From positions 1,024,001 through 1,088,000 of the forward strand of contig CAVXWP010000001.1 of the NCBI GenBank assembly GCA_963765495.1: DNA of 64,000 nucleotides, given 5' to 3'. Position numbers and translations under genes: made by a program. The notes beneath the pieces are model-generated. The model made no database searches and had not been told where the DNA came from. It worked only from the letters and a program-made list of their open reading frames with translations. Origin of the DNA: Blastocatellia bacterium. GTDB taxonomy: Bacteria > Acidobacteriota > Blastocatellia > UBA7656. Each line of letters opens with the position of its first letter. Position 1 is the stretch's first letter. Of the stretch, positions 1 to 64,000 are shown one piece after another.

Positions 1-552
1 TCTCGACACGATGAGGCGGTCGCAATCGCAAGGGCGACGGCTGAAAGCTTCACGCTCGGAGACCCGCGAGAAGGGCAGGCGAAACTGGGTCCGCTGGTTT
101 CCAAAGCGCAACAGGAGCGCGTTCGCAACTATATCAGGAAGGGGATAGAAGAAGGCGCGACGCTTGTCACAGGCGGAGCGGAACAACCCGAGGGCCTCGA
201 GAATGGTTATTTCGTCAGACCCACGGTCTTTGCCGATGTGAGCAACCAGATGACGATTGCGCGCGAAGAGATATTCGGGCCTGTGCTTTCCATCATCCCT
301 TACGAAGACGAAGATGATGCCGTGCGAATCGCCAACGATACGATTTATGGGCTTGCGGGCGGCGTCTGGTCCTCCGATGTTGAGCGAGCGAAACGCGTCG
401 CGCGGCGGTTGCGCACGGGCCAGGTAGACATCAACGGCGCGAGTTTCAATCCCGTAGCCCCCTTCGGCGGATACAAGCAATCGGGCAACGGTCGCGAACT
501 TGGAAAGTATGGTCTGGAAGAATACCTCGAAGTGAAGTCTCTCCAGTTATAA
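1..552 (+). CDS. Aldehyde dehydrogenase, 5'-truncated by window edge
   Basis: Frame open from base 1; contains GPLVS, EEIFGPV and [15 protein letters not shown] motifs of the ALDH C-terminus. Confidence 0.95.
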
Positions 553-553
553 A

Positions 554-640
554 GTGATGTGCGATACGTGATGCGTGATTCGTAAAATTTACTGCCATCT
601 TCTGTCACGCATCACGTATCACGTATCAAAGATCGCATCA
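554..640. repeat. Inverted heptamer arrays (CGTGATG/CGTGATA class)
   Basis: gtgatgtgcgatacgtgatgcgtgattcg ... tcacgcatcacgtatcacgtatca. Confidence 0.85.
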
Positions 641-675
641 TCAATCTGATTCACCGGGCGCAAAAAATCGGCTTG

Positions 676-705
676 TTGACAACCTTTGCCCGCCCTCTAT
701 ACCAT
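676..705 (+). promoter_or_regulatory. Putative sigma70 promoter of cysS
   Basis: TTGACA (676-681), N18, TACCAT (700-705); GGAGG RBS before ATG 741. Confidence 0.55.
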
Positions 706-740
706 TCATTTTACTTTTATTCGAAGGCTTGGGAGGTTGA

Positions 741-2135
741 ATGCTGAGGTTAAAGAACACATTGACGCGCGCGCTGGAAGATTTTAAACCGCTTGAAGAC
801 AATCTTGTGCGAATGTACGCGTGCGGGCCTACGGTTTACGATTACGGTCACATAGGCAACTTTCGAACCTTTGTCGCCATAGATTTGCTCCGCCGCTATC
901 TGAAGTATCTCGGCTATGAAGTGCGCCACGTCATGAATATCACGGATGTGGAAGACAAGATAATCCGTGGAATGCTTGAGTCGGGGAAGAGTCTGGCTGA
1001 GTACACCGAATTTTACACCGAGGCATTTCTTGATGATCTGACCACCCTCAGCATCGAACGCCCCGAACTTATGCCGCGCGCTACGGAACACATCTCTGAG
1101 ATGATTGACATTATGAACCTTCTGGCCGAGCGCGGGCACACATACGAAAGCGAGGGGTCGCTCTATTTCAGCATCTCTTCGCTTCCGGGCTACGGCAAGC
1201 TTTCGGGTCTGAAGCTTGAAGGCAATCTCGCGGGTGCGCGCGTTGACGTGGACGAGTACGAAAAGGCGGATGCGCGCGATTTCGTATTATGGAAGGCCTC
1301 CAAAGCCGAGCACGAGCCGCGCTGGGATTCTCCATTTGGAGAGGGGCGACCGGGCTGGCATCTGGAATGCTCGGCCATGTCGATGAAATACCTCGGCGAA
1401 TCCTTTGACATTCATTGCGGCGGTGTGGATTTGATCTTTCCACATCACGAAAACGAGATAGCGCAATCGGAGGGAGCTACAGGCAAGCCTTTTGTCAAAA
1501 CGTGGTTCCACGCGGAGTTTTTGCTGGTCGAAGGCGAGAAGATGTCGAAGTCGAAGGGGAACTTCTACACCATCCGGCAACTGATCGACCAGGGTTATTC
1601 GGCGATGGCCATACGTTACCTGCTGCTGTCGGTCCCCTATCGCACGCAACTCAACTTCACGCTCGAAGGTTTGCGCGCCGCGGCGAGTTCGCTTGAGCGG
1701 TTAAAGAATTTCCGCCGACGTGTGACGGATTTCGAAGGTGCGAGCGGGTCACGCCCTCGCGTGCAGGATATAATCGCCCGCACCCGTGAAGGGTTTGAGT
1801 CGGGGATGAACGACGACCTCAACACAAGCGGGGCGCTGGCTGCAGTCTTCGATCTTGTGCGCGACATCAACATAGCGCTTGACGCAAATGAGTTTGGCGC
1901 AGACGACCGGCAATCGGTTTTAGGCCTGCTTGGACGCATAGATTCTGTTCTGGGCGTGCTTGGTGAAGTGCAGGCAGAGATGCTCGACCCGGAGATCGAG
2001 GCGAAGATCGAAGAGCGAAACGCGGCCCGTCGCGCCCGCGATTTTGCCCGCGCCGATCAGATAAGAGCGGAGCTTTCCGAGTGCGGCATCATCCTTGAAG
2101 ACACCCCTCAAGGCACTAAATGGAAGCGTAAATAG
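741..2135 (+). CDS. cysS: Cysteine--tRNA ligase
   Basis: CGPTVY..HIGN, GRPGWHLECSAM, KMSKS motifs. Confidence 0.98.
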   Translation: MLRLKNTLTRALEDFKPLEDNLVRMYACGPTVYDYGHIGNFRTFVAIDLLRRYLKYLGYEVRHVMNITDVEDKIIRGMLESGKSLAEYTEFYTEAFLDDLTTLSIERPELMPRATEHISEMIDIMNLLAERGHTYESEGSLYFSISSLPGYGKLSGLKLEGNLAGARVDVDEYEKADARDFVLWKASKAEHEPRWDSPFGEGRPGWHLECSAMSMKYLGESFDIHCGGVDLIFPHHENEIAQSEGATGKPFVKTWFHAEFLLVEGEKMSKSKGNFYTIRQLIDQGYSAMAIRYLLLSVPYRTQLNFTLEGLRAAASSLERLKNFRRRVTDFEGASGSRPRVQDIIARTREGFESGMNDDLNTSGALAAVFDLVRDINIALDANEFGADDRQSVLGLLGRIDSVLGVLGEVQAEMLDPEIEAKIEERNAARRARDFARADQIRAELSECGIILEDTPQGTKWKRK

Positions 2136-2137
2136 AA

Positions 2138-2211
2138 GACAGGATGGACAGGATTAAAAGAGATTATCAAGACTCATCTCGATAATCTCTTTTAATCCTG
2201 TCCATCCTGTC
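2138..2211. repeat. 31-bp-stem palindrome built on the GACAGGAT 9-mer, between convergent genes; likely bidirectional terminator
   Basis: GACAGGATGGACAGGATTAAAAGAGATTATC ... GATAATCTCTTTTAATCCTGTCCATCCTGTC. Confidence 0.85.
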
Positions 2212-2221
2212 AAAGAAGGGG

Positions 2222-3190
2222 TCAAGCCATCTGTGGCTCGGCTTGCGGGGCAGGCTTCTTCTCTTCTACGGGCGTGAGCCAGCCGAAACGGTCTTCGCTC
2301 TCGCCTGTGATTATCCCGAAAAACTGTCTCTGAATCTCTTCGGTTAAAGGTCCGCGACGGCCTTCGCCTACCTGCACTTTGTCTACCGAGCGAATGGGCG
2401 TGATCTCTGCGGCGGTGCCTGTGAAGAATACCTCGTCGGCGATGTAGAGCATCTCGCGCGGGATGGCCCGCTCAAGGACGGGTATGTTCATAGCTTCACA
2501 AATCTTTATGATCGAATCTCTGGTAATGCCGGGCAGGATGGTCGAATAAAGCGGCGGCGTCATAACTATGCCGTCCTTGACCAGGAAGATGTTCTCGCCC
2601 GAGCCCTCGCTGATGTAGCCCTGCGGATCAAGGGCTATGCCTTCGATGTAGCCGTTAACAATGGCTTCCATCTTGATGAGTTGCGAGTTCATGTAGTTAG
2701 CGCCCGCCTTGGCCATCGAAGGCATGGTATTTGGCGCGATGCGCGTCCAGCTTGAGACACACACATCAACCCCCTGCTCGATGGCTTCCGGGCCGAGATA
2801 TTTGCCCCACGGCCAGGCGCAGATGTAAGTCTCTACGGGAGCGGGAAAGGGGTTGACTCCGAAATGACCATAACCCCGAAAGATGATCGGGCGCAGGTAA
2901 CACTCTTTGTAATCATTGACAGGGACTATTTCCCGACACACCTGTTTTAGCTCGTCGTGGCTGTAGGGGGTCTTCATGCGATAGATATGAGCCGAATTCA
3001 GCAGACGGTTGAGGTGCTCGTCGAGCCGGAATATCGCGGACCCGCGTTTTGTATTATAGCAACGTATTCCTTCAAAGACGGACGAGCCGTAATTGATTAC
3101 GTGAGACATGACGTGGAGGGTGGCATCTTCCCAGCGAATCAACTCGCCGTTGCGCCACACATACGCTCCGTGTTCGGGTTCTTTATTCAT
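2222..3190 (-). CDS. ilvE: Branched-chain amino acid aminotransferase
   Basis: [41 protein letters not shown]. Confidence 0.96.
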
Positions 3191-3317
3191 ATTCCTGCTC
3201 CTGATTCATTGATAATTTTGCTGTCAGACGGTGTGAATAACAAGAATCATCATACGGACGAGGGCGGGAGCGGTCAAGTTGATTCCATCTGACGTTCTTG
3301 TCTAAATTGTCGCGGAT

Positions 3318-3854
3318 TCATCCGGTATAACGTGATAAAGCAGTTTCCCATTTGCCCTGCGCCTTGAGTATCAATTCGATCACTTCACGCACCGCGCCGC
3401 GTCCGCCTTTGCGCTTCGTCACCAGATGAGAGAACCTCTTTACCTCTTCGACCGCATCGGCGACCGCCACGGCAAGCCCTGCCCGCCGGAGAATCGGAAT
3501 GTCAACCACATCGTCGCCTACGTAACAGATTTCTTCGTCGGTCAGCGATTCTTCTGTCAGTATGCTTTCATAAGGTTCCAGCTTGACCCATGCCTTTTCG
3601 TGCAGATGAGCGACGCCCAGTTCCTTAGCCCTTCTTCGCACCGCATCAGACTCGCGTCCGCTGATGATCGCGACGCGCAGGCCCGCTCGCGGAGCCATTA
3701 CCATCGCGTGCCCGTCTTTCACATCGAATGTCTTGGTCTCCCCTCCACCGGGCAGCAGGGTTATGAGCCCGTCTGTCAGCACCCCGTCGCAATCGAGTAT
3801 GAGCAGTTTCACTTTGCGGGCGCGCTCGCGCACTTCATCCGGTAATTCGGTCAC
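3318..3854 (-). CDS. kdsC: KDO 8-phosphate phosphatase (HAD)
   Basis: LLILDCDGVLTDG, FDVKDG, YVGDDVVD, GGRGAVRE. Confidence 0.9.
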   Translation of the reverse strand: MTELPDEVRERARKVKLLILDCDGVLTDGLITLLPGGGETKTFDVKDGHAMVMAPRAGLRVAIISGRESDAVRRRAKELGVAHLHEKAWVKLEPYESILTEESLTDEEICYVGDDVVDIPILRRAGLAVAVADAVEEVKRFSHLVTKRKGGRGAVREVIELILKAQGKWETALSRYTG

Positions 3855-3864
3855 ACGCGCTCCT

Positions 3865-4530
3865 TCATTCGAATAAATCTTTCAACTGATCGAATCGCTC
3901 GATCATCGTGTCGGGTGAAGTCTTGCGCAACTGATCTGCCGTGCGGAAACCGTAGGTGGCGGCGCAGGTGAGCGCCCCCGCGCGCCGCCCCGCATTTACA
4001 TCGTTTTCGCTGTCGCCTATCATCACAGCCTGTTCGGGCGTGCCTCCGAGCCGTTTGATGGCTTCGCTTACGGGTCGCGGATCGGGTTTGCGTTCGGTGA
4101 GTGTATCGCCGCCGATTATGCAGTCGAAGTACTGGGCTATGCCGAAACGTTCAAGAATAATCTCGGTGAAACGCGCCTCTTTGCTTGTGACGACGGCTTT
4201 AGATTTGCCGGAAAAATGCTCGAGCGTCTCCGCGACATTCGGATATAACCCCGTAGTCACAAACATCTGCTCGGCATAATGCTTGTGCATCAGGGCTATG
4301 CCGTCTGCGTGAAGAAATTCATCGGGCGGGCGGCGCTCGGGCTCGGTAGCCGTGAGCGACCTGTAGACCAGCACGCGAACGCCGTCGCCGACAAAACTCG
4401 CGATCAGGTCTTCGGCAAGCGTAGGCCGACCGACCTCTTCAAGCATCAGATTAATAGACCGTGCCAGATCCGCCCTCGAATCTATGAGCGTCCCGTCCAG
4501 ATCGAATAGCATCATTTCGACTAAAGGCAT
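3865..4530 (-). CDS. HAD hydrolase, phosphoglycolate phosphatase-like
   Basis: FDLDGTLIDS, KPDP, IGDSENDV. Confidence 0.85.
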   Translation of the reverse strand: MPLVEMMLFDLDGTLIDSRADLARSINLMLEEVGRPTLAEDLIASFVGDGVRVLVYRSLTATEPERRPPDEFLHADGIALMHKHYAEQMFVTTGLYPNVAETLEHFSGKSKAVVTSKEARFTEIILERFGIAQYFDCIIGGDTLTERKPDPRPVSEAIKRLGGTPEQAVMIGDSENDVNAGRRAGALTCAATYGFRTADQLRKTSPDTMIERFDQLKDLFE

Positions 4531-4534
4531 AATT

Positions 4535-4632
4535 GGGGGTCGGGGGTCGGGGGCCGGGGGCCGGGACTGAGCCAGAGAGCAAAATACCTGTTGGATACTC
4601 TCTGAACACTGGCCCCTGACCCCTGACCCCTA
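4535..4632. repeat. Inverted heptamer arrays (GGGGGTC/CCCCTGA class) starting at the acs stop codon
   Basis: gggggtcgggggtcgggggccgggggccggg ... ggcccctgacccctgacccc-ta. Confidence 0.85.
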
Positions 4633-6579
4633 TTCCTCTTCCTCTCTCAGTTTCTTCAATACCGAAAAGTCTTCGAGCGTCGTGACATCGCCGTGTACTT
4701 CGTCGCCCGTGGCGATTTCGCGAAGCAGGCGGCGCATTATCTTTCCGCTGCGGGTCTTGGGCAGCGCATCGGCAAAGCGTATGTCATCGGGTTTGGCAAG
4801 CGCCCCTATCTCTTTGGCAACCCATTGTCGCAGTTCTTCCTTGAGGCCATCCGTAACCGCCTGGCCCGATTCCAGTGTGACGAACGCCGCGATGGCCTGC
4901 CCCTTCAGGTCGTCCGGGCGAGCGACAACCGCAGCCTCGGCTACCTTGGGATGGGCCACCAGAGCCGATTCTACCTCCATAGTAGAGAGTCTGTGCCCGC
5001 TCACGTTTATCACATCGTCCACGCGGCCGAGTATCCAGAAGTAGCCGTCTTCATCCTTTCGCGCCCCGTCGCCCGCGAAATAGACGCCGGGAATCTCGGA
5101 CCAGTACTGTTGCACGTATCGGTCAGGGTCGCCATAGATCGTACGAAGCATGGAAGGCCACGGGCGCTTGATGACCAGATACCCGCCCGAACCGGGCGCG
5201 ACCGGCTCGCCCTCTTTTGTGACCACATCGGCTACGATGCCGGGAAAGGGGCGCGTGGCCGACCCCGGCTTTGTGGGGATAGCGCCCGGCAGCGGCGTGA
5301 TCATTATCATCCCGGTTTCAGTCTGCCACCACGTGTCTACTATCGGGCAGCGATTGTGGCCGATAACTTCTCGATACCACATCCACGCCTCGGGGTTTAT
5401 CGGTTCTCCAACCGTGCCGAGAAGACGAAGGCTCTTCATCTCGTAGCGGCGCGGCCACTGCTCTCCCCACTTCATAAATGCGCGGATTGCCGTAGGCGCG
5501 GTGTAAAAGATATTGACCTTGTGACGCTCGATTATCTGCCAGAAGCGATCAGGTTCCGGGTAGTTGGGCGCGCCTTCATACATCAGGCTTGTAGCGCCGT
5601 TTTGAAGCGGACCGTAAACAATATAACTGTGCCCCGTGACCCACCCTATGTCGGCCGTGCACCAGTAGATGTCTTCATCCTTGATGTTGAACACCCATTT
5701 GGTGGTCAGATATGTGCCTACGGAGTAGCCGCCGGTTGTATGAACCACGCCCTTCGGCTTGCCCGTGGTGCCCGAGGTGTAGAGTATAAACAGCGGGTGC
5801 TCGGCGTCGAGCGGTTCGGCCTCCGAGCGATCCGAAGCGACGGCCATCAGATCGTGCCACCAGTGATCGCGGCCCTCCTGCATCTCTACATCTGAGCCGG
5901 TTCGTTTGTAAACGACCACGTTCTTGATTGAAGGACACGAAGAAAGCGCCTCGTCAACCGTAGCTTTAAGCGGGATCTCCGAGCCTCGCCGGTAAGCGCC
6001 GTCCTGCGTTATTACGGCGGTGGCTTCGGCGTCGTTGATGCGGTCTACGAGGGCGTTTGCGGAAAAACCTCCGAAGACTATCGAGTGAGGCGCTCCGATG
6101 CGGGCGCAGGCGAGCATCGCGATGGGGAGTTCAGGAACCATGCCCATGTAGATCGCTACGCGGTCGCCGCATTTGATGCCGAGCGACTTCAGGACATTGG
6201 CGAATTTCGAAACCTCACCGAGGAGTTGCTGATAGGTGAGCGTTCTGATTTCGCCCGGCTCGCCTTCCCAGATGATAGCGGCCTTGTTTCTGCGCCATGT
6301 GGCGACGTGGCGGTCCAGGCAGTTGTAAGAGAGATTGATCTGCCCGCCTACGAACCACTTGGCCCAGGGAATCTCCCATTCGAGGACTTTATCCCAGGCG
6401 CGGAACCAGTGAAGCTCGCGCGCCACGCGACCCCAGAACTTTTCCGGGTCGGTTTCGGCTTCGCGCGAGATGCGCTCGTACTCTTCCATGCTCTTGATGT
6501 AGGCCGTTTCGCTGTACTCTCTGGACGGCTCGAAACGACGGGTTTCATTCAAGATAGAATCTATGCTCGACTGCGACAT
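4630..6579 (-). CDS. acs: Acetyl-CoA synthetase
   Basis: [31 protein letters not shown]; start moved to the ATG of MSQSS, which follows a GGAGG RBS. Confidence 0.97.
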
Positions 6580-6653
6580 GCTCAGTAGCCTCCGATAAGA
6601 GATGTGATTGCGGAGATGAAAAGGTATCACATTGGCAGGCAGTGCCTCAATGA

Positions 6654-6811
6654 CGGGGGCCGGGGGTCGGGGGCCGGAGGCCGGTTTTATAAGGATTTTA
6701 ATCGCCTTAAATCAAACTGCATAAGACGGGCAGCGATAATAGCTCACGGATCAGATTTGCGCGCACCTGCTTATTACCGGCCCCCGACCCCTGACCCCCG
6801 GCCCCCGGCTA
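6654..6811. repeat. Inverted heptamer arrays (GGGGGCC/GGGGGTC class)
   Basis: cgggggccgggggtcgggggccggaggccgg ... ccggcccccgacccctgacccccggcccccggcta; abuts the TPR gene stop codon. Confidence 0.85.
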
Positions 6812-8461
6812 CTGCCCGGCGCATTTTTGCTCGATAAGGCGTTTGAGCGCCTGGGCATCCTGATCGCTCGGGTCAATCTGAAGCGCCTTTGCGGCGGCGG
6901 CTTGAGCGCCGGGGCAATCGCTCTTGAGTACGCTGATGCGACCGAGAAGCACATGAGCCGCCACAAGTTTCGGGTTCCAGAAGGCGGCAGCCTTGAGCGC
7001 GTTTGTGGCCCGGTCGAAATCGCCTCGCCTTTCATAGATGCGACCCATCAACAGATGCGCCTCATAGTTTTGCGGCGCTACCTGTAAGACCTTGCCTACC
7101 GTGGTGAGCGCCTCTTCATCCCGGCCCGCGAAGAAGGCATTGCGCGCCGCGTCCAACAACTGATCGGCCTGCGCCTGGCCCCCTGCATTTGTCGGCGGAT
7201 TCAGGCGCTCGTCCTGATCGCGTTTGTAGCGATAATAATTTGCCTTGCTGAAGGAGGTCTTCATGCGCCCGATCATCGGCGTGCCTTTTGTCTCCCATTG
7301 AGCGTAGGTCGGAAGCAGCTTCTTTGCCTGATCGGTTGCCGCGCTCGCGCCCGCCTGATCATTGCTTGCGGCGAGCGCCTTGCTCAGGATGTAATAGGAT
7401 TCACCATCCGAAGGCCGCCGCTCGATCTCGTTTTTCAACGTCTCTACCGCGTTTTTATAATCCTTTGCCAGATAGTGAGCGTAGCCGAGATTGAAGAGCG
7501 TGTCCGTGTCTCGCGGAGCCACCTCGGCGGCGGGCTTGAGGTGGTTGACCGCCTCCTCGTATTGCTTCTTTTTCAGCATCAGAACGCCGATGTTGTTGTA
7601 AACCTCATATAGCGGCAGCGTCTTAGAGAGTGTTTGCAATATCTCAAGCGATTTGTCCGTATGGTTCAGCGCGTCCTGAGCCACGCCCAGATAGAATTGC
7701 GCCTCGTCATAACGCGGGCTTTTATCATCCAACTGGCTCAATTGCTGGGCAGCCTGCTCGTAATCTCCTTCCTCAAATCGAAGGCGTCCGACCTCGAAGA
7801 TGGCCGGGGTGTAGGGGCGGCTGGTCTTGTCAGAGAACTCTTTGATCGCGCGTTCCAGAAATTCAATGCGCGCGTCGCGGTCCCGCGTCAGAGTCCCTTT
7901 GATGTAATTTTCGAACGCGCCGATGGGCGCAAGGCTCGCCTGCGTGATTATCTGATCCCGCGAATAAGGAAGGGCCGGGTTGTGTTGATAAAGTATCTCG
8001 TATGCCATCTCTCCCTGGAGCTTTTGCAGATCGATGAGCGGCCCGCCCCGGTTGAATTCGTTTCCCACGAGCCTTCCTTCATTGATATTAACCACGCGGG
8101 CCGTGATCGAAATGGTGCTTTCACGCCCTTCGCCCGCCACGCGATAAGTCCCCATTATCACGAGGTTCGCGCCCGCGCGCTCGGCTATCTTGATCATGGT
8201 CGCTCGCGTGAGAATAGCCGTGGGCGGAAGCCCTTCCTGTTTGTAGGCCACATTGCGCTCGTCGGGGCGGATGGCTACGAGGCCGGGCTTGTCGAGCAGG
8301 TCCGCGAGGTTTGCGGCAAAACTTTCGCCCACCCAGTTGTACTCGGCGCGGCCCGACAAATTTTCAAAAGGCATAGTGACGATTGTGTCGGTCCCGGCCG
8401 CAAGTCCCGTGATTGATGTGATGAGGCAGAGCATTAGGGTTGATAAGATTTGTTTCTTCAT
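6809..8461 (-). CDS. Secreted TPR protein with N-terminal TolB-N/CsgG-like domain
   Basis: Signal peptide MKKQILS...; PFENLSG..YNWVGES; multiple TPR repeats; start uncertain. Confidence 0.75.
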   Translation of the reverse strand: MKKQILSTLMLCLITSITGLAAGTDTIVTMPFENLSGRAEYNWVGESFAANLADLLDKPGLVAIRPDERNVAYKQEGLPPTAILTRATMIKIAERAGANLVIMGTYRVAGEGRESTISITARVVNINEGRLVGNEFNRGGPLIDLQKLQGEMAYEILYQHNPALPYSRDQIITQASLAPIGAFENYIKGTLTRDRDARIEFLERAIKEFSDKTSRPYTPAIFEVGRLRFEEGDYEQAAQQLSQLDDKSPRYDEAQFYLGVAQDALNHTDKSLEILQTLSKTLPLYEVYNNIGVLMLKKKQYEEAVNHLKPAAEVAPRDTDTLFNLGYAHYLAKDYKNAVETLKNEIERRPSDGESYYILSKALAASNDQAGASAATDQAKKLLPTYAQWETKGTPMIGRMKTSFSKANYYRYKRDQDERLNPPTNAGGQAQADQLLDAARNAFFAGRDEEALTTVGKVLQVAPQNYEAHLLMGRIYERRGDFDRATNALKAAAFWNPKLVAAHVLLGRISVLKSDCPGAQAAAAKALQIDPSDQDAQALKRLIEQKCAGQ

Positions 8462-8637
8462 AAGCATTATCATGAGGGCCGCAAACAGGCCAGGTATCAA
8501 ATAAGTATTGTCACGGTGCAACGCTCGTATTGTCAACGCCGGAGGATTTGAAGGGGTTTGAGATCGCAGGAAATTACTGATCGCTTTATGACTTCGCAAT
8601 GAATCTCCTGAGAATTAAAAGGCCCTGGCTATGCGGA

Positions 8638-8680
8638 TTTCAAATCTCCTGACCCCACAAATCTCAAATCTCAAATCTCA
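8638..8680. repeat. Heptamer array (AAATCTC class)
   Basis: caaatctcaaatctcaaatctca. Confidence 0.7.
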
Positions 8681-8707
8681 GCGGGGGTGCTGCCGCCCGC
8701 GTTACTC

Positions 8708-8716
8708 TGGTATAAT
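8708..8716 (+). promoter_or_regulatory. Extended -10 promoter element for recO
   Basis: TGgTATAAT 25 bp upstream of ATG 8742. Confidence 0.55.
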
Positions 8717-8741
8717 TTTGCGGAACGAGGGTTTATCATAA

Positions 8742-9524
8742 ATGCCGTTACATACTACCGAAGCGTTTGTGCTGCGTACTTATTCGCTGGCCGAGGCCGA
8801 CAAGATTTGCATCTTCCTCACACGCGAACTGGGCAAAGTGCGCGGAGTGGCGCACGGCGCGAGAAAGATGAAGAGCCGCTTCGGGTCGGCCCTCGAACCC
8901 TTTACCGAGGTTTCGCTCACTTACTTTCAAAAGGAAGGGCGTGAGCTTATGAGCGTCTCGACCTGCGAGATTACGCGTTCCTTTTTTCACACCGCCGCTC
9001 GCGATGTGGAAACGGCCACCGCGTTCTCTTATATGGCCGAATTGCTTACGGAATTCCTGCCTGACCACGAGGCAAACGAACGGCTTTACAGGCTGGTCGG
9101 GGCTACTCTTGAGGCGCTTGTGGAAGGGCGCAATCTTGAGCGCGTGCTCAGATACTTCGAAACGTGGATGCTCAGGCTTGTGGGCTTTTTCCCCGACACG
9201 TCGCGCTGCGGTGTCTGCGGTGAAACGATAGCCGCCGACCAGTCGGTTTTTCTTACGGTCGAGGGCGCGCCACGTTGTTATGATTGTAGCGGGGGGCGGG
9301 GCACGCCTATAGACAGAGCCTTGCGGAGCGTTATACGAGAACTTTTCCGCGCGCATCCTTCGGCCTTTGCCGAGGCCGGAACTTTGCCCGCGCATCTGGC
9401 CGAGATCGGTGAGATAAACTATCAAATAATCCGGCAGGCGCTTGAACGAGATTTGCGGTCGCGCGTGTTGCTCAAACAACTCAGCGCGGGCACCGAATTT
9501 GCCGCAAAGGTCGCCAAAGACTGA
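8742..9524 (+). CDS. recO: DNA repair protein RecO
   Basis: EAFVLR..AEADKI, GARKMKSRFGSALEPF, Zn-binding CxxC...CxxC. Confidence 0.93.
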   Translation: MPLHTTEAFVLRTYSLAEADKICIFLTRELGKVRGVAHGARKMKSRFGSALEPFTEVSLTYFQKEGRELMSVSTCEITRSFFHTAARDVETATAFSYMAELLTEFLPDHEANERLYRLVGATLEALVEGRNLERVLRYFETWMLRLVGFFPDTSRCGVCGETIAADQSVFLTVEGAPRCYDCSGGRGTPIDRALRSVIRELFRAHPSAFAEAGTLPAHLAEIGEINYQIIRQALERDLRSRVLLKQLSAGTEFAAKVAKD

Positions 9525-9596
9525 AGGCAAAGAGCGCCAAAATAATTCAGGCTGTCTCAGTAGGTCAGGAGTTGATTCTTTTATTCGTGCTCATCC

Positions 9597-9629
9597 GAGA
9601 TTTCAAATTTCAACTTTCAAATCTCAGAT
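9597..9629. repeat. Heptamer array (AAATTTC/AAATCTC class)
   Basis: gagatttcaaatttcaactttcaaatctcagat. Confidence 0.6.
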
Positions 9630-9663
9630 GGAAGTTGCCGCTGTACACAGGAGGACCGATCGA

Positions 9664-12126
9664 ATGCTTTATAAAAGAGTTTCAAGTCTGATACTTGCCC
9701 TGTTCCTGGTGAGCGCAAATATCGCATCACCAGTCCTTGCCACGACGCTGCCTCAAAAGCGAGAGGATAAGAAAGATTCGTCCTCCGTTGCCTCGCGGCC
9801 CGATCTTAAGGAGCGCCTTGCCGCAATAGAGAAGGCCATTGACGAGAAACGCGACGCGCTTGGTATACCCGGGCTCTCGCTTGTAATCGTCAAAGATGAC
9901 AAGGTGATTTATAAGAAAGGGCTTGGCTTCAAAGATGCCGAACGCAAACTTGGTGTCACACCCGCGACGCTTTTTGCCATTGGCTCCTGCACAAAGGCCT
10001 TTACCGCTATGGCGGCCGTGATGAGCGCCGACGAAGGAAAGCTCTCTCTTGATGATTCGCCAAAGAAATACCTGCCCTATTTCAAGCTACAAGACCCGGA
10101 GGCCGATCAGAATGTCACTATCCGTGACCTGCTCTGTCACAGAACGGGCCTCGACAACACCGATATTGCCTGGTACACGGGCGTGCTTAACCGCGAAGGG
10201 GTCATAAAGGTAGCCGGTAACGCAAAGCCTACCGCAAAATTCAGAGAGAAGTTTCAATATCAGAACGTGATGTTCAGCGCGGCGGGCGAAGTCGTAGCCC
10301 GTGCGCAGAACTCTACCTGGGAACAGATAATCGCCAATCGTTTCTTCAAGCCGCTCGGGATGAAGGCTAGCAATACATCGGCCAAACAGATGCTGAAGTC
10401 ATCAGATTTCGCTATCGGTTATAAGCTTGCCGACAAGAAATCCGAACCCCTTGCCCTGCGTGATCTGACCAACATCGCTCCCGCGGGAGCCATCAATTCG
10501 AATGCAAACGACATGGGGCAGTGGCTGCGATTGATGCTCGGAGGAGGCGTGTTCGAAGGCAAACGGCTCGTCTCTGAAAAAGGCTTTAACGAACTTCTGA
10601 CAAAACAGATAAGCATCGGCGGCAGCCTGAGCGGCTACGCGCTCGGCTGGGGTACGGGAGAGTGGCGGGGGCACCGACTGGCCCTGCATAGCGGCGGTAT
10701 TGACGGCTTCAACTCGCTTGTAGTGCTGGCCCCTGACGACAGTCTTGGATTTGTCCTGCTGACTAATGTGACTTCCTCGCCCATACTCGGCGCTGCCAGA
10801 GAGATAGTGCTGTCGAATCTCATCACCGTGCCTGAGCCCGAGGCCTCGACCTCAGGCAAAACCCCCTCGGTTGATCCGAAAACGGAAACGGGCAAATACA
10901 AGTTTGCGGCGGCGGGTTTAAATATCGAGATAGTCTTTCGTGACGGCAATCTTGTTGCCATAGTGCCGGGGCAGCCCGATTATCCGCTCATAAATGTCGG
11001 CGGGCGCAGATACAAACTTGGCGCGCCCGCTCCCGACGGCTTCTACATGACGTTTCGCCCGGTTAAAGAGAAAGAGTCTGAAACGGAAATGTATCTGGAA
11101 CAGCCACAGGGCAATTTTGTCCTGCCCAAATTGAGCGCGGACGCGGAAACCGATGCCGCCCCCACACTGGCAACCTATTCGGGCAACTACGAAGAATTGC
11201 CCGGAAAGTACCAGAAAAATAATCAGTCAATCGAGGTCAAATCGAAGGAAGGTAATCTGATTCTGGTAGTGCCGGGCCAGCCGCCATATACACTGGTCGA
11301 AAAAGAGAAGGATCAGTTCGGCGCTGCCGAATTGCCCGATTCCTACGGGTTGAATGTCAAGCGCGGGGAAGACGGCAAGATAACTGCCATCTCGCTCAAA
11401 CAGCCCCAGGGAGAGTTTGAATTCACAAGAATGAATGAGCCTGCCGGTGAGTCGGGGTCGCTTTCAGTCGAAGAGTTGATGGCCAGAGTCATAGAGGCAT
11501 CGGGCGGCGAAGCAAATATCCGCAAGCATAAAACGATGATGGTGACAGGCGATCTGATTTTTGAAAATCAGGGTCTGACCGGCCATGTCATAAACATGTC
11601 CAGAGCGCCTGCCTCGATTGCTTCTATGATGACTTTTATCGGGCTTGGCAAGGAGATAGGAACCGTGCACGAGCATTTCGACGGCGCAAAGGGCGGCTCC
11701 GAGACAAGCTTTTCTCCGCCCGAAGTCTATGGCGACAAACTGGCGAGCGAGGCCCGTATTACGGCTGATTTCTATCAGCCGCTCGGCTGGAAAGAGCTCT
11801 TCGAAAGCGTAACCATAAAGCAGATGTCGAAAGTAGGCGATGAAGATGTTTACGTGGTTGTAAAGAAGCCGAAAGAAGGCACACCCGTAACCGATTACAT
11901 CTCGGCGAAAACCTTTCTGGTGCTCAAACGCGATATGGTAAAGACGACAGGTGATGGAGCGATTCCCGTGACCGAATCCTACAGCGATTACAGGTCCGTC
12001 GATGGTGTGATGGTTCCGTTTGAAATCCATACCTCGCAACCCGGCTTCGGCTCTGTCATCGCTCAGGTAAAAGATGTCAAGTTCGACGTAGAGATTTCCG
12101 ATGCCGAGTTTGAGGCAAAGAACTGA
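9664..12126 (+). CDS. Secreted serine hydrolase (beta-lactamase/AmpC-like) with C-terminal extension
   Basis: Signal peptide; SCTK (SxxK), YQN, HSGG motifs; AGGAGG RBS before ATG 9664. Confidence 0.88.
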   Translation: MLYKRVSSLILALFLVSANIASPVLATTLPQKREDKKDSSSVASRPDLKERLAAIEKAIDEKRDALGIPGLSLVIVKDDKVIYKKGLGFKDAERKLGVTPATLFAIGSCTKAFTAMAAVMSADEGKLSLDDSPKKYLPYFKLQDPEADQNVTIRDLLCHRTGLDNTDIAWYTGVLNREGVIKVAGNAKPTAKFREKFQYQNVMFSAAGEVVARAQNSTWEQIIANRFFKPLGMKASNTSAKQMLKSSDFAIGYKLADKKSEPLALRDLTNIAPAGAINSNANDMGQWLRLMLGGGVFEGKRLVSEKGFNELLTKQISIGGSLSGYALGWGTGEWRGHRLALHSGGIDGFNSLVVLAPDDSLGFVLLTNVTSSPILGAAREIVLSNLITVPEPEASTSGKTPSVDPKTETGKYKFAAAGLNIEIVFRDGNLVAIVPGQPDYPLINVGGRRYKLGAPAPDGFYMTFRPVKEKESETEMYLEQPQGNFVLPKLSADAETDAAPTLATYSGNYEELPGKYQKNNQSIEVKSKEGNLILVVPGQPPYTLVEKEKDQFGAAELPDSYGLNVKRGEDGKITAISLKQPQGEFEFTRMNEPAGESGSLSVEELMARVIEASGGEANIRKHKTMMVTGDLIFENQGLTGHVINMSRAPASIASMMTFIGLGKEIGTVHEHFDGAKGGSETSFSPPEVYGDKLASEARITADFYQPLGWKELFESVTIKQMSKVGDEDVYVVVKKPKEGTPVTDYISAKTFLVLKRDMVKTTGDGAIPVTESYSDYRSVDGVMVPFEIHTSQPGFGSVIAQVKDVKFDVEISDAEFEAKN

Positions 12127-12140
12127 TCTTCGATGCGGTG

Positions 12141-12183
12141 TCTGAGATTTGAGGTCTGAAAGTTCAGACCTCAAATCTCAGAT
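12141..12183. repeat. Heptamer-derived hairpin between convergent genes
   Basis: TCTGAGATTTGAGGTCTGAA ag TTCAGACCTCAAATCTCAGA. Confidence 0.85.
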
Positions 12184-12188
12184 TGCTT

Positions 12189-13025
12189 TTACTGGCCGCT
12201 CAGATATTCGCGCAGGATATTGGTGAGGGCCGTCAACCACAAATGCGTGCTCCAGCGCGACAGGGTTTTCCTGACGGTTTGATTTTCCTCGTGCTGCCAG
12301 GCGTTGGATATGGCGGCCGATGTCAGACCTCCGAGAAGGAAAGATATATTTGGCTGATCGCCGCTGCGATCCCCCTGAGTTATAAACAACCGGCTCACCG
12401 CATAACCTATCTTGCCTCCCGTGCTCTTTTTGTTGGAGCGGTGATAGCGAGGGTCCTGTTTGAAGATCGTTGCGTAAGCGAATTTTTCAAAGAAGCTGTT
12501 TGTGATGCGTGTGCCAAAGCTCCGTCCCGCGCGCGCAATCGCGTCGCCCATGAAGTTGCTGAAATCATCGTCTTTAGGGCCGTTATTATCCAGCAATTCG
12601 TTGAACAGACCCGTGAAAAGCGACTGAGCATAGGGTCCGGGCGGGGCAAATGCGCTCTTCATAGCGAGGTTGAATTTTTCCCCCGCCGTCATGGGTGCGG
12701 TGCTGGCTCTGGGCGGCGGCGGCGCAGGGAGCGGTCCCGGGTTGGCGGGAACGAGTGTTTCAGCCCCATCGGGTTGTGCTTTCATCGCATCGCTGAAAAT
12801 GATGGACGCAATCATTGGTGGATTTGAAGCATTGCTCCCTTCGGGACTCGATGCCTGAACGGGAGCAGGCTCAACGGCTTTATCCGAGCCTGTGGCTCGG
12901 CTCTCTTTTGCTTTTTTGTCCGATGTGTCGCTTGCAGTCGCGGTTTGCGCAAGCGACAGCAGCAACGCGACGATAAGCAGAGAGACAAACGACTTTATCC
13001 CGGCTCGTTGAACTATGTTGAGCAT
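12189..13025 (-). CDS. Hypothetical exported/membrane protein
   Basis: Signal peptide, Pro-rich linker, FKQDPRYHR motif. Confidence 0.65.
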   Translation of the reverse strand: MLNIVQRAGIKSFVSLLIVALLLSLAQTATASDTSDKKAKESRATGSDKAVEPAPVQASSPEGSNASNPPMIASIIFSDAMKAQPDGAETLVPANPGPLPAPPPPRASTAPMTAGEKFNLAMKSAFAPPGPYAQSLFTGLFNELLDNNGPKDDDFSNFMGDAIARAGRSFGTRITNSFFEKFAYATIFKQDPRYHRSNKKSTGGKIGYAVSRLFITQGDRSGDQPNISFLLGGLTSAAISNAWQHEENQTVRKTLSRWSTHLWLTALTNILREYLSGQ

Positions 13026-13246
13026 ATTTCACCTCTGCAAAAGAAAATATGTTTCTGTACTACGACGGGTCATACTACCATAACCTTCTGCAATCTCGAA
13101 ACGAAACTTCTCCCTTGTCTTGCGGGCAGACTGATCCTTTTACCTTCCTTATCCAGTTTCTGCGGAAAACTGAATGGCCCTGCCGATTGCATGAGGTATA
13201 GAATAACTCTTCCGATTCCAGTTCGGATTATCAGGAGGTAAATCTA

Positions 13247-14872
13247 ATGTTGTATACGGGGACTCCGCTCAAAGTGTTACTGCCGCTCGTAGCGGCCTTG
13301 ATAGCCCTGCTTGCCGGAGACGGGGGGAGCCAGCAGTCAAAGCTGGGCAAGATTGATTTCCCTACCTCCGGGTCAGCAGATGCGCAGGCGCATTTCCTGC
13401 GAGGGGTCGCCGCGCTGCATTCATTCTGGTATGAAGAGGCTCTGGATGAATTTCAACAGGCGACAAAGCTAGACCCCGATTTCGCTATGGGCTACTGGGG
13501 CGAGGCGATGACCTACAATCACCCGCTCTGGCGTCAACAGGACCTGGAGGCGGCCAGAAAGTCGCTTGAAAAGATCAAAGAGACCGACAGGCTCACGCCA
13601 AAAGAGCGCGCCTTTATCAACGCGATAAAGGTGCTTTACGGCGAAGGCGACAAACTCGCGCGCGACATCGCTTACTCGAAGGCTATGGAGAAAATCCATC
13701 TCGACTATCCCGATGATCTGGAGGCCTCGGCCTTTTACGCGCTGTCGCTTTTGGGTACGGTTCGCTTTGGCGACAAAGGATTTGCTCGACAGATGAAAGC
13801 CGCCGCAATCGCGCTCGATGTTTATCAGAAGAATCCTGACCATCCGGGCGCGGCGCACTACATAATTCATGCCTTCGACGATCCTGAGCACGCTATTCTG
13901 GCCCTTCCGGCTGCGCGCCGCTATGCCGAGATCGCGCCCGAAGCGCATCATGCGCGGCATATGCCTTCGCACATTTTCCTTCAGCTCGGAATGTGGCCCG
14001 AAGCCGCCCGTTCAAACGAATCTGCGTGGGCCGTCTCCGACGCGTGGGTGCAGCGCAAAGGGCTGGGCGTGAGCCAGCGCGATTATCACAGTCTCTCGTG
14101 GCTGCTCTACGTTTATATGCAGCAGGGGCGATACTCAAAAGCCGAAGAGTTGCTCGCGCTGATGAGAAAGACAATCGAAGAGGCGGGCGCAAGCAATCAT
14201 CTGCAAAGTGTCTACACCACGATGGCGACTACCTATGCCGTCGAGTCCGAGCGATGGCAGATGCTGGACACGCTGTTTGCCGCAAGTGATGCAAAAGGCG
14301 AGGAGGCAAATCACCACGGCGGAGGGATGGGTTACGGTTCTGACGAAAAAAACACACGCATAGCCTTCGCTCACGGTCTTGCCGCAGAAGACGCAGAAAA
14401 ATACATCGCCTCGCTTGCTGAAAGTCGCAAGCAACAACAAGCGGGCGACCCGTATCAGGCGAAACAGACCGAGATTATGGAACTCGGGGTAACCGCCGTG
14501 ACTCTTACCAGGAAGAGAGAGTTCGACAAGGCTATTGAGTTAATGAAAAAAGCGACCGCGCTTGAAGAAGAACTCTCTCCGCCGTCGGGGCCGCCCGATC
14601 TGATAAAGCCCTCGCACGAAGTCTTTGGCGAAATACTGCTCGCCGCGAATCGTCCAAAGGAAGCCATCCATCAATTCGAGGTCTCTTTACAGAGACAGCC
14701 GAACCGGGCGCGCTCGCTCCTGGGTCTTGCCCGGGCGCTGGCCCGGAGTGACGATAAGTCGGCGGCTCTGTCGGCCTATACCCATTTCCTCCAAGTGTGG
14801 AAAGAGGCCGACGGGAAACTGCCGGAACTGGCCGAAGCACAGGAGTATCTGGGGCAGACAAGCTCGCGTTAA
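13247..14872 (+). CDS. Secreted TPR-containing protein
   Basis: AGGAGG RBS; FLRGVAALHSFWY, PDHPGAAHYIIH, HARHMPSHIF; helical repeats. Confidence 0.8.
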   Translation: MLYTGTPLKVLLPLVAALIALLAGDGGSQQSKLGKIDFPTSGSADAQAHFLRGVAALHSFWYEEALDEFQQATKLDPDFAMGYWGEAMTYNHPLWRQQDLEAARKSLEKIKETDRLTPKERAFINAIKVLYGEGDKLARDIAYSKAMEKIHLDYPDDLEASAFYALSLLGTVRFGDKGFARQMKAAAIALDVYQKNPDHPGAAHYIIHAFDDPEHAILALPAARRYAEIAPEAHHARHMPSHIFLQLGMWPEAARSNESAWAVSDAWVQRKGLGVSQRDYHSLSWLLYVYMQQGRYSKAEELLALMRKTIEEAGASNHLQSVYTTMATTYAVESERWQMLDTLFAASDAKGEEANHHGGGMGYGSDEKNTRIAFAHGLAAEDAEKYIASLAESRKQQQAGDPYQAKQTEIMELGVTAVTLTRKREFDKAIELMKKATALEEELSPPSGPPDLIKPSHEVFGEILLAANRPKEAIHQFEVSLQRQPNRARSLLGLARALARSDDKSAALSAYTHFLQVWKEADGKLPELAEAQEYLGQTSSR

Positions 14873-15087
14873 AGCCTTTGTGATGACTGCCGGGCTACGC
14901 AATCTTGTACATTGAAACAAATGCTGATGTAGAGAAAAGCTACATCGCCTTCCGTGACAGGTCTGTAATAATGCCTCACAATCTGGATCTAAACGGTCCA
15001 AAATAGCCCTTTATCCGTGGTCCGCCGATTGCTGAAACTGATTTATCTCTATTGGTTTTAAATCCGGTTTAATGGGCTGGACTATTG

Positions 15088-15549
15088 ATGGATATTCAAA
15101 TTGATTCGTCGGTAATCGGACCGCTAAAAATTTTGCTTGTTGATGACGATGTATTCGTACACGAGATGTTGGATGCCTTGCTTAACAAGGATCAGTTTTT
15201 GCAATTTGCCGTAACAAATGTCGCGGATGCCATGAGGTATATGGAGAATGAAACGCCCGATATTATAATCACCGATGCGATGATGCCGGGCGAAAGCGGT
15301 TTCAGCCTTATACACAAGTTAAAATCCGAATCTCGAACCAGGGAGATACCTGTCATTTTGTTGACCATACTTCAGAAGCCGGACGGGTCTGTAATGGACG
15401 CAAGCGGCAAGGCCGACATCTGCGTCACCAAGCCTCTGTATCTATCAGACATCGAATCCGCGCTGGCGGAGGCGAAGCGTCTGGTCAAGACCCGCAGGGC
15501 TATTGATGTAAGTATCCCTAAACCGGAAATCATCCATGTGGATATTTAG
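15088..15549 (+). CDS. Single-domain response regulator
   Basis: ILLVDDD, IITDAMMPGESG, TKP. Confidence 0.88.
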   Translation: MDIQIDSSVIGPLKILLVDDDVFVHEMLDALLNKDQFLQFAVTNVADAMRYMENETPDIIITDAMMPGESGFSLIHKLKSESRTREIPVILLTILQKPDGSVMDASGKADICVTKPLYLSDIESALAEAKRLVKTRRAIDVSIPKPEIIHVDI

Positions 15550-15580
15550 CAATGACGGTCGAGGGGGGTTGCTCGGCGCG

Positions 15581-15955
15581 ATGACTCAATCTTATAACGG
15601 CAACGATACACATCTGATAGACCGTTCCGAGCTTTTATTGAGCGTAGATGGAGACACGCAACTGCTTGGTGTGCTAACGAATCTTTTTCTAAAGCATTGC
15701 CCGCAACAATTGGCCGATATCGGGCGCGCAATCGAGCGGAAGGAAAGCGAGGCCCTGGCGCGCACGGCCCATGCATTGAGGGGAGGCGCGGGACACTTTC
15801 TCACTCGAACCGCTTATAAGTTATTAACCGATCTGGAAATGATCGGGAAAGAGGGACGCCTCGACGATGTTGAAGGATTGCTTGAAGAGTTAGAGGCTGA
15901 AATGCTTGCGGTCGAGCGAGAGCTATCCGCATTCGTGATAGAACAACCCGTCTGA
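15581..15955 (+). CDS. Hpt (histidine phosphotransfer) protein
   Basis: ARTAHALRGGAG resembles the Hpt AHxLKG motif; adjacent to a receiver gene. Confidence 0.8.
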   Translation: MTQSYNGNDTHLIDRSELLLSVDGDTQLLGVLTNLFLKHCPQQLADIGRAIERKESEALARTAHALRGGAGHFLTRTAYKLLTDLEMIGKEGRLDDVEGLLEELEAEMLAVERELSAFVIEQPV

Positions 15956-16003
15956 AAAAATCTTAAGACGTCTGATTGCCTTAAGATTTTTTCGGACGGG
16001 TTG
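15945..16003. terminator. Long hairpin between convergent genes
   Basis: AACCCGTCTGAAAAAATCTTAAG ... CTTAAGATTTTTTCGGACGGGTT. Confidence 0.7.
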
Positions 16004-16020
16004 TAGGAAATCTTACCCGA

Positions 16021-17181
16021 TTATTTCCCGGCCAGGGCGACCACTTTTTCGGCCGCGTCCTTCATCCCGGAAGCAGTAGTGAAATTCAGGCCGGAGGTCT
16101 CTATCACCTCGCGCCCGCGCTCGACATTGGTTCCTTCGAGCCTGACGACCACAGGCACCTCGATGCCTATCTTGCGCGCGGCTTCGACCACACCCGTAGC
16201 AACCATATCGGTTCGCACTATGCCGCCAAAGATGTTTATCAACACGGCCTTTACGTTAGGGTCGGAAAGCAGAATCCTGAAGGCGTTCTCGACCCGCTCC
16301 TGAGATGCGCCACCGCCTACATCGAGAAAGTTGGCAGGCTCGCCGCCCGCCAGCTTTATGATGTCCATAGTCGCCATAGCGAGCCCCGCCCCGTTGACCA
16401 TGCATCCGATATTGCCGTCCAGCTTGATGTAATTCAGATCGAATTTCGAAGCCTCGATTTCAAGCGGGTCTTCTTCGTTCAGGTCGCGCAATTCGGCGTA
16501 GCTCTTATGGCGAAACATCGCGTTATCGTCAAAGTTCAGCTTTGCATCGAGCGCGTATAACTGATTGTCTTCCGTCAGCAGGAAGGGGTTGATCTCGAGG
16601 AGCGAAGCGTCCAGATCGACAAAAGCGCGATAGAGCGCAATCATAAAGCCAGCCGCTTTGTTTATGACCTCTTTTGGCAACCCTATGCCGAAGGCCAGCT
16701 TGCGAGCCTGAAAGGGCAATAGCCCTACGGCCGGGTCTATCGGCTCTTTCAATATCTTTTCCGGCTCGGTCGCGGCCACTTCTTCTATGTCCATGCCGCC
16801 TGCGGACGATGCCATAAAGACGAGGCGCGAGAGAGCGCGATCCAAAACTATCCCGAGATAAAATTCCTGTTTGATCTTCAGCCCTTCTTCGATCAGGAGG
16901 GTGCGCACCTCGCGGCCTTCGGGGCCGGTCTGGTGCGTAACCAGATTCATGCCGAGGATCTGCCGGGCTATCTCTTCGGCCTCGTCAGCCGTGCGAGCGA
17001 GTTTTACGCCGCCGCCCTTGCCGCGCCCGCCCGCGTGTATCTGCGCTTTTACGACCACGGGCAGGCCGAGTCTTTCCACAATTGCGCGCACTTCATCGGT
17101 CGATGTTACGACCTCGCCGCGCGGGACCGTCACTCCATATTTCGCCAGAAGCTGCTTGCCTTGATATTCGTGTATCTTCAT
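16021..17181 (-). CDS. sucC: Succinyl-CoA synthetase beta subunit
   Basis: [42 protein letters not shown]. Confidence 0.97.
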
Positions 17182-17190
17182 TCATTCGTC

Positions 17191-19440
17191 CTATCTGCTG
17201 GTGGCTTTACCGCTGACAGCGCCGCGCTGGATCGTGAGGATATAGACGCCGCTTGAAAAGCTGCCGGCGTAAATGCGGTCCCGCTCGAAGGGGTCGAACG
17301 TGATCGTCCACACGCGGTTGCTCGGAAGTTCGGTGTCTATGCGTTCCCAGGTGTAGCCCTTGTCGCCCGAACGGTATATCCCACCTCGTGAATAATCCGA
17401 TACCATCATTTCGTCGGGATTGACCGGATTGATCACAACGGTAGTGTAATCGCCTGCGGGCAATCCATTGCCCCTGCGTATCCAACTCCGCCCGCCGTTT
17501 GTCGAGCGGTACACAAACTGATTTGTGCCGACGATGACCAGATTCGGGTCGCGCGGGTCCTGCGCTATCGTCTTCACAGCCATATCGCTCGGCCCCCGCT
17601 CGACCTGCGACCACGTTGCCCCTCCATTGTCAGATATGTAGAGCCCTGACTGTGTGCCCGCGAATATTTTTTCAGACATCTGTTTGTGAACCGATACGGA
17701 AAGCACTCGGCTCGCTCCGCCTACATAAATCTTTTCCCACCCCTTGGTTTCATCCGTGGTGCGATAGAGCCCGTCCATTGCGGCGGCCCACAACACGCGA
17801 TGGCCTTCGCTGTCTACGTAGCCCGACAGGTCGTCGACCTGAGTCGACAACTCAACCATAGGCGGCCCGGCAGGCTCTGCCGGTTTTGGCGCAGCTTTCT
17901 TGACGGGTGCTTTTCTGGTCGATTTTTTTGTCCGCTTCTTCGATGAACGGCGTTGATAGGCTACGGTCTGAATCTCGTACTGTTCATCGGAGGCCGGGGA
18001 ATAGACTGCGGGTGATGCCGCATCGGCGCGCCTTCTGCTTTTGCGCCTCGGTTTTGCTGCCGGTTTGGCCTTCTCTTTTTCGACGTAATTCCAGCTTGCG
18101 CCGCCGTCGCTTGAGCGATAGACGCCGCTGTTTGTGCCCGCGTATATGACGCTCGGATCATCGGCGGCCTGGAAAAAAGCGAAGACATCGCGTGTGCCAA
18201 GACCGCGCGAAGCAGACTGCCACGTCTCGCCCTTGTCTGTGGAAGAAAAGACGCTGCCCGCCTGTCCGTCGTGATAAACGCTTGCAAGCAATCGGCCTCG
18301 CTCGTTTGTTTCCGGCAGGATGGCAAGAACGTGCCTGTGAATAAATCCCGCGTTCGCGTCAGAGAAGTCATCGCCCAGGTTATTTGAAACCCGCACGCCG
18401 AAATCATCTGTTGCTATCATCACGCGATTGGGGTTTGAAGGGTGAATCACTATCGCGCGAATCACTACGTTTTTGGATGTCAACAGCATCCACCGTTTGC
18501 CACCGTCTTTGCTGCGCCAGAGCCCTTCGCTTGTCCCGGCAAATATGACATTGGGCATAGTCGGGTGCGTTCGCAGAGCGTAGGTGCGGCGAGCGCTGAA
18601 GGGTATGCCCGGCAGCTTTGCCCACTTCTCGCCGCTCGATGTCGAGCGATAGATTCCACTACAGGCATTCATATAAACGAGCGAACCGTCAGCCGGGTCT
18701 ACGCTGATCCCCATTATGTCTGAATCGTCTATCATCCCGCTCGCTTTATAGCCGGTCTGCTTCCATGTCTTGCCGCCATCCGAAGTCTTCCACGGCAGGT
18801 GGTGCGTCCCTACGTAGATGATGTCGGTGTTGACCGGGTCGATTGCAGCCGAATTGATATTGCGGATTTCTGGGTTGTCTTCGGGCGAGATGCGGGTCCA
18901 GTCTTTGCCTGCGTCTGTCGAGCGATAAACACCGTGTCGGTCTCCGACTATCAGGAAATTGGAATCCGAAGGCGCGATTGCTATGGACATGATGATCATC
19001 CCTTTTGTGTCCTTGAGCAATTGCCAGTGCTCGCCGCCGTCTGTGCTCTTGAAGATACCCTGATCCTCGACTCCCTGAGCGACCGCCCACGCGCCCGCAT
19101 ACATGATTTTGGTATTGCGCGGGTCGATGACTATGTTGTCGATAGAGAGCCCGCGTTCGCCAAGCCCCGGTTTAAGCCTCTGCCAGGTCCCGGCGCCGTT
19201 TGTAGATCGGAAAATCTGACCGTCGCTCGTGCCGAGATAAAGGAGTTCGGGGTTGTCAGGCGATCCCACCATCGCCCGCACGTCTCCGCCCCACGGCCCG
19301 GTAATCTCCCACCTGCGCACTTCGCCGTCGGAATCGGTGCTTGAGAGAACATCGTGATGTGGGGTGTCAGCCAGAACCGCCATTCCTGTCATTGAGGCAA
19401 TTAAAGTGAAGATGAGGAGGTAACGAACAGATTTAGTCAC
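17191..19440 (-). CDS. Secreted BNR/Asp-box beta-propeller (VPS10/YCF48-like) protein
   Basis: Many SxDGGxxW repeats; signal peptide after GTG 19440 with AAGGAG RBS; Lys/Arg-rich internal linker. Confidence 0.85.
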   Translation of the reverse strand: MTKSVRYLLIFTLIASMTGMAVLADTPHHDVLSSTDSDGEVRRWEITGPWGGDVRAMVGSPDNPELLYLGTSDGQIFRSTNGAGTWQRLKPGLGERGLSIDNIVIDPRNTKIMYAGAWAVAQGVEDQGIFKSTDGGEHWQLLKDTKGMIIMSIAIAPSDSNFLIVGDRHGVYRSTDAGKDWTRISPEDNPEIRNINSAAIDPVNTDIIYVGTHHLPWKTSDGGKTWKQTGYKASGMIDDSDIMGISVDPADGSLVYMNACSGIYRSTSSGEKWAKLPGIPFSARRTYALRTHPTMPNVIFAGTSEGLWRSKDGGKRWMLLTSKNVVIRAIVIHPSNPNRVMIATDDFGVRVSNNLGDDFSDANAGFIHRHVLAILPETNERGRLLASVYHDGQAGSVFSSTDKGETWQSASRGLGTRDVFAFFQAADDPSVIYAGTNSGVYRSSDGGASWNYVEKEKAKPAAKPRRKSRRRADAASPAVYSPASDEQYEIQTVAYQRRSSKKRTKKSTRKAPVKKAAPKPAEPAGPPMVELSTQVDDLSGYVDSEGHRVLWAAAMDGLYRTTDETKGWEKIYVGGASRVLSVSVHKQMSEKIFAGTQSGLYISDNGGATWSQVERGPSDMAVKTIAQDPRDPNLVIVGTNQFVYRSTNGGRSWIRRGNGLPAGDYTTVVINPVNPDEMMVSDYSRGGIYRSGDKGYTWERIDTELPSNRVWTITFDPFERDRIYAGSFSSGVYILTIQRGAVSGKATSR

Positions 19441-19615
19441 GGGGCTTTGCTCCTTACTTTGGTGATTTATTCCTGAAGAAATTCTGCGCAATCCCATTTC
19501 TTGCTGCCTGGTTGACACACTATACAATAGAAGCCTTTGCGATACCAGACTGCAACATAATCGTAACAGGTCTTTCAGGCTTCGAATCGCTTGCGCCTCT
19601 GTAGGGGCTTCATGC

Positions 19616-20128
19616 TTACTTTGAAAGCGCCTCGCGCGCTACGAAATTGAGAGCATCCTTTGCGGTGACGATACCTGTGACGCGGCCTTCGCGGGTGATC
19701 GGAATGTGGCGAAACCCTCCGACCGACATTTTGTTGAGCGCAAAGCGCAGGCTGTCTGCGGCCTCGATCGTCTCAGGCGAGCGGGTCATCACATCGCGCA
19801 CCAGCAGGTCGCTGAGATCGCTTTTTGTGCACGCAAATTTCAACAACACATCGCGCTCGGTGAATATACCGACCAGGAGTTGATCGGCGACCACCAGCAC
19901 ACACCCTGTATGCCCTTCTCTCATCAGCCGGATGGCTTCCGCCACCGAAGTATCAGGGGCGACAACGACAGGCTCCGACTGCACGATGGCGCTCACAGGC
20001 TCTTCCATAATCAGCCTCTGAAGGCCGCGAGTCGGTTGCGGCACATCGCGGTCTCTGAGCGGTTCCATGCAGTTGACGCAGCGGTCAGTGCCTTCGAGGT
20101 TTTCATCTCCACATCGCGGACAAACCAT
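19616..20128 (-). CDS. CBS-domain protein with N-terminal zinc ribbon
   Basis: CPRCG...CVNC; GIFTERD; GFRHIP. Confidence 0.88.
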   Translation of the reverse strand: MVCPRCGDENLEGTDRCVNCMEPLRDRDVPQPTRGLQRLIMEEPVSAIVQSEPVVVAPDTSVAEAIRLMREGHTGCVLVVADQLLVGIFTERDVLLKFACTKSDLSDLLVRDVMTRSPETIEAADSLRFALNKMSVGGFRHIPITREGRVTGIVTAKDALNFVAREALSK

Positions 20129-20153
20129 CGGGATTCTCCGTATTCTCCGTATC

Positions 20154-20230
20154 CGGGTGTCAGGAGCCGGAGGTCGGGGATGAAAAAAACGTTTCTGCTC
20201 TCAACCCCGGCCCCCGGCTCCCGACCCCTA
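20154..20230. repeat. Inverted heptamer arrays (GGGGTCG class) at the korB stop
   Basis: cgggtgtcaggagccggaggtcgggg ... ccccggcccccggctcccgacccc-ta. Confidence 0.75.
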
Positions 20231-21283
20231 ATCTATCACCCACGTATCGCCGCTGTTGATGAGCTTTTCCAGATCGCCCGGTCCAAGCTTCTCAATAGCC
20301 GATTCGACCTGCTGGGTCATCAGATCTTCGTAGGTGGGTTTTTCGACTTCGCGGAAGACGCCGACCGGAACCGGATAGGCCGGATATTCCATCCGCGCCA
20401 GCATGTAGGCGAGATAGGAATCCGGAGCCTTCTCGTTATGCGCGATCAGGTCCGATTCGCTCACGCCGTTTCCAAGCTCGACGACCTCCAGGTGCATGTC
20501 GGCGCGCATGCGGATTCCGCGATTGCGGTCGCGCCCGAATATGAGCGGCTTACCGTGCTCAAGCTCTATCATGCGGTCTTCCTTAACATCGCGCGAAGTG
20601 AACATATCGAACGCCCCGTCATTAAAGATGTTGCAGTTTTGATAGACCTCTACAAACGATACGCCTTTGTGATGCATGGCGCGCTGCACGACCGATTGAA
20701 GGTGCTGGGTGTGTGTGTCAACCGAGCGCGCCACAAATGTAGATTCGGCGGCAAGCGCGACCGAAAGCGGATTGAGCGGATAATCTATCACGCCGAACGG
20801 GGTCGATTTTGTGCGTTTGCCAAGCTCGGAGGTGGGCGAATACTGCCCCTTTGTAAGCCCGTATATCCGGTTGTTGAACAGGATGATGTTTATGTCCAGA
20901 TTGCGCCGGATCGCGTGGATAAGGTGGTTGCCGCCTATCGAAAGCGCGTCGCCATCGCCCGTGATTACCCAGACCGATAGCTCGGGATTAGACGCTTTTA
21001 TCCCCGTAGCTATAGCGGGCGCGCGCCCGTGTATCGAGTGGAACCCGTATGTGTTCATGTAGTACGGGAAGCGACTCGAACAACCGATGCCGGAAACGAA
21101 AACCGTGTTTTCTCGCTTGATGCCAAGCTCGGGCATCACCTTCTGTATCTGGGCGAGTATGGCGTAATCGCCGCAGCCCGGACACCAGCGAACTTCCTGA
21201 TCGGAAACGAAATCTTTTCTCGTCAGCTTGACCGGAGGCTGCCCGCCGTTTCCGCCATTCTTATTCTCGATATTAGTGCTCAT
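20228..21283 (-). CDS. korB: 2-oxoacid:ferredoxin oxidoreductase beta subunit
   Basis: WCPGCGD, GIGCSSR, GDGD...NN TPP motif, YGLTKGQYSPT. Confidence 0.93.
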   Translation of the reverse strand: MSTNIENKNGGNGGQPPVKLTRKDFVSDQEVRWCPGCGDYAILAQIQKVMPELGIKRENTVFVSGIGCSSRFPYYMNTYGFHSIHGRAPAIATGIKASNPELSVWVITGDGDALSIGGNHLIHAIRRNLDINIILFNNRIYGLTKGQYSPTSELGKRTKSTPFGVIDYPLNPLSVALAAESTFVARSVDTHTQHLQSVVQRAMHHKGVSFVEVYQNCNIFNDGAFDMFTSRDVKEDRMIELEHGKPLIFGRDRNRGIRMRADMHLEVVELGNGVSESDLIAHNEKAPDSYLAYMLARMEYPAYPVPVGVFREVEKPTYEDLMTQQVESAIEKLGPGDLEKLINSGDTWVID

Positions 21284-21315
21284 CTTTTTTCCCTTCGATG
21301 CTCTCTAGCCTGATG

Positions 21316-21380
21316 ATTTGAGATCTGAAATCTCGAATCTCAAATCTTAATTCCAAATTTCAAATCTCAGATTTGAGATA
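21316..21380. repeat. Heptamer array (TTTGAGA/AAATCTC class) between korA and korB
   Basis: atttgagatctgaaatctcgaatctcaaatc...tttcaaatctcagatttgagat. Confidence 0.75.
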
Positions 21381-21381
21381 T

Positions 21382-23244
21382 TTAATCCTCTAAGATCTCG
21401 TTCATCTTCGCCGTCAGTTCACTGATTTTGAACGGCTTGCCTTTGACCTTCGGGAACGAGACCAGCGGCACCAGATATTTTGCTCTGAGCAGCATCGCAA
21501 GCTGGCCCATGTTTAGCTCCGGCACGAGCACGCGGTCAAAGCGTCCGATTATCTCTCCGAGGTTTCGCGGGAACGGATTCAGGTGGCGCAGATGTATGCT
21601 TGAAACCGCCTTGCCGCGTTTCTGCATCTCTTCGACGGCCGAGGTGATCGAACCGTGTGTGGAACCCCATCCGATCACAAGCAATCGGCCTTCGGATTCG
21701 CCAAAGGTTTCAAGCTCCGCGATGTCATCTGCTATGCGGTTGACCTTCTCCTGCCGGGTCCACGTCATGTGCATGTGGTTTTCAGGGTCGTAAGAGACAT
21801 TGCCCGTGATGTCCTGTTTTTCGATGCCGCCGATTCGGTGTTCGAGCCCGGGAGAGCCGGGTATGGCCCAGGGTCTTGAAAGCGTCCGGGGGTCGCGGCT
21901 GTAAGGATGAAAGTCTTTCGGGTCGCTGTGGAATTTCACTTCGAATCGCGGAAGCTCATTCATGGGAGGAATGCGCCACGGTTCCGCGCCGTTCCCGAGA
22001 TAGCCGTCCGACAGATATATGACCGGAATCATGTGTTTTGTCGCTATGCGAAAAGCCTCAATCGCCATGTGAAAGCAATCGCCGGGCGTGGCGGGTGCGA
22101 CCACCGCTACGGGGCATTCGCCGTTGCGCCCGAACATCGCCTGCAACAGGTCTGCCTGTTCGGTCTTCGTAGGCAACCCGGTCGAAGGGCCGCCGCGCTG
22201 AACATCTATGATGACAAGCGGAAGTTCCGTCATCACGGCAAGCCCTATGGCTTCCGATTTCAGCGCAAGACCCGGCCCGCTTGTTCCCGTCAGCCCAAGC
22301 TGACCCGCAAAGGATGCGCCGATTGCCGCGCAGACGGCGGCTATCTCGTCTTCGGCCTGAAACGTCTTCACGCCGAAATTCTTGCGGTTCGAAAGCTCGT
22401 GCAGAATGTCTGAGGCGGGCGTGATCGGATAGCTCGCGTAAAAGAGCGGGCGGTCGGCAAGCACAGAGGCGGCTACGAATCCGAGCGCCGTCGCTTCGTT
22501 GCCTGTGATGTTTCGGTATTTGCCCGGCGTGATCGCCGCCTTTCTCACGCGATAGTGAGTGGTGAAGATTTCGGCCGCCTCGGCATAGGCAAATCCCGCT
22601 TTCAAAGCCGTGACATTTGCCTTTACCACTTCCGGGTTGCGCTTGAATTTGGATTCGACCCATTTTTCCGTAGGCTCAAGCGGGCGATCATAAAGCCAGT
22701 ACATCAATCCGAGCGCCCAGAAATTCTTGCACCGATCAACCTCTTTCGGGGCCAGTTCGATCTCGCGCAACGCCGAGCGGTTGAGCGTGGTGATCGGCAG
22801 TTTGAAGAGGCGGTAAGCCGACAGGCTTCCGTCTTCGAGCGGGTCTGCGGGGTATCCGGCTTTCTTGAGGTTGTTCGGGCTGAAGGCATCGGTGTTGACT
22901 ATCAGAATGCCGCCCGGTTCCAGATCGGCCAGATTAACCTTGAGCGCCGCCGGGTTCATCGCCACAAGCACGTTTGGCTCATCGCCCGGCGTGCGTATGT
23001 CGTGGTTGGAAAAGTTCAACTGGAACCCTGAGACGCCCGGCAACGAGCCGGCAGGCGCGCGAATCTCAGCCGGAAAGTCCGGCAACGTCGAGATGTCGTT
23101 TCCGACAATCGCCGACGTCTTTGTGAATTGCGTCCCTGTTAGCTGCATGCCGTCGCCGGAGTCACCGGCAAAACGTATGGTTACGGATTCCAGTTCTTCT
23201 ATATGCTTATCTTCGACGTTATCGAGAATCGTTGTGGATTCCAT
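21382..23244 (-). CDS. korA: 2-oxoacid:ferredoxin oxidoreductase alpha subunit
   Basis: [34 protein letters not shown]. Confidence 0.93.
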
Positions 23245-23268
23245 ATACTCCTGTCCTTTGTTTTCAGC

Positions 23269-23736
23269 CTATCCGCCTTCACGCGAATCCATGTATTGAT
23301 GTGGGCGTGGAGGCAGGTTCAATACCTCTTCCGGCAGCAGTTCGGCTAAAAACTCTATTATGTTTTGTATGGAGATTATACCTTCTACCTTGCCCGAACT
23401 GCTTACGAGCGGCAGATGACGATAGCCGCCTGCATCCATCAATCGGATTGCCTCGTCCAGATGATCATCGGCAGTAAGCGTCTCAGGGTCGCTCGTCATG
23501 TATTGCTCTACGGAGGAATCGGGCGCAATTTCGCGCCCGGCCAGCTTATTTAATACGTCTCGCTCGGTGAGAATCCCTTTCACCCGTCCGTCTTCACAGA
23601 CGAGCACGCATCCGGCGTAAGTACCGTGCATGGAAATAATCGCTTCCGCGACAGTGGTGCTGGTTTCGATGCAGACGGGTTGAGGCGGTTTAAGCTCGCG
23701 AATTTTAGCCACGCGCAAGGCATCCCTAACAGACAT
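23269..23736 (-). CDS. CBS-domain protein
   Basis: GILTERD, GYRHLPLV. Confidence 0.88.
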   Translation of the reverse strand: MSVRDALRVAKIRELKPPQPVCIETSTTVAEAIISMHGTYAGCVLVCEDGRVKGILTERDVLNKLAGREIAPDSSVEQYMTSDPETLTADDHLDEAIRLMDAGGYRHLPLVSSSGKVEGIISIQNIIEFLAELLPEEVLNLPPRPHQYMDSREGG

Positions 23737-24118
23737 ATGGCATTCTCCGTAAAGCCCTCAGACAATTACCTTCAGGGGATGATGGATAGATTATCACCAG
23801 GGCGCAACCCTTACAGTCGGTTTATTTGTCACTTGCCGAAAGCCTGATTCTACACAAAACATCTTACAACGTAAAGTTTGCGCCGAATGATATCGAGCGT
23901 CAAGTTTTTCAAAAGGTATGGCAGGCTGGCAAGGCCCGGCCAATATGGGCCAGTTCGGTCTTTGACCGCCGGGTTTCAAGAGAGTTTCTCAAATCCTGCT
24001 TGAAGCTGTCTCGAATTTCTGTGGCAAAATTTCAGTATAGCTCGTAATATATTTCACTCCGCACATTTGATCCGAAACCCGATTAATCCGAGCCTTTGTC
24101 AGTTGAAGTGAGAGATCA

Positions 24119-24841
24119 ATGAACGATAATTGGCAGATGCGCCCGAAAGCAAAGAAACCAGCTAAACCCGGAAAGGGGTTTCTGTTTTCATCCGTTACGC
24201 ATGCCGGAAAGATTTTCTATGATTTTGGTTCGCCGCAACATTATGATTCGGGAAGAATCTTATTCAAACAGGGGTTTTTCTCTGAGGATGTATATTGTAT
24301 TAACCGAGGTCTGATTAAGCTCGTTAATCTCAGCCAGCAAGGGCAGGAGATGATTATCGCATTGCGTTCCGCCGGTTGGATGCTGGGGGTGGTTTCAATA
24401 ATGATTCAAGAACCTAATCCCGTTACGGCGATAACATTGACAGACTGTCTGTTACACCGCATTCCCGCGAATGATTTGCATCACCTTGTTATCAATGATG
24501 TCGGATTCTCATCCTATCTGCACCAGCTTCACAGTTATGAAATTCAGGATTACCTGTCCAGACTGGTCAGGCTTAAATCATTCTCTGCCAGACAGCGCCT
24601 GGAGAGGTTATTGATGCAATTGGCCCTCTCTGAGGGGGAAATCAGTCGGCAAGAGCAGGTTCGCATACACACACCTTTGAAGCATTGGGAGATTGCTCAG
24701 TTGATCTCCATCACGCCGCAACACCTCAGCCGTTTATTGAAAGAGATGGAGCAGGAAGAAATGATCCGCCGGGAGAGAGGAGATCTGGTTATCTCCGATT
24801 TCGAGAAGCTGAGGACTTCTGTTGATGGCTCGGCCGGATAA
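24119..24841 (+). CDS. Crp/Fnr family transcriptional regulator
   Basis: cNMP-binding-like domain (LFKQG..VYCINRGLIKL), ARQRL, C-terminal HTH EIAQLISITPQHLSRLL. Confidence 0.85.
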   Translation: MNDNWQMRPKAKKPAKPGKGFLFSSVTHAGKIFYDFGSPQHYDSGRILFKQGFFSEDVYCINRGLIKLVNLSQQGQEMIIALRSAGWMLGVVSIMIQEPNPVTAITLTDCLLHRIPANDLHHLVINDVGFSSYLHQLHSYEIQDYLSRLVRLKSFSARQRLERLLMQLALSEGEISRQEQVRIHTPLKHWEIAQLISITPQHLSRLLKEMEQEEMIRRERGDLVISDFEKLRTSVDGSAG

Positions 24842-24899
24842 GACATACAGTTCACAGACAAATACATCGCCGAAGATTCGCAAGCTGGTTTGAACCGCC

Positions 24900-24913
24900 T
24901 TAACCTATGTTAA
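24900..24913. promoter_or_regulatory. Candidate Crp/Fnr-type box
   Basis: TTAAC-N4-GTTAA palindrome with FNR-box geometry, upstream of rhs. Confidence 0.4.
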
Positions 24914-25193
24914 TGACAGAGTCGCTCTAAGGTAGTAACTTTACAAAAGCAATAATTAAAGACTGTCAGAGGTTTTCTGACAGGCAGATCAAAACGGCAG
25001 AGTTCGAGGCAGCGAGACAGTGTCTCACGGTCAGCTATGACCGTCTCGAAAACACTAAACTTTGAATCACCTCTCTCTGTGACGGAGATTTGTGTCCGAC
25101 GTCAGGAGGTGATGGTTGCCGGTTTGTTTCGGTATCGAATCGCCATTTTGCGATGTGAAAAAACGCGGGCTTTTTACAGACCGAGCGATCTTT

Positions 25194-25259
25194 CGTTCAG
25201 GCACAGGAGAACTCTATGTATACAGCCGTTCAGGCACAGGAGAACTCTATGTATACAGC
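25194..25259 (+). repeat. 33-bp perfect tandem duplication including RBS and start codon
   Basis: (CGTTCAGGCACAGGAGAACTCTATGTATACAGC)x2. Confidence 0.95.
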
Positions 25260-28200
25260 GCAGCTTTCCAGCAGATTTGAAACTATTTTACGACTATCGT
25301 TGAAGCTCCTTCGTTGCATCTTTTCCAGAAAGTTGCTCTGTTTTGCTTTGATACTGAACCTGTTCATGTGGCCCGGTTCCCAGATTGCGCTCAAACAAAT
25401 TCCGGTCTTCGCTTCGGCAGCCGTCAACACGACTGCGACATCATTAAATTACGTTTCGCCCCTTCTTAGCCGGCTTTTTTCTTCTACCGCTTCTACCGCG
25501 CAGCGGCGGCGTGAAAAGCTGGCCGACCGATTGACACATGTTTCAAACATAGAAATCTCGCCCGGCAGATTAGTCGCCTACGAGGGCGAATCAATAATCT
25601 TCACGGCCTTGCCTACGGATTTCGCGGGTCGCGCAGTTCAGGGAGTGAAGCTCACCTGGGGATCATCGAGTCCCGACAAGGTTCGAATAGATGATTCGGG
25701 TCAGGCGACCTTTCTCCAGCCCGGACTGGCGATGGTCACTTGCCGGGCGGGAGCGGCAGCGGCTGATGCGCAGGTTTTGATCCGTTCGGGTCAAAGACCA
25801 AGACAGACCGATCAGGAGTGGTTGGCTGATCAGGAGAGCTTCGTGGGTGTGAACACTTACGGCAAAACCGCAAGCCACGGTATTGCACTGGCAAATGCTC
25901 TTTTGAATAAGCTTGTGCCGACCGCGCATGCGCAGCCGGGTGTAGGGTTTGGCACTCCATCCGATATCTTTTATGACGAATTCTATGACGAGCCTCGCAA
26001 TCTCATCGGCGCGCCTCGCAATCGTATTTCCGAATCAACACGGCTGGGCATAGTGCACCCCGAAGCGAGCAACTTCAATTTAACAGTGCCGCTTTTGAGT
26101 CTGGGCGGTCGTGGCCTCGGCGCAGGTCTTTCGCTTCTGTACAATTCCCGGGTCTGGTTCCGGCACGGCAACACGGTAACTTTTAATCCGGTCGCTGGCT
26201 GGCCCGGGCCGGGCTTTTCCCTCGGTCCTGGACGCATTGACACTTACGGACCAACCACAAGCCTGAAATACGTTCTGATAGACGCCGACGGGACTCGTCA
26301 CTATCTGGGCCAGGGCGGCAGCGCTTCGCAGACCGTTACTTTACAGACCTCAGACGGAACGCAAATAACTTATGTAGGCAATGCCAGCACAGGCGGCACG
26401 CTCTATTCCAAAGACGGCACGCAGGTCATTATTTCGATTACCAACAATCGGCTTCTGCCTGTTCGTATACAGGATAGTAACGGCAACTATATCACCTTCG
26501 GTTATATGCAGGCCTCAACAACCATCTCTCCATTAGCCATTAGCTATATTACGGACACGCTTGGGCGCATCATTCATTTCTTCTATGATTCCAACGGTCA
26601 TTTGACTTCGATAACCGCGCCGGGATTTGGCGGAACGAGCCAGAACCCCGTAACGCGAACCGCAGCGCAGTTTGATTATCAGAGCCTCTCAATGAGCAGC
26701 AGCTTCAGTGGGCTGACGGTAGAGAACGCGCCCTCCGGTCCGATTCAAGTCTTGAGGAGAATAGTCTTCCCGGAGACCGGCACGGGCTATCTCTTCACCT
26801 ATTCAGCCTATGGGATGATCTATGACTACTCACTGCGGAAGGAAATGATTGACGCAAACGGGAATGTCGGCGATGGCACGGAACAAGCCAATGTGAGCTT
26901 TAATTATCCGACAACAGGTTCTTCGCTGACAGATGCCCCGGCCTTTACACAGCGAACCGAAACGGCCACCGACAGCCCGACGAGCATTTATACCTATTCA
27001 GACAGCACCGACTCCGTGGCGCAGACCAGAACTTTTGTAATAACGCGACCTGATTCTTCGACACTACACCTTACGCGATCAACCGACAGTACCTCTTCGG
27101 CAAATGGGCTGCTGGTTCAATCCGAGATCAAAGACGGCGGGCAGATCTCCTTCGGCCGGTCCGTTTATGCTTATGCCAATGATCCGGGCGGATCGGTGCA
27201 GGCACAATCGGTTGTGAATTACGATGACGCGGGTGCGCCGACAAAGATCGATTTCGATTACGACCAATACGGCAATCTCATCAACAGCCGGGAATACGGT
27301 TACCAGACGGGCGGCGTGTGGCAGGTTCGCAGACGGACTCATATCACATATAAGACGGATGCTTCCTACATCAGCGCCTATTTGCGAAACCTGATGACAT
27401 TGACGGAGATACTTGACGGGCAGCAAAACACGAATGACGCGGATGATGTGTTGACAGGCAAGACCTCCTACACATACGACGATTACCAGGCGATGGGTGG
27501 GATGGAAGATTACAACGGAGCCGCCGCGCCGCCCGGCCATCTTTCCGCCTATGATGCCAGTTTGACTGTTCGCGGGAACGTGACGGGCAAGACCGAGTGG
27601 ATTGATCTAGGGGCTAACACCTCGATCACTCACCTGTCGAAATACGACATATTCGGAAACGTAGTCAAGACGCAGGTATCCTGCTGTAATGAACAATCAT
27701 TCACCAACGAAGAGGAGAATTACTGGTCGCAGCCCATATATGTAATCAAAGGCAGCCCTTCGGGGGTGTATCTGACTACATCATTGACGGATGATTTCAA
27801 CACCGGCTTGAGAGTTGAAAAGACCGATCCGAACAACCAGACAATCAGCTACTCTTACAATCAGGCGATGCTGCCGACCCAGATGGACCTGCCAACAGGG
27901 GCATCGCAGACGAATGATTATGATTTTGACAACCTGATATATTCAAAGACCTTGGGCTATGATGATGGAGGAGTGACAAAGACTGTCACCGCGACAGACA
28001 AGTATGACGGCTGGGGCAGATTGATTGAATCTGTGGATGCAAACGGTGGGCAGGTAAATATTACTTATGATGCTATGGGCCGCGTAATCAGCCGCACGAA
28101 CCCATTCACACCGGGGCAACAACCGGGTCCCGCCAGTACATACGAGTATGATGCGCTCGGTCGCGTGACGGTCAATACATTTCCCGACGGTAGCACGGTT

Positions 28201-30744
28201 CACTCCGAATACAGCGGCAGCGCGGTTACGTTGACGGATCAGGTGAATCGAAAGATCAAGCGCGAAGGCGACGGATTGGGAAGGCTCGTGGAAGTGACCG
28301 AGCAAGACGGAACAGGCGCGCTGACGCAGGAAACAGACTATAGCTACGACCTGTTCGACCGCCTGGCAGAGGTCAATCAGGGCGGTCAGACTCGCGCTTA
28401 CAAATACGATGGCCTGGGACGGTTGCTATATGAGCGCATCCCCGAACAGAGCGCCACAATTAACGACGGGACAGGCACGTTGTGGTCATCGAAGTTCACA
28501 TATACCGACTTTAACGCCGTTGCTACGGCAACCGATGCGCGGGGGGTTGTAATAACCTACGGCTATGACGATTTGAACCGACTCATCTCGATTAGCTATG
28601 ACACGAGCAACGCGCCCGGTGTGGCTTCGACATCCACAGTCAATTACAATTATGATACGGACGAAAACAGCCCAACCACAGGTCTGCTGCTTTCAGTTGA
28701 GATAGGCTCACTTGCCGGGGGCGGCTACAAGGAAGAGTACGGCTATGACGGTTTTACCCGCCTCTCTTCGATAAAGCGATGGTTCAGCCCCTCTCAAAGC
28801 TACACGACCAGCTATCAATACAACGCGGCCTCGCAGAGGAAACAACTCACCTACCCATCGGGCAGAGTCGAAAGCTATTCCTATGACGACAAGGGAAGAC
28901 TAAGCTCAGGGGGAGGGTTGAAAGAGATCGCTTACAGCATCTCAGGCCAGATAACAAGCTCTCGCATAGGCGAATACAACCCCAATCCCAATGATGACAT
29001 TTACGTCGTTGAGAACTACACCTACAACGCCGAGCGAATGCAGTTGATCTCGCAGACGGCGACCAGACACTGGACCACCTGCACAGGGTCGGGCAAGACG
29101 CTAACCTGCACACCGCAAACGAGCGAGATTATGAATCTGAGCTATGACTACGAGGCGGCAGCCGGTGAGATGGGAGCAGGCTCGACATCGGGCAACGCGG
29201 GGCAGTTGATGTCAGTGACCGGGACTATCGATTCACAGCCCGAGAGCGCAGTCTATACCTACGACAATCTCGGCAGGCTTGTGACAAGCTCACAGACCAC
29301 AAACACAGTGAGCGCCGAGCGGCGATATGAGTATGACAGGTGGGGCAACCGCACAGGGATGTGGGATCAGACCACAGGCGGCTCTCAGATACAAAGCCTC
29401 AGCTTGGAGCAATCAGCCGGAGCGCCGACAAACCGCATCACAAACCTGAGCAATCCGTCCGGCACATCGGCCTACAGCTATGACGAGGCAGGCAATGTGA
29501 CAGGGGACGGTTTGCACAGCTACACATACGACGCGGAGAACCGGCTCGTCAGCGTGGATTTTGGGGCAACGGCTCTCTACAGCTACGATCAGGCAAACAG
29601 GCGATACAAGAGAGTCGTGGGGTCATCGAGCAGGCACTACATCTTTGAAGGGAGTCAGGTGATAGCCGAGCACGAGGGGAGCACAGGAGCCGTCGAGGTA
29701 GAGTACATCTATGCGGGCAATCGTATGGTAGCCAGAGTAGAATCGGGTGAGACGAGATATTATCTGAGAGACAGGTTGAGCGCGAGGGTGACGCTTGACG
29801 AGCAGATGAGTGTGGCAGGCAGGCAAGCACATCTGCCGTTTGGAGAAGAGTTGGGATTGAGCGGAGAACAGGAGAAGCACAGGTTTACAAGTTATGAGCG
29901 AGAGGGTGAGACGGGGCTTGATTATGCGATAAACAGGTGGTACTCGCCCGTAGTGGGAAGATTCCTGCAAGCAGACCCGTATGAGGGGAGCAATGATTTG
30001 AAGGACCCGCGAAGTTGGAATAGATATAGCTACACGCGAAATGTGGTGACAAACAGGGTAGACCCGTTGGGGCTGGATGATATACCGCCTGATCCTTGTC
30101 CAAATGGTTGTGATGATGAAAGTGTAATAACGCTAAGCGGGTGGGATTATTACCCCTATGGATGGGGAACCGGCGTTGGAGGAGTTGGTGCCCCTAGTCC
30201 GAGAAGTATAGACGGGCACAGCACCGGTCCAGGCGGGCTGGGTTATGCTGGCGCGGCGCGAAAGCATATAAAGAAAAAGTTCAAGCGGAAGTTTCCGTGT
30301 AAGAAAAATGCCGTGGCGGCAATGGAAGAGCTAAAGAAACGTTTCACGACCTTAGCCAGCTATACAAGTTCTAATGGTTCGTTCATAAATTTTGAAAACG
30401 TCCAGATTGCAAATGGCGCGACGATATCAATTTTGACTTCGCTCGTAATTAGTATGTTCCCAGACAGTATCCCCCTCTTTACTCGATTTCATGTAGATGT
30501 GATAAGGGAAAGCCCTACGAGTTGGACTTTTGGAACTCAGCGGGATCATGTCTTTTACCCAGGGACCATAAGATTTAGCCTGGCTGACAAGGGTAACGGA
30601 AAAGTCAAGTTTTCTATTGATCTTGAAGGTGAGACCAATGGAACGTCAGGCACTCTCGGCTACCTTATTGGAGGCGGTAGCTTCGAGGACGAATTATGGG
30701 ATAACCTAATCAATAGAGTGAAGACAGAAATCTGTGGAGAGTAA
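25216..30744 (+). CDS. Rhs/YD-repeat polymorphic toxin with N-terminal hydrophobic segment and Ig-like domain
   Basis: YD repeats; core end GRFLQADP...NRYSY...RVDPLGL; about 220-aa divergent C-terminal tip. Confidence 0.93.
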   Translation: MYTAVQAQENSMYTAQLSSRFETILRLSLKLLRCIFSRKLLCFALILNLFMWPGSQIALKQIPVFASAAVNTTATSLNYVSPLLSRLFSSTASTAQRRREKLADRLTHVSNIEISPGRLVAYEGESIIFTALPTDFAGRAVQGVKLTWGSSSPDKVRIDDSGQATFLQPGLAMVTCRAGAAAADAQVLIRSGQRPRQTDQEWLADQESFVGVNTYGKTASHGIALANALLNKLVPTAHAQPGVGFGTPSDIFYDEFYDEPRNLIGAPRNRISESTRLGIVHPEASNFNLTVPLLSLGGRGLGAGLSLLYNSRVWFRHGNTVTFNPVAGWPGPGFSLGPGRIDTYGPTTSLKYVLIDADGTRHYLGQGGSASQTVTLQTSDGTQITYVGNASTGGTLYSKDGTQVIISITNNRLLPVRIQDSNGNYITFGYMQASTTISPLAISYITDTLGRIIHFFYDSNGHLTSITAPGFGGTSQNPVTRTAAQFDYQSLSMSSSFSGLTVENAPSGPIQVLRRIVFPETGTGYLFTYSAYGMIYDYSLRKEMIDANGNVGDGTEQANVSFNYPTTGSSLTDAPAFTQRTETATDSPTSIYTYSDSTDSVAQTRTFVITRPDSSTLHLTRSTDSTSSANGLLVQSEIKDGGQISFGRSVYAYANDPGGSVQAQSVVNYDDAGAPTKIDFDYDQYGNLINSREYGYQTGGVWQVRRRTHITYKTDASYISAYLRNLMTLTEILDGQQNTNDADDVLTGKTSYTYDDYQAMGGMEDYNGAAAPPGHLSAYDASLTVRGNVTGKTEWIDLGANTSITHLSKYDIFGNVVKTQVSCCNEQSFTNEEENYWSQPIYVIKGSPSGVYLTTSLTDDFNTGLRVEKTDPNNQTISYSYNQAMLPTQMDLPTGASQTNDYDFDNLIYSKTLGYDDGGVTKTVTATDKYDGWGRLIESVDANGGQVNITYDAMGRVISRTNPFTPGQQPGPASTYEYDALGRVTVNTFPDGSTVHSEYSGSAVTLTDQVNRKIKREGDGLGRLVEVTEQDGTGALTQETDYSYDLFDRLAEVNQGGQTRAYKYDGLGRLLYERIPEQSATINDGTGTLWSSKFTYTDFNAVATATDARGVVITYGYDDLNRLISISYDTSNAPGVASTSTVNYNYDTDENSPTTGLLLSVEIGSLAGGGYKEEYGYDGFTRLSSIKRWFSPSQSYTTSYQYNAASQRKQLTYPSGRVESYSYDDKGRLSSGGGLKEIAYSISGQITSSRIGEYNPNPNDDIYVVENYTYNAERMQLISQTATRHWTTCTGSGKTLTCTPQTSEIMNLSYDYEAAAGEMGAGSTSGNAGQLMSVTGTIDSQPESAVYTYDNLGRLVTSSQTTNTVSAERRYEYDRWGNRTGMWDQTTGGSQIQSLSLEQSAGAPTNRITNLSNPSGTSAYSYDEAGNVTGDGLHSYTYDAENRLVSVDFGATALYSYDQANRRYKRVVGSSSRHYIFEGSQVIAEHEGSTGAVEVEYIYAGNRMVARVESGETRYYLRDRLSARVTLDEQMSVAGRQAHLPFGEELGLSGEQEKHRFTSYEREGETGLDYAINRWYSPVVGRFLQADPYEGSNDLKDPRSWNRYSYTRNVVTNRVDPLGLDDIPPDPCPNGCDDESVITLSGWDYYPYGWGTGVGGVGAPSPRSIDGHSTGPGGLGYAGAARKHIKKKFKRKFPCKKNAVAAMEELKKRFTTLASYTSSNGSFINFENVQIANGATISILTSLVISMFPDSIPLFTRFHVDVIRESPTSWTFGTQRDHVFYPGTIRFSLADKGNGKVKFSIDLEGETNGTSGTLGYLIGGGSFEDELWDNLINRVKTEICGE

Positions 30745-30877
30745 ACGCATGAAGGGAAGGTAAATTTGGACAATGTAGAACCCAGGTTGGGGGCGAAGCC
30801 GAGTGAGAGTGGCCCAACGCCCTTGGACAAGACCAACCGGAAGATAGATATTTATGCCTTGTACATTTGTGTGAATG

Positions 30878-31003
30878 TATAGCAGTTTTCGATTGCGTTT
30901 AGCTGTAGGGGCAACCCGAATGAATACATTTTATGAATGAATACATTTTATTATAGTTGCCCGGACCGCCCCTACAGCCTACATCCATTTGAAAACCACT
31001 ATA
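30878..31003. mobile_element. MITE-like miniature inverted-repeat element
   Basis: Ends TATAGCAGTTTTC / GAAAACCACTATA; inner IR GCTGTAGGGGC / GCCCCTACAGC; internal 17-bp tandem duplication. Confidence 0.6.
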
Positions 31004-31031
31004 GATAACGGCAGAGGGGAAGTAAGCAAAT

Positions 31032-31508
31032 ATGACTATAACTGTTAGAACCGCAAGCCTGATAGTTTTCTTTATCGTGTGTATGGACTTCTTTAGCGCT
31101 TTGGGAATTCCCCAGATGCAAAGTCAAGCTAACGAGAAGTTGAATTTAATTCTGGAATCTATCTCTAAGACCTCTCCCGAAGGAATTCAGATCATTGAGG
31201 AAGCTCTCGATAAATATCCAGTAGTCAATGGGAAGCGTTCAACAAGAACCCTTTTGGAGATCATTGAAGAGTATTCAGTGAGGCGACGGGTATATAATAT
31301 TAATCCTATTGGCTGGTATGCGTCGCGCTCGAAGAATCATCTTTGGAGAATAGTATTTTATTACCAGGATTACCAAAAAGAATACCAGTCGGCAGAATGG
31401 CAATATGAGGCCGATACAAAGGAATTACGCTCTTTCGAAAGCAAGAATGCTCCACAATTCTGGACAAGTGCGCCGAGAGAAGAAACAAGCTCATTGAACC
31501 AAGAATAG
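31032..31508 (+). CDS. Hypothetical exported protein, candidate immunity protein
   Basis: AT-rich ORF with N-terminal hydrophobic segment downstream of the Rhs tip. Confidence 0.6.
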   Translation: MTITVRTASLIVFFIVCMDFFSALGIPQMQSQANEKLNLILESISKTSPEGIQIIEEALDKYPVVNGKRSTRTLLEIIEEYSVRRRVYNINPIGWYASRSKNHLWRIVFYYQDYQKEYQSAEWQYEADTKELRSFESKNAPQFWTSAPREETSSLNQE

Positions 31509-31605
31509 GAACTGCTCTGTACAGACCCAGAGGCAGATATGTCAAATCAACCATTTTTAGCAGGACATCTGATCGGGATCACTTGATCTGTACCTGCTTT
31601 GGAGC

Positions 31606-31977
31606 TTGGGCATGATACTTTTCATCTATGTATTTTGCATAGCTACACCCATCGGCGCATATGTAGGATGGCTCACAGGGGCATTAATAAAGAGAGTCCT
31701 GCATGAAAACAGGCCAAGGGTTATTCTTGACGTGGTTATTGGCGCTATTGGATTTCTCGTCACCTCATTTATTTCGTTTCCTTACGTGAAATCTTACACT
31801 GAAGAAAAATGGATGAATGGTCAATTAGTATATAAGAAGACAACAGGATTTTCGGGACTCTTCCTCTTATATGGGCTTCTGGGAACTGCAATCCTGGTTA
31901 TAGTTGTTCATTTGGGTATAAAAGCCTGGAGAAAGTTGGACCGCACTGGCCACGTAGCAAAAACTGATGCTGAGTAA
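31606..31977 (+). CDS. Small three-TM membrane protein, candidate immunity protein
   Basis: Three hydrophobic segments; AT-rich; position in the Rhs locus. Confidence 0.6.
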   Translation: MGMILFIYVFCIATPIGAYVGWLTGALIKRVLHENRPRVILDVVIGAIGFLVTSFISFPYVKSYTEEKWMNGQLVYKKTTGFSGLFLLYGLLGTAILVIVVHLGIKAWRKLDRTGHVAKTDAE

Positions 31978-31985
31978 TGTATAAG

Positions 31986-32481
31986 GCACACCGCAAACGA
32001 GCGAGATTATGAATCTGAGCTATGACTACGAGGCGGCAGCCGGTGAGATGGGAGCAGGCTCGACATCGGGCAACGCGGGGCAGTTGATGTCAGTGACCGG
32101 GACTATCGATTCACAGCCCGAGAGCGCAGTCTATACCTACGACAATCTCGGCAGGCTTGTGACAAGCTCACAGACCACAAACACAGTGAGCGCCGAGCGG
32201 CGATATGAGTATGACAGGTGGGGCAACCGCACAGGGATGTGGGATCAGACCACAGGCGGCTCTCAGATACAAAGCCTCAGCTTGGAGCAATCAGCCGGAG
32301 CGCCGACAAACCGCATCACAAACCTGAGCAATCCGTCCGGCACATCGGCCTACAGCTATGACGAGGCAGGCAATGTGACAGGGGACGGTTTGCACAGCTA
32401 CACATACGACGCGGAGAACCGGCTCGTCAGCGTGGATTTTGGGGCAACGGCTCTCTACAGCTACGATCAGGCAAACAGGCG
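31986..32481 (+). pseudogene. Orphan Rhs core fragment, copy of 29108-29603, lacking a toxin tip
   Basis: 496 bp that appear identical by eye to the internal rhs segment; the ORF leaves homology after DQANRR. Confidence 0.9.
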
Positions 32482-32663
32482 GCCAGAAATATTGCAGCCT
32501 GAGTACTGCCATCACTTCTCCTTCGAAGCCAGAATATCCATTCGATTCCTTATATGGGCTGATTGCAACATATTCCGGGGGCAATTACGTATAGCTTGGC
32601 ATCTTTGATTTTGCATAAAACCGTTTTTGCTTGCGACTGTACAAGAGTAAAGGAGGAGTGTTT

Positions 32664-33788
32664 ATGAAAAGACTGATGAATATGTCTGCCCTGATTCTTT
32701 TGGCAATCTCGATGACGCTGATAAATTCTGCCGCCGGCCCGGCACAGGAGTTAAGGCAACCACCCGATCTCAAGGTTGACGCGGGCGCGCGCGCAGAGGT
32801 TATCGAAGGCGTTTTGAAACAACTCAACGAAGGTTATGTCTTTCCCGAAGTCGCCGCAAAGATGGAAAAATCCATCCGCGAGCGGGAGGGAAAAAAAGAG
32901 TACGACGGGATCACAAGCGCAATCGAACTGGCTCGAAAACTGACCTCGGATTTGCAGGAGGTCAGCCACGATAAACACCTGCGCGTGGGCTACAGCTATG
33001 AAGTGCTGCCTCTTGAGAAGGAAGATGGAGAGCCGACCCCCGAAGAGCGCGAGCGATTTCTCACTCGTCTGAGGTTGATCAATTTCGGTTTTGAAAAGGC
33101 AGAGCGGCTGCCCGGAAACATTGGCTATCTGGAATTGCGCGGGTTTGTCCCGGCCCAGTTTGGCAGCGAAACGGCGGTCGCGGCAATGAATTTTTTGGCA
33201 AATACAGACGCCTTGATCATAGACCTCAGACGCAACGGCGGCGGAGACCCCGCAATGGTAGCCTTGATTTCCAGCTATCTGTTTGACTCCGAACCCGTTC
33301 ACCTCAACAGCCTCTACTGGCGTCCGGGCAACACAACTCACCAGTGGTGGACGCTGCCTTATGTGCCGGGCCAGAGATTCGGCAGGCAAAAGGATGTTTA
33401 CGTACTGACGAGCAACCGCACGTTTTCAGCGGCCGAAGAATTTACCTATAACCTGCAAAACCTCAAGCGCGCCACCATCGTGGGAGAGACCACAGGCGGC
33501 GGCGCGCATCCGGGCGGCTCTCGCCGCGTAAACGACCATTTTCAGGTGTGGGTCCCAAGCGGGCGAGCCATCAATCCCATCAGCGGGACCAACTGGGAAG
33601 GCACAGGCGTGAAACCGGATGTTGAGGTGCCCGCAGATCAGGCATTCAAAACTGCCCAGCTTATGGCGCTCAAGAAGGCGATGGATAAGACATCCGACGA
33701 GGATTTGAAAGACCAGCTTAAGAGCATTACTGAAAACGTTCAAAAGGAACTTGACGAATTGAAGAAGAATCAATCAAACAAACCCTGA
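32664..33788 (+). CDS. S41 family peptidase (IRBP-like)
   Basis: Signal peptide; IIDLRRNGGG, TFSAAEEF, VGETTGGG, WEGTGVKPD. Confidence 0.92.
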   Translation: MKRLMNMSALILLAISMTLINSAAGPAQELRQPPDLKVDAGARAEVIEGVLKQLNEGYVFPEVAAKMEKSIREREGKKEYDGITSAIELARKLTSDLQEVSHDKHLRVGYSYEVLPLEKEDGEPTPEERERFLTRLRLINFGFEKAERLPGNIGYLELRGFVPAQFGSETAVAAMNFLANTDALIIDLRRNGGGDPAMVALISSYLFDSEPVHLNSLYWRPGNTTHQWWTLPYVPGQRFGRQKDVYVLTSNRTFSAAEEFTYNLQNLKRATIVGETTGGGAHPGGSRRVNDHFQVWVPSGRAINPISGTNWEGTGVKPDVEVPADQAFKTAQLMALKKAMDKTSDEDLKDQLKSITENVQKELDELKKNQSNKP

Positions 33789-33815
33789 ACAACTCCGTCG
33801 AGTGAAAAACACTTA

Positions 33816-33868
33816 GACAGGATTAACAAGATTCACCAGGATTAAAAGAGAATCCTGTTAATCCTGTC
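33816..33868. repeat. Inverted 9-mer arrays (ACAGGATTA class)
   Basis: gacaggattaacaagattcaccaggatt ... aatcctgttaatcctgtc. Confidence 0.8.
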
Positions 33869-33908
33869 AAAAAAATCCGGTTTTCCGGTCACACATCCGG
33901 GCTTTGTC

Positions 33909-34394
33909 ATGTCTGAAGGGTTCATTAATAAACAACCGCCAAAAGGTTTGCTCCGTTTGCTTGCGCGATTTCCCATCCTGCTTTATCGCGCACATCTGGG
34001 CTGGCTTCTCGGAAAGCGGTTTCTGATGCTTACGCACACGGGGCGCAAAAGCGGGGAACCGCGCAAGGTCGTGCTCGAAGTAGTCAGCCGCGACCCGTCT
34101 ACCGAAACCTGGGTTGTCGCTTCGGGATGGGGCGAAAAATCGAACTGGTTTCAAAATATTTTAAAGACACCTGAAGTGGTTGTGCAGACGGGGAACCGGA
34201 AGTTTCAGGCCGTAGCCGAAAGGCTCTCCGTAGCCGAGGCGACGCGCATATTATGCGATTATGCCCGCCGCCACCCGTCCGCCTTTCGCAAGATCGGAAA
34301 ACTTATGCTCGGCCGGCAGATGGACGCGACCGAAGAAGATTGCCGCCGCGTGGCCGAGTTAATCCCTCTGGTTGCCCTGCGAGCTAGACCGTGA
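33909..34394 (+). CDS. Deazaflavin (F420)-dependent nitroreductase family protein
   Basis: LTHTGRKSGEPR, VASGWG..SNWFQNI. Confidence 0.85.
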   Translation: MSEGFINKQPPKGLLRLLARFPILLYRAHLGWLLGKRFLMLTHTGRKSGEPRKVVLEVVSRDPSTETWVVASGWGEKSNWFQNILKTPEVVVQTGNRKFQAVAERLSVAEATRILCDYARRHPSAFRKIGKLMLGRQMDATEEDCRRVAELIPLVALRARP

Positions 34395-34723
34395 GCATCG
34401 AATCCACAAACGAATGCCTGCTCAAATTTGGCCCCGCTCCATCAGCAGTGTGAGCAAAATCATTTTTGCTGTTGCGTCAACCGCTCAAATGCTATATGGT
34501 CTCTGACCATTGGGGATATACGCCCTTTCGCTCGGCTTTTAGGTCATAAGGTCGTAGCCGAGATTGAAGGACAATCGAATTACGATTGCAATCATCTTCG
34601 CATAATGAATTGAAAGAACGGGTTCAGGTCTTGTCTGCAATTTTAGAGTTGCACGCTCGCAGTTTGAACATGTGAAGTTTCTGTCAGGAACTGTTTGATT
34701 CTTTCACTTGAAAAGGAGAGATT

Positions 34724-35110
34724 ATGGCAAAGACTGTTGCAACCGTTATCGGTGTAGTGTTTGTTCTGGTGGGATTGATCGGTTTCGCTGCTCACGATCT
34801 TATGGGCACGCATCTGGGCACCGTGCATAATCTGGTGCATATTGTTTCAGGAATTGTCGCGCTTTACTTCGGCCTGAAAGGGACGCTCGGGCAGGCGCGG
34901 TTGTTCTGCATCGTGTTTGGAATAGTGTACGGCCTGCTCGGGGTGCTTGGCTTTGTCGCTGGAACGGGCGCTGACCGTATGCTTGAACTGCCTGCCGGGC
35001 TGATGCTGGGAACAAACGATCATGCGCTTCACATCGTGCTTGGGATCGTTTTTCTTGCCGCAGGGTTCCTTACTAAGGCTGAAACAAAACACACGGCAGC
35101 CGCTTCCTGA
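34724..35110 (+). CDS. DUF4383-like membrane protein
   Basis: Four TM helices, HNLVHIVSG motif; AAGGAG RBS. Confidence 0.7.
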   Translation: MAKTVATVIGVVFVLVGLIGFAAHDLMGTHLGTVHNLVHIVSGIVALYFGLKGTLGQARLFCIVFGIVYGLLGVLGFVAGTGADRMLELPAGLMLGTNDHALHIVLGIVFLAAGFLTKAETKHTAAAS

Positions 35111-35136
35111 GCTTTTCAGCTATAAATGGCCCTGAA

Positions 35137-35209
35137 GATGAACACAGATAAGCGCGGATTTGAGCATAGAGTATCTGCCTTTACCCGTATTTATCCGTGC
35201 TCATCTGTG
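35137..35209. repeat. Inverted 9-mer arrays (CACAGAT/CGCGGAT class)
   Basis: gatgaacacagataagcgcggat ... atctgcctttacccgtatttatccgtgctcatctgtg. Confidence 0.7.
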
Positions 35210-35259
35210 ATCGATGTTTGCTGTTCTCGTATCAGCGGCTCAAACTCGTAAAATGCGAT

Positions 35260-36336
35260 TCAACACTTGCCGTTTGAGGCGGCGCGGAAAAGCTTCAGCA
35301 GCGCGTACTCTTCCGGCTCGTATTCGGGTTGGATGCGGCGAATAACGCGCCGGGATTTCGGGCGAAACTCTTCGAGCGTGACGCCTTCCACATAACGATC
35401 AAATATGACCGGGTGGATATAGCAACTCCGGCACACGGCCGGGGTGTTTCCCAGGCGGTCGGCCACGCGCTCGACCGCCTCCACTATATTTTTTTTGGCC
35501 TGCTTTTCATCGGGCGGCTCTCCCAGATCGGCCAGATTGATCGCCGCCAGAAGCGTTCCTCCCCACGTCCGAAAATCCTTGGCCGAGAACTCGGTCGAGG
35601 TCGCCGTCTTTATATATTCATTCACATCCTTTGGCTTGACCGGATGAATGCGCCCGTCCTCTCCCACGTACTCAAACAGTTTCGGGCCTCCCAGTCTTTT
35701 CAACTCGCGAAGTATCGCCGCCAACTCCTTATCAACCAGAATGCGGCGCTGACGCACGTGATGCTTTCCCCTGAATTTGAATATAAGCCTGCCGTTCGAC
35801 TTGATTTCCAGATGGCGATTGCGAAGCGTAGTCACTCCATAAGTGCGATAGCGTTTTACGCTCGCTTCCGAACCGATTCGAAAATAGAGATCATTGATGA
35901 GCCTTATTACTACGGCAAGCACGCGCTCGCGTGACAGCCCTTTCATGCTCAGGTGCTCGTTTGTCGCCCGTCGCAGCGAAGGCAGATTATGACCAAATCG
36001 CTCGATCTTTTCATACTTCTTTTTTTGCTGCCGCGCGGCGTAGGCAGGATGATATTTGTATTGAATGCGCCCGAGAGTGTCTACGCCTACGGCTTGAAGT
36101 CGTCCCCGCATTGAAGGCGATATGCGCACCTCCTGCCAGGCCGGTGGGATGACAAGCGCCTGTATGCGCTCGATATGAGACGCGTCTTTTACGGGGCGGT
36201 CGTCGGCCGTCACATAGCGAAACCCCTCCTCTTTCGAGCCGAGCCTTCGCCACCATCGCGAGCGCCTGCCTCGCTCGACCAGCGCCCTCGCCCGCTCCTG
36301 AAACTCCTTTTCCTGATCCGCTTTACTGCTTGCCAT
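35260..36336 (-). CDS. DNA topoisomerase IB (bacterial/poxvirus-like)
   Basis: IPPAW, GRIQYKYH, FRIGSE, FRGK, AKDFRTW, LGNTPAVCRSCY; start set at MASSK. Confidence 0.92.
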   Translation of the reverse strand: MASSKADQEKEFQERARALVERGRRSRWWRRLGSKEEGFRYVTADDRPVKDASHIERIQALVIPPAWQEVRISPSMRGRLQAVGVDTLGRIQYKYHPAYAARQQKKKYEKIERFGHNLPSLRRATNEHLSMKGLSRERVLAVVIRLINDLYFRIGSEASVKRYRTYGVTTLRNRHLEIKSNGRLIFKFRGKHHVRQRRILVDKELAAILRELKRLGGPKLFEYVGEDGRIHPVKPKDVNEYIKTATSTEFSAKDFRTWGGTLLAAINLADLGEPPDEKQAKKNIVEAVERVADRLGNTPAVCRSCYIHPVIFDRYVEGVTLEEFRPKSRRVIRRIQPEYEPEEYALLKLFRAASNGKC

Positions 36337-36483
36337 CGTTTGCCCGCCGTTCGACTGTAGGAAACTGCTCCGGTCCGCACTCGGAATCTTCCCGAGTGCA
36401 ATGATTGTGCCAGCAGTCTGAAGCGCGGGCAGGCTTTTGACAGGATTAACAGAATTCAAATGGATTCTCTTCAACTACCTGCG

Positions 36484-37398
36484 TTAACTTCTGAGCAGGT
36501 TGTCGAAATCATCGAGGTCGGGGACCAGCGACCAGCTAAGCCGCTCGATGGTGTCGCTGTATTCATCTACCTGACTGCCGCCGACCCATACCCGCGTCCC
36601 GAGAGGGAGGCGTTCCGCCAGGGTCTCCATCTGCGATCGGACTTTTATATCTTCGGAATTTATCAGGCTAAGGGCAAGAAAACGCGACTTGCTCAACTCT
36701 ACGGCAAAGGCAATCTCGACCGAAGGCAAATCCGCGCCCAGATATATGACCCGCCAGCCGCGCGTGGCCGCAAGCAAGGCGGCCAGCAGCAACCCGAATT
36801 CGTGCCGCTCACCCGAAAGCGTCGCAAGCACTAAGGTTTCAGCCGCTTCCGTGGGCGGATAAAGCTTGAAAAGCGAACTCAACAGATTTCTGAGCAGACC
36901 CGTTGCCACGTGCTCTTGCGCAACTCCGAATTCCTTGTGCGCCCATCGACTGCCTATTTCATCCAGTACCGGAACGATCACGTTTTTTATCAGCGGACGG
37001 GCCGGAAACAGTGTTGCCGCCCGGCTCAATTCCATGTCGGCCGCCACTACGTCCAATACCTCAATCGCGCTCAAAAAACGGGCGCGCACAATCGAGTAGG
37101 GATCACCCGCCTCTGTCGTTGGAAAAGGGTCGTTGCTTAACAAGCGATCCAATTCTTCTTCTGATAGCCTCGCCACCTGGCCTATGCTGTGGCCCTTCTC
37201 GATTGCCTGCCGCAACCGCCTGAGCCGCGAAATCTCCGCGTCGGAGTAGAGGCGTGACCCGCCCCCGCTTCGCACAGGCTGAATGGCCCCGTAACGCCGC
37301 TCCCACACCCTTACCACGTCGGCCGAAAGCCCCGTCAGCTTTGTGACCGTCCCAATCCGATACTTTGCCGTCGCTTCGACTGTACTATCGCTTGCCAT
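36484..37398 (-). CDS. CarH/LitR-type MerR regulator with cobalamin-binding domain
   Basis: MerR HTH (RVWERRYG), W-x9-EH (WAHKEFGVAQEH), ERHEFG (ExHxxG); divergent from carotenoid genes. Confidence 0.92.
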   Translation of the reverse strand: MASDSTVEATAKYRIGTVTKLTGLSADVVRVWERRYGAIQPVRSGGGSRLYSDAEISRLRRLRQAIEKGHSIGQVARLSEEELDRLLSNDPFPTTEAGDPYSIVRARFLSAIEVLDVVAADMELSRAATLFPARPLIKNVIVPVLDEIGSRWAHKEFGVAQEHVATGLLRNLLSSLFKLYPPTEAAETLVLATLSGERHEFGLLLAALLAATRGWRVIYLGADLPSVEIAFAVELSKSRFLALSLINSEDIKVRSQMETLAERLPLGTRVWVGGSQVDEYSDTIERLSWSLVPDLDDFDNLLRS

Positions 37399-37404
37399 AA
37401 CCCC

Positions 37405-37471
37405 ATGTTGCTGTCGTGTCCTAATTCTGTCAAGATAAAATCTTGACAGACGATGTAAAGCCGTCTAGCCT
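37405..37471. promoter_or_regulatory. Divergent promoters and candidate CarH operator
   Basis: CTGTCAAGAT-AAA-ATCTTGACAG palindrome holds back-to-back TTGACA -35 boxes; + strand TTGACA-N17-TAGCCT; TGT repeated at 11-bp spacing (37406, 37417, 37428). Confidence 0.65.
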
Positions 37472-37528
37472 TTTAAGTGTCAAACGGGGTAGAATGGAGC
37501 CGAACGCAAACTGTTTAGGAGGGGCGCG

Positions 37529-38476
37529 ATGAAGATACTGATGACGGGGGTTACGGGGCTGATAGGCAGGGAGTTAAGCCGGTCATTGACAGGAGAAGGG
37601 CACGCGGTGACGGGTTTGTCGCGGTCGCCTGAACGTGCGAGCGGGGTGGCTGTGGCAGAGATGCTAAAGTGGGAGCCGCAATCCGGCCCGCCGCCCGCCG
37701 AAGGGCTGGAAGGCGCAGATGTGGTCGTGCATCTTGCCGGAGAGCCTATCGCCGCGCGTCGCTGGACCGATGAACAGAAGAGACGGATACGGGATTCGCG
37801 GGTCTTAAGCACCCGAAACCTCGTGGAAGGTATGGCCTCGGCAACAGAGAGGCCGAAGGTCTTTATCTGCGGCTCTGCGGTAGGGTATTACGGCAATCGC
37901 GGGGACGAGCGAGTAGATGAGGCCTCAGCGCCGGGAAATGACTTTATGAGCCAGGTTTGTCAGGAATGGGAAGGTGAAGCCGCGCGCGCGCGCGCGCTTT
38001 CGATAAGAGTTGTCGAGGTTCGGACGGGCGTGGTTTTGAGCGATGAAGACGGGGCGCTCAAAAAGATGTTGCCGGCTTTCAAGCTTGGCGTAGCAGGCCC
38101 GCTTGGCGGCGGCAATCAATGGTTTCCCTGGATTCATCTGGCCGACATCGTCGGCATCTTTCGTCACGCGATCAATTTAAACTCGCTCGACGGCCCCATC
38201 AACGGCACAGCGCCAAACCCGGTCACCAATGCCGAGTTCACCAAAGAGCTTGGTAGGGTGCTGCACCGGCCTACGATTCTGCCCGTCCCCGAATTTGGCT
38301 TGCGGCTCCTGATGGGGGAGATGGCCGACGTAGTCCTGACATCGGAGCGCGTGCTGCCAAGGGTAGCCGAAGCGACCGGGTATGAATTTCATTTCCCGGA
38401 CCTCGCATCGGCGCTGGAAGATTTACTGAGTGAAAAACGATCTTCCGGTCGCGCGGCGACCGGCACCCCCCGATAG
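37529..38476 (+). CDS. TIGR01777-family NAD-dependent epimerase-like oxidoreductase
   Basis: TGVTGLIG, HLAGEPI..RRWT, SAVGYYG, GGGNQWFPWIH. Confidence 0.9.
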   Translation: MKILMTGVTGLIGRELSRSLTGEGHAVTGLSRSPERASGVAVAEMLKWEPQSGPPPAEGLEGADVVVHLAGEPIAARRWTDEQKRRIRDSRVLSTRNLVEGMASATERPKVFICGSAVGYYGNRGDERVDEASAPGNDFMSQVCQEWEGEAARARALSIRVVEVRTGVVLSDEDGALKKMLPAFKLGVAGPLGGGNQWFPWIHLADIVGIFRHAINLNSLDGPINGTAPNPVTNAEFTKELGRVLHRPTILPVPEFGLRLLMGEMADVVLTSERVLPRVAEATGYEFHFPDLASALEDLLSEKRSSGRAATGTPR

Positions 38477-38511
38477 CTGAGAGCCAGACCCATACTCTAC
38501 AGGAAACGAAA

Positions 38512-39033
38512 ATGCAGACCTATTTATTGGAGCGCGAGCAGGAAATTCCGCGATCTCGAACCGAGACATTCGCATTCTTTGGCGACGCCGTCAATCTGGA
38601 GCGCATAACGCCCGGGTTCTTGCGGTTTCGCATTCTGACCCCCGCACCCGTATTGATGAAAAAGGGCACACTGCTCGAATACCGGCTGGCTCTTTTTGGA
38701 ATCAGCTTTAACTGGCTCACACTGATCGAATCTTGGACGCCGGAAGAATCGTTTGTTGATACACAACTCAAGGGGCCGTATTTGTTGTGGAGGCATACGC
38801 ACAAGTTTGAGCCGCTCGGACCTGATCGCACGCTCATGCGGGACCGGGTAGAGTACGGTTTGCCGTTTGGCCTCATCGGGCGTATAGCGCACGCTCTGTT
38901 TGTAAAAGGATTGCTGGACGGAATCTTTGATTATCGGGCAGAGATGACGGCGCGCCTGCTTGCGCCGGAGGCTCAATCAAACCCGGCATCAATTGAGCAG
39001 TCGAAATCACAGGAGCGAAGAAAGGCATCCTGA
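38512..39033 (+). CDS. SRPBCC family protein
   Basis: NLERITP, FVDTQLKGPY..WRHTH. Confidence 0.85.
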   Translation: MQTYLLEREQEIPRSRTETFAFFGDAVNLERITPGFLRFRILTPAPVLMKKGTLLEYRLALFGISFNWLTLIESWTPEESFVDTQLKGPYLLWRHTHKFEPLGPDRTLMRDRVEYGLPFGLIGRIAHALFVKGLLDGIFDYRAEMTARLLAPEAQSNPASIEQSKSQERRKAS

Positions 39034-39091
39034 GCTTGCCTGTTCTAATTTTTATCACCCGATTGATAAGGCGAGAAAGTTATATATTCAA

Positions 39092-39586
39092 ATGGAAAAC
39101 ATTGCGACGGGCAAAAACGAATGGGTGGTCCTGATAATATTTCTTGTGGCCTGTTTTGCAGTTGCGGGGCTCGGGTCGTTTGCCACGACCCCTGAGATAC
39201 GCGGCTGGTATCGAGGATTGCAAAAGCCCGCCTGGACTCCGCCCAACTGGCTTTTCGGGCCTGTCTGGACCCTGCTTTACGCGGCTATGGCCGTCGCCGC
39301 GTGGCTTATCTGGAAACGCGCGGGATGGTCGGAGGCAGGCACGGCATTGACTCTGTTTTTCATTCAGCTAGGATTAAACCTGGCCTGGTCATTCATTTTC
39401 TTTAAGTTTCACCAAACGGGCGCGGCACTGGCGGACATCGTTTTTCTGTGGATAGCCATCGCCGCGACTATTATAAAATTTGCCGAAATCTCGAACCCGG
39501 CGGCAATACTCTTAGTACCCTATTTGATCTGGGTAACTTATGCATCGGCGCTCAATCTGGCCATCTGGCGAATGAACGGCACGTGA
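39092..39586 (+). CDS. tspO: TspO/MBR tryptophan-rich sensory protein
   Basis: WY..LQKPAWTPPNWLFGPVWTLLY, QLGLNLAWS, PYLIWV. Confidence 0.93.
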   Translation: MENIATGKNEWVVLIIFLVACFAVAGLGSFATTPEIRGWYRGLQKPAWTPPNWLFGPVWTLLYAAMAVAAWLIWKRAGWSEAGTALTLFFIQLGLNLAWSFIFFKFHQTGAALADIVFLWIAIAATIIKFAEISNPAAILLVPYLIWVTYASALNLAIWRMNGT

Positions 39587-39688
39587 TGCGTGATTCGTGA
39601 CCTTAAATGAGTCTGTCTGTTAACTGTAACTTGCAAATTAGATAAATCACGCATCACGCATCACGCATCATTGAACGCATCACGCATT
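39581..39688. repeat. Inverted heptamer arrays (CGTGATG class) beginning at the tspO stop
   Basis: acgTGAtgcgtgattcgtga ... tcacgcatcacgcatcacgcatca. Confidence 0.88.
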
Positions 39689-39694
39689 ATCCTT

Positions 39695-40711
39695 ATGTCT
39701 GAGTCCATCAAAATCAGCAGGGCCACAGAAGTTTGGAGCGAACAGCAATGGGAGCGCCTCGAGCGCGACACTCGCCGCCAGGCTGTAGCAGCCGAAAACG
39801 AAGAGGCAGCCCGGGCAATCATCGCCGGGCAGGCCCGAAAAGTTATGCGCGCCTATACTACGAGCTTCTTCATAGTCACGCGCTTTTTGCCAGCGGTCAA
39901 ACGCGCAAAGGTCGAAGCCATCTATGCAGCCGTCCGCTACCCGGACGAGATAGTAGATACTTTTCCCCTGTCTCCAGCCGAGCAGATAAGTCTGCTTGAT
40001 AGGTGGGCTGCCGGGTATGAAGAGGGGCTTGCCGCCACATCCATAAAGGACGCGCTTACAAAAGGGGTGCCCTGTTTTCTTGCCGGATTTACTCAGGTTG
40101 TGCGCGAGGCCGGGATACCGCCCGAGTATTATCGCTCGTTTATCGAAGCAATGCGCCGCGATGTGTGGCCAAGACCTTTCACTACGCTCGAAGACTTGAT
40201 CGAGTCTTACATCTACGGCAGCGCAATCGTTGTCGGTTATTTTCTGACCTATGTGTATGGCGCGCAGTCTGAACGGGATTTCCCGCGTGCGCTGGAGAGC
40301 GCGCGCTTTCTGGCTATAGCTCTTCAACTGACAAATTTCCTCCGCGATGTGGGCGAAGATCATCGGCGCGGCAGGCTCTATCTTCCGCTCGACATACTGC
40401 GCGCCGAAGGCATCATTCGGGTAGATATTGCCGACCTCTCTCAACACGAGGCGCTCAAAGGCGCGCTAAGGCGGATGGTCGGTATCGCGGAAAATTATTA
40501 TGCGGCATCGGCGGCGGGTCTCGATGCTTTCGCCCCCGATTGCCGCGTGGCCATCAACGCCTGCATAGAAGTTTATCGCAAACTCAACAACCGAATAGGC
40601 CAAAGCCCGGAAGGCATCTTCCACCGCGAGAGCGTGCCTATGACTGAGAAGTTCAAGGTATTGCCCCCGAGCAAATACTGGCGCTTGCCTATCGCCTATT
40701 TGGGCAAGTAA
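39695..40711 (+). CDS. crtB: Phytoene synthase
   Basis: YAAVRYPDEIVD, ALQLTNFLRDVGED..RGRLYLP. Confidence 0.88.
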   Translation: MSESIKISRATEVWSEQQWERLERDTRRQAVAAENEEAARAIIAGQARKVMRAYTTSFFIVTRFLPAVKRAKVEAIYAAVRYPDEIVDTFPLSPAEQISLLDRWAAGYEEGLAATSIKDALTKGVPCFLAGFTQVVREAGIPPEYYRSFIEAMRRDVWPRPFTTLEDLIESYIYGSAIVVGYFLTYVYGAQSERDFPRALESARFLAIALQLTNFLRDVGEDHRRGRLYLPLDILRAEGIIRVDIADLSQHEALKGALRRMVGIAENYYAASAAGLDAFAPDCRVAINACIEVYRKLNNRIGQSPEGIFHRESVPMTEKFKVLPPSKYWRLPIAYLGK

Positions 40712-40843
40712 GCAGTTGGCGGTAGGCAGTTGCCGAATGATGATGGGGAAGAGATTGAAAATGGCAGGAGAAAATCACAAGGCGAGAGCAAGCTATCAAT
40801 CAAAGGCGGACTCACAGCCTATAGCCTACAGCCTACAGCCTAC
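40711..40843. repeat. Inverted heptamer arrays (GTAGGCA/CCTACAG class), right arm translated in crtI
   Basis: agcagttggcggtaggcagttg ... cagcctatagcctacagcctacagcctactg. Confidence 0.7.
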
Positions 40844-42395
40844 TGTGATAGGCGGCGGGCTGGGAGGGTTGAGCGCGGCCATACACCTGCGGCTGGCCGG
40901 GTATGATGTAGCTATTTATGAGGCGAACGAGCGTGTTGGCGGGCGTGCAAATCTGATAGAACGCGACGGATTTCGCTTCGATACGGGGCCGTCGCTGCTC
41001 AATTATCCGTGGGTCTTCGAGCAGCTTTTTGAAGCGGCAGGCCGCCGCTTCGAGGATTACGTCACGCTCTTGCCCGTCGATCCTTCGGTGAGTTTTCAAT
41101 GGCCGGATGGTACTCGATTTACCCTGTCGAGCGATCTGCATCATTTGCTGGATGAATGCGAGCGGTTGGATTCGGGCTCTCGCCCTCGCGTGCTCGCTTT
41201 CCTGCGCGATGCCGAGGTAAAGTACCGGACCTCTTTCGATAAGCTTGTGACGCGCAACGAAGATAATTTTGTTAAATGGCTCGGCGCGCTCTCGCCCCTG
41301 GAACTCTTGCGGACATCGGTCTGGCGCTCGCTTGCAAGCGAACTGGGCCGCTTCTTTCGCAGTCGTTACATTTGCGAGGCGCTCGGGTCGTATGGGATGT
41401 ATCTGGGAGGGTCACCTTACGATCTGCCCGGGCTGTTTTCGATACTGCCTTATGGTGAACTGGCTTACGGTTTATGGCTGCCTAAGGGCGGCGTTTACGG
41501 ACTTGTCTCGGCGATTGAAAAGCTGGCCGGTGAACTGGGCGTTTCTATTTACACGAATAAGCGCGTGCGGCGAATCCGTACGCGGCAGAATCGAGTGGAG
41601 GCGATAGAGTTTGAGGACGGAAGCAGATGCGAAACTCGTCTGGTCGTTTCGAATGTAGATGTGCCGACTACGGATACGGAGTTGCTGAGCGGGGCGGGCC
41701 TTTCAGGGCGCGCGCGCAGGCGAGCCGGTCGAACGCGAATGACGCCCGGGGTCCTGACCTTTTACTGGGGCATACGCGGAGCGGTCGAAAATCTGGGCCA
41801 TCATACGATTTTTCTGCCGGAGGATTATCGCGCCGCCTTCGATGAGTTGCTAAAGCTCAAGCGCATACCGGAGCAGATGCCTTTTTATGTCAGCCTACCT
41901 TCGGCCACTGACCCTGATCTAGCGCCCGCAGGCTGCACATCTATGTTCGTGCTTGTTCCCACGCCCTTACTTAGCGAGATGTCTGAAGCCGATTGGCTGG
42001 TGATTACCCGAGATGTGAAAGCGCGAGTGATTACCCGGCTCCGGTTTCACGGAATCAAATTCGACCCGGCGCAAATAGTTGTCGAAGAGGTTTACACACC
42101 ATTTGAATGGCGGCGGCGTTTCGGGTTATATGACGGCTCGGCATTCGGAGCGGCGCACACTCTCTTTCAAATGGGACCGTTGCGCGCCCGCAATTACTCG
42201 CGAGAAATCGAAGGGTTGTTTTACACGGGCGCGTCTACCACGCCGGGAACAGGACTCCCCATGGTAGTGCTGGGGGGCAAGATGGTAGCCGAAAGGATTC
42301 AACGCATGTGGCCCCTGGCCGAGCGTGGTGAAGAGGCCGCCTTTGAGATGTCAAAGCTGAGGTCCGACATCTCGAATCTCAAATCACAAATCTGA
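40761..42395 (+). CDS. crtI: Phytoene desaturase family protein
   Basis: VIGGGLGGL, FRFDTGPS, GLFYTGASTTPGTGLPMV; start uncertain; C-terminal tail encoded by an AAATCTC-type array. Confidence 0.85.
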   Translation: MAGENHKARASYQSKADSQPIAYSLQPTVIGGGLGGLSAAIHLRLAGYDVAIYEANERVGGRANLIERDGFRFDTGPSLLNYPWVFEQLFEAAGRRFEDYVTLLPVDPSVSFQWPDGTRFTLSSDLHHLLDECERLDSGSRPRVLAFLRDAEVKYRTSFDKLVTRNEDNFVKWLGALSPLELLRTSVWRSLASELGRFFRSRYICEALGSYGMYLGGSPYDLPGLFSILPYGELAYGLWLPKGGVYGLVSAIEKLAGELGVSIYTNKRVRRIRTRQNRVEAIEFEDGSRCETRLVVSNVDVPTTDTELLSGAGLSGRARRRAGRTRMTPGVLTFYWGIRGAVENLGHHTIFLPEDYRAAFDELLKLKRIPEQMPFYVSLPSATDPDLAPAGCTSMFVLVPTPLLSEMSEADWLVITRDVKARVITRLRFHGIKFDPAQIVVEEVYTPFEWRRRFGLYDGSAFGAAHTLFQMGPLRARNYSREIEGLFYTGASTTPGTGLPMVVLGGKMVAERIQRMWPLAERGEEAAFEMSKLRSDISNLKSQI

Positions 42396-42408
42396 TATCC
42401 GCAAGATT

Positions 42409-43218
42409 ATGTACGTCGAAAGATACGGAACGGGAACGAATGGCTATTTAGGGCTGCACGGATGGGGCGGCAGTCACCGGACGTTTGCGCCTCTGGTTCC
42501 TTATCTGCCCGAAGAGGCTGTTTTATATAGCGCGGACCTGCCCGGCTCGGGCAACTCGCCTGAGCCGCGCGAGTGGAGCTTGAAGGGAATCAGCGCGGAT
42601 ATTGCCGATACGATCCGAACAGTGGCCGACCGGAAAGTTACGATCATAGGCAATTGCAGCGGAGCTATACTCGGGCTTCTGGCCGCAAGACAGGCGAGTG
42701 ATTCGATAGAGCGGTTTGTCTTGATCGATCCGTTCGCCTACACGCCGTGGTACTTCAAAATTTTCGTGCAAACAAGCTGGGGCAAGTATGCCTATTATTC
42801 CACGTTTGCCAATCCTTTTGGCCGGTGGCTCACAAACCTTTCGCTCAAGCGCAAGCGAACAAAATCGTCAGACCTCACGCGGACTTTCAGCGCCGCAAAT
42901 CACGAGGCGACCTATCGCTATCTCAGGCTCTTATCGGAGATGAAAGAGGTTGGTCAGTTTGCTGATTTGCAGATGCCGATTGATATAGTTTACGGCGAAC
43001 GCACATTCGGCGCGGTCAGGCGCTCAATCGATTTATGGAGAGAGGTCTGGCCCGACCTCAGATGTTTTGAGCTTAAAGGAGCCGGGCACCTGCCTATCGA
43101 AGAGGCTCCAGAACAACTCAGCCGTATACTTTTTTCCCGCGCGGCGGATGAAATAAAAGTGGATGAAATAAAAGAGGACGCGGTTCCCCGGCTTGTGGCC
43201 GCCTCTGTCAAAGAGTGA
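42409..43218 (+). CDS. Alpha/beta hydrolase with GNCSG nucleophile elbow
   Basis: LHGWGG, DLPGSG, IGNCSG, GAGHLP. Confidence 0.85.
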   Translation: MYVERYGTGTNGYLGLHGWGGSHRTFAPLVPYLPEEAVLYSADLPGSGNSPEPREWSLKGISADIADTIRTVADRKVTIIGNCSGAILGLLAARQASDSIERFVLIDPFAYTPWYFKIFVQTSWGKYAYYSTFANPFGRWLTNLSLKRKRTKSSDLTRTFSAANHEATYRYLRLLSEMKEVGQFADLQMPIDIVYGERTFGAVRRSIDLWREVWPDLRCFELKGAGHLPIEEAPEQLSRILFSRAADEIKVDEIKEDAVPRLVAASVKE

Positions 43219-44168
43219 ATAAAAATAGAGAGGGATTTGTGCCAGAGGAGATATTCGATTTCATAGCTCGCCACAGACAGGCGTTGGAAAACTCGCTTGC
43301 GGCTCATTTGCCGGTAAGCGCTAGCCCTGGGACCCGGCGACTAAACGAGGCGCTTGATTATTCGATATTTCCCGGAGGCAAGCGCATGCGCCCTGTGCTT
43401 ACATTGCTTGGCGCTGTGATCGTAGGCGGGACTACAGCGCAGGCGCTCCCCGCCGCATGCGCGATAGAGTTTCTTCACACAAGCTCGCTCATACTCGATG
43501 ACCTGCCCGCGATGGATGATGCCGACCTGCGGCGGGGCCGCGCCGCAACGCACCTGATCTTTGGCGAAGCCATTGCAATCCTTGCAGCCCTGGCCCTGCT
43601 CAACAAATCTTATGCGCTGCTTGTTCAGGCTGCCCGCCAGACGGGAGCGGACTCGATTGCCGGGGCTCTCGTTTCGGAAGCGACGCGCTTGATAGGAGCA
43701 GACGGAATGATAGGCGGGCAGGCAGCCGATCTGGAATTGCATGTGGTATCGGTCGGAGCCGATGCGCTTGCGAGCCGCAGCTTGAAGACCACAGCCCTTA
43801 TGCGGCTCACGATGAGCGCAGGCGCATTGGTATGCGGCGCAAGCGAATTGGATGCAAACGCGCTCGCACAATTTGGCGAGTCACTGGGCACAGCCTATCA
43901 GATCGGCGACGATCTGCTTGATGAACTGGATGACAGCCGACTGACGGGCAAGAACAGTCGGCAGGATCGTCGCCATTTGCGCCCAAGCTACGTTGCCGAA
44001 CTGGGCGTGGAAGGAGCGCAGCGCATGGCCTTGAGTCTCGTAGATCAAGGCAAATCGGCTATCAGAGAACAATTCGGAAATCGCCCGGAAGCGCGCCTGC
44101 TCATCGAAGCCGCCGACCTGATTATGGGAAGACTCGGCCGCATGGAAAACGTGGGACGCGGGGCGTGA
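43215..44168 (+). CDS. crtE: Polyprenyl (probably geranylgeranyl) diphosphate synthase
   Basis: GGKRMRP, ILDDLPAMDD..RRG, GGQAADL, YQIGDDLLD; small residues before the first DDxxD. Confidence 0.85.
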   Translation: MNKNREGFVPEEIFDFIARHRQALENSLAAHLPVSASPGTRRLNEALDYSIFPGGKRMRPVLTLLGAVIVGGTTAQALPAACAIEFLHTSSLILDDLPAMDDADLRRGRAATHLIFGEAIAILAALALLNKSYALLVQAARQTGADSIAGALVSEATRLIGADGMIGGQAADLELHVVSVGADALASRSLKTTALMRLTMSAGALVCGASELDANALAQFGESLGTAYQIGDDLLDELDDSRLTGKNSRQDRRHLRPSYVAELGVEGAQRMALSLVDQGKSAIREQFGNRPEARLLIEAADLIMGRLGRMENVGRGA

Positions 44169-44273
44169 AAGGTGATTCGTGATCCGTAATGCGTGATCCG
44201 TGATTCGTGGGATTTGCAATTGCCCGTGAAAAGCCATTCGCCTGAAAATCACGCATCACCTTTCACGCATCAC
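44164..44273. repeat. Inverted heptamer arrays (CGTGATC/CGTGATT class) beginning at the crtE stop
   Basis: gcgTGAaaggtgattcgtgatccgtaatgcgtgatccgtgattcgtg ... tcacgcatcacctttcacgcatcac. Confidence 0.85.
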
Positions 44274-44281
44274 TATCAAAT

Positions 44282-45370
44282 ATGTCGCTAGTTCTGCTGA
44301 TCCTCGCCCTGACAATTCTTCTGGTGGTCGTGTGGAATGTTCTGGCCTGGCCCGGCTTCAAGGCCGCAGAGCCGGTTCACAATCGATTGGTTTCGGTGCT
44401 CATACCGGCCCGCAATGAAGAGGCTAACCTCGCGCGATGTATTGAGACCGTCCTTGAGCAGGGAGATATTGTTTTGGAGGTCCTGATCTATGACGACCAT
44501 TCGTCGGATGCGACCCCCGAAATAATACGCGAGTATGAAAGGCGTGACGGACGCGTTTGCCTCGTGGCAGCCGAAGAGCTTCCTGGCGGGTGGTGCGGAA
44601 AGAATTTTGCCTGCGCGCAACTGGCGCGGGCTGCCAAGGGCCAATGGCTGCTCTTTCTGGATGCCGATGCGCGGCTTGCAGACGGGGGCGTTCAAAAGAT
44701 GGTTGAGGAGGCCCGCCGCCGCCGGGTCACTTTGATTTCAGCCTGGCCCGCTTTGATTCTTGAAAGCTTCTGGGAAAAAGCGTTGATGCCTCTGCTCAAC
44801 TTTGTCGTCTTCACGATCTATCCCGCCCCGCTTTCGCTTGCGCGTACGGATGCGTCACTGGGAATAGCGCATGGGGCCTGCATAATGGTTGATCGCCTGG
44901 TGTACGGGCGGGTAGGCGGGCACAGCAGTGTGCGGGATCAGATTTTTGAGGATGTGAGGCTTGCGCAATTGTGGCGCGCGGAAGGCAATCGCGGGCTTTG
45001 CCTGGACGGGCAGCATATCGTGTGTGTTCGAATGTACACCTCGCTCAGAGAAATCTGGTTCGGATTTCAAAAGAATTTCTTTCCCGCCTTTCGCCAGGAA
45101 TTGAGCTTCTGGGCATTTCTCGCGCTTCACTTCGTCGTGTTCCTCTTGCCTTTTCTGCTGGCGGGCTGGACAGGCGGATGGTCAATGCGGCTCGCAGTCG
45201 CAAGCATTCTTGCAATGCGTTTGCTACTTGCGCTCCGCTTCCATCACCCGCTATGGTCCGCGCTGCTTCATCCCGTGGCCGAGATTATCCTGATTGCGCT
45301 CGGGCTCTCTTCGTGGTGGAGATCAAAGAGCGGCAAGGGCGTTGAGTGGAAAGGAAGACGGTATCAGTAA
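44282..45370 (+). CDS. GT2 glycosyltransferase, carotenoid glucosyltransferase-like (CruC/CrtQ type)
   Basis: VLIPARNEE, DDHSSD, GWCGK, FLDAD, FEDV, WKGR. Confidence 0.85.
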   Translation: MSLVLLILALTILLVVVWNVLAWPGFKAAEPVHNRLVSVLIPARNEEANLARCIETVLEQGDIVLEVLIYDDHSSDATPEIIREYERRDGRVCLVAAEELPGGWCGKNFACAQLARAAKGQWLLFLDADARLADGGVQKMVEEARRRRVTLISAWPALILESFWEKALMPLLNFVVFTIYPAPLSLARTDASLGIAHGACIMVDRLVYGRVGGHSSVRDQIFEDVRLAQLWRAEGNRGLCLDGQHIVCVRMYTSLREIWFGFQKNFFPAFRQELSFWAFLALHFVVFLLPFLLAGWTGGWSMRLAVASILAMRLLLALRFHHPLWSALLHPVAEIILIALGLSSWWRSKSGKGVEWKGRRYQ

Positions 45371-45445
45371 TCAGGGGCCGGTGGCCGGTGACACTTGGAG
45401 GGTATAAGTCTGATCCGTGAAATTCCGTTCAGATTTGTTTGAATT

Positions 45446-46912
45446 ATGCGAGAGAGAAGGGCGGTAATAATCGGGGGTGGGCTGGGCGGGCTTGCCGCCG
45501 GATTGCGGCTGGCGGTTCGCGGCTGGAAGGTGACTATCTGCGAGCAATCGAGCAGACCTGGTGGGAAGATGAACACGTGGGGCGAGCGCGGGTTTCGCTT
45601 CGATACCGGGCCGTCGTTGATCACAATGCCATGGGTCTTTGAAGAACTGTTTGAAGTTGCGGGCGTACGCCTGCGAGATCACATAGAGCTTTGTCAGGTG
45701 CACCCGCTTGCGGATTACATCTACGAGGATGGGACGCGATTCACTTATACGACATCATTGCCTGACTGGCTCGACACGGTGCGCGGGCTTGAGGCGCGTG
45801 ACGTAAATGGATTTCTGAAATTCATGGAGCTGGGCGCAAAGCTCTACGAAGTGTCCAAAGAGACTTTCCTGCGCCGCCGCCCTTTAGACCCGCCTGATGC
45901 GCGCTCGATGTCGGCGCTCAGACACATGCCTTTGCGTTACGGCTGGGGCAATTATCATCGCACGGTCGCGGCGCATTTCAAGAGCCCGCACCTCAGACAG
46001 CTTTATGATCGCTATCCGACATATGTCGGCTCGTCGCCTTATCAGTCGCCTGCGACATTGATAGTGATTCCCTATATCGAATATGCGTTTGGCGGCTGGT
46101 ATGTGAAAGGGGGGCTTTATCGGATTATCGAGAGCCTTATTGAATTGATCGGGCAGGCGGGCGCGGAATTGCTCACAGACGCGCGTGTTGAGCGCATTGA
46201 ACACGAAGGGAAAAAGGTGCGAGGCGTGAAGTTGAGCGACGGCACACGGCTGCCTGCCGATGTGGTCGTGATGAACGGAGACGCCTCGTTTGCGCCCCGG
46301 TTGTTAGGCGAAGACCCGGCGGCAGAATTGCCGCTATGTGAGCGGTCGCTTTCGGGGCTGGTATTTCTATTTGGCATCAAGCGCACTCTGCCGGATCAGC
46401 CGCATCACTCTATCTATTTTTCTTCCGATTATGAAAGCGAGTTTTCTCAACTTTTCGATCAGCGCCGCTTCCCCGACGATCCTACGATCTATGTCAACAT
46501 TCCGAGCCGAAGCGACCGGAGCGTGGTGCCCGGCGAGGGCGAAACGTTGTTTGTGATGGCCAACGCTGCTGCGGGCGGCGAAGACTGGACAGATGAAAAG
46601 ATATTTGAAGCGCGCAAGCTGATTTTTGAGCGGCTGAGTCGAGGCGGATTTCCCGACATCGAACCCTTCGTAGTCGTCTCTGATGTCTGGACACCGCAGC
46701 GAATTGCCCAAAGCTATTTAATGCCGGGCGGAGCCATTTACGGCACGCACTCGCACGGCTGGAGACGAGCCTTCCTGCGCCCGCCGAACAAAGATAAACG
46801 CCACGAAGGGCTCTATTACGTAGGCGGCAGCACTCATCCCGGCGGCGGAACACCTACTGTTTTGATGTCGGCCCGCATCACTACGGATTTAATTTTGAGT
46901 TTTGAGTTTTGA
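45446..46912 (+). CDS. Second phytoene desaturase family protein (CrtD-like 3,4-desaturase candidate)
   Basis: IIGGGLGGL, FDTGPSL, LYYVGGSTHPGGGTP. Confidence 0.85.
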   Translation: MRERRAVIIGGGLGGLAAGLRLAVRGWKVTICEQSSRPGGKMNTWGERGFRFDTGPSLITMPWVFEELFEVAGVRLRDHIELCQVHPLADYIYEDGTRFTYTTSLPDWLDTVRGLEARDVNGFLKFMELGAKLYEVSKETFLRRRPLDPPDARSMSALRHMPLRYGWGNYHRTVAAHFKSPHLRQLYDRYPTYVGSSPYQSPATLIVIPYIEYAFGGWYVKGGLYRIIESLIELIGQAGAELLTDARVERIEHEGKKVRGVKLSDGTRLPADVVVMNGDASFAPRLLGEDPAAELPLCERSLSGLVFLFGIKRTLPDQPHHSIYFSSDYESEFSQLFDQRRFPDDPTIYVNIPSRSDRSVVPGEGETLFVMANAAAGGEDWTDEKIFEARKLIFERLSRGGFPDIEPFVVVSDVWTPQRIAQSYLMPGGAIYGTHSHGWRRAFLRPPNKDKRHEGLYYVGGSTHPGGGTPTVLMSARITTDLILSFEF

Positions 46913-46920
46913 GTTTTGAA
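46893..46920 (+). repeat. Left heptamer arm (TTTTGAG)x3 + TTTTGAA
   Basis: Directly visible; supplies the TGA stop (46910-46912) of the upstream desaturase. Confidence 0.95.
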
Positions 46921-46944
46921 TTATGACTGATTCAGGAGGCAAAA

Positions 46945-47292
46945 ATGCCGGAAAGCGTTATTCAGAAAAAGAGTTTTGAATTTGCTCTCCAGATTATACG
47001 ATTATACCGAGAACTTCAGGTAGAGCATGAGTATGTGCTATCCAGGCAGTTACTGCGAAGCGGAACCAGTATAGGAGCCAATGTTGAAGAAGCCAGTGCC
47101 GGTCAAAGTCGTAAAGATTTTCTCTCCAAGATGGCTATTGCTTCAAAAGAAGCCAGGGAGACGAGATACTGGTTACGGCTATTGCAAGCATCCAGACTTG
47201 TGAAAATTGATGTGAAAAATGAGATTACTTTGGTTGATGAAATAATCCGAATTCTAACTTCTATAGTGAAAACAACCGGCGAAAGACCTTGA
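46945..47292 (+). CDS. Four helix bundle protein (TIGR02436 / 23S rRNA IVP-like)
   Basis: KSFEFAL, LSRQLLRSGTSIGANVEEA..GQSRKDFLSKMAIASKEARETRYWL; AGGAGG RBS; AT-rich. Confidence 0.93.
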   Translation: MPESVIQKKSFEFALQIIRLYRELQVEHEYVLSRQLLRSGTSIGANVEEASAGQSRKDFLSKMAIASKEARETRYWLRLLQASRLVKIDVKNEITLVDEIIRILTSIVKTTGERP

Positions 47293-48029
47293 TCAACTCA
47301 AAACTCAAAACTCAAAACTCAAAACTATTTATACTCCTCCTTTTATCAGTAGCATATGTCGTGATGTGGATTGGCGGCGTGGGCGTTCATGTCTTTGGCA
47401 ACGGATTGGTTGATGATACGCCGTGGGCGGCTCCGGTCTTTCTGCTGCTTGCCGGGCTCATAGTTGTTGTAACAACGAGCCGGTATGATCTGCCGGGTCT
47501 TCTTGCGGTGACGTTGTTGGGTTTTGCTGCGGAGGTTGTCGGGGTGCGCTATGGGTTTTTATTCGGAGCCTATGATTATACGCCCACACTTAACCCTCAA
47601 CTTTTCGGCGTGCCACTTGTGATGGCGAGCGCATGGCTTGTGCTTGTGGCCTATATCAAACAGGCGCTGGTGGGGTTTGATTTGCCCGCGTGGCTTGAGG
47701 TGTTGCTGTCGAGTCTCTGGATAACAGCTATAGATTTGATTATCGACCCGCTCGCCTCGGGCAAACTAGGGTACTGGCGCTGGGTGGAAGAGGGAAGTTA
47801 TTACGGCGTCCCGGCGCATAATTTTATCGGATGGTTCGCGGTGAGCCTGTTGATATTCGGCTTGATAAGGTTATGGAGCGGGCACAATTGGAAGAAAAAC
47901 ATCTGGGCCGGTTATGTCGGATTGAGCATAATTCTTTTCTTCACCCTGATAGCCCTCTCCCACGGGCTGCTTCTTGCCGGTGGAATCGGCATATTACTTT
48001 GCGCCGTTCAATTAATCAGTAGGCGGTAG
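47289..48029 (+). CDS. Carotenoid biosynthesis membrane protein, CruF (1,2-hydratase)/DUF422-like
   Basis: AEVVGV..GFLFGAYDY, FGVPL, DLIIDP, YWRW, GVPAHNFIGWF. Confidence 0.85.
   Translation: MINSKLKTQNSKLFILLLLSVAYVVMWIGGVGVHVFGNGLVDDTPWAAPVFLLLAGLIVVVTTSRYDLPGLLAVTLLGFAAEVVGVRYGFLFGAYDYTPTLNPQLFGVPLVMASAWLVLVAYIKQALVGFDLPAWLEVLLSSLWITAIDLIIDPLASGKLGYWRWVEEGSYYGVPAHNFIGWFAVSLLIFGLIRLWSGHNWKKNIWAGYVGLSIILFFTLIALSHGLLLAGGIGILLCAVQLISRR
47297..47324 (+). repeat. Right heptamer arm (CTCAAAA)x4, inverse of the left arm
   Basis: Directly visible; encodes NSKLKTQNSK at the N-terminus of the next ORF. Confidence 0.95.
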
Positions 48030-48140
48030 GCAAGTAGGCAGTTCTCGGAGTCGGGAACCACCTTTCCTTATGCATACGCCATGCTCTTTTTAGGAAGCCG
48101 TCAGTTCATTATCAATTGCCTACTGCCTACTGCCTACTGC
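48018..48140. repeat. Inverted heptamer arrays (GTAGGCA class) supplying the stops of both convergent genes
   Basis: agtaggcggTAGgcaagtaggcag ... tgcctactgcctactgcCTActgc. Confidence 0.88.
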
Positions 48141-48862
48141 GAAAGGCGGAAGTCGGCATAAAGCGGCAGATGATCGGAGGCGATCATCGCCGTGCGGCTC
48201 TTGTGCAGTTTCAGCCCTTCCAGTTTCAGCCCTTCATCAAAGTAGATATGGTCCAGGTGCAGGAAGGGAAGCACGCCGGGATAGGTCTTTGAGCGTTCCA
48301 GATGCTCGCGCACATCGGCGCTCTTGAGGTGCGCGCCAAGCAGTTGCGTAGTCAATCCGCGAGTCCACTCGTTGAAGTCTCCAAGCATTATCCGCTCGCC
48401 CTTTAACTCTTCATTCTTAAGTATGGCGGAATCTATGAGTTTGCGGGCCTGATGGCGGCGTTCCAAATAAGCCGTGCCTAGATGCACGTTGAAGACGTGG
48501 AGCAGCCGCTTTTCGCCTATCTCCAGGTCTGTGCGTAGGCAGCCGCGCTGCTCACGCCCGCGCACGCTTATGTCGTAATTGCGCGTCTCGCGTACGGGGA
48601 AACGGCTCAACACCACGTTGCCGTATGCTCCGCCTCTGTAACGGCGATTCTCTCCGAGCGCATAATCGAATCCCAGTTCTTTGGCCATAAACTGCGCCTG
48701 ATTCTGTTCGGGAGAAGTGTCTTCGATGCTCACGACTTCCTGAAGCGCGATTATATCCGCGTCTATTTCGCGCAGCACTTCCAGGATGCGAGTGGGACGG
48801 ACCCTGCGGTCCAATCCCCGACAACGATGGACGTTGTAAGTGACTATGCGTAACCTGTCCAT
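48134..48862 (-). CDS. Endonuclease/exonuclease/phosphatase family protein (YbhP-like)
   Basis: TYNVH, ALQEV, NVHLG, GDFNEW, LDHI, SDHLP. Confidence 0.9.
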
Positions 48863-48870
48863 CTGTTCTT

Positions 48871-50151
48871 TTATTGCTGACGTTCCAGTAACCATCCTAT
48901 TATTTCCTGAGCCTTCTCAAATATCGAGCGACCCTGCCATTCATGATAAGAGATAGCGCGGCTGTTGGCCAGATCGCTTGCGAAGTCTTTTTGTAAGCGG
49001 GAGGCGAAGGCCGAATCATAGGCGGCGAGATTGACCTCATCATTCAAGCCGAATGAGCGGGTGTCGAAATTGGTCGTGCCCACGACGCTCCACCTCGAAT
49101 CAACGATCATGATCTTGGCGTGTATCATCGAAGGCTCGTACTCGTAAATTTTCGCGCCCGCCCTGAGCAGATCGCCGTAGAGGCGGCGGCTCGATCTTCT
49201 GGTCAGTATATGATCGCTGTGGCGACCGGGAGTAATGATCTTGATTTCTACGCCGCGCTCTTTGATGGCGCGGACCATCTCATCACGGGCGCTTTTGTCG
49301 GGCAGGAAATAAGGCGTTGTGATCTGGATGCTCTGGCGCGCGGAAGCCAGCAGCGTTTGAAAGAGAATCCTGGCGCGAGTCGATGCGCCCGTCGTGGGCG
49401 AGCTGTCAATGACAAGCGCCCGGGTCGGTCCTTCGACTTCGCAAAGTGGAAAATATTCCGCCCCGGCAAGTATCTCGCCCGATGATTCGAGCCAGTTTTC
49501 CACAAAGGTGGACTGCAATCCGGTCACAGCCGTGCCCTCTAGGCGAAACATAGTATCGCGCCACCGCCGCTTTCCGCTCCTGCCCTTCAGCCAGTGATCG
49601 GCTATGCCTGCGCCGCCGATGAACCCGATTTCACCGTCAATGATTATAATCTCGCGGTGCGTGCGGTTATTGATGCGGGGGAGCGTGTACCATCGGATGG
49701 GGTGATACCAGCTGACGCGCCCGCCCGCATCCGTAAGCTCTTTGAAGTAGCTGTTCCAGGTAGCAAAGCTCCCGACCGCATCGAGCACGATATTGATTTT
49801 GACGCCCGCGCGCGCGCGTTCCGTGAGCGCCCGGACGAAGCGGTCCGCGACCTCGCCTTTTTGAAATATGTAGGCTTCGATATTGATGTTGCGACGCGCC
49901 TTGCTTATCGCCTCAAGCTCGGCTTCGTAAAACACCTCGCCGTTTGAGAGCACTTCGACGCGTCCCCGGCCCCGAACCTGGGAATCGGTTATGGCTTCGA
50001 GGATGCGCAGAAAATCCTCGGAGTCGAGCGAATCGGCGGGCGGTCCGGCTATTTTGTAAGGCAGCCCCGGCTCAAACAGCGCCAGAAAGAGCATCAGCGC
50101 AAGGAAGGCAATCGAGATGATTGCGATGACATTGAAGGCCGAGATGTCCAT
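48871..50151 (-). CDS. Cardiolipin synthase / phospholipase D family
   Basis: Two PLD motifs: [11 protein letters not shown] (variant) and IHAKIMIVD...GTTNFD. Confidence 0.88.
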
Positions 50152-50234
50152 TGAATAAGAGAGAAGTTGGAACGGTTAAGACGCGAGTAATGTAATACGC
50201 CCGGCAGGACTCGAACCTGCGACCTACGGATTAG

Positions 50235-50831
50235 CTTCCAGCATCACGTTTCCGTGACCTCCCTCATCGGGGTTGCTGGCTGGACCATTTCTTCGCCATT
50301 TCAGGCGGCGGGCGTATGGCCTCTACGCATCCCTTCATCCAAGGTTTGCTCGGAGTTGTCGTAGGAGGTGTACTCCCTTACGAGATTCTCCGAAATAGCC
50401 CGCTCCAGTTCTGCGGTTTTACCGAGGATTTGCAGTCTTTGAGAGAATTTGCCTCTGCACCGGGCAGAACAACAGGTAAAGGCAGTGCCTTTTTGCAAAA
50501 AGGTTTGACCTTTTCTTCTCTCGAAGATCAGACCACATTCCGGGCATTTCAAAACAACCATTTTTCGTCCGTGTTCGAAGTGATGTTTGCGAACGTGTTC
50601 GCCGTTGTTCATCACCTCAAGGTTTTCAATCCGGTTGTCTTTCTTATCCCGGTTTTTATGGTGCACAACTTCATCGGGATTGAGAAGCCTGCCAAGGTGA
50701 TTCTCGACTACGACTCTATGTTCCAGCACATAGCCATTAGCAGAAGCCTGCGGATGTCCAGAAACAAGAGCGTAGTTGTAATCTCCCTTGTGGATGATCT
50801 TCTCAATCTTCCACACAGAACGCTCCTATTG
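50235..50831 (-). ncRNA. Group I self-splicing intron (IC3-like), 597 nt
   Basis: 5' exon ends in U, intron ends in G; P1 CUUC/GGAG with U.G; P2 GUUCUGUG/CGCAGAAC; P3 GCGGGC/GCCCGC; P4 UCGGAG/CUCCGA; P7 GGCCAU/AUGGUC with AAGA J8/7; UCACG-GAAA-CGUGA in P9. Confidence 0.9.
50301..50816 (-). CDS. Intron-encoded HNH homing endonuclease with C-terminal Cys cluster
   Basis: [26 protein letters not shown]; CPECG...CCSARC. Confidence 0.9.
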
Positions 50832-50875
50832 AAGTCCGTTGCTCTATCCATCTGAGCTACGGGCGCAAAATAAAA

Positions 50876-50953
<78 letters not shown>

Positions 50954-50965
50954 CAACCGTTCGTT

Positions 50966-50994
50966 ATTCTAAAGGAGTTACGGGTGTGGGTCAA
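50966..50994 (-). promoter_or_regulatory. Sigma70 promoter for the tRNA-Pro/tRNA-Arg operon
   Basis: Minus strand TTGACC-N17-TAGAAT, 13 nt upstream of tRNA-Pro. Confidence 0.7.
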
Positions 50995-51032
50995 AGCCAA
51001 TTTGATGCAAGATGCCTGGTTGTGCGGATCGA

Positions 51033-51062
51033 AACGGGAAAATAACGGGAAAATAACGGGAA
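51033..51062 (+). repeat. 11-bp direct repeats, candidate integrase arm-type sites
   Basis: AACGGGAAAAT AACGGGAAAAT AACGGGAA between the tRNA and the integrase. Confidence 0.7.
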
Positions 51063-51125
51063 GTGGTTTTCTTGAATTCATTCCTTCTCGCAGTGACCTA
51101 ATCCAACATTGAAAGGTCACTAATT

Positions 51126-52253
51126 ATGAGTAGATCACGAGAAGGCTCCACTAGAACGATCAATGGCATTCTCTATGCTCGGGTTCGTTGGACTGACGCT
51201 GAGGGTAAGGCAAAGGAGAGGTTGAAACGAGCCAAGAATAAGACTCACGCCAAACAACTCATAAAAGAGATGCAGCGAGAGATTGATGATTACGGCACCA
51301 AGTCGCTTGAGTACGATTCTATCACTTTCGATGATCTTGCTGACTTCTATGTACAGTATCATCTCAAACCTGCCGAATACGTAGGGGGCAAAAAAGTCTC
51401 TGGCCTGCGGTCTCTTCATACTGCCAATTATGCCCTGCCCGTCTTTCGAGAATACTTTGGTACGAAGCGGTTGCGGTCAATCACTTATGGCCACCTTGCT
51501 CGCTTCCGAGATCACCGGCTCAAGACTCCAACAATGCATAACAAACCGCGCTCGGTGACGACTGTAACTCGAGAGCTTGAAGTTCTCCGCAATATGCTTA
51601 ATGTTGCCCATAGGGAAGGATGGCTACTCCGAAACCCCTTCACATCTGGCCTCCCTCTGATCTTGAAATCTCACGAGAAGATGAGAGAGCGAATTCTAAC
51701 CCCCGAAGAAGAAGAACGCCTGCTGTCAGTATGCACCGGCAAGAGAGTACACCTCCGAGCACTCATCATCTGTGCTCTTGATACTGGGATGCGACGGGGG
51801 GAGATTCTAACGCTGACCTGGGAGGATATAGATTTCAACAACAGGCTTATTAATGTGAAAGCCTTCAATACGAATACGCAACGTGAGAGATGTCTCGCAT
51901 TGACCCCCAGGCTGGAGAGCGAATTCTTGGCCCTCTATGAGAAGTCCTCAAAGCAACCGGATGAGCGTGTCTTTGGTATCAAGGATAATGTCAAGCGGTC
52001 TTTCAACACGGCTCGGAGACACGCAGGCATTCCAGAGGTGCGATTTCACGATCTCCGACATACGGCAGCAACAAGGTTGGTTCAGAAAGACATTCCTCTG
52101 CCGTTGGTAGGGCGCATACTTGGGCACACGCAGGCGAATACTACGATGCGCTATGTGAATGCCAACATCGAAACGGCACGCAGAGCGGCGGAGGCGTTAG
52201 CTGGATTCAGAGATGATAGAGAAAAAGAGAACGAAGCAACGCTAATCAATTGA
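51126..52253 (+). CDS. Tyrosine recombinase/integrase
   Basis: TGMRRGEI, FHDLRHT, ILGH, TMRY. Confidence 0.95.
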   Translation: MSRSREGSTRTINGILYARVRWTDAEGKAKERLKRAKNKTHAKQLIKEMQREIDDYGTKSLEYDSITFDDLADFYVQYHLKPAEYVGGKKVSGLRSLHTANYALPVFREYFGTKRLRSITYGHLARFRDHRLKTPTMHNKPRSVTTVTRELEVLRNMLNVAHREGWLLRNPFTSGLPLILKSHEKMRERILTPEEEERLLSVCTGKRVHLRALIICALDTGMRRGEILTLTWEDIDFNNRLINVKAFNTNTQRERCLALTPRLESEFLALYEKSSKQPDERVFGIKDNVKRSFNTARRHAGIPEVRFHDLRHTAATRLVQKDIPLPLVGRILGHTQANTTMRYVNANIETARRAAEALAGFRDDREKENEATLIN

Positions 52254-52471
52254 GGTTTTTTGTGGGGCTGGAGTGAATCTCTGGCCCCCAAGACAAGCCC
52301 CTTTTCTTGATTCCTAATGAAGGCTCTCACTCTTTTTCTTTTGGGGGCTTTTTTTCAACTACCGCTTTGAATTTGAGGCAATACCCCCTGCGCGATGCAT
52401 TATCCAAAGAGTGCTTTTTGAAATGCCCCCAGTCCGACCTGATTATCGCTCTATAGCGAAGTAAAATATTG

Positions 52472-52500
52472 TTGACTGCGAGACAAGAGATACGTATAGT
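52472..52500 (+). promoter_or_regulatory. Sigma70 promoter
   Basis: TTGACT-N17-TATAGT. Confidence 0.6.
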
Positions 52501-52645
52501 GTCCCCGCTTACCTAAAGCACAACAAGCGGGGATGTCCTACTGGTCACATTAGTATTTGGCACCTGTGCTAATGATTAGCCAGATCGTTCAACAACTCAC
52601 ATCGGCTTTCAGTTCTTGGGGGATTTTTTTGAGGAGGAGTTATTT

Positions 52646-54583
52646 ATGTCAGACAAAGTATATCTGCTCAGTATTCGGATTCTCATCTCATTAGTATTCG
52701 CAGCTTTGGCTAACTCGTCTGTATCGGCGCAAACCGATGTTTTTACATATCAGGGATCGCTTACAAACGGAGGCGCTGCTGCCAACGGTCTATTCGATAT
52801 GCAGTTCAAACTTTTTAACACCCCGAATGTCGGCACAGGGACTCAGCAAGGCGGTGTTGTGATACACCCGTCGGTTCAGGTGACAAATGGAGCATTCAGT
52901 GTGCAACTGGAGTTCAGCGCATTGGTCTTCAACGGCTCTGATTTGTATCTTGAAATAGGAGTACGGTCAGCGGGAGACTCGAACCCCTACACATTACTAA
53001 ATCCAAGGCAACAGATCACGTCAGCGCCTTACGCAATCAGGAGCCAAACGGCAGATGTAGCCAATAAACTGTCATTTTCGTGCCTTGGCTGTGTGGCAGA
53101 TACTCAGATAGAGAATGTCTCAGGCAATAAAGTCATTGGAGTAATTCCTATCGGCGCCCTCCCGGGAGGGAGCGCTAACTACATACAGAACCGGACATTA
53201 CAACAACCGGGCAGCAGTTTCAACATCAGTGGAGATGGCGCAGCGGGGGGTACGCTATCAGGCTCAGTTGTGAACTCTGCGACGCAGTATAATATAAATG
53301 GCAGCCGGGTATTGACCGCAGGAAACCTAACAGCCAACCTGATCGCGGGTATCGGCGCAGGTTCCTCGATCAGCAGCGGTACGTCAAACTCTTTTTTCGG
53401 ATTTAATGCTGGACAAAGCACAACAACAGGTGCGGGTAATTCCTTCTTCGGGTTTTACGCAGGTGCAAATAATACGTCAGCTGCCGGTAATGCCTTTTTC
53501 GGTAGTAGTGCTGGCCGAAATAATACGACAGGGATTGCGAATGCTATATTCGGAGACAGCGCAGGCGTCTTCAACACAACCTCCTGCTGCAATTCATTTT
53601 TCGGAACTAATTCCGGTTTTCAGACTACGGAGGGTTACAACGCGTTCTTCGGCTACAGTGCCGGTTTTGCAAATACCACAGGGGGCTGGAACTCATTTGT
53701 CGGGTACCTTGCTGGTTCATCCAACACCATAGCTAACAACAACTCTTTCTTCGGAGCTTTTTCCGGCAAGTCAAATACTACGGGCGAGGGGAACTCATTC
53801 TTCGGGGAGGGTTCTGGCACATCTAACACGACTGGTTATAATAATTCATTCTTCGGAGCGTCTGCCGGCTTTGGCAATACTGTAGGCCAAGGCAATACTT
53901 TCTTCGGAGTAGCCACAGGCCAATCCAACACGACAGGAATAAATAACACGTTTGTTGGTTCCGGCGCCGGCATTACAAACACCACTGGGAATAGTAATAT
54001 CGCAATCGGCGCTTTAGCTGACGTAGGCGCAGGCAACCTCACCAATGCCACGGCGATTGGGACGGGCGTAGTCGTCTCGACGAGCAACACGATGGTGCTC
54101 GGCACGAATACTATAGCCGTTCAGGTTCCGGGCACGCTCAAGGTTAGCACGCTCGGATCGGCAGGCACGACGACCCTTTGCCGCAATGCTTCACAGTTGA
54201 TCGCTACCTGTTCGTCCAGCCTTCGATATAAAGAACAAATCAAGCCTTTTAGCGCCGGACTTGAACTCATCAACCGGCTGCGCCCGATCACTTTTAGCTG
54301 GAAGGAAAGCCACGACCGAGACCTCGGACTTGGGGCGGAAGATGTCGCTTCCATAGAGCCTTTGCTTGTGACCTACAACGACAAGGGGGAGGTCGAAGGG
54401 GTCAAGTATGATCGCATCGCTGTTGTGATGGTAAATGCTATTAAGGAACAGCAAACCCAACTCGAACAGCAGCAGGATAAAGTAAAACAGCAACAAGACC
54501 AGATCGCGCAACAACAGATTCTGATAGAGGGGCTAAAGAAGCTGGTCTGCCAGGATCACCCAGACGCTGAGGTGTGCAAGTAA
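52646..54583 (+). CDS. Secreted beta-helix repeat protein with C-terminal peptidase S74-like intramolecular chaperone and coiled coil
   Basis: Signal peptide; FTYQGSL N-domain; 14-aa NSFFGxxAGxxNTTG repeats; SSSLRYKE..LRPITF..LGLGAEDV..GVKYD. Confidence 0.85.
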   Translation: MSDKVYLLSIRILISLVFAALANSSVSAQTDVFTYQGSLTNGGAAANGLFDMQFKLFNTPNVGTGTQQGGVVIHPSVQVTNGAFSVQLEFSALVFNGSDLYLEIGVRSAGDSNPYTLLNPRQQITSAPYAIRSQTADVANKLSFSCLGCVADTQIENVSGNKVIGVIPIGALPGGSANYIQNRTLQQPGSSFNISGDGAAGGTLSGSVVNSATQYNINGSRVLTAGNLTANLIAGIGAGSSISSGTSNSFFGFNAGQSTTTGAGNSFFGFYAGANNTSAAGNAFFGSSAGRNNTTGIANAIFGDSAGVFNTTSCCNSFFGTNSGFQTTEGYNAFFGYSAGFANTTGGWNSFVGYLAGSSNTIANNNSFFGAFSGKSNTTGEGNSFFGEGSGTSNTTGYNNSFFGASAGFGNTVGQGNTFFGVATGQSNTTGINNTFVGSGAGITNTTGNSNIAIGALADVGAGNLTNATAIGTGVVVSTSNTMVLGTNTIAVQVPGTLKVSTLGSAGTTTLCRNASQLIATCSSSLRYKEQIKPFSAGLELINRLRPITFSWKESHDRDLGLGAEDVASIEPLLVTYNDKGEVEGVKYDRIAVVMVNAIKEQQTQLEQQQDKVKQQQDQIAQQQILIEGLKKLVCQDHPDAEVCK

Positions 54584-54826
54584 AGGGCTTGATTAGAAGG
54601 GTGTTGCAAGAATTTATTTCCCCCAGGTGGAGAAGGTGTTCAATAATTTTTGTGGGCAACCTAATGGCTTGGCTGTGTGCGTTAGCGCAATAACCTCAAC
54701 CATATAAGGTTTCTTGCAAGACAGACTTCTATTTTTTCTCTGGGGGATTTTTTAGTTACGCATTCACTGTTAAGAATTTAGGCCACACTGGAGCAATTTT
54801 TGAGACACACCATCAATATTGGATTC

Positions 54827-55510
54827 CTAACGATTGAACTTGAAGCGTAGCCTCCCAATAACCCGTACAGGCTCACCGCCGAGTTTGGTTGGCTCAAACT
54901 TCCACTGACGCACTGCTGCTATGGCTGCCGCAATCAAAGTGCTGTCACCCGATACCCCTTCTGCTGACGCAACATTGCCCTCTTCATCGAGACTTACTTC
55001 TATCAACACCTCCCCTGAAATATTTGTAGCAGCCGCTTCCGGGGGTTAGACGGGGGCAACTTTCTTGACCGCTCTTTTTTCAAGCACTCCGCCTGAAAGG
55101 CGAATGACCCTTGGTCTATTGGCTCCGGTCTGAGCGGCACTCGCCATAGCCTTGGATGCTGCATCATCGAAGTAGCTAATGGTGCGAGACTCGATCTTGT
55201 AAGGCTTGAAATCTGACTTGCCGCCTTCGCTCCGCAACACCTTTCTTTTTATCCAGTTGCCTCTCAGGTCAATTGTGTAATCCGTGTATATGTGTACACT
55301 GCTGATGTTGCCCTCGCTGTTGTAGTAGGTTGTCTCGACCTCATTGCCTCTGTCATCAAATACCGATGAGTAACTGTAATTGAGCTTGCCGTCACGAGTG
55401 TAGAGTTCTAATCTCGTGAGATTCCCCTTCCCATCGTAAATTGAAACAGTCTTTGTGCCCCGATTGCCGTTATTATAATAGAGAGTACGCTCGATTTTGT
55501 TCCCCTCGGA
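54827..55510 (-). pseudogene. YD-like repeat plus TonB C-terminal domain gene, 5'-truncated, with an in-frame TAA
   Basis: ...KRAVKKVAPV*PPEAAATNISGEVLIEV...AVRQWKFEP reads across the TAA at 55046-55048; upstream frame YDGKGN..FDDRGN has no start codon. Confidence 0.75.
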
Positions 55511-55622
55511 CTAACACTATGGCTGAATTCCAGAGACAAAAAAACTGGCTATGATTGACAGTCATTCGCAGGGAGAATACAGTGATTGAACAATTTCTCA
55601 ATCTCAAAACAGGAGGGATAGA

Positions 55623-55799
55623 ATGGCAAAAGTAATCAACTGTAGAGATGTTGGCGTAGACTGCGACTTCCAGGCTCGCGGTGAAACCGAAGAGGAAGTG
55701 ATGCAAAAGTGCGCTGAACACGCAAAATCAGAACACGGAATGAATGAAATTTCCGAAGAACTGGGAGCTAAAGTGAAATCTGCTATGCGCGATGAGTAG
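55623..55799 (+). CDS. Small metal-binding protein (DUF1059-like), 58 aa, absent from the ORF track
   Basis: MAKVINCRDVGVDCDFQARGETEEEVMQKCAEHAKSEHG...; AGGAGG RBS. Confidence 0.88.
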   Translation: MAKVINCRDVGVDCDFQARGETEEEVMQKCAEHAKSEHGMNEISEELGAKVKSAMRDE

Positions 55800-55999
55800 A
55801 TATTAAGTCCCCATAGGGTTCGACAGCCAAAAAAACATCTCTCGGTCCAGAAGTCAACTACTAAACCTGCTCTCAATAGTCGTAGCTTCTCAACTTGGCA
55901 AATTTTCCGCCAAAAAACCCTTGTGAATGAGATCACTATATTGTATTGTCTGCCGTATCACAGTGTTAAGTATAAATAATCACTTGCAGGAGAAGACGA

Positions 56000-56404
56000 A
56001 TGGAAGATAAAAAAAGGAATGTACTGATCGTGGAGGATGAAAGCGTTATACTGCAACTTCTCTCGACAGTCCTTGAGATGAAATACGACTGCTCTACAGC
56101 AGAGAATGCGATGCAAGCCCTTTCGCTGATAAAGAATAATAAATTCGACCTCATACTGGCTGATGTAGGGTTGCCAGGCTTGTCCGGCTTGGAGCTTTGT
56201 CACATTGCCCAAAGAACCAGCCCACAAACTCTCGTTGTTCTAATGTCGGGGATGAATGATGAGGACTCCGCAAAGGATGCAACCAAGGCTGGCGCATTCG
56301 ATTTCCTTAAGAAACCCTTCAATCTCTCAGAGGCTATGGAATGTGTCGAGCGCGCACTGAACTCTCAGAATGAAAGCGCAATGAGACAGCAAATGGTCTC
56401 TTAG
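56000..56404 (+). CDS. Single-domain response regulator
   Basis: VLIVEDE, LILADVGLPGLSG, FLKKPF. Confidence 0.9.
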   Translation: MEDKKRNVLIVEDESVILQLLSTVLEMKYDCSTAENAMQALSLIKNNKFDLILADVGLPGLSGLELCHIAQRTSPQTLVVLMSGMNDEDSAKDATKAGAFDFLKKPFNLSEAMECVERALNSQNESAMRQQMVS

Positions 56405-56551
56405 TTTGAATTTGCCCCCTCCCCCATTGCCTGCCTAACCTTTCGACCGATCCGGTCAATTTCGTAAGGTAAGAAATACCTCCATCTAAAGTAGCAATTA
56501 TAATCTAAGCCTTTTTAATACTGAATTTACTGGCGCTATTGAATAAAAAAG

Positions 56552-56695
56552 CAGCAATTCTCGGTTTAGAAATTCTGTCTTAACAAAAAGTGAACCACGA
56601 AATACACGAAGCACACGAAATAGAAGAATTATTCGTGTATTTAGTCTGTTTCGTGGTATATCCCGGTGCGATTTCCTCTAAACCGAGAATTGCTG
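56552..56695. mobile_element. MITE-like element with 19-bp perfect TIRs enclosing a 9-mer hairpin
   Basis: CAGCAATTCTCGGTTTAGA ... TCTAAACCGAGAATTGCTG; inner ccacgaaatacacgaagcacacgaa / ttcgtgtatttagtctgtttcgtgg. Confidence 0.7.
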
Positions 56696-57046
56696 ATACG
56701 TAAGCTACTTTCAACGTATCTCGGCCACACTTATACTTGCACGACGGCCTCAAGCGTCGAGGAGGCAACAAGAGCACTCGAAGACTGCTACTTCGACCTT
56801 GTAATCACAGACCTGAGTAGGCCGACCAGATCAAGGCTAGAGTTTTGCCAGTTTGTACGTAAACACTATCCTGAGACCGTAGTGCTCATTATATCGGGGA
56901 TTGCGGAAAATATCGGTGCGGTGCAAGAGTGTGCGTTTGAGTTCATACAGAAACCCTTTAGCCTTTCAAGAGTCGCAGAGGTTGTTGATCGTGCATTGCA
57001 GTATCAGGCGCTTCTGTCTCAAGAATCACAAAAGAGAAGTGATTAG
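56666..57046 (+). pseudogene. Receiver-domain gene lacking its N-terminal beta1/acidic pair
   Basis: IRKLLS..DLVITDL..FIQKPF present; the first codons come from the MITE-like element. Confidence 0.6.
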
Positions 57047-57168
57047 AAGTTTTTGAGGTATGCAGTAGATTTCACGAACGCGAAAACAAAGATGTTTTGT
57101 AATGCTGCCTTCGTGTTGTATCATTGTGCCGGTTTAGTTGAGTTGGTCCCTTATCTTGGCAACTGATT

Positions 57169-60027
57169 ATGGATTTAACACCGGAGCAAAGAGCGCGGCT
57201 CGATATTGACCTGGCATTAAATGATGCTGGCTGGAAGGTACAGAACAGAGATTCAGTAAACCTCTACGCGGGCAGAGGCGTTGCTGTTCGGGAGTTCTCT
57301 CTACAAAAAGGCTACGGTGTCGCTGATTATCTGCTCTATGTTGACGCAAAAGCAGTCGGGGTTGTCGAGGCAAAGAAGCAAGGCGACACCCTCACCGGCG
57401 TAGAGATTCAAGCCGAACGCTACAGCGAAGGCGTGCCTGATTTGATTCCCGCTTTTGTTCGTCCGTTACCTTTTCTATATCAAAGCACAGGGGTTGAAAC
57501 TCGCTTTACCAATCGGCTCGATCCCGCTCCTCGCAGCAGAAATGTCTTTCACTTTCATCGCCCGGAGACTCTCGCTCAGTGGGTTACTACATCTCCCAGT
57601 TCGACGCTCCGCAGCCGCATTCAAACCATTCCTTCTCTCGACGGGGGAAATTTATGGCCCGCTCAAAAGAAGGCTGTGGCAAATCTTGAATGCTCACTGC
57701 GCGAAGATCGCCCGCGAGCCTTGATCCAGATGGCCACCGGAAGCGGCAAGACCTTTACTGCGGTGACTGCTGCATACCGTCAGATCAAGTTTGCAGATGC
57801 TTCACGGGCTCTCTTCCTTGTTGATCGGGCAAATCTGGGCAGACAGGCTCTCAAGGAATTCCAGCAGTACACTACTCCCGATGACGGTCGCAAATTTACC
57901 GAGCTTTATAATGTGCAGTTGCTTACCTCAAACCGAGTTGACCCTGTTTCTCGCGTAGTCATCACGACTATCCAGAGACTCTACTCGATGCTGCAAGGCA
58001 AAGAACTCGACCCCGACGCCGAGGAAGGCTCTCAGTACGATACCGCATCTGTGCCTATCTCTGAGCCGGTCCCCGTAGCGTACAACCACGCAATCCCGAT
58101 TGAGTTCTTCGACGTGATCTTTATTGATGAGTGCCATCGCTCCATCTATAGCCTCTGGCGGCAGGTGCTTGAGTATTTCGATGCTTACCTGATCGGGCTG
58201 ACCGCTACTCCATCGAAGCAGACATTCGGGTTCTTCAACAAGAATCTTGTGATGGAATACAACCACTCTCAGGCAGTGGCCGATGGTGTCAACGTAGACT
58301 TCGATGTTTACAAGATACGCACTCGCATCACAGAGCAAGGCTCGACGGTTGAGGCTGGACCATTTGAAGTGATCGGTAGGCGTGATAGAGAGACACGCGC
58401 CGTTCGCTGGGAAAAACTCGATGAAGATTTGAGCTACGATGCAAGCTCGCTCGACCGCACCGTAGTGGCTCAAGATCAAATCCGCACCATTGTCAGGACA
58501 TTCAAAGAGAAGCTCTTTACAGAGATATTCCCCGGTCGCGCAGATGTGCCCAAGACATTGATCTACGCTAAAGACGACAGCCACGCCGATGACATCGTTC
58601 AAATTGTTCGCGAGGAGTTTGGACGTGGAAATGATTTCTGCGAGAAGATAACCTATAAGACCGGCACTGCTCGCATCGTTGAGAAACAGACCGGGCCGGA
58701 TGGGGAAGAGGTAGAGAAGATCAGCTATACGGCCAGTGGAGTAAAGGCCGAAGACCTGCTTTCGTCATTTCGCAACAGGTACAACCCTCGGATAGTCGTT
58801 ACGGTGGATATGATCGCCACCGGCACCGACATAAAGCCGCTTGAGATCGTGATGTTTATGCGAGCGGTCAAGAGCCGCAACTTCTTCGAGCAGATGAAGG
58901 GGCGCGGTGTAAGGATCATAAACGACACAGACTTTCAGACTGTAACTACGGACGCAAAGAGCAAGACGCATTTTGTGATAGTGGACTGCGTAGGAGTGTG
59001 CGAGCAGGAGTTGAGCGAGACTTATCCGCTTGAGCGTCAGCGCAGCGTATCGTTTGACAGGCTCTTGAATGCGGTTGGGTTCGGCAATACTTCCCCCGAA
59101 GTGCTCTCATCGGTGGCGAGTCGTCTTGTTCGATTGGAGCAGAAAATAGGCGAGGCAGATCGAAAGGCGATCCGAGAGCTTGCCGGTGGGAAGACTCTCA
59201 AAGATATAGCATCGGGGATAATCAAGGCGCTCGACGCCGACCGGCAGGCAGAAGAGGCGCGGCGTGAAAATAATCTCTCCCAGGAAATAGAGCCTAGCTC
59301 TGAACAGATCAACAGGGCTGCGGGATGGATGCTTTCGGAAGCGGCGCAGCCTTTGGCCGCAAACCCTGCGCTCAGGAATCGGCTGCTTGAGACAAAGAAG
59401 CGATTCGAGCAGACGCTTGATACAACGAGCCAGGATGAGGTAACGGTGGCCGAGTTTTCAGAAGAGGCGAAATACCGGGCGAGCGCGATGGTTGAATCTT
59501 TCGAGAAATTCATTAAAGAGAACAGGGACGAGATAACGGCGCTCGAAGTGCTCTACAGCAAGCCTTATCGAAACCGGCTGCGATTAAAGGACATCAAGGC
59601 GCTGGCAGAGGCGATACAATCTCCGCCAAGATCGTGGACGACCGAGGTATTGTGGAAGGCATACGAGACACTGGATGAAAGCAAGGTGAAGGGGGCTGGC
59701 GGTAGCCGTCTGCTGACTGATATTGTTTCGCTCGTCCGGTTTGCGCTGCACGAAGAGGCAGAGCTTGTGCCTTACGTTGAAAGGGTCAAAGAGAGGTTTG
59801 AGAACTGGATAGCGCAGCAAGAGAATGCGGGGAAAAAATTCTCCCCCGAACAGAGACAATGGTTAGAGCTAATCCGGGATCACATAGCAGGGAATCTAAA
59901 GATCGAGATGGAAGATTTCGACTATGTACCCTTCGCGCAAAGAGGAGGAACGGGGAAGGCATATCAAGTATTTGGCGCTGAGTTGGAGAAAGTAATGAAC
60001 GAACTGAATGAGGTGCTGGCAGCGTGA
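57169..60027 (+). CDS. hsdR: Type I restriction endonuclease subunit R
   Basis: ADYLL..VVEAKK nuclease motif, MATGSGKT, DECH, LTAT, QMKGRG. Confidence 0.95.
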   Translation: MDLTPEQRARLDIDLALNDAGWKVQNRDSVNLYAGRGVAVREFSLQKGYGVADYLLYVDAKAVGVVEAKKQGDTLTGVEIQAERYSEGVPDLIPAFVRPLPFLYQSTGVETRFTNRLDPAPRSRNVFHFHRPETLAQWVTTSPSSTLRSRIQTIPSLDGGNLWPAQKKAVANLECSLREDRPRALIQMATGSGKTFTAVTAAYRQIKFADASRALFLVDRANLGRQALKEFQQYTTPDDGRKFTELYNVQLLTSNRVDPVSRVVITTIQRLYSMLQGKELDPDAEEGSQYDTASVPISEPVPVAYNHAIPIEFFDVIFIDECHRSIYSLWRQVLEYFDAYLIGLTATPSKQTFGFFNKNLVMEYNHSQAVADGVNVDFDVYKIRTRITEQGSTVEAGPFEVIGRRDRETRAVRWEKLDEDLSYDASSLDRTVVAQDQIRTIVRTFKEKLFTEIFPGRADVPKTLIYAKDDSHADDIVQIVREEFGRGNDFCEKITYKTGTARIVEKQTGPDGEEVEKISYTASGVKAEDLLSSFRNRYNPRIVVTVDMIATGTDIKPLEIVMFMRAVKSRNFFEQMKGRGVRIINDTDFQTVTTDAKSKTHFVIVDCVGVCEQELSETYPLERQRSVSFDRLLNAVGFGNTSPEVLSSVASRLVRLEQKIGEADRKAIRELAGGKTLKDIASGIIKALDADRQAEEARRENNLSQEIEPSSEQINRAAGWMLSEAAQPLAANPALRNRLLETKKRFEQTLDTTSQDEVTVAEFSEEAKYRASAMVESFEKFIKENRDEITALEVLYSKPYRNRLRLKDIKALAEAIQSPPRSWTTEVLWKAYETLDESKVKGAGGSRLLTDIVSLVRFALHEEAELVPYVERVKERFENWIAQQENAGKKFSPEQRQWLELIRDHIAGNLKIEMEDFDYVPFAQRGGTGKAYQVFGAELEKVMNELNEVLAA

Positions 60028-61650
60028 GCAAGGAGAATAATTTTCGTTTGCCAAATGGGTGGATAGAAATCGAATTGGGCAGATGTGCAATCGTCACTGA
60101 AAGACTAAGGGTAGCACTCCCACTACCTACGGCTATCAGTACCAATCAGATGGTATTGCCTTTGTACGGGTTGAAAATCTCTCGAACGGCTACATTGATA
60201 AGAATTCCATAACTACTTTCATTGATGAGGAGGCAGATGAGGCACTTAGGCGGTCACAGTTGAAAGCGGGGGATTTGTTATTCTCTATAGCTGAGCACGA
60301 TTGGTCGAACTCGACTCTTGTTCGGGAGCAAGATTTACCCGCCAGACACGAATCTGACGCTGAGTTATTGCATTCAATACGTGATACTGATCTCTAATAT
60401 TCATCCCCTCATTTCTTCGATTTGTCTTAAGCTCCCTAGCGCACACAGCATCAGGCTCAATCAGAAGCTCGTGGTGGGGCAATGAACAATATATCTCTTG
60501 CCAATGTTAAAGCTTTACTCCTTCCAGTTCCCCCTTTTGCCGAACAACACCGCATCGTTGCAGAGATTGAAAAACAATTTACCCGACTCGACGCAGCAGT
60601 ATCAGCACTCAAGAGAGTACAGGCTCAATTGAAGCGTTATCGCGCCTCCGTGCTCAAGACTGCTTGTGAAGGCAAACTCGTTCCGACAGAGGCAGAACTC
60701 GCTCGATCTGAGGGAAGAGACTACGAACCGGCAGATCAGTTGCTTGCGCGCATACTCAAAGAACGGCGGGCCAAGTGGGAGGCAGATCAGCTTGCGAAGA
60801 TGAAGGCTAAGGGGAAACCCCCAGGAGATGATAAGTGGAAAGAGAAGTATAAAGAACCCGACCCGCGCACTGATTTAAGCGAATTATCTTCCTTGCCGAA
60901 AGGGTGGATTTGGGTCAATTTAGAACAACTTTCTGATGAAACGCTAGCAAACACATCCGGAGATAATCAAACTAGGTGATCCTGTTCCTAAAGGTGTGCC
61001 AAACTTACGTACTGCGATTTCGGCACTTGTATTTTGATCTAAGCAGAGTTAAACAAATTGCTCCTGAATCGCTGCAAACTACAAGTGAATTTTTGCGAGG
61101 AGGCGAAATATTCGTTACGGTTCGCGGCACTTGGGCGGAGTTTCGGTAGTTCCGGACTCCTGCGCTGAATTTAAGTGTCACGTGAAGTCGCAATGTTGCT
61201 CTGTTCAAATGACATATGTCCGTGCTATAACGAAATTCTTGGCTCCTCATCTGTGCAAATGGTTATTGCGCTCACTCAAAAGGAACTGCTGGTCAATTCA
61301 ACCTGACGCTAGAAATCTGCCGTGATTTGCCGCTACCACTCCCACCTCTTGCAGAACAGCACCGTATCGTAGCCGAAGTTGAGCGCCGACTCTCCGTTAT
61401 TGAAGAAGTCGAAAATACTGTTGAGGCAAATCTAAAAAGAGCCGAGCGACTGAGGCAGTCAATTCTTAAACGCGCATTTGAAGGAAAGCTAGTCCCTCAA
61501 GACCCGAATGATGAGCCTGCAAGCGTGCTGCTCGAAAGGATCAGGGCAGAGCGCGAGGCTAAATCAGCAGAAACTCAAAAGAAAAAATCCCCCAGAAGGG
61601 CAAAAGGGAAATCCAAATCTAAATCAGCCGAACCGAGGCTTTTCAACTAA
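60024..61650 (+). pseudogene. hsdS: Type I specificity subunit S, multiply frameshifted in both TRDs
   Basis: LPNGW, PPFAEQHRIVAEIE, LPKGW, PPLAEQHRIVAEVE and AFEGKLVPQDPNDEPAS intact; TRD peptides scattered over different frames. Confidence 0.88.
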
Positions 61651-61662
61651 CACAAAACGATT

Positions 61663-63177
61663 ATGACCAATCATTCACAACAGATCGTTCAGAAACTCTG
61701 GAACTATTGCAACCTTCTTCGGGATGACGGGCTTTCTTACGGCGATTACGTCGAACAACTCACCTGCCTCTTATTCCTCAAGATGGCTCACGAACAGTCT
61801 CAGCCTCCGTGGAACAGACCTTCTCCTATTCCAGAGGGCTACGACTGGCCCAGCCTTCTATCAAAGGACGGGGACGCGCTCGAAACCCACTACCGCCATC
61901 TTCTCGAAGAACTTGGGAAGCAAAAGGGGATGCTTGGAATCGTCTACCGCAAGGCCCAGAACAAGATTCAAGACCCCGCAAAGTTGAGGCGTCTGATCGC
62001 TGACCTCATTGACCGGGAACAGTGGATGACGCTTGAGGCCGATGTGAAGGGGGATGCCTACGAAGGGCTGCTCGAAAAGAACGCTCAGGACACAAAGAGC
62101 GGCGCGGGGCAATACTTCACACCAAGACCTCTGATTGAGGCTCTCGTTGACGTGATTCGCCCTGCCCCCGGCGAGACTATCTGCGATCCGGCCTGCGGAA
62201 CGGGGGGCTTTCTACTGGCAGCGCACCGATATATCGCTGACCATAACCCAAATCTTGATAGGGATGAAAAGCGCCACCTCAAGCTCGATGCTCTCAGAGG
62301 CGTGGAGCTTGTGGATAGCGTTACCCGGCTCTGCGCGATGAACCTTCTCTTACACGGCATAGGCCCCACCGCAGAAGAAGCGCCTCCACCCATTCAGACC
62401 GATGACAGCCTGCGGGCAGACCCCGGCAGCAGGTTTGAAGTAGTGATGACAAATCCCCCTTTCGGCAAGAAGTCGAGCGTTATGGTTGTCAACGAAGAGG
62501 GCGATCAGGAGCGACAGGCATTAACCGTAGTGCGCGATGATTTCTGGACTTCGACAAGCAACAAACAACTCAACTTTGTGCAGCACGTAAAGACCATCTT
62601 GAAGATCAACGGACGGGCGGCAGTGGTCGTGCCCGATAACGTCCTGTTTGAAGGTGGAGCCGGGGAAACGATAAGGCGCAACCTGCTGAAAGACTGTGAT
62701 GTGCATACACTGCTGCGGCTGCCTACGGGGATATTCTACGCTCAGGGAGTGAAGGCAAATGTGCTGTTTTTTGACAAGAAACCGGCGAGCGGTACGGCCT
62801 GGACAAAGGAGCTTTGGATATACGACCTCCGCACGAATATGCACTTTACCTTGAAGACAAACCCGTTGAAGCGGTCTGATCTGGATGAGTTTGTAGAGTG
62901 TTACAAGGCGGAGAACAGGCACAGGCGAGAGGCTACCTGGACGGAGGAGAACCCGGAGGGACGCTGGAGGGCATACGGCTACGAAGAGTTGATCGAGCGA
63001 GACAAAGTGAGTCTGGACATCTTCTGGTTGAAGGATGAGAGCCTTGAGGATTCCGATAATCTTCCCTCGCCCGATTTGATTGCGGCAGAGATAGTCGAAG
63101 ACCTGCGGGCTGCATTGGAACAATTTGAAGAGATTGAAGCCGATCTTGGCGCGAGCGATGAAGTGGCAGTCTTATAG
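61663..63177 (+). CDS. hsdM: Type I methyltransferase subunit M (m6A)
   Basis: GAGQYFTPR, DPACGTGGFL, NPPF. Confidence 0.96.
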   Translation: MTNHSQQIVQKLWNYCNLLRDDGLSYGDYVEQLTCLLFLKMAHEQSQPPWNRPSPIPEGYDWPSLLSKDGDALETHYRHLLEELGKQKGMLGIVYRKAQNKIQDPAKLRRLIADLIDREQWMTLEADVKGDAYEGLLEKNAQDTKSGAGQYFTPRPLIEALVDVIRPAPGETICDPACGTGGFLLAAHRYIADHNPNLDRDEKRHLKLDALRGVELVDSVTRLCAMNLLLHGIGPTAEEAPPPIQTDDSLRADPGSRFEVVMTNPPFGKKSSVMVVNEEGDQERQALTVVRDDFWTSTSNKQLNFVQHVKTILKINGRAAVVVPDNVLFEGGAGETIRRNLLKDCDVHTLLRLPTGIFYAQGVKANVLFFDKKPASGTAWTKELWIYDLRTNMHFTLKTNPLKRSDLDEFVECYKAENRHRREATWTEENPEGRWRAYGYEELIERDKVSLDIFWLKDESLEDSDNLPSPDLIAAEIVEDLRAALEQFEEIEADLGASDEVAVL

Positions 63178-63291
63178 AGCAAGGCGTCTCAAGAAATTCC
63201 CCCGAGAAGAAGAGATAGTAGGGGACCAGGAGTTCGATGCAGAGTGTTCTGCCCAATTCCTTTTTGGCCCCCCGGTAGACGCATCCGACTG

Positions 63292-63966
63292 CTACTTTTT
63301 CAACTCAACCAGTATTACCTCTGCGGGCTTGTTGCCCGGGTTCTCAACCATATGTTTCTCGCCTGCTGCCCAGACTGCTTCTCCTGCCTTTCTGCTGGCC
63401 TCTCTCGTCTTACCGTCTGCGAGGGTAAACTTTGATGGTCCACTTGTCAGGAAGATCGCAACCGCGTCCGGGTGTTCGTGTTCCCTGGTCTTATCGTGTG
63501 GTTTGAACTTAATCCTCAGCACCCGCACACGGTCATTCTCTATTTCTACTTTATGGTGCTCAGGATCAACCTCCACAGGGTCTAAATCTACTTTTGTTGA
63601 AGTCGTTGCTGGCTCGCCCTTTAGTTCGACCAGTATCGCATTTACTGGTGTACTGCCCACATTTTCAGGCAGGTGCTTTTCTGCTTCGCTATACCCAACC
63701 TGCCCAGCTTTTCCGGCATTATCTGTCGTAGTTCCATCAGCGAGAGTAAACCTGTTCTTACTGTTGCTCAAGAAGACTACTACGCTGGCGGGATGTTCGT
63801 GCATCACAGACTTTTCTTTTGGATTGTAGTGAATCTTCAGAACTCTAACTTGATCATTTTCAAATAGAATCTTGTAGTGTTTGGAATCCACTTGAACCGG
63901 GTCCTGTGCAATAGCGGTTGAAGCGGTTATACCTAACAGAAAGGTGAGGAGCAAAATCTTACACAT
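63292..63966 (-). CDS. Secreted tandem cupin-domain protein
   Basis: Signal peptide; two copies of DPVxVDxxHxKxxxENDxVRVL...HEHP...H..EN; AGGAGG RBS. Confidence 0.8.
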   Translation of the reverse strand: MCKILLLTFLLGITASTAIAQDPVQVDSKHYKILFENDQVRVLKIHYNPKEKSVMHEHPASVVVFLSNSKNRFTLADGTTTDNAGKAGQVGYSEAEKHLPENVGSTPVNAILVELKGEPATTSTKVDLDPVEVDPEHHKVEIENDRVRVLRIKFKPHDKTREHEHPDAVAIFLTSGPSKFTLADGKTREASRKAGEAVWAAGEKHMVENPGNKPAEVILVELKK

Positions 63967-64000
63967 ATCCGTTGCCTCCTTACAGGCTAACCTTCAGATT

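Follow-up and report, generated by a model that had tools for sequence, protein, structure and literature searches.

A four-helix-bundle gene enclosed by inverted heptamer arrays in a carotenoid operon: a candidate mRNA counterpart of 23S rRNA intervening sequences

The cassette at the crtD–cruF junction

The window, a 64-kb stretch of DNA from a Blastocatellia bacterium, contains a carotenoid operon in which a 115-aa gene with mirror-image heptamer arrays lies between the genes of a CrtD-like desaturase and a CruF-like protein (Table 1). The coordinates, the four-unit arms, the ribosome-binding site, the gene and the overlapping start and stop codons described in the initial annotation were all confirmed in the sequence. 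The four full units of the left arm, (TTTTGAG)x3 followed by TTTTGAA, occupy positions 46893–46920; the arm contains no C, and TGA closes all three incoming reading frames. The right arm contains no G and is open in all three frames. A repeat search returned the arms as 33-nt sequences (46890–46922 and 47295–47327) that are 94% complementary and spaced by 372 nt. The double unit TTTTGAGTTTTGAG, with one mismatch allowed, occurs six times in the window, always within the cassette arms; 0.06 occurrences are expected, and at least six were reached in none of 100 shuffles. There is just one TTTTGAG-armed pair in the 64 kb. The GC content drops from about 0.56 outside to 0.41–0.43 across the cassette, in agreement with the initial description of the gene as AT-richer than its neighbours.

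Table 1 Features of the cassette, its flanking genes and ORF-less heptamer pairs in the window
Feature	Position	Strand	Evidence or remarks
ORF-less inverted pair (CGTGATG / ATCACGC)	39582..39670		z −4.8; exactly fills the gap between the TspO and phytoene synthase genes
ORF-less inverted pair (GTGATYC-type units)	44172..44273		z −3.8; fills the polyprenyl synthase/glycosyltransferase gap, same operon
CrtD-like carotenoid desaturase	45446..46912	+	Pfam Amino_oxidase and NCBIfam CrtD/crtI_fam matches
Left arm	46893..46927	+	TTTTGAG at 46893, 46900 and 46907; TTTTGAA at 46914; degenerate fifth unit TTATGAC at 46921
AGGAGG ribosome-binding site of the cassette gene	46934..46939	+	5 nt before ATG 46945; loop side of the stem
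115-aa four-helix-bundle gene (PF05635 / TIGR02436)	46945..47292	+	Profile matches, PDB 2rld match, AF2 model
CruF-like carotenoid hydratase (PF04240)	47289..48029	+	Profile matches, homologue alignment
TTGA overlap	47289..47292	+	cruF start TTG 47289–47291; cassette stop TGA 47290–47292
Right arm	47297..47324	+	CTCAAAA x4
ORF-less inverted pair (AGTAGGC / TGCCTAC)	48018..48140		z −6.4; from the cruF stop to the stop of a convergent endonuclease/exonuclease/phosphatase gene

The cassette contains no transposase, as had been proposed, and a profile scan of the neighbours found no recombinase within about 5 kb. No promoter-like site precedes it in a scan with the sigma-70 consensus of other phyla, and inspection of the borders by eye revealed no direct repeat or target-site duplication outside the arms. 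An Rfam scan of the window returned one tRNA only and matched the hairpins to no family; the cassette lies at crtD|cruF and not inside a 16S or 23S rRNA gene. The PADLOC defence models matched no family at E ≤ 0.01.

Both flanking proteins are altered by the arms, and the coding roles that the initial annotation assigned to these were borne out. The desaturase ends in ...DLILSFEF*, the last six codons (ILSFEF) and the TGA stop being provided by the left arm. None of the 119 listed CrtD homologues carries an SFEF tail; their usual end is ...ELI-x-R-Y/F-E-xx or a variant of it. By this comparison, the array-encoded ILSFEF replaces the tail conserved in CrtD homologues. On the other side, the translated right arm forms residues 3–12 (NSKLKTQNSK) of the CruF-like protein, and the TTGA overlap of start and stop codons is an arrangement typical of translational coupling. 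Neither the sequence nor the homologue alignment offers an alternative in-frame ATG, GTG or TTG for cruF upstream of the first membrane helix. The cassette provides both the start codon and the first residues of cruF. Two of the 17 aligned CruF homologues have the N-termini MINSKLKARSSKL (P0130) and MINSNLKSRISKL (P0163), and the INSKLK N-terminus is absent from 15. The Blastocatellia relatives were compared at crtD|cruF by their protein termini. Since the array-encoded tail is found in none of the 119 CrtD homologues, the loaded state of the junction in the window is derived, as expected from the initial reading of the cassette as an insertion.

The cassette protein belongs to the family of the proteins encoded in 23S rRNA intervening sequences (IVSs) and has an Avd-like fold, as previously recognised. 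It matches PF05635 (E 4.8e-25, 88.3 bits versus a cut-off of 33.8), TIGR02436 (E 7.4e-30, 103.4 bits versus 24) and the sequence of PDB 2rld (E 3.8e-26). An AF2 model with a pLDDT of 93 has four helices, and Foldseek aligned it to 2rld (TM 0.86), 2gsc (0.78) and Avd 4dwl (0.74) and also to chains of the DGR ribonucleoprotein 8ub8/8ube. The crystal of 2rld contains five chains, and the portion of the literature covered here describes a Xanthomonas family protein, the structure of which is 2gsc, as a homopentamer (PMC4990558). The cassette protein is basic (pI 9.6), and the pI exceeds 8 in 64 of 73 subfamily members. Where measurable, dN/dS was 0.05–0.56, with dS saturated in 7 of 12 pairs (dN 0.11–0.28), which indicates that the protein is under purifying selection across the family. 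A single-sequence search yielded 10,062 family clusters at 50% identity (E ≤ 1e-3). A quick tree groups the window protein with a Chloroflexaceae protein and not with the two other Acidobacteriota sequences (SH-aLRT 93); 8 of the 70 inner branches of this tree are well supported, and transfer is thus not proven.

In both the minimum-free-energy and the centroid RNA fold of positions 46870–47350, the arms close the cassette as a 27-bp stem (z −3.6; as stable in none of 100 shuffles). The stem of about 28 bp suggested in the initial annotation was therefore reproduced by prediction, at 27–28 bp.

Heptamer arms as a trait of the family

The association between the gene and its arms extends well beyond the window. 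We collected 80 homologous loci, all from genomes other than that of the window. Inverted period-7 arms were present within 150 nt of the gene in 49 of 78 loci and at none of 1542 control positions taken from these loci. With 250-nt flanks, the arms were found in 61 of 77 testable loci from many phyla (the remaining 16 lying below the arm threshold) and at 2 of 1117 control positions, both of which proved to be additional four-helix-bundle cassettes. This enrichment overwhelmingly supports the initial proposal that gene and inverted heptamers form one unit. All eight further distant paralogues have inverted arms, six of them with period 7. The same holds for all eight annotated plasmid copies, which were picked for taxonomic spread from 31 matching records (37–53% identity) and which differ in their heptamer units. 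We found no published description of a general association between the family and heptamer arms, and the cassettes apparently constitute a widespread, hitherto undescribed class.

The insertion sites are many and unrelated, and include bioB|bioF, fadB|thiolase, hsdS|hsdR, cas2|cas1 and RND adaptor|permease. The longest adjoining open reading frame is co-directional with the cassette in 47 of 55 elements on the upstream side, and in the same number on the downstream side. Defence-type neighbours flank four of the eight plasmid copies (hsdS|hsdR, cas2|cas1, a helicase-related gene|N6-methylase and DUF1156|HEPN gene). The family is seldom found on plasmids or phages, with matches in 31 of 72,556 plasmid records and 2 of 50,697 phage records. 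The cassette gene is AT-richer than its flanks in all 71 loci compared, and its GC content follows that of the host (r 0.91). The low GC content is therefore a family trait, and we rejected it as a sign of recent transfer.

The arm units vary by subfamily (GAGTTTT, GAGTTAG, RAATTTT, AGAAGTT, AGGCCGA, TAGTGAT, GATGAAG and others), and the window cassette shares TTTTGAG with the Chloroflexota and Cyanobacteria members closest to it. In 55 elements, left arms contain 1.4% C and right arms 1.6% G; 27 of the left arms close all three sense frames and 20 close two. An arm comprises a median of 4.4 units with a range of 2.1–20.1, so that a match of five repeats to a pentamer is suggestive at most.

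Each left arm fits its own right arm better than those of other elements (mean score 16.6 versus 9.6; 0 of 2000 permutations). In three orthologous insertions before a thiolase gene, the proteins are 33–48% identical and the units are wholly different, yet the arms are still complementary. Concerted evolution of the arms could produce the same co-variation. An excess of G:U mismatches was considered as a sign of selection on the sense RNA and rejected: the 311 arm mismatches comprise 49 of G:U type, 88 of A:C type and 174 others, with no G:U excess on the sense strand. This spectrum is best explained by a GC-to-AT mutation bias and does not separate RNA from DNA. Many arms are just 60–80% complementary, which, together with the missing G:U excess, leaves selection for RNA pairing unproven.

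Heptamer pairs without a gene

The window contains 17 period-7 arrays, including the ORF-less inverted pairs that the initial annotation had reported (Table 1). It had also described the cassette as the loaded form of these empty elements, which holds in part. The architecture is shared, and in some genomes ORF-less pairs have a unit identical to that of the loaded cassette. At one junction in Flavobacteriales, between a fadB-like and a thiolase gene, five loaded forms occur together with one 5'-truncated form (63% identity to residues 66–117, E 1.4e-24) and ORF-less remnants. In contrast, the ORF-less pairs of the window use units unrelated to TTTTGAG (GTGATGC, GGGGGTC, AGTAGGC and others) and thus have no demonstrated direct link to the cassette. 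Furthermore, the truncated intermediate suggests that loaded forms have decayed, not that empty ones acquired a gene. The ORF-less heptamer hairpins may accordingly be, at least in part, decayed cassettes.

Relation to known elements and a proposed mechanism

The closest known system is the ORF-bearing 23S rRNA IVS of Leptospira, Coxiella, Xanthomonas and Brucella, the S23p open reading frame of which belongs to PF05635, as does the cassette gene. In both, the open reading frame lies in the loop of a long inverted-repeat stem, in the sense of the host transcript; complementary borders, a GC content below that of the host, a sporadic distribution and ORF-less variants are also shared. The IVS of Coxiella encodes an S23p-family protein, a family named there as four-helix bundles, and three tandem GACAGAT units and a GACAGAA, variable in copy number, stand just upstream of its open reading frame (PMC4990558, in part). 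According to the same part of that report, RNase III cuts in the inverted-repeat stem at the first repeat, and the S23p open reading frame is decaying and apparently unexpressed, so that IVS processing in Coxiella does not require the protein. The cassette differs in that its host transcript is an mRNA operon and not rRNA, in the explicit heptamer arrays on both sides, and in its arms, which extend into the coding ends of the two adjacent genes, one arm being translated. Its open reading frame is intact, in a family that appears to be under purifying selection, whereas that of Coxiella is decaying.

The DGR accessory protein Avd resembles the cassette protein in its basic character and four-helix-bundle fold, and PF05635 is described as homologous to Avd in the part of the source considered (PMC10053308). 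However, the bAvd profile PF22296 scored 20.2 bits, below its cut-off of 40, and the scanned neighbours (42409–46909 and 47289–50151) are carotenoid, EEP and PLD genes with no reverse transcriptase among them. To our knowledge, heptamer arms are not a feature of DGRs. REPs are intergenic operon hairpins, MITEs are short inverted-repeat elements without transposase, and integron cassettes are promoterless co-oriented open reading frames with a hairpin-forming recombination site. In contrast to all three, and to REPINs, the arms described here are tandem heptamers, the sequence of which is not conserved within a genome. There is no RAYT or integrase nearby, two arms are present instead of one attC, and the four-helix-bundle cassettes, unlike integron cassettes, occur singly inside ordinary operons.

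Repeats similar to the arms have been reported before. In Geobacter metallireducens, opposite-strand pairs of 3–5 tandem 7-, 8- or 9-nt repeats with variable spacing lie between adjacent operon genes such as proB|proA and nifD|nifK, and were taken to be bound by unknown global regulators (IHF/HU) (Aklujkar 2009, PMC2700814, in part). The main text and 13 of the supplement files of that paper draw no link to S23 or four-helix-bundle genes. The intergenic TAACTGA heptamers of Beggiatoaceae, Cyanobacteria and Bacteroidetes abut start codons in 2–6 copies and overlap the ends of upstream open reading frames, as the arms do; these repeats and the heptanucleotide "long simple sequence repeats" share phyla with the cassettes and are suspected of horizontal spread (PMC4679880, in part). 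Unlike the cassette arms, they have one fixed unit and form mostly single direct arrays (one inverted of 170 sets), and the portions of that report covered here describe no gene enclosed by them.

Based on these comparisons, we propose with even confidence that the cassette is an IVS-type element in an mRNA operon, akin to the ORF-bearing 23S rRNA IVSs. The unit consists of inverted tandem-heptamer arrays, typically of 4–5 units each, a C-free 5' arm and a G-free 3' arm, around a ribosome-binding site and one PF05635/TIGR02436 gene. The absence of a promoter-like site of its own in the scan and the co-directional position between two cistrons suggest that transcription of the host operon reads through into the cassette. 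The arms would make the insertion tolerable to that operon: the 5' arm would halt any incoming ribosome, here producing the CrtD tail ILSFEF*, and the 3' arm would stay translatable, here carrying the CruF N-terminus with its TTG coupled to the TGA of the cassette. In untranslated RNA, we infer, the arms would pair in vivo as a stem of about 27 bp. Such a stem is the kind of duplex cut by RNase III and may, by analogy, be cleaved. The right arm has the cruF start codon on its loop side, and putative cleavage would, unlike in the rRNA IVSs, sever cruF from this codon; the stem therefore cannot be cut in every transcript, and translation must often keep it open. The basic, Avd-like protein would most likely act on nucleic acid for upkeep or spread of the element. 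We further speculate, as a doubtful but conceivable extension, that the heptamer-armed four-helix-bundle hairpins are a distinct and very widespread selfish element, which may spread without a transposase by means of its Avd-like ring protein, through an intermediate that is either a hairpin or RNA.

It is rather unlikely that the cassette is instead a non-autonomous transposon, with the arrays as terminal inverted repeats of binding sites for a trans-acting recombinase or the four-helix-bundle pentamer, the enclosed gene as a single passenger or helper, and the RNA stem as a by-product. The arms are indeed inverted multi-site arrays, and some transposons have subterminal multi-site repeats of a similar kind. 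The patchy distribution, the grouping of the window protein with a Chloroflexaceae protein, the consistently AT-richer gene, the many unrelated insertion sites and a mismatch spectrum without support for RNA wobble pairing are in line with such an element. IS110 and IS481 are also located at fixed distances from the similar paired repeat sites of Geobacter metallireducens, in the part of the report considered (PMC2700814). However, the arms of orthologous cassettes retain complementarity and a 7-nt period even though their units have come to differ entirely, which would be unexpected of sequence-specific sites unless the protein co-evolves. The borders in the window, as seen by eye, show no target-site duplication, a recombinase is absent from the surrounding 5 kb or so, and the strong co-orientation with host genes and the rarity on plasmids and phages further weigh against transposition of this kind.

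Less probable still is a host regulatory device, in which the hairpins serve as intercistronic control or stability elements, comparable to REPs or the proposed Geobacter regulator sites, and the protein is a repeat-binding regulator encoded within its own site. ORF-less pairs exactly fill intergenic gaps throughout the window, including three further carotenoid-operon junctions; the protein is basic, the crystal of its solved relative contains five chains, and the median number of units per arm is near five. The parts of the two repeat reports considered here interpret paired tandem 7–9-nt repeats between operon genes as regulator sites (PMC2700814) and heptamers just upstream of start codons as post-transcriptional regulator sites (PMC4679880). 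Nevertheless, at least six unrelated units share the 64-kb window with one family member, more than a single sequence-specific protein can serve. The number of units per arm varies from 2 to 20, open reading frames decay while arms persist, and the gene, AT-richer than the host everywhere and displacing conserved termini of host proteins, looks like an intruder. Mere coincidence, an unrelated small gene in one loop of a genome rich in heptamer hairpins, could draw on the 17 period-7 arrays and several ORF-less pairs of the window, but is extremely improbable in view of the arms in 61 of 77 family loci from many phyla against 2 of 1117 control positions, both of them also family members, and of a TTTTGAG unit found in the closest relatives of the cassette and not in the other arrays of the window.

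The arrangement found here gives PF05635/TIGR02436, a large family without known function, a defined and bench-testable genetic context: its genes lie inside inverted heptamer arrays, co-directional between cistrons, in many phyla. This rule ties together rRNA IVSs and the Coxiella heptamers (PMC4990558), the paired repeats of Geobacter (PMC2700814) and the start-codon heptamers (PMC4679880), as far as the parts of these reports considered here extend. The family has been placed in cas loci by guilt-by-association (PMC3936711; PMC10910872, in part), for which cassette insertion offers a simple alternative reading. If the arms insulate the gene and couple translation, they would represent a natural design for low-damage gene insertion into operons. 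If the cassettes are selfish elements, rRNA IVSs would merely be copies that landed in rRNA, and ORF-less heptamer hairpins would be MITE-like debris. Such an element would also account for much of the prokaryotic excess of heptanucleotide repeats, and would explain the "associations" reported between PF05635 and CRISPR, restriction-modification or DGR loci.

The cassette between crtD and cruF

The carotenoid operon of the window encodes TspO, phytoene synthase, a CrtI-like desaturase, an alpha/beta hydrolase, a polyprenyl synthase, a glycosyltransferase, CrtD, the cassette, and CruF, in this order. The best hits of the neighbouring genes point to a Blastocatellia-type acidobacterium as the host. 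Direct reading of the window bore out the arrays, the ribosome-binding site (AGGAGG), and the order of open reading frames described in the initial annotation. An inverted-repeat search showed that the arms reach 33 nt with a complementarity of 94%. Six copies of the double heptamer unit are present in the window, against 0.06 expected, and all six are within the cassette arms. The GC content drops to 0.41 in the cassette, compared with about 0.56 around it. No match to a sigma-70-like promoter was found ahead of it, using a consensus from other phyla that may not be that of the host.

The CrtD reading frame extends 20 nt inside the left arm and gives the protein the C-terminus ILSFEF. A similar ending is present in none of the 119 other CrtD homologues listed (66–75% identical), in which ELI is followed by a short charged tail, most commonly x-R-Y/F-E-xx. 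Therefore, the comparison of homologues indicates that the array has replaced the native tail of CrtD. On the opposite side, a TTG is the sole in-frame start upstream of the first membrane helix of CruF, and it overlaps the TGA of the cassette gene as TTGA. The right arm is translated in the cruF frame as NSKLKTQNSK. The N-termini of 15 of the 17 aligned CruF homologues differ from that of the window protein, with MKLK and MILRK among the alternatives; the other two, P0130 and P0163, begin with MINSKLK or MINSNLK, which suggests that the same arrangement is present in a few relatives.

Features of the window and, where a locus handle is given, of fetched homologous loci
Feature	Position	Remarks
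Left arm	46893-46920	TTTTGAG x3 + TTTTGAA x1, then degenerate TTATGAC; read directly
AGGAGG of cassette gene	46934-46939	read directly
Cassette ORF	46945-47292	ATG start, 115 codons; read directly
TTG start of cruF	47289	
Right arm	47297-47324	CTCAAAA x4; read directly
ORF-less inverted heptamer pairs	549-641, 4535-4631, 6654-6809, 39582-39670, 44172-44273, 48018-48140	
GAGATTT / AAATCTC arrays and hairpins	8656-8680, 9597-9630, 21310-21380	
GAGATTT / AAATCTC hairpin	12141-12182	perfect, 20 bp; between convergent ORFs; z -9.8
GAGATTT / AAATCTC array or hairpin	42369-42393	abuts alpha/beta hydrolase gene start
Octamer hairpin	2138-2211	35 bp, 97% complementary; between convergent ORFs; z -13.6
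Octamer hairpin	33813-33871	
Endonuclease/exonuclease/phosphatase family gene	48134-48895	ends at hairpin 48117-48140
33-nt tandem duplication	25194-25259	perfect; overlaps start of 1842-aa ORF
1842-aa ORF	25216-30744	
17-nt tandem duplication	30918-30951	perfect; shortly 3' of 1842-aa ORF end
tRNA-Pro(TGG)	50876-50952	minus strand, within 50301-50952; adjoined by 171-aa ORF with HNH-like histidine-rich stretch (by eye)
ORF-less pair, L003	15724-16071	
Arrays of arrays, L047	9310-9838, 11398-11468	
Arrays of arrays, L012	9866-10512	
Arrays of arrays, L015	9919-10528	
Nostocales cassette spacer, L007, L009, L017	~9890-10000	

Armed four-helix-bundle genes across phyla

Profile searches assigned the cassette ORF clearly to PF05635 and TIGR02436. 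The nearest solved relative is 2rld, a five-chain structure of the "S23 ribosomal protein family". The predicted model of the cassette protein has four helices and a pLDDT of 93, and superimposes on 2rld and 2gsc with TM scores of 0.86 and 0.78; the resemblance to Avd, a protein of diversity-generating retroelements (DGRs), is weaker (TM 0.74, E 0.08). Substitution ratios indicate that the family is under purifying selection, with dN/dS of 0.05–0.56 among pairs with measurable dS, and saturated dS with dN of 0.11–0.28 in seven of twelve pairs. The proteins are basic, with a pI above 8 in 64 of 73 subfamily members. Some representatives far exceed 115 residues and carry the domain at their C-terminus (P0378, 268 aa; P0368, 163 aa; P0383, 195 aa). 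They are probably gene calls running through open frames of an arm, or fused to the tail of the upstream gene.

A genome scan with the cassette protein yielded 80 loci with 56–78% identity, a set outside the window's own genome, from Chloroflexota, Cyanobacteriota, Bacteroidota, Acidobacteriota, Abditibacteriota, Balneolota, Ignavibacteriota, Verrucomicrobiota, Thermodesulfobacteriota, and other phyla. The arms were scored as the best ungapped inverted repeat between both gene flanks, and a locus was positive if the score was at least 13 and the period was 7. With 150-nt flanks, arms were detected in 49 of 78 loci and at none of 1542 control positions of those loci. The enrichment of heptamer flanks, for which the initial annotation proposed a test, was also evident with 250-nt flanks, for which 61 of 77 testable loci were positive, compared with two of 1117 control positions, both of which proved to be additional four-helix-bundle cassettes. 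Several of the 16 negative loci have degenerate period-7 arms slightly below the threshold of the ungapped detector. Distant paralogues were detected in the 80 loci with a profile derived from the proteins of these loci; all eight testable ones have inverted arms, six of them with period 7, and unrelated units (AGAAGTT, AGGCCGA, TCAGAAN, TAGTAGT, AAAGACT, and others). Period-7 inverted arms, again of different units, flank all eight annotated plasmid copies tested, which were picked for taxonomic spread from 31 matching records, are 37–53% identical, and include copies from Treponema, Monoglobus, Cytophagales, Chroococcales, and a Chloroflexota. The AT content of the cassette gene exceeds that of its flanks in 71 of 71 loci, while its GC content tracks that of the host.

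The units of the window cassette and the 80 loci form the family RARTTNN: GAGTTTT in the window as well as in Chloroflexota, some cyanobacteria, and Abditibacteriota; GAGTTAG in Nostocales; and RAATTTT or GAATGTT in Bacteroidota. Arms on either side hold a median of 4.4 units (interquartile ranges 3.4–4.7 and 3.7–5.2; range 2.1–20.1). A left arm is matched far better by the right arm of its own element than by those of other elements (16.6 versus 9.6; 0 of 2000 permutations). Three orthologous insertions before a thiolase gene encode proteins with 33–48% identity and have wholly unlike units, and the arms are complementary in each. Strand composition is asymmetric in 55 elements, with 1.4% C in the 5' arm and 1.6% G in the 3' arm. 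The 5' arm closes all three sense frames in 27 of these elements and two frames in 20. Because an inverted pair reads alike on both strands, ribosomes arriving from either side are stopped. Arrays of arrays, with a heptamer block repeated many times upstream at intervals of ~48–80 nt, or nested or duplicated on both sides, were observed in three loci and suggest a higher-order expansion of the arms. In Nostocales cassettes (L007, L009, L017, and others), the arrays are expanded to 9–14 units, and a conserved spacer of ~100 nt separates the left arm from a TTG start. This spacer holds its own internal hairpin and may be an internal promoter or a processing site.

The cassettes fit tightly between genes. 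Upstream reading frames often terminate inside the array (FEF*, NEF*, KF*), and downstream starts are within a few bases 3' of the right arm. Neighbours in the 80 loci were called from reading frames without annotation. On the upstream side, the longest ORF next to the cassette runs in the same direction as the cassette gene in 47 of 55 elements; the count for the downstream side is also 47 of 55. Insertion sites include bioB|bioF (two loci), fadB-like|thiolase, RND adaptor|permease, and, read by eye, a preT|preA-like junction (two loci). In plasmid loci L085–L088, the sites are hsdS|hsdR, a helicase-related gene|N6-methylase, DUF1156|HEPN gene, and cas2|cas1, the last with the cassette antisense. 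In two Chloroflexota loci (L004, L006), the upstream gene of the endonuclease/exonuclease/phosphatase type ends in DHLPL.A.F followed by the array-encoded FEF*; a gene of this family is also present in the window, which is possibly a coincidence.

ORF-less hairpins

The initial annotation regarded the cassette as the loaded form of empty heptamer elements in the window. The ORF-less pairs of the window comprise at least five different units. Each pair spans its intergenic gap except for a few bases and folds into a long stem (z -3.8 to -6.5; 0 of 200 shuffles as stable); three are at junctions of the carotenoid operon itself. Their units, such as GTGATGC, GGGGGTC, and AGTAGGC, are unrelated to TTTTGAG, and therefore they are not simply the TTTTGAG cassette minus its gene. 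The idea is supported in part: the window shows no direct link between these pairs and the cassette, and a link is visible in other genomes. ORF-less pairs whose unit matches that of a loaded cassette of their own genome are present in fetched loci L029, L032, L002, L079, and L003. The fadB-like|thiolase junction of Flavobacteriales provides a series of states: five sites are loaded; another retains intact arms, with the ORF reduced to its last 52 residues (63% identity, E 1.4e-24); one holds a 64-nt degenerate heptamer remnant and one a 140-nt gap with repeat remnants; and further sites are free of heptamers. This series suggests that ORF-less hairpins can result from the decay of loaded cassettes.

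The window also contains arrays and hairpins of GAGATTT, one base off the cassette unit GAGTTTT. Two other hairpins have octamer GACAGGAT and AATCCTGTC-type arms in common and may constitute a second repeat family.

Relation to rRNA intervening sequences

The closest known system to the cassette is the ORF-bearing intervening sequence (IVS) of 23S rRNA. In the Coxiella IVS, an ORF of the S23p family is located in the loop of an inverted-repeat stem, three tandem heptamers GACAGAT plus GACAGAA directly precede the ATG, the heptamer number is two or three depending on the strain, RNase III cleaves the stem at the first repeat, and the GC content is below that of the genome (Warrier et al., PMC4990558). 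The same source describes rRNA IVSs both with and without an ORF. The window element has the matching parts, but in an mRNA, and is outside the definition of an IVS since the host transcript is not rRNA. By analogy, it most likely works like an rRNA IVS, as a stem-bounded unit inside a host transcript.

In the window copy, the right arm has the start codon of cruF on its loop side, and a cut of the stem would therefore orphan cruF. For this reason, we propose that the stem is open under translation. Ribosome traffic would usually hold the arms apart, as CrtD translation terminates within the left arm and the TGA of the cassette would be coupled to the TTG of cruF. Pairing of the stem, and any cleavage, would be confined to poorly translated RNA. 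The spectrum of arm mismatches neither supports nor excludes RNA pairing.

Alternatively, the cassette could be a DNA-level element with the arrays as multi-site terminal repeats. We regard this as unlikely, as the unit sequence turns over completely at conserved sites and neither a recombinase within about 5 kb nor, by eye, a target duplication was found at the window cassette. A host regulon, in which the four-helix-bundle protein binds the repeats, is less probable still: a basic, ring-shaped protein and arms of about five units would suit such a role, but the 64-kb window contains many unrelated units and a single gene of the family. A chance association of gene and arms is excluded by the control positions.

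An IVS-like unit within mRNA is our preferred reading. Parts of the pattern have been reported. Heptamers were noted in one IVS, that of Coxiella (PMC4990558), and TAACTGA arrays abut start codons (PMC4679880). Paired tandem repeats of 7–9 nt between Geobacter operon genes were interpreted as regulator sites (PMC2700814), with no tie to PF05635 in the passages and supplement file 15 of that study. Near DGRs, PF05635 is reported to be the most frequent family (PMC10053308). In the literature searched, which did not include subscription journals, TIGR02436 is unmentioned, PF05635 appears in one paper, and the general rule of a PF05635 gene inside inverted heptamer arms is undescribed. Within that literature, the cassette is new as an element of the IVS type that has defined heptamer arms and lies outside rRNA. 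Family members in cas loci were interpreted as having a CRISPR-linked function (PMC3936711; PMC10910872); these published links of the PF05635 family to CRISPR loci could be such insertions.
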